A stretch of DNA of 63,830 bases, counting the filler, from Reclinomonas americana ATCC 50394 (Eukaryota), in assembly GCA_048213135.1 (NCBI GenBank). It is 17 parts of 17 records of this genome, joined end to end, with 100 filler letters (N's around TTAATTAATTAA, not from the genome) between each part and the next. Parts side by side here need not be neighbours in the genome. Positions count along the whole stretch, not along the records: positions 46,953 to 54,274 come from AFZH01016897.1; positions 54,375 to 62,691 come from AFZH01016898.1; 15 more parts are not named here. One strand, written 5' to 3'. Made by a program: the position numbers and the translations under genes. The notes below the pieces were generated by a model. It worked only from the letters and a program-made list of their open reading frames with translations. It made no database searches and had not been told where the DNA came from. Positions within the stretch are counted from its first letter, which is position 1. Every line of letters starts with the position of its first letter. Below are positions 1 to 63,830 of this stretch, piece by piece.

Positions 1-13212: not shown

Positions 13213-14307
13213 TCACAAGTGCAGCTGGGGATTCGCAAGACAGCAATACACTACGACCTCGGCCTCCTCCACAATGAAGCAGCGCAGCACCATCTCTGGC
13301 AAGCAGCGCGGGTCCACGTCATCCTCGCTCGCCTCCTGCAACAGCATTTCTTGGACAGCGTGCATGGCCGAGCGCGCACAGTCGAGTTCCTGTCGCGCGA
13401 GACCGCATGGCGTCGACCACACGCGCACAATCTTGTCCCAGCCCCCACTGACAACGTGCTGACCATCTGGCGATACAGCAACAGAATGCACCCAACCAGT
13501 GTGTCCATCCAAACAACACACTTTTTCTCCGCTCGCCAGCGACCACACTCGCACAGTGTGGTCATCGCCCCCACACACAACATGTTGTCCATCGGGGGTG
13601 ACAGCGACAGAGTATATCGGCGCATCGCATCCGTGCAGCAGTTGCACTTCTTCTCCGCTTGCCAGCGACCACACCCTCACAGTCTCGTCAGCATCCCCAC
13701 TCACAACGTGTTGACCGTCGGGAGTAACGGCGACGGAATTCACCACACTTGTGTGCCCCTCCAGCCGCTGCATCTCCTCGCCACTCGACAGCGACACCAC
13801 ACGGACTGTTTTGTCACCACCGCCACTAACGGTATGCTGACCATCGGGAGTGATGACAACAGAGTACACTGCCCCAGTGTGGCCCTCATACCGTCTCACC
13901 TCCTCTCCACTCACCAACGACCACACTCGTACAGTGCTGTCCATACTCGCACTCACGACATGCTGGGAGTCACGGGTGACGGCAACAGCATACACTCCAG
14001 CAGTGTGTCCCTCCAATCGCCGCACCTCCTCTCCACTCGCCAGCGACCACACACGCACGATTGGGGCTTGACTCCCACTCACAACATGCTGGCCATCGGG
14101 AGTGATGGCGACAGACCACACCTCGTCAGTGTGTCCCTCCAGTCGTCGCACCTCAGCGCCACTTGCCAGTGACCACACTCGCACGGTCATGTCACCACTC
14201 CCACTCACGACATGCTGGCCGTCGGGGGTGACCGCGACAGAGTACACAGTACCACTGTGTCCTGCCAGCTCCCGATGGTGGAAGAGGAGAGGTGCGGAGG
14301 CTGACAT
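13213..14307 (-). CDS. Intronless 7-bladed WD40-repeat protein with a conserved C-terminal helical box (copy A)
   Basis: Seven near-identical 42-aa repeats GHxxxVxSVAVTPDGQHVVSGxxDxTVRVWSLASGEEVRRLE, then a ~60-aa tail shared with copy B. Confidence 0.92.
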   Translation of the reverse strand: MSASAPLLFHHRELAGHSGTVYSVAVTPDGQHVVSGSGDMTVRVWSLASGAEVRRLEGHTDEVWSVAITPDGQHVVSGSQAPIVRVWSLASGEEVRRLEGHTAGVYAVAVTRDSQHVVSASMDSTVRVWSLVSGEEVRRYEGHTGAVYSVVITPDGQHTVSGGGDKTVRVVSLSSGEEMQRLEGHTSVVNSVAVTPDGQHVVSGDADETVRVWSLASGEEVQLLHGCDAPIYSVAVTPDGQHVVCGGDDHTVRVWSLASGEKVCCLDGHTGWVHSVAVSPDGQHVVSGGWDKIVRVWSTPCGLARQELDCARSAMHAVQEMLLQEASEDDVDPRCLPEMVLRCFIVEEAEVVVYCCLANPQLHL

Positions 14308-14354
14308 GATTCGTAGAGTTGTGCAATGAGTATAATGAATAACAGCAGATTGTT

Positions 14355-14465
14355 GAGTCCCATGCTCGCCGCCGCTGACGACGTCGAAAGGAACAGTCTT
14401 TGGCTCTGCAGTGCTCCAGCAAGATTTTTGCCGAAGCATGTTGTTGTGCAAACAGACGTTCATTG
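14355..14465. repeat. Duplicated intergenic block of the WD40 array (second copy at about 13061-13180)
   Basis: Shared gagtccc...gctcgccgccgctgacgacgtcgaaagg...agtgctccagcaaga...tgccgaagc...tgttgtgca.acagacgttcatt. Confidence 0.85.
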
Positions 14466-14517
14466 AAATTGTTGACGAAGAGAAAAGAAAGAGTGCTGGC
14501 CTGTGGCCTCCAGCTCA

Positions 14518-15615
14518 TCACAAGCGCAGCTCGGGATCCGCGAAGCAGCGATTGACCACGACCTCGGCCTCCTCGACAATGAAGCAGCGCAGAACCATCT
14601 CTGGCAGGCACCGAGAGTCCACGTCATCCTCGATCTTCTGCTGCAACTGCATCTCTTGCACAACTTGCATGACTGAGCGCGCGCAGTCGAGTTCCAGTCG
14701 CGCGAGGCCGCATGGCGTCGACCACACGCGCACAGTCGCGTCGCCACTCCCACTGACAACGTGTTGGCCGTCGGGAGTAACGGCGACAGAACCCAACCAC
14801 CCAGCGTGTCCCTCCAATCGTCGCACCTCCTCGCCACTCGACAGCGACCACACTCGCACAGTTTTGTCATGACTCCCACTGACGATGCGCTGACCATCGG
14901 GAGTGACGGCGACAGAGTCCACCCACCTAGTGTGTCCCTCCAATCGTCGCACCTGCTCGCCACTCGCCAGCGACCACACGCGCACAGTCGCGTCGCCACT
15001 CCCACTCACAACGTGCTGACCGTCGGGAGTAATGGCAACAGAGTACACATGATCAACGTGTCCCTCCAGTCGTCGCACCTCCTCACCACTCGCCAGCGAC
15101 CACACTCGCACGATCCTCCCGCTTCCACTCATGACATGCTGACCATCGTGTGTGACTGCGACGGAGGTTATTTTCCGTAAGTGATACGCAAATCGCCGAA
15201 CCTCCTCTCCACTCACTAGCGACCACATGAGTAAAATGCCGTACCCACACCCACTCACTACATGCTGGGAGTCGGGGGTGACGGCAACATCATACACTCC
15301 AGCAGAGTGCCCCTCCATTCGTCGCACTTCTTCGCCACTCACCAGCGACCACACTCGCACAGTCTTGTCCTGGCTGCCGCTCACCACGTACTGAGAGTCG
15401 GGAGTGACGGCGACAGACCATACCTCGCCAGTGTGTCCTCGCAACCGTCGTACCTCTGCGCCACTTGCCAGTGACCACACTCGCACGGTGTCAGCACACC
15501 CACCCACAACATGCTTTCCATCGGGAGTAATGGCGACAGAGTGCACCTTATCAAAGGATGCATCGTTATGTGCAAGCACCCGCTGGTGGAAGAGGAGCGA
15601 AGGAGTGGAAGTCAT
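14518..15615 (-). CDS. Intronless 7-bladed WD40-repeat protein with a conserved C-terminal helical box (copy B)
   Basis: Seven repeats of the same consensus. N-terminus MTSTPSLLFHQRVL is paralogous to MSASAPLLFHHREL of copy A, and the tail is paralogous. Confidence 0.92.
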   Translation of the reverse strand: MTSTPSLLFHQRVLAHNDASFDKVHSVAITPDGKHVVGGCADTVRVWSLASGAEVRRLRGHTGEVWSVAVTPDSQYVVSGSQDKTVRVWSLVSGEEVRRMEGHSAGVYDVAVTPDSQHVVSGCGYGILLMWSLVSGEEVRRFAYHLRKITSVAVTHDGQHVMSGSGRIVRVWSLASGEEVRRLEGHVDHVYSVAITPDGQHVVSGSGDATVRVWSLASGEQVRRLEGHTRWVDSVAVTPDGQRIVSGSHDKTVRVWSLSSGEEVRRLEGHAGWLGSVAVTPDGQHVVSGSGDATVRVWSTPCGLARLELDCARSVMQVVQEMQLQQKIEDDVDSRCLPEMVLRCFIVEEAEVVVNRCFADPELRL

Positions 15616-15691
15616 TTGCTCGTGAAGCAAAGAGAATTCGATCGCGAAAGGCGGCAAGTGAAATTCCCGCGCGCTCTCTCTCTTGTCTCTC

Positions 15692-16761
15692 ATGTGGAGT
15701 GCGGAGTTGCCGTCCTCCTCGTCGACATCGACCTCGGCGGCGGCCACTGCGTCCGTGGCCGCAGCGGCGGCGTTGACTCCGATGGTGGTTGATGAGGATG
15801 CGTGGGAGAGTGATCGGGTAAAGTCGTTGTTGAAGGAGGTGAGCAGGAAAGAGAGAAGGAGGAGGGAGGAAGAGGGAGGAAGAGGGAGGGAGGGAGGGAG
15901 GGATGGAGTGAAGAGAGAGGAGGAAAGGGGGAAGGAGTGTGCAACTCACTCATTCTCTCACTTGTCTCTCACTCACACTCACTCACACACTCACTCTCTC
16001 NNNNNNNNNNNNNNNNNNNNNNNNNNNNNNNNNNNNNNNNNNNNTTAATTAATTAANNNNNNNNNNNNNNNNNNNNNNNNNNNNNNNNNNNNNNNNNNNN
16101 GCTCACTCACTCACTCACTCACATACACACACACTCACTCCCTCCCTCCCTCCCTTTTCCCTCACTCTCCCTCCCTTCTTCTCCCTCCCTCCCTTCCCCT
16201 CCAGGAACGCATGTTGCGACAGGAGCTCGCCACCATTGAGCGACGCCTGCTCGACGCCGAGGAAGCCTACTTGGAATCCACATGGACCGGACAGCGCGGC
16301 AACGCCATTCGCGGCTGGTCAGCAGGCGGCAACCGACAGCCACTCTTGGGTGCTGCTGGTGCGTGCAAGTCATCCTCTGCTCCTTGTCTCTCTCTTCTCA
16401 CACACGCGCAGGTGGCAAGGGCGCCGTGTCGGCCTCTCGATCGGGGCGTGGCAAGGGCGCAGGCGGTGCCATCAGTCTCATTGGGTCCGGTGCAGTGTCG
16501 ATGCCGGGCGCCAAGCCGATGCTGGCGGCACCGGCGAACGAGGCCGGTGGTGAGGGCCGGCATCAGTCGTCGTCGGCGTATGCCACACGCAGCGGCAGCA
16601 ACGCCGGTCACAAGACGACGGCGGCGGCCGTGGAGGTGTTTGAGGGCGAGACGCTGTTTTCGTTGTCGAGTTTCTCGAGCCCGGCCATGGAGAAGTACCA
16701 TGGCACGGTGTTGAGCAGTCATCAGCGGTCGGATGTGGACTGGTCGTTCTTGAAGACATGA
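15692..16761 (+). CDS. EAF6: Chromatin modification protein Eaf6/MEAF6-like (NuA4 HAT complex subunit); spans a linker
   Basis: LLKE|ERMLRQELATIERRLLDAEEAYLESTWTGQRGNAIRGW and ETLFSLSSFSSP match the two conserved Eaf6 blocks. Donors at 15839 and 16359. Confidence 0.8.
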
Positions 16762-16801
16762 CGGCGCACAGAAGGGGAGAGTGAACTGTGGACTGTTATT
16801 A

Positions 16802-16929
16802 TTACTGTAATTCTTGTCGCCAGGCCTCCGAGGGCGCCACTTGCCCGGTCTGCACGTAGGCCGCGGTGAAGGGCACCAGCACCTTGTAGAAGACGTGGTC
16901 GCGGGGGTGTGGGTGGTCGCCGAAGAGTT
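16802..16929 (-). CDS. Terminal exon of an unidentified gene (LFGDHPHPRDHVFYKVLVPFTAAYVQTGQVAPSEAWRQELQ*)
   Basis: Coding-like codon bias after a polypyrimidine-CAG acceptor; ends at TAA 16802-16804, convergent with the Eaf6-like gene. Confidence 0.4.
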
Positions 16930-18032
16930 CTGCGTGGGGTGGGAGGGGGGGGGGGGGGGAGAGGGAGATAGAAGATGAGCAAGGTCATGGGAGAGAAGAC
17001 AGAGAGAGAAAGAGGAGGGAGTAGGTACGAGATGAGCGAGCTGAAACCGAGGAGACTGGGAAGCATGAAGAAGCAGGTTTAGTGAAACGATGACGAAGGA
17101 GTGTATGCGAGAGAGAGAGAGAGAGAGAAAGAAAAGAAGAAAAAGAAGAAGAAGAAGAAGGAGGAGGAGGAGGAGGGGAGGAGAACAAGAAGAAGAAAAA
17201 GGGGGAGAGAAGAAACGATAAGAAAAGAAGAAGAAGGGCCAGCAAGGATTGCCGGCCCGCCAATCTGCACACACCAAGGGACGACACTCACCACACTCAG
17301 CACACAGATCAAAGTCGCTGCACGTGGAACACCGATAGCGTGTGCCGATAATCGGAGCACCACACGCGTCACAGATCGCCTGCCACTCGATCAGACAACA
17401 ACTTGACGATTACATACGCAACAGAGGAGGGCAAGGCAGACCGCATGCTCCAGTGGAGTCATGTCGCACCCCATCAGCATGCTGGCAGGTGGTTCCCTCC
17501 GGAACTGTACAGCAAGTCAGAAGAATGAAGAAGAAGAAGAAGAAGAAGAAGAAGAAGAAGAAGAAGAAGNNNNNNNNNNNNNNNNNNNNNNNNNNNNNNN
17601 NNNNNNNNNNNNNTTAATTAATTAANNNNNNNNNNNNNNNNNNNNNNNNNNNNNNNNNNNNNNNNNNNNCTCTTTCTCCTCTCACTGCATCCCTTATAAT
17701 CCTTCCATCTTCTCCCTCTGTTTCCTCCCTTCGCCCTCCCTTCTCCTCTCCCCTCTCCTCCTGCAGTCCTTCTCCCCATGGCTTCCTTTCCTGCCTCCCT
17801 CTCTTCTCTGCCTTCGTCATCACCTTCTCCCCCACCTTCTCCCTCCTTTGCCTCGTCTCTCCTCTCCCCACCTTCTCCTCCACCTTCTCCCCCACCTTCT
17901 CCCCCACCTTCTCCCCCACCTTCTCCCCCACCTTCTCCCCCACCTTCTCCCTCACCTTCTCCCTCACCTTCCCCCTCACCGTCCCCCTCACCTTCCCCTT
18001 CTCCTCCCTCTCACTGTCTCCTCTCCTTGCAG

Positions 18033-21000
18033 TGGACGCCGAATCCAGCGACGACGAGCAAGGCTCGCCCTCGCAAACCTTTTACGCGCCCGTCTCCTCC
18101 AGCGTGCTCTTCTCACCGCCCGGACTCGGCACCGCCGCCACTGCTGCCTCGCCGTACATTGGCGCCAGTGGATCACCACGACTCATGGGCACTCCGCAAC
18201 AGCGATTGATGGCCAGTGGGGGCAGCACAATGACCACCACCACCACTACGACTACTGCCGAGTTTTCCATGCAGGCGGGCGAGAGTTCGTCGTCCATGCG
18301 ACGAGCGGCTGTAGTTGCGTGTGTGAGAGGGAGAGAGAGAGAGAGAGAGTCCTCCCTCCTCTTAATCTTCTCGTTCTCATTCCCTGTGTGACGCCGCAGC
18401 TACAAGAGAGCAACAGCCACAAGCGCGACTTGATGCATGCACTGGACGATGCTGGCCTGGATCTTGGAGTTGCGTCCTCTGCTGTTCTTCCCCCTTGCTG
18501 ATCGTCCGCTGACCTCGTTCTCCAGAACAAGCTCGACCAAGCGCTGGACATGGGTCGGCAGCTGAAGAACGAGAACGACCAGCTGCGCGATCGTGTGGCT
18601 GATCTTGAACGCGAGAACGCGGTGCTGGTCGATCAGCTGCGTGCCAAGGAGACGATTTGGAACGGCACTAGTGTCACCGTGCAGCAGCTGCAACAAGACA
18701 AGCGCGCGCTGGAGACTCGCTTGGCCGAGGTCAAGGCGGAGAAGGCAGGCCTGGCGCACCAACTGCGAGAGCTGCGGCTCCGCACGTATCGCCTCAGTGT
18801 CGGCAGCGCGGTGAGTCTGGATGTGTCGGCGATGAGTACCGAGGGCGCCGCCGGCGGCGACGATGATGAGGTCTCGGTGCTCCGAGCGGAGCTGGAGCGC
18901 CTGCAGCAGCAGCGTGAACAGGAGCGTGTCGAACAGCACATGCTGCTGGCACGTTGCAAGGGACTGGAGAACGACTGCTGGGAGAAGACGAAGCAGCTGC
19001 TCGAGTCGGTCACTATTATTCACGACTTGGAGAAGCTGACGGCAATGCTGTCGCGTCGTCTCAATGCACGAGAATATGGTGCGTGCGTGCAGACAGAGTG
19101 AGAGGGGTCTCAGTGTTGGACAGGGAGAGATGTACTGTGGCGCTTCTCAGTCCTGTCCAGGTGGCGGACTTACTTTCGTCCCTGTACAAATCTTATCTCC
19201 CCTATCTCTCCCTTTCATTGATTCACCTCGCTTATTTTCTGTACGCCCAGCGAAAACACCTGACGAGGAGCTGCGCATCCGCGGACGCATCTCTACGCTC
19301 TCGACTTCAATGGCGGAGGCCGCACTGAACAGCCCACTCAAGGGCAATCGTGCCGGCGATTCTACTCCTGACCTGAATGCTGAGATTGATGCGGTGCGTT
19401 ATTTCACGTAACATTTATGTGCTGTGGATCGTTTGGAAAGAGGGAAGTGGAAAGGGAAAAGGGGGCGAATGCGGGAAGATGGACAGCAACAACCTCCCAC
19501 CCTCCTGCCGCCACTTCCCCTTTCCTTTTCCCCCTTCCACTTCCCCCTTCCACTTCCCCCTTGTTCACTGCCCCCTTTCCACTTCCCCCTTTCCACTCTC
19601 CCCGTTCCACTCTCCCCTTGTCCACTTCCCCCTATCCACTCTCCCCTTTCCACTTCCCTTTTCCACTTCCCCCTTTCCACTCCGCCCTTCCCCCTATCCA
19701 CTCTCCCCTTTCCCACTCTCCGTTTTCCACTCTCCGTTTTCCACTTCCCTTTTCCCCTTCCCCCTTTCTTCCCACTTCCCGCCTCCCTCTCTCACTGCTG
19801 CCCCACCACAGCTCCAACGGCAATGCACTCTCCTGACGACGCGCAACAACGAATTGGAGTTGATGGTGGAGGAGCTGCGCTCGTCTGGCGCGCCCACTGG
19901 ATCCTCCTCCTCTTCCACTGGTCCATCGTCGAGCTCGGTGTGTCCCATTTTCTCTGTGAAGCACCGTGCTCTCCCCTTCTTGCTGACCTCGCGCTCCTTT
20001 CAGTTGTCTCTGTCGTCGTCGGGAGTCACCACGATGACCGTGTTGACCGACCGCCTTCACCAAGTGCAACAGGAGAATGCCGACCTGCGACACCAGCTGG
20101 AAGGGTTGCGAGACGGTTCCCACATGCGCACGGTGCGGCAAGTCATGGAGCAAGTGGTGTTGTCACCCGGTGCCGCTCTGGCCTCCCCGCAGCTGCCACT
20201 ACCTGCACCATCGTCGTCTGCGGCCGCCTCCCTGCGACCGGTGGCTACCGTCGGCCACCTCNNNNNNNNNNNNNNNNNNNNNNNNNNNNNNNNNNNNNNN
20301 NNNNNTTAATTAATTAANNNNNNNNNNNNNNNNNNNNNNNNNNNNNNNNNNNNNNNNNNNNGCACGAGTCGGTTAGCGAGCTGACGTCGCAGGTCGCCTC
20401 GTTGCAGGCGCGACTCGCCATTGCCGACGAAGCTGGTGCCATTGAGCACACTCAGCTGTCCGCGGTGACGGTTGAGCGCGACGCCTTTGCTCAGCAGCTG
20501 GCCACCACCTCCGCGGAATTGGCGTCGCTGCGCGCTCAATGGCAGACCGCCACGCGCGATTTGGAGGCGATTCGCGCCGAGCGCGACGAGCTGTCGACCC
20601 TGTTCTCCGCCGACAAGGTCAGTCACACTCCGCAGCTCGCGCTGTGTGTGCGTATGTGAGTTTTTTCTCATTGCTTTTTGTTGTTTTTGCTGCTGCTCTT
20701 GGTGCAGGCCACGCGAGAGCAAGAAGTCGCGGCCTTGGAGGCGGAGCGTGACGATTTTGCCGCAAAGCTTGGCGACATGCGGCGTGCGCACGCAGCGGCG
20801 ACCACTGAGCGCGACCAGCTGCAGAGCCGCGTAATCACGCTTACCGCGACCTCGGGCGAGCAGCAGCGATCTTTGCAGGAAATGGAGCGCGGTCGACGCA
20901 CGTTTGCGGAGACCTCGGCCAAGGAGGTGGCGGCGTTGCGGGCGCAGATCGCGAGTCTGACCGCGGAGCGTGCCAGACTCATAGAGGAGGGCGATCAGGC

Positions 21001-24000
21001 ACGTCGCGCGCATCGGCGGGAAGTCGATCGCGTCAGCGATGAATTTGAGGACGCCAAGGCCGAGTTGGAGGATCATTTGGCCGCCGCCAATGCCGAGCGC
21101 GACGAGATGGCCATGCGATTGCTGGAGCAAGCCAATGGCATGCAGAAGATGGCGATGGAGGTAGAATCGCTGTTCCAGGCCATCAAGCGAGCCACTGACG
21201 AGCGCGACGAATTGCGCCGTGTGCTGGATCAGCAGATCACGTCCGTCGAAGCCAATCTGCGACAGCACGAGACCGAGCGAGACCGCCTGCTGGCCGAGGG
21301 TCAGAGTGCGCGCGAAGTACACGCGACTCGCATTGCCGATCTGGAACAGCAGCTCAACAATGCTCGTCAGCAGCATCTCGCTCTGCTGGCCGTCTCCGAG
21401 GCCCAACTGGACAAGTTGTCGGATCGTGGTCAGCGTGCACTGCAGAGCGCCGTCAGTCAGCAACACAGCACCGATTCGCGACTCACTGCGTTGCAAGAGG
21501 AACTCGACGAGACCGTGTTGTCGCTGCGGCAGCGCACGGCTCGTGTGGACGAAATGGAGCGGCAGCTTCACGAGATGCAGGAGCGGTATCAGAGGTACTG
21601 CTGTGCGCTTCTCCGTCTCCACTTTTGTGTGGCCGAAACTGACATGCGCACCGCATTTTTGTTTGTTTCGACAGTGTGGTGGAGGAGCTGCGCATCACAA
21701 CCACGTCGCACATGGAGGAGGTCAGCAGCTGGCAGTTGCGCATCGACACGTTGCAGCAGCAGTGCGACGAGATGCGTGTGGAGGCAACGGAGACATCGCA
21801 AACGCTGTCGACGTTGCGGCAGCAGCATGGAGAGGCGGTGGCACAACGTGATGCTGTCAACCAGAAACTGCTGGGGGTCAGCAGGGAGTTGGAGGAGGCT
21901 GCGCAGCGACTGGAGAGGTCTGATGAGCGACGCTTCGTTTCATATTTCGTTGATGATTCTCACGCGTCGTGAGCAGGTTGACAAACAGTGCGCAGCGAGA
22001 GGCGCAGGAGCACGCTCGTGTTGTGGCGCACTACGAAGCCGAGTTGCAGCGACTGCTGGCGGAGGGCGAGATGGCGCGGGCGGCACACTTGCAGGCGGTT
22101 CATGAGCTGCAGGTGTTGCTGGACGCGGCTCGTGCCGAGCGTGATGCCAACGCCCAGGCGCTGGCCGAACTGGACGAGGAGATTCACGGTCTGCTTGCCG
22201 ACGCCCAGCGAGTGGCCGGCGAGCGTGACATGGTCGCGGCGCAGCTCACCGAGCAGTTCACCATCATCGAGACCATGCGCGAGGAGTTGACGCAGCTCAA
22301 CACACTGCGCGTGGAGCAGCAAGTGACAATCACAACTCACAACTCGGACTTGGAGAATCTGCGCAGCACTCGCGACGACCTGAAGGCGCAGCTGAGTGCG
22401 ACACTGGCCGACATTGAACGACTGCGAGCGGAGCTGGATAGTGCGCGCGCGTCGGGCGCCGAGACGGAGACACAACGCGCCACCCTGGCCACCTCGCTTG
22501 AGCACACGACGGCCGACCGTGACTCTGTCGCGCGCCAGTTGGCCGAGCGCGAGTCGGAGTTGGTCTCGATTCGACAGGCCCGAGACGAGTTGTCACGTTC
22601 AGTGGCTGAGCTGACGTTGCATCTGTCGGCGGCTCGTACTGATATTGAGCGGTTGTCGACCGACGGTCGCGAGGCGCGCTCTCTGGCTTCCGACGCCGAG
22701 TCGCAACGTGCCGCACTGAATATCTCATTGGAACGTGCGCTGAGCGAGCGTGATGTGCTCACTCGGCAGCTGGCCGAGCGTGACGTCAAGGTCGATCGAC
22801 TGGTGGCCGAATCTGCGGTGCTGACGGGCAGATACGAGGCCGAATGCGCATCATCGGCGCGCCTGGCAGCGGAACTGGAGCAACTGCGTGCCCAGACAAC
22901 GGTCTCCAAGGTTCAACTTCAGCGACTGGGCTCGATCAAGCAGCAAGTGCACGCCCAGTTGCTGCAGGTGTCGGACGAGCACTCCACACTAGTGTCGCAA
23001 AAGGAAGGTGTCGACGCAGAACTCACCGTCGTTGGCGATCGAGCGGCGCAGCTGCAAGAGGAGCTTGATCGTGTTCGGCGCGAGCTGCACGACGCTCAAG
23101 CGAAACTGACGTCGCGCACTGAGGAATGCGCGACGCTCGCCGCTCGACTCCAGACGACCGGTGACAAGTTGAGCGAGAGCGAGACAGCCTGCTCCGCGTT
23201 GACAGCGGAGCGCGATGCTTCGCGCGAGCGCGTAGCTGGACTTGTGGCCGATGGGGCATCGTTGCTGAGTGAGCGTGATCGCCTTAGCTCGGAACTCACC
23301 ACCCTTCGCAATCTGCTGAGGAGGTCTGTTTGCGTTGAGTTGTTTGTGTGCAAAAAGAATGTGCTGCTGACGTGCGATGTGAACAGCACCGAAACTAGTG
23401 CGGAGACAAGCACCACACAACTGACACAGCTGCAGCTGAATCACGCAGCGCTGCAGTCGGACCACGAGCAGCTTAAGAATGAGTGTGCCGAACTCACGCA
23501 GCGGCTGCGTGGTGTGGGGGAGTCGAACAGCGAACTTCGCGGAGAACTCGAGCAGTGGCACAAGGCGGCGGAGGAGGCCAGTGTACAGCTGATGTCGACA
23601 CAGAAGAAGCTGCAGGAGCGTGAGGCCGACAATGAGAGGTTTGCTTGGTCTATGTTTTGTTTTATCAGTGTGTGAGTTGCTGACTCGACGTGATGTGTGC
23701 AGTTTGCGCGGTCGGTTGGACAATGCGTGGGCCGAGGGTGCACGGCTGTCGGCACACAATCGGCAGCTGTCGGACGAGTTGGCACGTGTGCTTGCCGAGG
23801 GCGAGTCGTGTCGTGCGGCGCACTTGCAAGGAACCAGTCAGTTGGAGCGACAGGTGGAGGCGCTGCAGGCAGAGCGCGATCGACAGTCGGCCAACTTGGC
23901 GGAAACCAACAGCGAGTTGGAGGGTGTGCGATCGGAGTTGCGAGTGGCACGCAACGAGTGGGAGAGGTGCGTTGATTTTTGGAGAGGAGATGCGCTGCGA

Positions 24001-27000
24001 GTGAGTCACTTAATCGGATCGTTGTGTTATGCTCACAGCACGACAACACGACTGAGCGAGGCACTGTCGACAATCAGCACGCATGTGACGACGATCGAGA
24101 CACTGCGTCAGCAGCTGCAAGACGAAAGTGCAGAGCGACAGCGACTGGTGGAAGAAGGCGACGCGGCACGCCGGACGCACGAACGTGTGGCGGCTGAGCT
24201 GCAAGGGCGCATCGAGGAGCTGTCGAGCGAGCTCGCTGCACTTCGTGAGCAACTGAACGGATCGACAGCGGAATGCAAGCGGTACGGATGTATGATTGAT
24301 TCATGATTTCGCTCTGCGTGCATGTGCTGACATTGTGAGTTCGTTTGTTTTGATGCAGACTGACATTGGAGGTCGAGTCTCGTGATGGTCGCATCGAGCA
24401 GCTGTCAGCAGAGGTGGCACGGTTGCAGTCTGAGCTGGCAGCGGCGCAAGCGTCGCTGAGCAGGTGTGATGGCCATCGTCGTCGTCATGTGAGAGAGGCG
24501 AGGCATGTTTCTCAAATGGTAATCTGCGAACAGCACAAGTGAGGATCTTGCCAGCGTGCGCACTCAGCGACAGCACTTGGAGCAGCAATTGCAGCAGGTG
24601 CAGCTCTCTGGCGACGAGGCATCGCAGGAGCTGATGTCGACACAGAAGAAGCTGCAGGAGCGTGAGGCCGACAATGAGAGGTTTGTATGGGTTTCTCCTG
24701 ACCAGTTGTTTGTTGGTGGCTTGCTTGCTTACTCGATGCGATGCACAGTTTGCGCGGTCGGTTGGACAGTGCGTGGGCCGAGGGTGCGNNNNNNNNNNNN
24801 NNNNNNNNNNNNNNNNNNNNNNNNNNNNNNNNTTAATTAATTAANNNNNNNNNNNNNNNNNNNNNNNNNNNNNNNNNNNNNNNNNNNNTGCAACTGTCCG
24901 GTGATGAGGCATCGCAGGAGCTGATGTCGACACAGAAGAAGCTGCAGGAGCGTGAGGCCGACAATGAGAGGTTTGCTTGGTCTGTGTGTTTTCTTTATTA
25001 GTGTGTGAGTTGTTGACTCGACGTGATGTACAGTTTGCGCGGTCGGTTGGACAATGCGTGGGCCGAGGGTGCACGGCTGTCGACACACAATCGGCAGCTG
25101 TCGGACGAGTTGGCACGTGTGCTTGCGGAGGGCGAATCTTGTCGTGCGGCGCATTTGCAAGGAACCAGTCAGTTGGAGCGACAGGTGGGGGTGCTGCAGG
25201 CAGAGCGCGATCGACAGTCGGCCAACTTGGCGGAAACCAACAGCGAGTTGGAGAGTGTGCGATCGGAGCTGCGAGTGGCTCGTAGTGAGTGGGAGAGGTG
25301 CGTTGATTTTTGGAGAGGAGATGCGCTGCGAGTGAGTCGCTTAATCGAATCGTTGTGTTTCTGTTCACAGCACGACAAAACGACTGAGCGAGGCGCTGTT
25401 GACGATCAGCACGCATGTGACGACAATCGAGACTGTGCGTCAGCAGCTGGAAGACGAAAGTGCAGAGCGGCAGCGACTTGTGGAGGAAGGCGACGCGGCA
25501 CGCCGGACGCACGAACGTGTGGCGGCTGAGCTGCAAGGGCGTATCGAGGAGTTGTCGAGTGAGCTGGCTGCACTGCGTGAGCAACTGAATGGATCCACTG
25601 CGGAATGCAAGCGGTGCGGTTGTGTGATTGATTCATGATTACGCTCTGCGTGCATGTGCTGACATTGTGAGTTCGTTTGTTCTGATGCAGACTGACATTG
25701 GAGGTCGAGTCTCGTGATGGTCGCATCGAGCAGCTGTCAGCAGAGTTGGCTCGGTTGCAGTCGGAGCTGGCAGCGGCAAAGTCGTCGCTGAGCAGGTGTG
25801 ATTGCAGTCGTTGCGTGAGAGAGGCGAGGTGTGTTTCTTACATTGCGATGTGGTGAACAGCACAAGTGAGGATCTTGCCAGTGTGCGCACCCAGCGACNN
25901 NNNNNNNNNNNNNNNNNNNNNNNNNNNNNNNNNNNNNNNNNNTTAATTAATTAANNNNNNNNNNNNNNNNNNNNNNNNNNNNNNNNNNNNNNNNNNNNAG
26001 CAGTTGGAGCAGCAGCTGCAGCAGGTGCAGCTCTCTGGCGACGAGGCATCGCAGGAGCTGATGTCGACACAGAAGAAGCTGCAGGAGCGTGAGGCCGACA
26101 ATGAGAGGTTTGTATGGGTTTCTCCTGACCAGTTGTTTGTTGGTGGCTTGCTTGCTTACTCGATGCGATGCACAGTTTGCGCGGTCGGTTGGACAGTGCG
26201 TGGGCCGAGGGTGCACGGTTGTCGGCACACAATCAGCAACTGTCGGACGAGTTGGCGCGTGTGCTTGCGGAGGGCGAGTCGTGTCGTGCGGCGCACTTGC
26301 AAGGAACCAGCCAGTTGGAGCGACAGGTGGAGGCGCTGCAGGCAGAGCGCGATCGACAGTCGGCCAACTTGGCGGAGACCAACAGCGAGTTGGAGAGTGT
26401 GCGCAGCGAGTGGGAGAGGTGCGTTGGGGGGTTTGGCAAGAAGATGGTGGGAGAGAAGGAGAGAGACTTATTCGGATCGATGTTTTTGTGTTCACAGCAC
26501 GACAACACGACTGAGCGAGGCGCTGTTGACGATCAGCACGCATGTGACGACAATCGAGACTGTGCGTCAGCAGCTGGAAGACGAGAGCGCAGAGCGGCAG
26601 CGTCTTGTAGCGACACATGAGCGTGTGGTGGCTGAGTTGCAAGATCGTATTGATGAGCTGTCGAGTGAGCTGGATGCAATGCGTGAGCAGCTTGCAGCTC
26701 GCCAGCAAGACGTCCTCCGGCGAGACAGCACCATTGAGAGGTTCGTGACACTTGCTGGTCAGCGTCATCCGGTTGGCACTCACGCATCAAATGTGCCTGC
26801 GCAGTTTGAACTCACAGCTCGCCGCACTGCGAGCTGCCGGAGAGAATGACGTGAGCCGGCTCGACGCAGATTTGTCGGCTCGTGCTGCTCGCATCGTCGA
26901 GCTTCTTACCAGGATCTCCATGTTGGAGGCTGAAGTTGCTCGTCTGCTTGCGGAGGGCGAACAGGCCCGTCAGGCGCACCTGCACGCAGTGGCTCAGAAT

Positions 27001-30000
27001 GACAAGTCGCTAATGCAAGCGCGCACGGAGAACAACGAACTCTCTGACCGTTTGCTCGAGCTCATGCGGACGCATGAGTCTGTGAATGGCGAGCGAGCGG
27101 CACTCTCAGCGGAACGCGATTCACTGCACGAGCGGCTCACCAGGTCGGTTCAATTCGTTACATTTGTTACATGTTCGCCGAGGATTCATCACTCACTGTT
27201 GTTTTTGTGTCGCAGTACCGAGTCGAAACTGGCAGTGACATTGACCGAGCTGACGATCCGCATGGAGCGCATCAGCATCTTGGAGCGTGAACTGGCGGAG
27301 CACGCAGAGACTGTGTCTAGTGTTCGCGAGTTGCACTCGTCGACTAGCGAGCGTGCGGATTTGTTGGAACGCGACAGAGCCACTCTGGAGCGACAGCTGA
27401 CCGAAGCCACCGACGCTCTCACTGCGGCCAATGGCGATGTGGAGCGCTTGGGAAGGGAGCTCAGTCGGCTGCGTGCGGAGAAGGAGTCAGCCGAGGAGAT
27501 TTCGGCTCAGCGCTTGTCGCAATTGAACCGAACCGAGGCGGAGCGCAGTCGTTTGGAGAGTGAGCTGCAGGCAGTGACGAATGAGCGAAACAGCCTGCGC
27601 ACCGAGCGCGACGATCTCAACAACAAGCTGGATGAGTCGTCAGCCGAGCTGGCTGCAGTTGGCGGCAAGTTGCAGGGCGTCCAGGCTGAGCTCAACAGGT
27701 GAGCCGTGTACAATGCACGGAACTTCACCTTGTGCACAGGTGACTTACGCTTCTCCTTCCAACAGCGTTCGTCAATCGTTGCACTTGGTAATGACGGCAG
27801 AGTCGACGCTGCGTGAGGAGTGCGCCGTGCTTCAGCGGCGGCTGCATGAGTTGCGTGAATGTGTGATGGCGAGACAATGGCAGCATTGCATTTTTCTCAC
27901 GACGTCTTGTGTATTCCTCCGCAGAGTCGAGCGCACGAGTCAAGCCGATTCTTCGGCACTGCGAGAGGCTGTGGCAAATGGCTTGGCGGAAATTGCGCGG
28001 CTGCTGGCCGAGGGTGAGGCGGCGCGAGTGGCGCACGCACAGGCCCTTGCCGCACTCCAGACGGAGATTGCTCACTTGTCAGCGGAGAGCGACGAGCGAC
28101 TGCGCCAGGTGGAGACGTTGAGCTCGATGCTGGCGGATAGCAAGCGCTCGGGCGACGATGTGGTCCACGAATTGCAGAAGACGCGAGCCGCACTGGCGGA
28201 GCTTGATGGACGGGCTGCGAAGCTGACGAGCAACTTGGACGACGCACATCAGAGCCTGGCATCACTCGGTTCGCAAGTGCAAGATCTCAGTGCAGCCCGC
28301 GACGCGCTGCACGACGACGTGGAACGGCTGACCAATGAACTGGCGCAAGCACGGCAGCGCATTGCGGAGGTGGAAAGCGAGCGCAATCAGGTGCGCGAGG
28401 ACCTGGGCCGCGCGGTGAGCGAGCATGACCGTGTGACGCACGAGTGCCACGAGCTCGAAATTCGCGTGCAACGCACTGTGGAGGAGACCACAACACTCCG
28501 CATCACCATTGCTTCTCACGAGGCAACGATTGCGCAGCTGCAACATGATGCGGCGCAAGTGCGCACGCAGCGCGCTAGCGAGGCCGATGACTGGCGACAG
28601 CAGCAACAGCAAGCCAGCTCGCTGGCTGTGCAGCTGGAGAACGACTGCGCCTCCCTCCGTGCGCAGGTGCGGCAGCTGAACGAGGACGCTGAGCGCGAGC
28701 GTGTGCAATCGGCCGACGCGGCAGCCGAGCATGCTGCTTCCGCTGGCAAACTGCGCGAACAGCTGATGGAGCGCGACGCGGACAACGAGCGGCTGAACAC
28801 GGAGCTGCAGCAGAGCTCGGCGGCAATTGTCGAGCTGAGCCACCGTCTGTCGGCCAGCGAGCAGACGGGTANNNNNNNNNNNNNNNNNNNNNNNNNNNNN
28901 NNNNNNNNNNNNNNNTTAATTAATTAANNNNNNNNNNNNNNNNNNNNNNNNNNNNNNNNNNNNNNNNNNNNTTTTTGTGCGTTTGTGTGTCTGGCTAATC
29001 AAAAACTCTCCCCAACATCGCAGGCCAACTGGGACAAGGAGCGAGACCAGCTTGTGGCGGAACGCGAGTCCATGGCACAGGCGCACTCGTCGCTGATGGA
29101 GCAAGTCGGTGGCGACATGGCCATGGTGCGCGAGCAACTGGCGGAGCTGGCCAGCGAGGTTTGCATTCTCACCGCTTCAAGTCGCTTTGATTATGGACTC
29201 ATTATCTCTTTAATTGTGCAGCGACGCTCACAATCGGATCGCGCTTCGGATCTGGCGGCCCGACTTGCGCGCAGCGAGGACATTCGGCAGGAGCTGGAGA
29301 CCTCGGTAAGCCGGCTGACGGATGAGCTGGATCGTGCACAGACCGATGCCGACGACATGCGCGCCATGGTGGCGGATCACGAGGGCGCACTTCTGCGCGC
29401 CTCCACTGAGGCGCAGGTACTGACGTCGCGCTGCGAGAAGCTGGAGATCTCGGTGGAGACGCTCAAGACGGAGCGCTCCGAGGCTGTGAACGAGGCGCAG
29501 CTGCTCGAGCAGCAGCTGAATGAGCTGCGCGCGGAGTTGGAGGAGCGGTCGGCGTCGATTGAGAGCCTGCGGCGCGAGTTGCACGAGGTCACCATTCTGC
29601 GCGACCGATTGGTGGAGACGGTGCGTGAGGTGCGCGAATCGGTGGTGCATAACGTCGCCGAGATGGAGGAGCTGCGCGCGAGCGAGGCCATGACGCGCGA
29701 TCTGCTCACCCAGTGTGAACGTGAGCGCGACATGTTGCGGGAGGAGCTGGAGAAGATGAGTGCGTACCAGAAGCCGCTGGCCGACGAGCTCGATCGTGCA
29801 CTCGACGAGGTGCGAGAGCTGGAGGCCAAGTTGGCCGACTCGGAGAACGTGCGCGCACGAGACGCCACCAACCAGGCTCTCACCGTCAGCCGCTTGCGTT
29901 CCGACATTGAGCGACTGCAGGCGGAGAAGGAGGCGGCTCTGTCGCCAAATGCCACCTCGCAGCTGCAGTCGGAGGTGGTGCGTCTGCGCGACGAGGTGCA

Positions 30001-32444
30001 GCGTTTGCGTGCGGAGCTGGCCAGCGCCGAGGGCGAGTTGGAGGACTCTGATCGGCAGCGCAGCCAGCTCACGGCCGCTCTGGAGCGCTACATGGCGCTG
30101 CATGGCGACTCGAACCGTGCCGCCTCCACGCACGTGCACGAGCTTGAAGTGGAATTGACCACGCTGCGCGAGGAGTTTGCGGCCAAGGAGCAGGAGCTGC
30201 AGCGCCAGTTGGAGACGGCAGAGCAGCGCGCCATGGAGAGTGCCAAGAAGATGATGCGCGCGCAAAAGCAGGCGGCCCTACCGCCACCTGTACCCGCGCC
30301 GCCATCCATCGATGCAGCCACCCTTCGCCAGCTGCGTGATCTGGAAGCTGCGCTGGAGCTGGCGCACTTGCGCGAGGTCGNNNNNNNNNNNNNNNNNNNN
30401 NNNNNNNNNNNNNNNNNNNNNNNNTTAATTAATTAANNNNNNNNNNNNNNNNNNNNNNNNNNNNNNNNNNNNNNNNNNNNGGAAAAGGGAAAGGGAGAGT
30501 GGGGAGAAGGGGGAGAAGGGGGAAGGGGAAGGGGAAGGGGAAGGGGAAGGGGAAGGGGAAGGGGAAGGGGGAGGGGAAGGGGAGAAAGGAGGAGGAGGAG
30601 AAAGGGAGAGAGGGAGCAGGGAGAAGAGAAGAGGAAGAGAAAGGGAGATTTGGGAAAGGTGAAGGAGGGAGAGATTGAAGACGAAAAAAGATGAGGAGGT
30701 GGAAGACCTGGGCGAAGGGGATAGTGATGCAGTTGGAGCGGTGCAGATATGATCGCGATGTAAGAATGACCCTCGCTATCATTGGTTGCTGTGTGGCACT
30801 TGGTTTCTGCTCGCGTTCCAAGCATGTTTCGTGTTTGTTTGTGGTTTGCTCACTGCTGAAAATCGCAGGAAACGCACTCAACGGCGAGCGCGCCAGTGAG
30901 GCGGAGCGCCGTCGAGCGGCTGACGCAGAGTTGGTGTCGTTGCAGAGGCAGTTGGCGGCCTCGCGGCAGGAGATCACCGAGATCACCATTGAGCGCGACG
31001 AGCTGACGACGCAGCTGCGTGCGGCTGATGCCGGCAGCAAGAAGAAGGACGAGGAGCGCAGTGCGCGACAGGAGGCCGTGCTCAAGAAGCGACTGCAGGC
31101 GGCGGAGACAGAGCACCGGCGCCAGCAGATCGAGGCCGATCAGCAGGTGGCCGCACTCGACGCCGAGCTCAGCTACATGCTGTCGTCGATTTTCACCTCG
31201 GAGGGCATCACGACCAAGGTGACAACGAGGAGCACGATTGACTCGCTGCGCAACTCGCTGGGACCGGAGTTTGCACGCATGTTGGAGGATGTGCAGCGCG
31301 TGATCGAGACACTCGTCAGCGAGCTGAATAAGCAGACGGCCACAGCGCAGGAGTTGCGCAACCGACTGAACAGCTTGGAGGCCGTCAACGCGGCACTGGA
31401 GGCACAGCTGCAGGACGTGCGCAAGTCGTGGAAGACGGAGGAGGAAAAGTACGAAAAGTTGGTGGTGGAGCACGAGAGGCTGAAGAAGATTCGCGAACAG
31501 TTGCGTGCATACACACACTTTCATTGGTGTCATCTAGGAGTATTCCTGCTGCTGCTGCTACTGACATTGTACTTGCTCAGGGCACTGAGCAAGGCCTCGG
31601 AGGTGTCTTCGCATCTGCAGTCGCCGTCGGCGGCGGCGGCGGCGTCAGCCATGCATCGTCATCGTGTCTCGCGAACCACCACCGAGGAGTACGACGAGTG
31701 GGAAGAGGAGGAGATGATGGAGGAGGACGAGGAGGATGAAGTCGAAATTGGCATGCAGCGCGGTGCCGGAGGGCACGGCAAGCGCGGCCGTCGGCGGTCG
31801 TCTGCCTCGCACCACATGTACTTGTCCTCCAACCAGTTTATGGCGTCCATCCGACCGAATCAGGGTTCTCGTGCCAGTCCGGCGTTGTCGGAGGCCAGCG
31901 AGCATTCGGTGAGAGAAAGGGGGAAAGGGAAAGGGGAGAGGGGAGAAGGAGGAAAGAGAGGGGAGAAGGAGGAAAGGAAGATTTGGTTGTGTATGGGTTT
32001 CTTCATCCTCTCTACTTGCTGCACTCGTCAGTTGGACTGTGGTATCTTGTGGGTCTTGTTTTGCAATTCGTATTGTGCACAGTGTGTAAGAAAGAGCTGC
32101 TTATCCAGTACATATATGGTTCTCAATGATGCACGCTATGTAAGAGAGAGTTGAGTGGTCTTTCTCGGCACATCCGTGCTTCTCCTTGGTGCATCTCCTT
32201 TCATGCACATTGTGCGAGGAAGAAGTTCTCGACTGCTTTCTGCGGTTGTGTTCAGCATGTCGTTTCACCCATATGCGTCTTCGCTGTATCCCGTTGGAGC
32301 GCTTCTACTTCCTCACTCTTTCCACCGCAGGAGGAATCGGGCGTTTCGGGAGGAACACGGCGGTCGAGTGGATCCGGCATTTTGGCGGCACTGATGTCGC
32401 GTGGAGCCGCGGGTACTCACGGAGCATCGCCGAGGAGAAAGTAG
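18033..32444 (+). CDS. Giant coiled-coil protein (rootletin/centrosomal/trichohyalin-like composition), many exons, spans five linkers; 5'-partial
   Basis: Continuous E/Q/R/L/A heptad-rich frames joined by frame-consistent short introns; last exon 32329-32444 ends at TAG. Linkage across gaps is inferred from continuity of sequence character. Confidence 0.75.
23588..26640 (+). repeat. Intragenic tandem duplication of a ~1.04-kb multi-exon cassette (at least 4 full or partial copies)
   Basis: The anchor gctgatgtcgacacagaagaagctgcaggagcgtgaggccgacaatgagag|gttt recurs at about 23588, 24630, 24920 and 26057, with introns duplicated too. Confidence 0.9.
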
Positions 32445-32501
32445 ATTGCACATTTGTGTGAATGAGGCGAATTGAAGATATACACTACCATGTTTTGCCA
32501 C

Positions 32502-37603
<5,102 letters not shown>

Positions 37604-38857
37604 GTCTGTTCAGAGTGTCTCTTTTTCTGTTGTTGTGTGCCTCACGCTCACTCTGTCTCTCTCACACACACGCGCGCGCCACTAACAAACGATGATAACG
37701 ACAATGCTCGGTTGGTCCGGTTGGATGGTGGATTGCACGTGAATCACGCATTTTATTGTGATTACGTCACGCGTACGTGGTGTCATTGTGAGGAACAACG
37801 AGATGAGCCTCACATAATGGTTTGCATGCATGCACAGAGTCACACACGCACGCAATCAGTTTCTCTCTCAAACTGAATTTTCTCTCTGTCTTTGTGTGTC
37901 GCTCTCTTTCTCACTCATGCACATACGCACTCTCTCTCTCTTCGTCCTCTGCACACTCACACTCGCCAATCATCGCTGTCTCTGCTGCACATCTCGCGTC
38001 CGCTGTCGTTTTCCCGCCATTTCTCTCTTACCTCGCTGTTGCTGCATGCAGCACTGTCTCTCGCGCGGGAAGTCAGAAAGAAACAGTGGAAAGCGAGTCT
38101 CTCTCCTCCTCCTTCTATTTCTTCTTCTTCTTCTTCTTCTTCTTCTTCTTCTTCTTCATCTTCTTCTTTTCTTCTTCTTCTTCTTCTTCTGTTTCTCCTC
38201 TCTCCTCTCTCTCTCTCTCTNNNNNNNNNNNNNNNNNNNNNNNNNNNNNNNNNNNNNNNNNNNNTTAATTAATTAANNNNNNNNNNNNNNNNNNNNNNNN
38301 NNNNNNNNNNNNNNNNNNNNGCCTTGACTTCTCCTCTCCCTCTCCCCCATCGCACATGCCTTGCTGAACACCCTCTCGAGGCGTGCGTAGATCAAACAAA
38401 CACACACATTGGGGGACCTCACCCCTCTCTCCGTGTGTGTCTTGTCGCTTCCCCCGCTGCCACTCTCGGCCACAGACGCGCATTGCACGCGCACTTCATT
38501 GCACACCGGTGCTTGTCTGTTTTTGTTTTCCTCTCTCGAGTGATCAGCGCGGTGCTTGCACAGTGTGCCGTGATCTGATCCTCGCAAAGCGCCGAGTCGT
38601 TGTGTGCTTTATCCGCGCGTTTGTGTATTGTTGGGAGGGCGAGCGGGGCGACGAGTTGTTAAGGGACGGCCACGGGCTTGTTGGCAGAGCGCAGTGATCC
38701 GCAAGTCGTATATCCGATCCCACAGTTTCCTCTCACATTCTTCTTTCTTTCTTCTTTCTGTCACCACCGCTGTCGCTGTCGGCCGCTTTTTTGTGTGTGT
38801 GCTGACTGGACGGTGTGGTGCAGTGATCGCGGCGCCTCGAGGATGGTGTCACTTGTT

Positions 38858-39410
38858 TGATGTGGACGCTCCACTGTGCCACCGAGGTCGCCACGCTCAG
38901 ATCTGTGTGGACGCTCGGTGATGCGCCAACACGGTTGTCATACGAACGTGGATCAGCGGACGCTCTCGAGTGCGGTGGTCACATACAAACGTGAATTGAG
39001 TATTCCAGTCCGGCACCTGTTGTCGACGCGGTGGTGCGTGAATTCCAGTGCGCCAATACGAAGCGGTGGCCACACGTGCCAGGCCGACACTCGATCTGTG
39101 TGGACAACATCCAGCGTACCAACACGGCGGTCACCTTCGACCAATCGTGACCAGCACCTCGATCTATGTGGGCTCTATCCAGTGCATCAGCACGCAGCGG
39201 TGACGCACGCTAGGCCGCCACTCGACCTGCGTGGACGCTCGCCTGCGTGTCAACACGGTGGTCACCTTGGTGCATGCATCGAGCATTCCAGTTCAGCGCC
39301 TCCTGCGGATTCCAGTGCGCCAATACGCAGCCGCGGTCGCTTATTGCAGGCCACTGCTCGCTGCCTTGCAGACGCTCTCCTGTGTGTCAACACGGTGATC
39401 ACCAGCGTCC
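38858..39410. repeat. Degenerate modular repeat region in the long spacer between divergent genes
   Basis: Recurrent motifs ctcgatctgtgtggacgctc (about 5), caacacggtggtcac (about 5) and attccagtgcgccaatacg (2 exact, at about 39042 and 39309). Confidence 0.6.
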
Positions 39411-39778
39411 TTCAACCACGGAATGCTAGGCCGGTGCTTGCCCCGTGTGGACAGTCTCTTGCTCGCCCTCACAGTGGTCACATTGGTGCGTGTGTGTCGA
39501 ATGTCTAATTCCGTCCTTTGTGCGCCGTGGTGTGTTGAAGTCCGTCTGTGGCACGCAGGCGTCGAATGCTGTCAACTCGTTGAACCCCAACATCTAAGTG
39601 AACAAATCAGACATGACTTTTCACGCATCTGTGTTGACGACCAAACTCCACATCCCCGCACTGCTTCTCATGTCTCAGAAACTTGAAGTCGAGAAAAAAA
39701 GAGGGGATGAAAAAAGACGACCAATCCGCCAATTTTTGCAACGACGAGCGAGCAACACTCTGTCTTTGAAACACGGGC

Positions 39779-39959
39779 ATGCAGTCAGAGGGCGAACAGA
39801 CTGCGGTCTCCGCAGCTGCCTCTGATGAGCAACCTCCACCACCTCCACCAGCAGCAGCACCAGCAGCAGAGGCTCCTCCAGAGAGCACAGTGGAAGAGGA
39901 GTTGCCTCCACCGCCGTTGCCGAGTGATCCAGGTCAGTGAGAGAGAGAGAGAGAGAGAG

Positions 39960-40014
<55 letters not shown>

Positions 40015-43000
40015 GAGTAGNNNNNNNNNNNNNNNNNNNNNNNNNNNNNNNNNNNNNNNNNNNNTTAATTAATTAANNNNNNNNNNNNNNNNNNNNNNNN
40101 NNNNNNNNNNNNNNNNNNNNTGTCGTCGCTGTTCGCCGACGAAACTCTCAACACCCTGCACTACGCCTCCCGTGCGCGCTACATTCGCAATGCCCCTGTA
40201 CGCAACGAGAACCCGAAGGATCGCTTGATCCGCCGGTTGCAGGAAGAGGTTTGCTGAGAGAGAGAGAGAGAGAGAGAGTGCCTGCCATTTATTCATGCGA
40301 GAGAGTCGCTGACGCCCCTTGTTGCAGAACAAGCGACTGAAGGAGGAGATTCAGTACTTGCGGCAGCTCAGCTCCATTACTGGCCCGAGGGGCGCTGGTG
40401 ACGGAGCCGGTGCATCGTCCAGTTGCGGCAATCTCTGGCAGTGCATTGCATACTCATGTCTATACCCTGACTGCTTTTGTTTCGAGCAGAGTCTGTGCTT
40501 GGTGACCTGTCGACTGCGGACCTGGAGGATGTCACCAACCGCTTGGTCGAGTCGGTGCAAGTGATCAAGGTGCGCCTTCTTTTGCACGCACTTGCCTGCC
40601 TCTCGTCTCCCTCACCACCGTGCAGGGCATCTTCGAGGTACACAAGACCCTCCACGAGTCGTTCGACACCATCACCGGCGAGAACGCGCAGCTGCAACGC
40701 TCCGTCGACGATCTCATGGCGGAAAACTACTCGCTCCGTGAGCGGCTCGACATTCTCGAGAGCGTACTGATGCAGCCCGACGACGACAGTGGCGGCGCAG
40801 GGCGGTCAGCAGATGCGTCGGCCCCCTCCGCTGTCAGCGTCGAGACCACGTCGGCGACGGCTGCGGCCGGTGGCGACGAATCATATGTCGATCCCACCAC
40901 TGTCGAGCACGATAAGAAGATTGCCGCGTTTCTGCAATATGTTGCGTCTCGCTTGCCTCCAGTCGCACTGTGTTGTTCCTCTGCTTCTGTTTCCGCACTC
41001 TCCTCCTGATTCTGTCACGCGTGCTCTTCCACACATCGTACCACGTCATTTTCTTCTCCTTTTTTTTCTTCTTCTTCTTCTCTCTCCATCTACTTTTTTC
41101 CCGTCTCCATTCCGTCTCTTTGCCTCGCTTATCTCTATCCCACTAAGTTCTGGCATGCACTACCTTCCACCTTCGATGTTTCTGCCACCTTTGGTCTTCC
41201 GCATCCTTCTGCCTCTTTTCCCCCGCTCGTTCCTTTTCCCTTTGTTCACTTCTCCTCCTTCCGCTCCTTTCTTCACTCCTTCTTCGTTACTCAATGCCCC
41301 TTGACGCTCCACATCCTTCGCCTCCGTTTTCTCACTCTGTTTCTCTCCACGTCTTTCATGAATTCACATCTCCACCTTCCAGCTCTTCTTCCTTCCACCT
41401 CGCTTTCTCCATCCCACTTCTTCCTGCCACCCTTGATCTTGCTTTGCAATTTCTCTCCACCGCCCGCTCCATTACTTTCCTCCCTCATGTCTTCGTTTCC
41501 CGATGTCTCACCACGCTGGACCTTTGCCCTCCGTCTCCCTCCGTTTCCTCAATTATTTTCCTCCATTGTCTTCCCACCCGTATCTCTGCCTCCTTTTCCA
41601 TCCATCTTTATCACACCTCCTGTCCTTTTCTCCCATCTTCCCCTCCCTTTCCTTTCTCTCCTCCCCTCACTTTACCCTCCCCCTTCCCTCCCCCGCAGTG
41701 GCGCGAGCAATACCTCCAAGACCTACAATCCCACCTGGAATCCATCAACGGCTCACCTTCAGCCACTCCAGTGCAAGCACCTTCCACCGACGCCCTGCAC
41801 GCGGCACTGAATCGCCACGTGCGCGAATTCCTGGGCGATGCCACGAAGCGCGGCATCATGCAGCGGGAGGTCGGCACGCAGACAGCCGGTTCGTCTCCTC
41901 GCCAATCACTAAAAAATGCTCTCCGTTATGCTGACCCACCGCCCTTGTCTCTCTCAGACGACGCCTCGCCGAATCTCGTGTACATGCAAGTCGGAGCGCA
42001 GCTCACGTCACCCAACGCCTCCACCACCTCGGCGTTCCAGTACCTCGAGCAGCGCCTCCCCGCTGGTCCACCTCCAGCGGCCGCCGCTGCGGCGTCCAGC
42101 GAGGGCACCACCGACGACGACGACAGTCAGCGCGTGGGCACGGCGGAGCCGGCGGGCCAGCGGCAGGCGCTGCGGCGTGACAATCTGCGACCGTCGCGCG
42201 ATCACGTGCAACGCCTGCATCGATCGCGCTCCACTTCACCAGCCGCCGACAAGGTGCTGGCCGAGTTGCAGTCGCCCAAGACGGGCGCCGAGTTGGCGGC
42301 CACAAACTCACCTCGCAAGTCGCCGCCGCGGAAACCCAAGACCCCGCAGCGCTCGCGACCACCCTCGCGACCGTCGTCGCCGGCCAAGCGTGGTGCGGCG
42401 GCGGCCGCGGCCGCCCTCACGTCGGTGATTGAGAGTGTGCCGAGTCGCACCCCTTCGCGGCCGACATCACCTCCGCCGGCTCCCAAGCCACCACCAGCCT
42501 CGTCACGCAGCAGTGGCGTCAAGTCGCCACTCCGCGCCAAGTCACCGAAGGTTTCGTCGAAAAAGACGGCCGCTGCCGCCGCCGCCGACAGCGCCGAGCA
42601 GTCGTCGCCGTCATTACCACCGGCACCGCCACCTCCACAGCCGCCTGCATCGGATCCACCACCGGCTGGCTCGCCAAAAGCGAAACGCACGGCGCGCCTC
42701 AAGTCACCAGTCGCTGCCGCGTCGGAGCAGCAGCAACAGCCACCGGCGTCACCGAATCGGTCGCGACCGACGACACCCGGCGCGCGCCACAAGAAGAAGG
42801 CAGTCGAGTCTCCGCAGGCGCTAGAGCAACTTCAGCAGCAGCAGCAACAGCAGTCTCCGGCATCGCCGAGTCAATCGAGGCCGTCGACTCCCGGTGGTGG
42901 TGGTGGCGGCGGCGGCACTCGCCCCAAGAAGAAGAAAAAGCTGGTGGATTCATCGCGCCCACACACACCGACGACCGCCTCTGCAGGCGCGAGTAAGAGT

Positions 43001-45788
43001 GCGGGTGTGCCAGAACATGGAGCCGTCGTCGTGGAGAAAGAAGAGGAGGTCGGCGACAATGCGACGGACTCCCCTGGTCGGAAGCGAGCAAGCAAGGCGA
43101 AGAAGAGCAAGAAACGAGCGGAGGCGAGTGACGAGACGACGGCAAAGAGCAGTGCTTTGCCGCACCTATTGGTTCCGCCACTGGATCTGGGCGCCACGTC
43201 GCCGTCCAGTGCATCGTCCACGTCGCGCTCACCATCGTCGTTTGTGGAGGGCGCCGCGCCTGCGGGTGCGGACAGTGACACGCGCGCCTCATCACTGAGT
43301 CCGCGCCATACTCGCCGGAGCCCGTCCCAGTCACCGCGATCGTCGCTGTCGCGCGATTCCATCTTGGCACCGCTGCAGCGCTCGCCCGTGGAACCTGTCA
43401 CGGATTCAACACACTTCAAGAAACAGCGACGGCGATCACCGTCGAAGCAGCGGCCGTCGACCGCCAACGAGGCAGCGGCGGAGGTCAATCACATGCTCGA
43501 GCAGCACCGACGACAGGAGCAGGAGGCGAAGCGGCAGCTGGCACTGGCCACGGCGCTGGCTCGGAGACGCAGGAAACAAGTGCGAGAACAGCAGCAGCAA
43601 CAACAACAACAGCATCACGGTTCTTCGCCACGATCCAAGCTGCGCGGCGGTGGCAAGCATCATGGGACGACCTCGCCCCGTCACGGCGCTGGTGGCGACG
43701 CGGCTTCGGAACTCATGGGCATTTTGAACACGTCGGGCATTGCCGGCCTGCTGGCACTCGTGTCGCAGGCGGCTGTCCTTGACGACGGACGACCACAGTC
43801 CGCGATTGGCGCGAGGACTTTGCACAATGGCAGTGGAAACGGCAGCATGTCGGCCCGCCCGCATACTGCCAACTCCGCCGTCAGTGGCATCGATCTCGGC
43901 ACCACGCCCGGCCTCAAGTCACCGCGCGGAATGCTGCAGGCGCAAGGCAGGCCCTCACATACGACGCCCACCGCTCCGCCACCGCCACCATCATCGTCGT
44001 CGGTCCGGCCGCGACGACCGAGTCACAGCAGCCAGACGCAAGCCAATGTGCCGTCATTACGGCTTCCTGTCATCAGCACCGCCCAACAGCATCGTGTGGA
44101 CATGCCTGGTGGCGCCGACGAGGACACAGCAATGTTGCAGCAGTTGTTGAACGAGCAACTGAGCCACCAGCGAAATCTGCAGGAACGCATGACCGAACGT
44201 GCACGCGCCTCCCTGCGCTCGCACAGTCCGCATTCGCGATCGTCGCGCAGTGGCGACGATTCCAGTCAGGAACCACCGGCCGCCGTCGTTGCCGCTCCTG
44301 TGGCCAGTCCCCGCCAAAATAGACCTCAGCGAAGTCTGTCGGCCCGACCTCGCCGCCACACCATCAACAGTGGCGACCGCAGCTCACCGAGCCTCAGCGA
44401 GCGGCCGCTGGTGGAGACCAGTGCGCTGCTCTCGCCGCCGCTCGAGACGCAGGGGTTGGACGATGAGCGCCTGCTGTCGGTTCCGCGCGGTCCCACACTG
44501 GCTCCCGCTTCTGCTCATCGAGTGGTGAGTTGCTTCTCATTTCCCGACACACAATCGAAGTGGAGAGTGACAAGAACGATGCTATGTGCACAGATTGCGG
44601 AAGCGATATCTCGGCGCATCAACGACCGGCCGAGCTCGACGCCGTCGCCCACCAGACCAAAACTACCATCGCCACCGCCGCCACCGTCTCACAGTGCGTC
44701 TGCCCCGATTTCTCCGTGACTCACACATTGTTTTGGTGCTCATCCTCGTTTGCAGAAGCCACCGCTGCCGAAGGTCCACTGCCGAGCGACTCGCCACTCC
44801 GAGCCTTCCGCAAGGCCGTGTCGCCGAGCGCTATCATGCGCACGGGAAGCACATCGCCGTCCAGCAACCGTACTCCGTCGCCCGTCACCAATGAGCTGAT
44901 GATGGTGCTCGGCAGTCGGAGAACGTCCGGTTCGCACTCTGGGTCCGTGTCGGCGCGCAGCATGAGCCCCGTCGATGGTTTGTGAGCACGCAGTTTGTAT
45001 CACTGTCCCACGCACACACGTCTCACTCACCTCATTGTGCAGCTCTCGGTCGACAGCGCAATCTAATGTTGCCACGACGGACCGACGCACAGTGGCAGCC
45101 ACCGTCGTTAGCCATGAGCGATCAGGCGCGCCGCAAAATGTTCCGCAAGCAAATGCCGCAGTACATGACGGACGCTGTGCAGCCGGCGCCGCCTCCACCA
45201 CCACCAGCCCCACCATACCTGTCACGACAGAATCGCGGAGCCGGTGCGGCGCAGTCGTCGCCATCGGTCATGAATCGTCCCAACGGACCGGCATCGCACA
45301 AGCCGCACTACACGCACAGCCGCCAGCTGGCGCGTCCCAGTTCGTCGGCTGCCATCACTCGCGGAGGAAACGGTGCCGGTGGCGGCGGCATCGGCAACGG
45401 CACGGATCTGGTGGCTCTCGAGGGTTTCATTCGCGGTCTGGGCGCACAAGTGGGCGGCGGTGGCGCTCCACCAAGTGGATCCCGTCGTTCAGCTGCTGTT
45501 GGTGGTGGTGGTGGTTCGGCTGCTGCCGCCTCCGCGTTTGCCAGTGCCTCGCCGTACAACAAGGCGTCGGCTCGCGGTCGCTCGCGCCCCGAGACACCCG
45601 TGTACGACGTCAACGCGAATCCAATGCTGGCCGTGCTGCAGCAACTGGCGAGCCGTGGAGGCGGTGATGGCATCGGTGGTGGCGCTTCGGCCGCGGCCAT
45701 GAGCAGCACCGAGGACCTGCTGGAGCTGCTGAATGAGCGTGCAGCCATGCGCAATGCGCAAAACCTGCAACAATCGCTGCCGCCATAG
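39779..45788 (+). CDS. Kinesin (kinesin-16/KIF12-like is the best guess) with a very long Pro/Ser-rich tail; most of the motor domain lies in the gap at 40021-40120
   Basis: ETLNTLHYASRARYIRNAPVRNENPKDRLIRRLQEE is the end of a kinesin motor plus neck and coil. Probable first exon 39779-39932; frame-consistent introns through to TAG at 45786-45788. Confidence 0.8.
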
Positions 45789-45831
45789 CCTCCGTAATTT
45801 GTAGTGTAGTATAGTCATCGCCTGTTATTCA

Positions 45832-47451
<1,620 letters not shown>

Positions 47452-47534
47452 GATTCGCTGCGCGTGGAGGACAACTCTCGTTCATACGTAAACAAACAAT
47501 CATTAGTACATTATAAGTCCCTTTCCTCCCCAAT

Positions 47535-47939
47535 CTACTGCCTCTGCGCCAACAGCAGCTCCTCCAAGCGCTGGAGGCGCGCAGTGAGCGAGTTGATCTG
47601 CTGCTCCTGCTCGTGCAGCTTGCGGTTCTGCTCCTCAATGAGCGACGTCTGCTCGTTGACGGCCTCCACCAGCACCGCCGTCATGCGTGGGTAGTCGACC
47701 GTCAGCACGTCCTTGATGGGCGCGTTGTCCGAGGTCGACGTCACCATGTGCACCAGCTCGGGGAACACGCGCTGCACGTCTTGCGCCAGCACGCCAATCT
47801 CCAAGTGGTCCACCTCGATCTTGCGCTGAATGGTCTTGGCCGCCATCTCGTTCCACCGGTACTTGTAGGCGGTGATCTGGCGCAGGGAGCCGAGCACATT
47901 GTCGATGCGCGTGAGGTCGGTCTTGAGGCGCTCGTCGGA
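47535..47939 (-). other. Intramolecular chaperone auto-processing (ICA/Peptidase_S74) domain plus terminal coiled coil
   Basis: SDERLK (Ser-x4-Lys dyad), YKYRWN, EIGVLAQDVQRVFPELV, LTVDYPRMTAVLVEAVNEQ, then heptads to the stop codon. Confidence 0.93.
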
Positions 47940-50900
47940 CGAGTTGACGAGGTCGGTGTAGATGCGGTGCACGAGGCCAGTGCGCGTCTTCCAGAACGGA
48001 ATGTCGGCGTTGGTCATGTAGTCGGCCGTGTACAGCTGCACGTACGAGGCGTTGGTGGCCGGGCTGAACGACACACCGCGCTCCGCAATCATAATGGCAC
48101 CGGCGTCGGCGCGCAGGTCGTTCGTGAACGACGACACACCTGGCAACAAAAAAAGTCAGCAACACACATTTCACCTCTTGCGCCCTCCTCTCCCCTCCTT
48201 CTCCTCCCCCCTCCCCCCTCTCGTCTCCCCTCTCCCCTCTGCCATTGAAAACGCACCAGCAACCGACAGAGTCGCCGAAGCGTTGCTGAGGCTGACGTTA
48301 CCGGTCAGCGTGCTGACGCCGGCCACGGACAGCGTGCCGCCGAGGGTGGTGGCGCCGAGGTTCACCGTCAGCGTGTTGCTCGCCGAGATGGTCACGTTGC
48401 CGTTCAAGGTGCTGGTGTCCGACACGACCAGCTTGGCGCCGAGCGTGGCGTTGCCGGCCACAGACAACGTGCCATTCAGCGTGGTCACACTGCTCGTGCC
48501 GACGGTGAAGTTGAAGCCATTCGAGACGGCGACATTGTTGCTAAATGTCGAGGCGCCGCCAACCGAAAGCGTGCCCGAGAGCGCCGTCGCACCGGCTGTC
48601 ACACTCAGACCGCCGCCAAAGCTGGCGAGTCCAGTGGTCACTGTGAATGTGGCTCCCGTGCCGACAGTCACCGTGTTCTGCGAAGCAAGAGTGAGCAAAC
48701 AAAATCATGGCATCATCGTAGACTGCTGCTCCACAACGCAACATTGAGAGTGGCAACACCGGCCAGCGTGAATGCGCCAGCCATGGTGGTGGTGCCGTTG
48801 CCGACGACCAAGTTGACGCCAGGTGAAATGGTCACCGTGTTGCCAAAAGTGGAGGTGCCCGTCGCCGACAGGCTCGTCACCGTCGTCACGCCCGTGACGT
48901 TGACAGTGCCGGCAAAGGTGCTGGCGCCGTTGCCCATGGCAAAGGTGCGCGAGTTGCTGATCGTCACGTTGCCGTCAATGTTGGTCGAGCCGTTGACGGA
49001 CAGCGCGTTGTTCAAAATGGTCACGCCCGCCACCGTCAGCGCACCGCCAAAGGTCACCGCGCCAGTGCCCACAGTGAGCGTCGACGTTCCATTGATGGCC
49101 ACGTTGCCGGAGAAGGTACCTGACAGACAGACAATGAGACGAACAGCAATAGATAAAAAGAGATGTAATGGCTACGCACCCGCCGCAGTGGTCACACCAC
49201 CCGTCAGCGTCGCCAAACCGGTGACTGCGAGTGTGCCGCCGAGCGTGCTGGCGCCGGCATTCACGCTGAATGTGTTGGCGTTGAGCACCGCGAGCGAGCC
49301 GTCAAAGCTCGCGGCCTTGCCAGTAATCGAGCCCGTAAACGTGGACGTCAGACCGGTCACCGACAGAGTGCCGCCAATGGTGGTGGCACCCGTGGTCACC
49401 GTGAATGTCGAGCCGCCACCGACAGACACGTTGCCGTTGAATGTGGCAGCCTGAGCAACCAGGCTCGCGCTGAGGGTGGTCGCACCGGTGACGCCGAGCG
49501 TGCCGCCGAGAGTGGTGGCACCACCCGTGGCCACCGAGAAGCTGTTGCCGTTCAGCACCGCCAGGTTGCCGTCAAAGTTGCCGGCCTTGGCAGACAGCGC
49601 ACCCGACAGCGTCGTCAGGCCAGTGACGCTCAACGAGCCACCGAGCGACGTCGCGCCAGTGCCGACCGTAAACGTGTTGGCATTCTGCACCGCCACTGCA
49701 CCATTAAAGGTGGCATCCTTGGCGGCGACAGTGGCCGCAAATGTGCTAATGCCGCCCACCGACAGCGTTCCAGACAGCGACGTGGCACCCGTCGACACCT
49801 AACGCAGAGGAAAACAAGGAGGTGAGTACACGAACGCGGATGGATACAAAGAGTGTGCGTGTCTGCGCAAAGTTCGCACGCACCGTCAAGGTGGCGCCCG
49901 TGCCCAGAGTCACATTGCCGTTGAGCGTGCTGGTGCCGGCGACAGTCAGCGTGCTGGAGAGGGTTGTGGCCAGTGTCACGCCGAGGGTGCCGCCAATGGT
50001 GGCGTTGCCAGAAACGAGCGACAAGTTGATGCCCGTGTCGAGGGTGACCGAGCCCTTGAACAGCGACGTCGAGTTGACCGTGAGCGCCGCGAGCGTGGTC
50101 GCTCCCGTGACCGTGGCCGTGCCGCCAACCGTCAGATTGCCCGACGTCAGCGCCAGATTACCTGCCGACAGGGTAGCGCCGCCAGAGAATGTCGCCAAGC
50201 CGGCCACACTGAGGGTGCTCGACAGCGTGGCGGCACCCGAAATGGCCGCCGTGCCCGACAGCGTCGTTGCACCACCGACAGTCAGCGTGTTGGTGCCGCT
50301 CACCGTCACATTGCCGCCAAACGTCGACGCCGCACCCGTCGATACACCGCCGGTGAGGGTGGCCAGGCCGGTCACACCGAGTGTGCCGCCAAATGTCGCC
50401 GCACCGGCACCGACAGAGAAGGTGCTGGTGGCACCCGTCACTGCATACGAGTGAAGAAAAGGTGAGTAAAAAAAGATTCTATGGAAGAGAATGAGAAGGA
50501 TAAATGCACCGGCGACAGCTCCCGTAAACGTCGCCGCGACACCATTGAGCGAGCCACTAAGCGTCGTCAAACCGCCCACCGACAGAGCGCCAGTGAGGGT
50601 GGAGGCACCGGCGACCGACAAGGTGCCAGGTGTGCCCGTCACAGCCAGCGAGCCGTCGAATGTGGCCGCCTGTGCAAAGTACACGATAAGTGAGATACTC
50701 GGGAAAAAAACTCACAGACAAACAGACAACAGTAAACAAACAAACCTTGCCCGACACCGCCTGCAGGGTGGTGGCGCCAGCGGACACTGTCAGACCGCCA
50801 CCCAGCGTGACCAGACCAGTGCCGACAGTGAGCTGTGAGGCACCAGAGAGCGTCACGTTGGCGGCAAACGTAGAGGCGCCGCCAATCGACAACGTGCCCG

Positions 50901-53900
50901 TTGCCGAGGCGTTGCCCGTCACGCTGACACCACCGCCGAGCGTCGTCAGACCCGTGCCGACCGTGAACGTGTTGGCGTTGGAGACGGCCACGGCGCCGTT
51001 GAACGTGGCACCGACGCCACTCAGTGCCGCCGACAGCGTTGTGGCACCAGTCACATTAAGCGCGCCGCCGAGCGTCACCAGTCCGGCGCCCGTCGTCAGC
51101 GTCGTGGTCATGCCGACAATCGACACGTTGCCATTCAACGTGGTGGTACCATTGGCAACCACGCTCGACGCAAACGTGCTGGCACCGCCAACAGACAGCG
51201 AGCCCGTCATGGTGGTGGCTCCAGTGCCAATCGACACCGCCTGCCCATCAGACACCGTCACCGGTTTCTGGAAGAGCGCGGCACCGTTCGTGGTCAATCC
51301 GCCAGTCAGTGTGGCCACGCCGGCCACCGCCAGTGTGCCTCCGAGGGTGGTGGCACCAGTGCCGACCGTCAGCGTGCTCGTACCAGTAATCTGCGCAGAG
51401 TTATGTGAGTAATCAAGCAATCAAAACATCAAAAAAAATCAAAACAGTACGCACTGAAACGTTGCCGCTATGCGTGGCACCGGCACCGACAAACGGTTGG
51501 CTAAACGTGGCCACGCCGCTGACCAACAGCGTGCTCGACAGAGTGGTAGCGCCGCCGACCGCCAGAGTGTTGCTGCCGAGCACAGTCACGGCCGCACCGA
51601 AATCGGCACCGCCCGTCAACGTCGACTTGCCCAGCACCAAGGCCGTGCCGCCCACAGAAATGGCACCCGAGGTCGAGAAGAGACCGGTGCCGAGTGTGAG
51701 CGTGTTGGTGCCCGAGATGCTCACATTGTTGTTCAGCGTCGCAGTACCAGTGACGACAATGTTGCCGGTAAACGTCGAGGAACCGCCGACACTCAGAGCG
51801 CCAGTCAAGTTGGCGGGTCCGCCCTGCACACGCAGCTCGGAACCGGTGCCAACTGTCACCGCGCCCGTCAACGTCGAAATGCCGCCCACCGACAATGTCG
51901 TAGACACCGTGGCAGCGCCAGTCACCGACAAGCCGCCGCCGAGCGTGCTCAGACCAGTGCCAGTGGTGAAGGTGCCCGAGCCGCTAATCGACACATTGCC
52001 GTTGAAGAGCGCGTTGCCGCCGACGGTCAGCGTGGTGCTCGCAGTCACGGCACCGGTCACGGTCAGAGTGCCGGCCATGGCCGAGGCGCCCGTGCCGACC
52101 GTGAACGTGGCCGCATTCGCCACCGTCACGTTGCCGTTGAGGGTCGAAGTGCCCGTCACAGCCAGCGAGCCACCGAGAATCGTGGCACCGGTACCGACGG
52201 TGAAATTGTTGGCGTTGGTGATGGTGACCGAGTTCTGGAATGTGACCGGCTGGCTGGCAGTGATTGTGCCGGAGAACGTCGACGCGCCACCAACACTGAG
52301 CGAGCCCGTCAGCGTGGTGGAGCCGCCGGTCACCGTCAGCGGCTGGTTCGTGGACAGCGTCACCGCACCGTTGAAGGTGGCGGCGCCTGTGGTCAACGAC
52401 GTCAGCGTGGTGATGCCAGCCGACAGGGTTCCGTTAATGGTGCACCCTCCGTCGCCAATGGTCACGGCGTTGCCGTTCGACACCGTAATGGCGCCGTTGA
52501 AACGCGAAGTCGAGTTGGCCGTCAGCGCACCATTCAAGGTCGCCACACCAGCCACCGTCAGTGCACCACCGAGGGTGGTGGCACCCGTGCCCACTGTCAC
52601 CGTGTTGGTGCCCGACACACTCACACTGTTGTTGAAGGTGCTGGCGCCTGAGACAGTGACAGCGCCGCCGAGTGTGGTCACACCACTGGTGACCGTCAGC
52701 GAAATGCCCGTGTCCACCGTCACATTGCCCTTGAAGAGCGACGTGCCATTCACCGTCAGCGCACCGCCAAGCGTCGCAGCGCCGGTGCCGGTGGTGAACG
52801 TGCTGGCCGCGCCAGAAATGGACACTGACGAGCTGAACGTCGATGTGCCACCAACACTGAGCGTGCTCGTCAAGGTGGTGGCGCCCGTCACCGCCAGCGT
52901 GCCGCCCAGGGACGAGGCGCCAGCTCCGACAGAGAAGGTGGTCGTCATGCCGCTCACCGACACGTTGCCGTTGAAGGTGGCGGTGCCGTTGGCAATCAGA
53001 GCGCCAGTCAGCGTGCTGCCACCAGTCACCGCCAGCGTACCACCAAGCGCAGTAGCGCCGCCGACTACGGTAAACGTGCTCGTGCCAGTGACACTAGTGT
53101 TGCCGGCAAACGAGGCCGTAGAGGACGTGGCAAGTGTCGTCAGCGTGGTTGCGCCGGTCACCGACACGGCGCCCAAGAACGAGCTCAGTCCAGTGCCCGA
53201 GGTGAAGGTGTTGGCACCGCTAATGACCACCGCACCACCCAAGGTGGTCGCGCCGGCCGTCGTCAGTGCCTGCACATTGGTGGCGCCGGCCGACACCGTC
53301 AGACCACCACCAAGAGTGGTGAGACCAGTGCCGACAGTCAGCGTCGACGGAGACACAATGTTGACGGGGTTGTTGAAGGTGACGGATCCAGAGAAGCTGG
53401 TGGCGCGCAGAGTTGTGATGCCCTGCGCCTCGAAATCGCCCAACAGCAACACCTTGCCAGTGCCAACATTGACCGTGTTGGTGCCGGAGACCGACAGCGT
53501 ACCGTTCAGCGTGGTAGCACCGGCCACCGTCAGCGAGCCACCCAGTGTGGTGGCGCCAGTTGCCACCGTAAACGTGGAGCTGTTGGTAACCAACGTAGCG
53601 CCACGGAACTCCGCCGTCGAGGCCGCCGTAAAGGCACCGCTAATCGTCGTCACGCCCGAGGTCACCGAGAGGCCGCCACCCAGTGTCGTCAGACCGGTAG
53701 TGGTGCTGAGGGTGGAGCCGCCAAGCAGAGCAACATTGCCGGAGAAGTTGGCCGCGTTCGCCGTGAGCGTGCCAGTCAGAGTGGTCGCGCCCGTCACCGA
53801 GAGGGAGCCACCGAGTGAGGTGGCGCCCGTGCCCACCGTGAGAGTGTTGGCACCGGAGAACAGCACGTTGCCGGTGAACGTGGTGATGCCGCCAACCGAC

Positions 53901-56900
53901 AGCGTGCCCGTCAGCCTGGTGTTGCCCGTCACCGTCAGATCGCCGCCAAGAGCCGTGGCAAACGTGCCGCTGACTGTCAGCGTGTTGTTGATAGTCGTCA
54001 CACCGTTCAGAGAGGCTGTGCCGGCGGCCACCAGCGGACCGTTAAAGGTCGAGGTGCCCGTGCCCACCGTGAAGGAGAACAAATTGGCAATCGCCACGTT
54101 GTTGTTGAACTGCGACGCGCCCGATACGGTGAGCGGACCGCCAATCGTCACCGTGCCGGTGCCCGTGGTCACCGTGTTCGTGCCCGACACCACGAGGTTG
54201 CCGTTGAGGGTGGACACACCACCGACAGTGAGCGTGTTGCTCAGCGTTGTGCCGCCCGTCACCGCCAGAGTTGANNNNNNNNNNNNNNNNNNNNNNNNNN
54301 NNNNNNNNNNNNNNNNNNTTAATTAATTAANNNNNNNNNNNNNNNNNNNNNNNNNNNNNNNNNNNNNNNNNNNNAAACCGGTGCCCACCGTCAGCGTGTT
54401 CGCATTCGACACATTCACGTTGCCGTTGAACGTGGAGAGGCCGCCGACCGACAAGGCGCCGGCAAGAGTGGTTGTGCCGGCACTCACAGTCACGCCGCCA
54501 CCAAATGTGGCGAGGCCACCGCTCACCGTCAGCGTGCGCGGCGACGGGAGAGTCACGTTGCCGTCCAAGGTCGAGGCGCCAGTGACCGCCAAGCCAGCGC
54601 CCAGCGTCGTCAAGCCGCCCGCCACCGTAAACGTGTTCGTGCCCGTCACAGTGGTGTTGCCGGCCAACGATGCACCACCGCTGGCCGTCAGCACTCCAGT
54701 CAACGTTGTGGTGCCGGCCACCGACATGTTGCCCGACACCGTGGTCAGACCGGTGCCAGTGGTCAGCGTGGAGCCACTCAACAGCGTCATATTGCCGCCA
54801 AACGACGATGTTCCCGTGACTGCCAGCGCACCGCCGAGAGACGTCAGGCCAGTGCCCACAGAGAAGGTGCTCGTGCCCGTCACCGAGGTGTTGCCGTTGA
54901 GCACGGTGGCACCAGTGACTGTCGCACCACCATTGGCAGACAAGGCGCCAGTGAGAGTGGTGGTCGACCCGACCGACAGCGTGCCGGCCACAGAAAGGTT
55001 GTTGCCGAGCGTGGCTGCGCCCGTCACATTGATGGGACCACCAAAAGTGGCCGCACCCGTGCCCATGGTCAACGTGTTGGTGCCGGAGATGGAGAGACCG
55101 CCGTTCAGCGTCGCCAGGCCAGTGACATTCAGCGCGCCGCCAATGTTGGTGGTGGAACCCATGCCAATCGTGATGGTGCCGTTGAAGGTCAGCGTGCCCG
55201 TCACCGTCAAGTTGCCGTTCACCGTCGAGTTGGTGGCGAAAATGTTCAACGTGCTCACACTGGCGTTGCCGATCGTAATGGCCGTCGAGGTCATTTGCAC
55301 GTACTTGGTGGCGCCAATGTTGAAGTTGTACTCGGGTGCCGTCAACTGCAGCGCGTTCTTCAACGTGCCGCCACTGCCGGTGGCGCCAAGCAAAATGATA
55401 ATGTCGCCGCCGTTCACCGTGCTCGACCGCGTCAGCGTAATGGCGTCGTTCAGGCCATCAACATTCACTGTGGACACTTGCGTGCCCGACTGGCGTGCCT
55501 CCAAGAAAATCGAGTCTTGACCGTACACAAAGGACTTGACCGCGCGGGCCGTAAACGTGGCCGACTTGGTGGTACCATTGGCGGAAATCTCCACCGCATT
55601 GGTGGCATACAAGTTGGTGTTGGTGGTGGTCGCCGTCATGTCCACGTTGCTGCTGAGGTTGAACACGGTGGTGCCGGTGGCGCTGAGGACGCTGAACGAG
55701 TTGGCGCGCACCGAGTGGGCACCCGACACCTGCTGCGTCCACGACTGGCCAAACGCAGTAAAGGTCGTCGTGGCGGCCGCAGTCGTGCCGCCGAGCACCA
55801 CAGTGCCGGCAGTGTTGCCGAGTGTCAACGTGGTCGGCGTGTGCGAATGCGCCAGACCGGTGAAGGTGGCCGAAGTGGAGCTGGGGGGGGAGGAAGAATG
55901 AGGAATTGAAGAGGGAGGATGTCACACACTTTCTCTCTCTGGTGTGCACAACAAACCTCGTCAAGATAAACGTAGGTGCGAGAATCTCGGTGGTGCCCGC
56001 CGAGGTGTCGAGGCGCACATACGAGCCCGTGAGGGAGATGCTCGGTGTACCGGCCATCACCAAGTCAGAGCTGATGGCCACCGTGTTGCCCTGCACCGTG
56101 GTGGTCGGACCGAGAGTGGCGCCAGACTTGAGCGTGCCGAGCGCGAGCGAGGTGGTCGAGCCGGCTGTGTTGCCGATCTTGACCGCACCGGCGTCGAGAG
56201 TATACGCAGTGCTGGCAGCGCCGCCAACCACAATGGTGGGTGCGGTAACTCGCAACTGCGTGGCAGTGGTGAAGCCCACATCGAGTGTGATGTTGCTGGT
56301 GTTGAGCACGGCGGAGTTGTCGCCCAGTTGCAGACGACTCGTGTCCGTCGCCACCGGCGTCACCGACATTTTGATGACGCCACCAGTGGCGCCAGTGGAA
56401 CGCACCGTCACATTGCGACCGAGCGCCGTAATGCCGTCAATCTGCGTGCCGCCCGCAGTCTGCATGTTCAGCGACGTCACCGCGTTCAGGTTGACTGCGT
56501 TCGACGAAGCACTGATTGTGCCGACCGTGGTCGACGCCACCAACGAGATCGAGGTGGTGGCCGGTTCGCCAGCCGTCGTCGAGCCAATCGTGTGTGTCAC
56601 GGCCTTTACGGCAGCGTTGCCGTAGATCAGAGCATTCAGCGAATCGCCGGCCACGGTGATCTTCGAGGTGGTGGCACTCGAGCCCGAGTTGTACTGGCCA
56701 ATGAACAGGTTGCCAGTTGGCTGCACATTCATGGAGGCTGCACAGGAGGCGGAAGGGGTGAGCAACAACTAGAAAAGGGATGTGGCATGGCACAAAAAAC
56801 GCAACTCGGGAAGAACTGGTACGAATTACCGGTAAAAGTGGCCGTGGTAGCCACACCCGTCAGCGCCATCGTGAACGGACCGGTAGACATGTCCAGCGAC

Positions 56901-59900
56901 GTGGCCGTGGTCACCACCGCCTTCGGCAGCGTGATGGTGCTTGACAAGGCGGTGCTCGCCGCCGTAATGGCCACCGTATTGCCACTGATGCTCACCGCCG
57001 GTGCGGCGGAGCCGAGTGTAATGGTGGCACTCGCCGCCGTGCCGAGGTTGAGGGCCGTGCCGGCATTCAAGTTGATGGTTCCCGGGGCGGTGGTGGCATC
57101 AATGGTCACCGTCGGCGCCTTCAGTGTCGCCGTGTTGCTGGTGCTATTCAGGGTCAGCGACAGCGCCGTGGCCGAGTCCACCAGCTGGATCAAGTTGGTC
57201 GACATGGTGAGCTTGGACGGTGTGGCGGCATTGCCCTGCTCCAGCGTAATCGACGAGGTGGGATTGTCGGTCGCCTTGAGCAGAATCGTCTGACCGCGGC
57301 CTGTCAGCTGCTTCGTCTGAGTGGTCGAGTTGCCGCTCAGTGTCACGCTGTTGGCGCCGTACAGCGACATGTCGTAGGTGCTCATCTGGATGATGTGTGT
57401 GGCCAGCGTCACGCCCGTGTTGACGGTGAACGACGACATTGTCAGCGAGCCAAAGGTAGCCGACACCGCATTCATCGAGTAGGCACCCTGCGAGAATGGA
57501 CAAAAAGAAAAAGGAGTGTTGGAGGAGAAAACTAGAAGCGGGGGGGAAAAAAAAGGAGCTCACCGACAGCGTGCCAGTCAGGGCGGTACCCAGAATGTTG
57601 AGGGCGCTGGTGGCCGAGCCGAGGGCCAGCGTAGTAACCGGTGTGAGATTCAGCGTGGTCGGGTTGTGTGTGTGGGTAGTACCGCCCACAGTGGCCGTCG
57701 TGGCTGTCGCCGTCAGCGTACCGATGGTGGCGGTGAGGCTGGTGGCCGACGTGAGGGTCAGCGTCGGCAGCACCAGCGTCGACGCACCACCGGCCGTGAC
57801 CGAAATTGACGTGGATGCAACAATCAGTGAGCTGACAAGCGAGTTGCCGATGCGAATCGTGTTGGTCAGCGAGTTCCCGAGCGAGTCCAGCGTGAAACCA
57901 AGGTTGAGCGACGTGCCGTCAAATACAGTGGTCGTGCGACCATACAGACGAACGTCGGAGCACTCGCCGTAGAACGGCGCCACAGTGCCACCATTGTCCA
58001 TGCGGAAAACGCACGTGCCGGAGCTCGTGCCACGAGTGAGCACAAAGGTGCCCGGGGTACCCGGTGTGCTCGTGGCCGTCAGTCGCATGCTGACCTGATC
58101 AGTGCCGGTGCCAGCCAGCACATTCCACGACGTGCCGGCGGCCACCGTGCCGGCGCCCAGGTTGGCGGTAAAGGTCGGAATCGCACCGGTGCCACCGAGG
58201 GTCAGCGACGTGGTTGCATTGTGCACGAGCACCGGCGAAGTCGACGTCATGGACGTCCCCGACGTGATGGCCAGCGTGTTGGTCGTGCTTGCGCCCTGCG
58301 TGCCGACGACAACGTCGGGCGCAGAGAGCACGGCAGCGGTGCCAAAACGAGCGTCCAAGTTCGCCGCACGCATGTTGACATTGGTGCTGGTGGCCACGCC
58401 GAGCGAAATGGCTCCCGAGGTGGAGACGGCCAGCGACGCCAGGTTCATCGCATACGCGCCGCCGGTAAAGGTGGCAGAGGTCGCCGCCGCCAGCGTGTAC
58501 ACCGGCGACGTGATGGTGCTTGTGTCCGAGGTGACCGTCAGCGTCGGCGCCGTGAGGGTGGCCGAGCCGGCACCGCCGAGCGTGCCAATGGTCGCCGTCA
58601 GTGTGCGCGACGTCAATGTCGTGGCAGTCAACGATGCGCTGCCAATGTTGATCGCCGTCACAGTCGACTGACCGAGACGCAGTGTGCCCGGCGTGTCCAC
58701 CGTGAGGGTGTTGAGCGCTAGCAGCGAGGCCTGCGGGGCACACACAGACCATAGAGATCAGCTACCGTGAGGGGGGAACAAAATAAGGGAGAGACGAACC
58801 GAGAGGTTGCCGGTGGAGGAGCCGAGAACCAGGTTGCCGTGAGTGCCAGTGCCGACACCTTGGCCGGCACGCACAGTCAGGTCGGCACCGTTGGCGTTAC
58901 CGGCGGCCGCCGGACGGTCGGGACGCTGCACGGTCAGAGCAACAGCGAAGTCGTCGTGCAGTTGCAGCGCATTGCCGCCACCTCGCATGCTGACAATCTT
59001 GCCAGCTTGAATGTCAATGTTGCCATCGATCTGTGCCACAAAAGAAAGAGTGAGGCGATGAACACGCACATGGCACAGGGGCGCGCCGACGAAACTGTCG
59101 TCTGGGGCGAGTAGATGCGCGTCAACGTGGAGGCACTTGTGTTGCCAATGCTGACTTCGCTGGCCACAAACGTGCCGATCTGCACTTTGCCATTCGTGGT
59201 CGTTCCAGTGCCAGCGTCAAAGCCACTGCGAGATAAAATGGAGAGTCAACATCAGAACAGTGACAAGAAAAGGGAGAAAGAGGATGACAAGTGGCACGAC
59301 GCAACATGTCACCACCGACAGTGCCAGCAGTCGATTGGCCACGGTAGTAGGTCGGCGAGCCGGCAAAGGTGTTGGTCGTCTGCGTTTCGCGCTCCATCAC
59401 AAAGGTCTTGGAGACGACGCCACCACCATTGTTGCCGAGTGCCACGCGGTGAGTCGAGTCCAGCGCGCTGAGACCCGGATCGAGGCGCACAAACGACTGC
59501 GCCTGCAGGGTCAGCGTGGTCGCGGAGACCACCGACGTGGAGGTGAAGCCGCCAGAGAGTGTGGTCAGGCCGGTCACAGTCAACGTGCTGCCCAGTGTCA
59601 CACCCTGGTTCACTTGCAGAGTGCCGAGGACTGTGGTCAGTGAGCCGGCGCGACTCAGATTCACTCCAGTCACTGCACTGGCGCCCATGGTGACACTCTG
59701 TATAGGCATGAATAAAAATGAGTGACATGACTAGAAGGAGAATAATCAAAAAGGACAACACACCGCTGACGAATCAATCGTCATTGCCGCAGTGCTCGAC
59801 AGCGCCATGGTCGTGGCGGCCGTCACGGCAATGGTGGACGCGCTATTGTTGGTGTATGAGGTGGAAGTCAGATTGAGGGGTCCCGCGAGCAGTTGCATCT

Positions 59901-62502
59901 GCGTGTTTCCCACAATGAGCGCCTACGGCTAAACAAGCGCACATCCAACGGCAGACAACATCGCACCTGCGCACGAGTGGCCGCCACCGGTCCGGTCGAC
60001 AGCGTCAAGATGCCGGGTGTCACCGTACCGCCATTGTTGTGCTGAGCACTCTCGATACGGAGCTCTGGCGGCGAGTTAACGCCGTCATACACACTGGCGT
60101 GACGAATGATCGCGACAGTGGCTTGCGCGCCCACGCGGATAATGGTGTCGTCCGAGTAAATGCTGCTGGGCGACGTGTTCGGCAGAGTGGCGGGCGTGCT
60201 CGATCGCAGCAGCAGTGCGCCAGCGAGCTACAGCAAGTGTACGAGGTGAACAACACGAGACGTGTGCGCAATAGCAGGCAAGAGACGTACCGACAGAGTG
60301 GTACCCGTGACGCTCACAACGGCGGCATTGTGGCCGATTGAAATGGCCGTGGTTGGCGACGGGCCAATGAACACGGAGCCATTGGGGGTACCGACACCAC
60401 CAACAATGGACCTGTTAAGAGGGTGAGTGAGACACAAGCATCAAAAGCATCCTCAGCATCATCACACATCAACACTCACACATCGCCACCGGCCGCCGAG
60501 CTGTCCTGGCCGAGAATCTGCAACGGCTTGCCTGCCGCGATCGAAGTAACCGGCTTGAACACGTACGACACCGTCGGCGCACCGCCAAACAGCAAGGATG
60601 AGTTGAACGGCGTCAGCGTGAGACCACCGGCTGCCGAGGACAAGCCCGGCGCCACCGCCGTCACGGTAAACGTGGCAGTCTCCGACACATTCATCTGCGC
60701 ACTGCGTGTGAGAACGGGCGGAAGGGGGAAAGAAACAAAGTACGGATGGCTCGCTCACGCACCGGTCCTCTGACATTGGTCGGCTTGGTTGTGGCCGCAA
60801 GGTTGACGGCGGTCAGTGTCGCGTCGACCGTACCGATATTGATGGTGGTCGCATCGAGAGCCACCGTGTTGCCTGTCACCGACACCGCTTGGCCATCCAT
60901 GGACACCGTATTGGTGGCACGAGCTGCGCCACCGAGGAACAGGGTGGAGCTGGATCCGGTGCCAGGTGCAACGCGCAGGTTCACTGCGGCGCTGGCACCC
61001 ATATCCGGCGTCTGCAGCAGGAAGGGCGAGGTGGCCAGCGGCGTGCCATGAATGGTCAGGGTGGCGCCACTTGAAATCAGCGTGCTCGCCACCGTCACCG
61101 TGCTGGAGAATGTGGCCGCGCCAGTCACCTACATCGGAGGGAGGAGAGCAGTGAGTTCACGCAAATCACAACGAGTCTCTCGCCCTCTCTCTTCTTCTCT
61201 TCCCTCTTGTACAACTCACCGCCAATGTCGACGACGCCGTCAGTGCACCGGACACCGTGGTACCAGTGACCGGCGACATGTTGATGGTGGCCGAGGCGGA
61301 ATTACCAATCTGAATCAGATTGGCGGCAATGGTGCCAATCAGCACGTTGCCATTGGTGCCAGTGCCGCCGCCGGCGAGACCAGCGTCGAGCAGCATGTTG
61401 CCGCCGTTGTTGTTGAGGCCGTTGGCGTTCTGGCCGCGGATGCGGAATATGTCGCCCGAGCCGGCAGCGGTGCGATCAGTGCGAATCAGGTCAATGGGCG
61501 AACCACTGGTGCCCGTGATGCTGACGCGACTGGAGAAGGGCGCCAGCGCCAAATCGCCCGCCGCCGTGTTGATCAACGGCGTGGTGATGGAGGTGTTCGC
61601 CACTGCCGTGTTGACAGTCAGCGTGCCGCCGAGGAAGGTCACCGACTCGTTCACAATAAAGGAACCGAGCACGCGTGTGACCTTGGTCGACAAGCCGAGC
61701 TGTACCTCGCCGGCGCCAGTGCCCTGATTGATGCTCACGTTGCCAGTGTTGCTGACCAGCGAGGCATTGCCGTCGGAGACCATGGAAAGCGTCTTGGAGA
61801 TGGTCTGGATCGAATTGGTGCGATAGAGTGCGGCGCCGAGAACGAGATTGCCGTCGGTACCACCCGACGTGCTCTGCCCGGCCTCCAGTCGCAAATCAGC
61901 GCCCGCGCCAGCCGTGCTCAGCCGGCGGAGCGTAAATGTGTTATTGGTCGAGTCGCCAAGGATAAGCGCCTGCTGGACCGGCGATTGCACGGCACCAGTG
62001 GAGAGGATCAGCGTGCCACCAATGGTGGCCGTCGACGACGTTGACACAGTGGTGGCCGACACATTCACCGCCGTGAACGAATTGCTGTTGACGACGGTGG
62101 GCGTGCTGGCCGCGCCAATGTTGACCGAGGAGCTCGAAGAGCCAATGTTGATGGAGCCGTTGCCGAGTGCGCCCACACCGCCGTCCAGCACCAAGTTGCC
62201 GCCGGTCGAGCCGAGCGACTGCTGACCAATAATGGTGAGCGTCGTGCCGGCCGTGTTGATCAGCGGTCGCGTCAAGGTGAAGGCGGTGGTGTTGTTGCCC
62301 AGAGTGGCAATGTTGGTGAACGACTGCAGCTGCAGATTGCCAGCCGCCGTGGTCACCAGCGGCGTGGTGACGCTGAGTGCCGCCGTCACTGGGCCCAACA
62401 CGTTGAGGGTGACGCCGGCCAGCGGCAGTGTGACTGCCGAGTTGCCGAGTTGCATAAAGGCCTGATTCGAGACCATCAAGTTCAGCAGCACCGGGGCACC
62501 AG
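47535..62502 (-). CDS. Giant Gly/Thr/Ala/Ser-rich beta-strand-repeat fibre protein with a C-terminal intramolecular chaperone (Peptidase_S74) domain; 5'-partial, about 4,500 aa visible
   Basis: Twenty exons joined in frame by 19 GT-AG introns (approx. 61129-61219, 60695-60762, 60412-60479, 60228-60290, 59923-59966, 59698-59763, 59227-59305, 59031-59095, 58731-58799, 57488-57563, 56738-56829, 55881-55956, 51391-51453, 50670-50745, 50442-50508, 49799-49883, 49120-49178, 48678-48742, 48140-48256). The linker at 54275-54374 interrupts one exon within the same repeat type. Confidence 0.88.
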
Positions 62503-62541
62503 CTGCGAGTGGCGAGGGGAATGTGGTGAGTCACCGCGTTC

Positions 62542-62653
<112 letters not shown>

Positions 62654-62903
62654 TACGGTACGGTACGGTACGGTACGGTACGGTACGGTACNNNNNNNNN
62701 NNNNNNNNNNNNNNNNNNNNNNNNNNNNNNNNNNNTTAATTAATTAANNNNNNNNNNNNNNNNNNNNNNNNNNNNNNNNNNNNNNNNNNNNTCTCTCTCT
62801 CCCTTCCCTCCCTTTCCTCCCTTCCTTCCTCCTTCCGTTCCCTTTCTCCCTTCCTCCTTCCGTTCCCTTTCTCCCTCCCCTCCCCTCTCTTCTTCATGCA
62901 CAG

Positions 62904-63635
62904 TGGAACCCCCCTCTCGCACCGTCCGCAACATGCTGGCCAAGCTGCTCGTGCGCTGCGCCAACCAGGCCGCCGGCTGCACCGAAGTCGTGGCCGTGTC
63001 GCAGCTGAGTGCCCACGAACGCGACTGTGTATTTGCGACGCTGCGCTGCTCCAACGCCGGCTGCTCGACGACGGTGACGGGTGGGCAGGCCGCGCTGCAG
63101 AGACATCGGGAGACCGAGTGTCAGTTTGAGGTGCGCAAGGCAATCAATCGTGTGTGCCTTGTTGTTGTTGTTGTTGTCTCACTCCCCTCACAGGTGGTCA
63201 CCTGCGCCGGCGGCTGCGGCTCGACACTGAGGCGATTGGACTTTGAGGGCCACTCGTGTGTGGAGGAGCTGAGAACCAAGGTCGGCATCCCCCTCCTACT
63301 TCGCCTTGTCGCCTCTCGCCCTCACTCTCACACGCACGCAGCTGGACATGTCCATGGCACGCGAGCGCGCACTACAGCAGCGCGTTGAGGAGCTGACGAG
63401 CATGCTGGCCAGCGCCGTCAATGAGCCGGCACAAGTCAGCACCGTCACCATGAGTGTGTCCGACCTGAAGATGCAGCTCCGTCGCATGGGCGTGTCGGAG
63501 GCGGAGATTCGGGCGTGTGTGGAGAAGCGCGATCTGCACGAGTTGCTGATGCGGAGACGAAGTCAGCAGCAGCAGTCGTCGTCGTCGTATCACCATCATG
63601 CGAGGTCGGCGCCGCCGGACTCGCCACCGCCGGCG
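62904..63635 (+). CDS. TRAF-type zinc-finger protein (RNF41/TRAF-like) with coiled coil and a SAP-like helical motif; partial at both ends
   Basis: VRNMLAKLLVRCxNxxxGC...LSAHERDC, CSNAGC...HRETEC and CAGGC...HSC zinc-finger repeats; VSDLKMQLRRMGV...CVEKRDLHELL. Donors at 63131, 63281 and 63636. Confidence 0.8.
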
Positions 63636-63830
63636 GTGAGTGGGGGGAGGCACGGGGGAAGGGGGGTAGAGGGGGGTTAGGGGAAGGGGGGAAGGGGGAA
63701 AGGGAGGGAAAGGGAGGGAAAAGGAGGGAAAAGGAGGGAAAGGGCACACAGGACTCGTGAGTGAGGAGAGGAATTTCACGCGTGGAGTTTGTTGTCATTC
63801 CTCTCCTTTTTTCGACCTTGCCCTTCTCCT

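Follow-up and report, generated by a model that had tools for sequence, protein, structure and literature searches.

A predicted intron-rich gene for a giant fibre protein with a phage-type repeat, tip and Peptidase_S74 module in Reclinomonas americana

The endosialidase-type ICA (Peptidase_S74) family includes K1F endosialidase, the GA-1 neck appendage and the long tail fibre of phage S16 (6f45). To our knowledge, this textbook phage part has so far been reused by eukaryotes only as the cleavage switch of MYRF-type transcription factors. The preliminary description of the locus analyzed here likewise named MYRF/MrfA as the well-characterized eukaryotic context of the ICA, which is incomplete, since polinton-like viruses also carry S74-ended fibres: according to the available part of the report, those integrated in protist genomes encode modular, S74-ended fibre proteins of up to 3.9k amino acids, and those from most eukaryotic groups have a single C-terminal S74, often together with Laminin_G_3 (PMC12220804).

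The predicted fibre gene described here is found in a window of 63,830 nucleotides (the whole stretch of DNA that was analyzed) from R. americana ATCC 50394, in which 17 contigs are joined by 100-base spacers. Both the gene and all its features given below lie on the minus strand. A dynamic-programming gene model assigns it 21 exons and at least 4,484 codons, which are stop-free once spliced: 2,067 amino acids in the C-terminal part and 2,417 in the N-terminal part, the latter figure leaving out 52 low-complexity residues. The two parts are on different contigs that are linked by scaffolding only, and both contigs contain microsatellites and the fibre gene and no other gene. The spacer between them (44 N's, TTAATTAATTAA and 44 N's; 54275-54374) falls inside the repeat region, so that the repeats counted here are a minimum and continuity of the frame across 54275-54374 is not demonstrable; the single reading frame described previously is thus open within each contig after splicing and interrupted at the spacer. 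The frame terminates at a TAG codon (47535-47537). At its other end, the previously proposed start at 62502 is indeed the first base past an AG acceptor (62504-62503), which would belong to a possible upstream intron whose 3' part (62503-62691) consists of (GTACC)n, (GTC)n and (CT)n microsatellites, ACTCAC and a CAG acceptor. This possible intron extends past the contig edge, and its branch-like motif and the distance of that motif resemble those of the other introns of the gene. The first in-frame ATG past the upstream in-frame stop is a candidate start codon (62474-62476). The plus strand, antisense to the fibre gene, also holds long ORFs of up to 978 codons, so ORF length by itself is weak evidence; three antisense ORFs gave no matches to PHROG families, whereas the minus-strand exons do match.

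The 19 spliceosomal introns claimed previously agree with the gene model, which contains 19 complete introns, all of GT-AG type and 44-117 nt long. Twelve are in the N-terminal region: 61129-61219 (91 nt, GTGAGT..TAG), 60695-60762 (68 nt, GTGCGT..CAG), 60412-60479 (68 nt, GTGAGT..CAG), 60228-60290 (63 nt, GTACGT..TAG), 59923-59966 (44 nt, GTGCGA..TAG, the shortest and least certain), 59698-59763 (66 nt, GTGTGT..CAG), 59226-59305 (80 nt, GTTGCG..CAG), 59031-59095 (65 nt, GTTTCG..CAG), 58731-58799 (69 nt, GTTCGT..CAG), 57488-57563 (76 nt, GTGAGC..CAG), 56738-56805 (68 nt, GTTGCG..CAG) and 55881-55956 (76 nt, GTTTGT..CAG). Six are inside the repeat region of the other contig: 51391-51454 (64 nt, GTGCGT..CAG), 50670-50745 (76 nt, GTTTGT..CAG), 50441-50509 (69 nt, GTGCAT..TACTCAC..CAG), which is in frame, stop-free and recognized by its signals and composition only, 49799-49883 (85 nt, GTGCGT..TAG), 49120-49179 (60 nt, GTGCGT..CAG) and 48678-48742 (65 nt, GTTGCG..CAG). 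The last intron, at 48140-48256 (117 nt, GTGCGT..CTGAC..CAG), separates the last repeat exon from the exon that encodes the tip and the ICA. When one further, doubtful candidate at 62462-62534 is included, retention breaks the frame by a stop or a frameshift in 19 of 20 candidate introns (18 of 19 when it is left out), and CTNAY is found 8-45 nt upstream of the acceptor in 16 of the 20. The GC content is 0.49 in the introns vs. 0.63-0.65 in the exons, and the donor GTTGCGT is shared by three introns of the fibre gene and the intron of a neighbouring fn3 membrane-protein gene. The introns and splice signals of the fibre gene are host-like.

The protein ends in a complete ICA domain that, judged by its sequence, belongs to the fibre type. 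A search with Pfam Peptidase_S74 (PF13884), which had been suggested as a check, matched all of model positions 1-58 of 58 at 57.4 bits (cut-off 22; E 1.8e-15; 47748-47939), and the previously reported motifs SDERLK and GVLAQDV are present on the minus strand at 47939 and 47795, respectively. From the predicted catalytic Ser to the end, the domain occupies 47538-47939, and its predicted release fragment has 134 amino acids and 15.6 kDa. The Ser, which is expected to act as the nucleophile and as the site of cleavage (S67 in the last exon, codon 47937-47939), and its dyad partner Lys five residues downstream (K72, codon 47922-47924) are invariant in 40 of 40 aligned sequences, as is D68; conservation of R70 reaches at least 90%. 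In MYRF, the dyad is given as S578/K583, with the same spacing (PMC3742443). The C-terminal helix of the domain (47538-47690) has six heptads with V, I, L, I, L and L at the a positions and aligns with the MYRF helix; the equivalent MyRF helix is described as a triple coiled coil that drives trimerization (PMC8326128). The separate coiled coil of the preliminary description is this helix and does not constitute an additional domain. Upstream of the ICA, a non-repeat tip of ~66 amino acids (47940-48139) is collinear with the pre-ICA stretch of the giant fibre protein P0036 and would become the C-terminus of the mature fibre.

The last exon matches 35 PHROG tail-fibre families (best 1.8e-22), and the ICA matches 355 phage records in tblastn, those among the matches listed being annotated as tail fibre or hypothetical; its nearest Atlas clusters are bacterial and Uroviricota, and the ICA is also no more than 30 amino acids from the C-terminus in 141 of its 150 top-scoring relatives. 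Among PDB sequences, the ICA scores higher against the phage long tail fibre 6f45 (31.3 bits, 1.7e-6), where the Ser aligns to the SSD..K motif, than against MYRF 7dc3 (24 bits, 2.8e-4), and both alignments reach exon residues 185-194. With the endosialidase-type ICA it shares the i/i+5 spacing of the Ser-Lys dyad, the conserved Arg, the C-terminal heptad helix and the terminal position, but the fibre gene is eukaryotic and intron-bearing and, by Pfam, lacks a sialidase or other enzymatic head. Like MYRF/MrfA, it is a eukaryotic nuclear gene that encodes an ICA, and it shares their catalytic dyad. It differs from them in lacking an NDT80-type DNA-binding domain (no Pfam match among the scanned exons and long ORFs) as well as any transmembrane segment or luminal tail past the ICA, the protein ending at the ICA helix.

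The region preceding the tip is a periodic beta-repeat that covers ~1,870 amino acids of the C-side contig (48258-54274, with six introns inside), where it is recognized by periodicity, by PHROGs 36281, 697 and 5070 and by homology to P0036 and a second giant fibre protein, P0022, and ~280 amino acids of the N-side contig (54375-55216), where it is recognized by periodicity. The more than 2,000 periodic residues reported previously are borne out: at least 2,150 residues consist of 11-12-residue beta units (xLxVxGxxTLxG) with super-periods of 33 and 45 residues, and residue identity at lag 45 is 0.242 vs. 0.136 expected from composition, with other peaks at lags 44, 33, 12 and 6. DNA-level tandem repeats are absent across the coding region, so the repeat region is not a collapsed or recent array. 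An AlphaFold2 monomer model of a 206-aa repeat exon, which is of moderate confidence (pLDDT 65.5, pTM 0.67), is all-beta and forms a single-chain beta-helix. Its best structural matches are also single-chain beta-helices, including the Vag8 passenger (Z 16.4, rmsd 2.9 A, 206 residues), HMW1 (Z 16.0) and phage tailspikes (Z 13.9-14.2), although high Z-scores come easily for beta-solenoid repeats. Across autotransporter passengers, two-partner-secretion exoproteins and phage tailspikes, the matches span Z 16.4-13.9, rmsd 2.4-3.3 A and 182-206 residues; with 7-17% identity and a model pLDDT of 65.5, this likeness is one of fold only, and, in contrast to single-chain beta-helix adhesins, the fibre protein has no autotransporter or two-partner-secretion domain. 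The length of a few hundred nm put forward previously, which assumed six residues per 4.8 A, is probably too great: the periodic part would measure ~40-90 nm and the whole chain at most ~180 nm.

The relationship to phage-type fibres extends over the whole C-terminal module. Residues 1032-2040 of the C-terminal part align with residues 2116-3254 of P0036, the very end of that protein, at 34% identity over 1,226 columns (202 bits), and the C-terminal part aligns with residues 757-1695 of P0022 at 207 bits, whereas reversed-sequence controls gave 28.9 and 40 bits and five shuffles each gave no more than 23.1 bits. The repeats without the ICA still score 148 bits vs. 23.5 bits when reversed. The last ~1,000 residues, comprising repeats, tip and ICA, are collinear with P0036 and P0022 and run to their C-termini, and PHROGs 36281, 697, 5070 and 7964 match the repeats of the fibre gene and those of P0036 and P0022 alike. 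The phage or bacterial origin proposed earlier is strengthened, because the repeats, the tip and the ICA are jointly collinear with giant S74-ended fibres. P0036 (3,254 aa) starts with phrog_529 ("tail fiber protein"), followed by phrog_697/36281/5070/7964 repeats and S74. Relatives of P0036 occur on 32 viral contigs in IMG/VR; the single neighbourhood of such a relative that was examined (L003) is T4-like, with a baseplate hub/lysozyme and several tail-fibre genes. P0022 consists of Laminin_G_3, repeats and S74, and the locus of its relative (L001) contains a terminase-like ORF and a tail-fibre match. The gene content of these two loci suggests tailed phages and not eukaryotic viruses. The fibre gene and the P0036-type fibres have in common 11-12-residue xLxVTGxTTLxx repeats and the order of repeats, tip and C-terminal ICA. 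However, the identity is only 32-34%, the phage genes are intronless and, in L003, are found amid baseplate and tail genes, while the fibre gene has 19 introns, cellular neighbours by scaffold and ~2,140 N-terminal amino acids that are unrelated to phrog_529.

These N-terminal ~2,140 amino acids (55217-62461, interrupted by 12 introns) are non-periodic and rich in Thr, Gly, Ala and Ser. The first ~1,060 of them comprise four mutually related modules, each with the motif GQ..GGxLxLxxG..NGxVxIG, and sequence searches, including Pfam, detected no relative of the region, for which fold prediction gave a pLDDT of 37.8. Charged residues are very scarce in the fibre protein. The only named eukaryotic protein among 38 matches to the repeats is the hypothetical protein KAG5191284.1 of Tribonema minus (P0020), which has TVGTGATxLGG-type repeats as well as fn3. 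It differs from the fibre protein in having 1,925 amino acids and no S74, the likeness being confined to the repeats (E 6.5e-23).

The preliminary description further stated that phage genes are absent nearby and that the flanks are eukaryotic. The first part stands within the window, where none of the 86 other ORFs scanned matches a viral family in Pfam and the matches obtained are to WD40 (two ORFs), ZZ, fn3 and coiled-coil families. The second part rests on scaffolding, because the fibre contigs hold only the fibre gene and microsatellites. The GC content at third codon positions (GC3) is 0.78 in the fibre gene (0.94 in its last exon), 0.78-0.79 in the neighbouring fn3 gene and 0.66 across a pool of five further neighbouring ORFs, and codon usage (RSCU) correlates at 0.82-0.84 between the repeat part and the fn3 gene and at 0.61-0.70 between the fibre parts and the pooled neighbours. 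That the gene belongs to a phage genome is ruled against by the 19 spliceosomal introns and by the lack of viral or phage families in the 86 other ORFs.

We lean, if only slightly, toward the reading that a phage-type fibre module was acquired by a cellular gene, whose product is a trimeric fibre that is beta-helical and cleaves itself. The chief rival to this cellular reading is that the gene is part of an integrated eukaryotic virus, such as a polinton-like virus, a virophage or a giant endogenous viral element, or was captured from such a virus very recently, in which case the product would be the host-attachment fibre of a virion and not a cellular structure. This rival is kept alive by the S74-ended fibres of polinton-like viruses, which, like the fibre protein, are very large modular proteins with a single C-terminal S74 (up to 3.9k aa) encoded in eukaryotic genomes (PMC12220804), and by endogenous giant-virus genes, which may hold host-type GT-AG introns (61 of 506 genes in the available part of the report; PMC13692296); moreover, one of the two best whole-module relatives, P0022, has the Laminin_G_3, repeat and S74 architecture, and the true neighbours of the gene are out of view, the two contigs carrying the fibre gene only. 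We nevertheless consider it fairly unlikely. The fibre gene has 19 introns in ~15 kb vs. 2.5 per intron-bearing giant endogenous virus gene, and in the available portion of that report introns were a mark of latency genes, the structural genes of the virion being in the virulence module (PMC13692296). The fibre genes of polinton-like viruses adjoin capsid and replication genes and encode Laminin_G_3, collagen, adenovirus-fibre or BppL_N modules, Pfam modules that the fibre gene lacks; spliceosomal introns are not among the features described in the available part of that source, which mentions group I introns only (PMC12220804). The absence of viral families from the 86 other ORFs, among which no capsid, packaging ATPase, integrase or polymerase gene was detected and whose linkage to the fibre gene is by scaffold, also argues against a viral owner, as do the tailed-phage appearance of the loci of the relatives of P0022 and P0036 and IMG/VR, which gave no close relative when queried with the S74 exon and with a repeat exon.

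Also weighed was whether the two contigs derive from different paralogous genes that were wrongly adjoined, so that the S74-ended protein would consist of the last 2,067 amino acids only and the 2,417-aa N-terminal part would belong to another repeat protein. The junction falls amid near-identical repeat types, repeat-rich paralogues often cause such errors, and KAG5191284.1 of T. minus exemplifies a eukaryotic protein with the same repeats and no S74. On the other hand, both parts share the strand and are in the correct order, the N-side contig ends and the C-side contig begins in the same repeat type, and the codon usage of the two parts correlates well (RSCU r 0.92), all of which makes a mis-join quite unlikely. 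It is very improbable that the gene is a decaying, functionless relic of an old transfer, even though long frames arise easily in this GC-rich, stop-poor sequence, including on the antisense strand, since 4,484 codons stay open over 21 exons after intron removal, every ICA position that is invariant among the 40 aligned sequences is kept, the intron signals are intact and GC3 is strongly biased overall and in the last exon.

On the cellular reading, we propose that the gene is nuclear, depends on the spliceosome of its GC-rich eukaryotic host and specifies a fibre subunit with 4,484 or more amino acids, the C-terminal half of which may descend from a phage-type tail-fibre module with a run of beta units, a short tip and an ICA. 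The 11-12-residue units would adopt a parallel beta-helical or solenoid fold. If the protein behaves like endosialidase, phage fibres and MYRF, its ICA domains would associate in threes via their C-terminal helices and thereby set the register of the three upstream beta-structured shafts, after which the S67/K72 dyad would cut at the Ser and free the ICA fragment. Left behind would be a kinetically stable trimeric fibre of tens to less than 200 nm, in which the N-terminal ~2,140 residues may be lineage-specific modules at the proximal, anchoring or cargo end. Neither a signal peptide nor a membrane segment was detected in the fibre protein, the maximal 19-residue hydropathy being 1.81 at an exon junction; with the N-terminus as modelled, an extracellular location is not supported by the predicted sequence.

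A fuller scenario, which we hold tentatively and put at somewhat less than an even chance, is that a eukaryotic lineage captured the whole phage-type module, added ~2,100 of its own residues to it, gave it many introns and today builds its own trimeric, self-maturing fibre, with candidate uses such as an extrusome thread, a surface hair or an adhesin. If this is true, the gene would mark the first use of the ICA mechanism by cells outside MYRF, and a whole fibre, not the chaperone alone, would have been domesticated for the first time. If the gene is instead viral, a eukaryotic virus would own a fibre gene whose intron density is without match in the available parts of the reports on polinton-like and giant endogenous viruses. 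In this locus, shaft, tip and chaperone appear jointly in an intron-rich nuclear gene, which, if the gene is cellular, would mean that eukaryotes can take over whole structural modules of tailed-phage virions and would provide a starting sequence for work on a very large protein fibre.

The fibre gene is a real feature of the window, well above chance. Two contigs (46953-54274 and 54375-62691) carry it on their minus strand; it ends with a stop codon read from the sequence at 47535-47537, and has on the same strand, at 47939 and 47795, the motifs named in the preliminary description. By sequence and by its predicted catalytic residues, the last exon is assigned, as proposed earlier, to the Peptidase_S74 family of intramolecular chaperones (ICA). 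Its 200 amino acids cover the entire Pfam model, scoring 57.4 bits against a cut-off of 22. The exon also matches 35 PHROG families, nearly all of them tail-fibre C-termini (best 1.8e-22), and, by tblastn, 355 phage records with identities of at most 34%, while its PDB sequence matches are a phage long tail fibre (6f45, 1.7e-6) and MYRF (7dc3, 2.8e-4). In phage tailspikes and fibres and in MYRF, the ICA is described as an established mechanism that trimerises, folds the upstream shaft and cleaves itself off (PMC3742443, PMC8326128). When the last exon is aligned to 39 relatives, S67, D68, K72, G115, A118, Q119 and P126 do not vary and R70 hardly varies. The spacing of S67 and K72, i/i+5, is the one reported for the catalytic Ser-Lys dyad of MYRF and endosialidases (PMC3742443); the predicted C-terminal fragment, which begins with S67, has 134 aa and 15.6 kDa. 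Beyond the Pfam region is a helix in which six heptads carry V/I/L at their a positions, and the alignments with 6f45 and 7dc3 extend to exon residues 185 and 194, respectively. In MyRF, trimerisation is described as being driven by a triple coiled coil of the equivalent helix (PMC8326128), and the coiled coil previously taken for a separate element is therefore a part of the ICA itself and not an added domain. The closest of 15,378 representative matches to this exon has an E-value of 1.5e-18 and 34% identity, none reaches 1e-30, and no close relative was found in IMG/VR viral contigs or metagenome contigs. Cluster look-ups for 20 matches named a single organism, Tribonema minus. In 141 of the best 150 relatives, no more than 30 aa separate the end of the ICA from the C-terminus, which is the arrangement of fibres, unlike that of MYRF; the fibre protein is not a MYRF.

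The similarity to phage-type fibres extends well upstream of the chaperone. In pairwise alignment, residues 1032-2040 of the C-terminal part of the fibre protein match residues 2116-3254 of P0036, a giant S74-ended fibre protein, up to the last residue of the latter (34% identity, 1,226 columns, 202 bits), and the same part matches residues 757-1695 of a second such protein, P0022, with 207 bits. The reversed P0036 and P0022 give 28.9 and 40 bits, respectively, and none of five shuffles of either exceeds 23.1 bits; with the ICA left out, the repeats still score 148 bits versus 23.5 when reversed. The start of P0036 matches phrog_529 ("tail fiber protein"); behind it come repeats of phrog_697/36281/5070/7964 and then S74 families, and its repeat PHROGs also match the repeats of the fibre gene. 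Given the module-wide alignments, the controls and the common PHROGs, the shaft, tip and chaperone together, and not the chaperone alone, are homologous to phage-type giant fibres. Relatives of P0036 are found on 32 IMG/VR contigs, and the one neighbourhood examined (locus L003), which encodes a baseplate hub/lysozyme, several tail fibres and 2OG-Fe(II) oxygenases, has the gene content of a T4-like myovirus. At 7169-24707 of this locus, giant tail-fibre ORFs of 1,257, 772 and 2,812 aa stand in a row among the 2OG-Fe(II) oxygenase genes. P0022 consists of Laminin_G_3, repeats and S74, and its IMG/VR relative is near a terminase-like ORF.

The shaft is built of units of 11-12 residues (xLxVxGxxTLxG) in groups of three or four. 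Residue identity at a lag of 45 is 0.242 versus 0.136 expected, and identity also peaks at 89, 44, 33, 12 and 6. Hence, the 6/12-residue period noted previously is correct, but the dominant period is 44-45. The gene has no tandem repeat at the DNA level. When the 940-aa repeat exon was compared with proteins of 1,646-4,700 aa, 38 matches were found, including nine with Pfam Bactofilin and seven with Peptidase_S74; the one named eukaryote among them, Tribonema minus, has a protein with fn3 and the same repeats but without S74. With low-complexity filtering, the same exon matches none of 50,697 phage records, and it has nothing better than E 0.065 in a PDB sequence search; a single repeat exon has no match in IMG/VR viral contigs. 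A 206-aa repeat exon, folded from an alignment to which 20 further repeat stretches from the gene were added, gives an all-beta model (pLDDT 65.5, pTM 0.67), for which Foldseek finds no match in the PDB at E <= 0.001. Exhaustive structural alignment groups this model with single-chain parallel beta-helices, such as the Vag8 passenger (Z 16.4, rmsd 2.9 A over 206 residues) and HMW1 (Z 16.0), followed by VacA p55, tapirins, EtpA and pertactin; phage tailspikes have Z of 13.9-14.2. The repeats are thus predicted, with moderate confidence, to fold as a beta-helix or solenoid, a wording that is kept this general because the confidence of the model is moderate and repeats score high easily. Assuming 4.8 A per turn or rung, the periodic part (2,150 aa) would be about 41-57 nm long at 18-25 residues per turn or about 90 nm if each rung takes 11-12 residues. 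Should the N-terminal half have a similar build, the whole mature chain would be at most about twice as long as its periodic part, and any repeats missing in the spacer gap would lengthen the estimate.

The gene was modelled by a dynamic programme combining a codon score with GT..AG boundaries, and three places where an intron had been read through were corrected by eye. The model has 19 complete introns of 44-117 nt, the number first counted, and one more, doubtful candidate at 62462-62534. Its spliced form has 4,484 codons and no stop (2,067 on the C-side contig and 2,417 on the N-side contig, from which 52 low-complexity codons were dropped), and retention would cause a stop or frameshift for 19 of the 20 candidate introns. 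Donors are GTGCGT, GTGAGT or GTTGCGT, all 20 acceptors are YAG, a CTNAY motif is found 8-45 nt ahead of the acceptor in 16 of the 20, and GC is 0.49 in the introns versus 0.63-0.65 in the exons. Intron positions vary within the repeat unit, and the introns were therefore not copied along with the repeats. The plus strand opposite the gene also has long open ORFs, of which the three tested have no PHROG match, while exons on the minus strand do. Bacterial or phage contamination is rejected in view of the modelled introns.

The N-terminal ~2,140 residues have no relative in Pfam, PHROG, the PDB or sequence searches. Pfam searches of 15 exons at E <= 1 gave nothing over any cut-off, PDB sequence searches with the N-terminal exon and a middle exon gave nothing better than E 0.065, and no homologue of the N-terminal exon was found among 7,997 scored candidates of 726-2,070 aa or at any metagenome locus. 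In the Atlas this exon points to hypothetical proteins of Chlorophyta (score 0.92), which are leads only, as the recognition is under the reliability level. Its 414 aa gave an unusable single-sequence AlphaFold2 model (pLDDT 37.8). Internal BLAST of the N-terminal part gave no matches; by Smith-Waterman alignment, the first ~1,060 residues are four mutually related modules (z 4.2-9.6 versus 30 shuffles), each bearing GQ..GGxLxLxxG..NGxVxIG, a motif found in none of 214 compared proteins. The fibre chain has no membrane segment, and contains 19.8% Thr, 14.3% Gly, about 4% charged residues and 85 NxS/T sites. Position 62502, given earlier as the upper limit of the gene, is indeed the first base past an AG acceptor. 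The in-frame ATG at 62476 is a possible start; alternatively, since 62502 follows a good acceptor that has a branch-like ACTCAC motif, translation may start in upstream exons that are missing because of the gap. On the next contig, a divergent plus-strand ORF at 62930-63388 (Sina 29.5 and TRAF-type zinc-finger 24.3 bits, both under their cut-offs) leaves little room for further 5' exons.

None of the 86 other ORFs of the window searched with Pfam has a viral family; their linkage to the fibre gene is by scaffold only. The families found are two WD40 ORFs, a ZZ finger, an fn3 single-pass membrane protein and coiled-coil families. The large, Thr/Ser/Ala-rich fn3 protein (5084-10006, minus strand, fn3 E 5.9e-26) has a single C-terminal membrane segment, and its gene comprises two ORFs separated by an intron of ~88 nt with the unusual GTTGCGT donor that it shares with the fibre gene. 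Fibre codon usage is close to that of this gene (RSCU r 0.82-0.84), the closest in the window, and moderately close to that of five other neighbouring ORFs pooled (0.61-0.70; GC3 0.78 in the fibre gene versus 0.66), all linked by scaffold only. The adjacent WD40 beta-propeller ORFs (433 and 475 aa, 13216-15945, minus strand, E 3.4e-74 and 3.9e-65) are possibly one gene or a tandem pair. At 20362-32151 on the plus strand, a very long coiled-coil gene or gene family extends over several contigs; it has several contig breaks inside and near-identical stretches at contig starts, with 24889 and 25999 having a common repeated segment. Another contig, which starts at 40121, opens at 40123-40251 (plus strand) with what we take to resemble the end of a kinesin motor, a 43-aa piece without a Pfam match, downstream of which is a 1,190-aa ORF of 67% GC (41147-44716, plus strand) that has no Pfam family.

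The gene might belong to an integrated eukaryotic virus, which we consider unlikely. MYRF is one eukaryotic context of the ICA, but the earlier view that it is the only well-known one is incomplete. In protist genomes, integrated polinton-like viruses commonly encode modular fibre proteins of up to 3.9k aa with a single C-terminal S74 domain, and the passages on introns in that account treat group I introns only (PMC12220804). Host-type spliceosomal introns are reported in 61 of 506 genes of an endogenous giant virus, at 2.5 per intron-bearing gene and mainly in latency genes, not virion genes (PMC13692296).

That the two contigs are a mis-scaffolded pair of paralogues is improbable, and would change the size of the protein, not its nature. 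The 17 contigs are separated by 16 identical 100-base spacers (N44 + TTAATTAATTAA + N44) between 3611 and 62791, and any feature crossing one of them is only scaffold-linked. Contig ends fall in microsatellites or repetitive coding sequence. Neither fibre contig has a stop after splicing. The spacer at 54275-54374 falls inside the repeat region and the frame is not traceable through it, and the "one reading frame" claimed before is therefore a scaffold-level statement. Composite microsatellites bracket the gene in inverted orientation, (CGTA-like)(CGT)n(CT)n at 46953-47165 and (AG)n(ACG)n(GTACG)n at 62540-62691; they may simply be intergenic DNA of an ordinary kind, at which the assembly breaks, as other contig ends are also in microsatellites. 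A dead relic, for a gene with an open spliced frame and an intact predicted dyad, is highly improbable.

We consider a cellular, domesticated fibre to be somewhat probable. Among the papers searched, all outside the subscription journals, none was found to describe a cellular S74 fibre gene rich in introns. Similar unannotated eukaryotic genes may exist. What is new is the setting of this fibre: the modelled gene has 19 spliceosomal introns and host-like signals, and the fibre is fused to a large N-terminal half that is lineage-specific.
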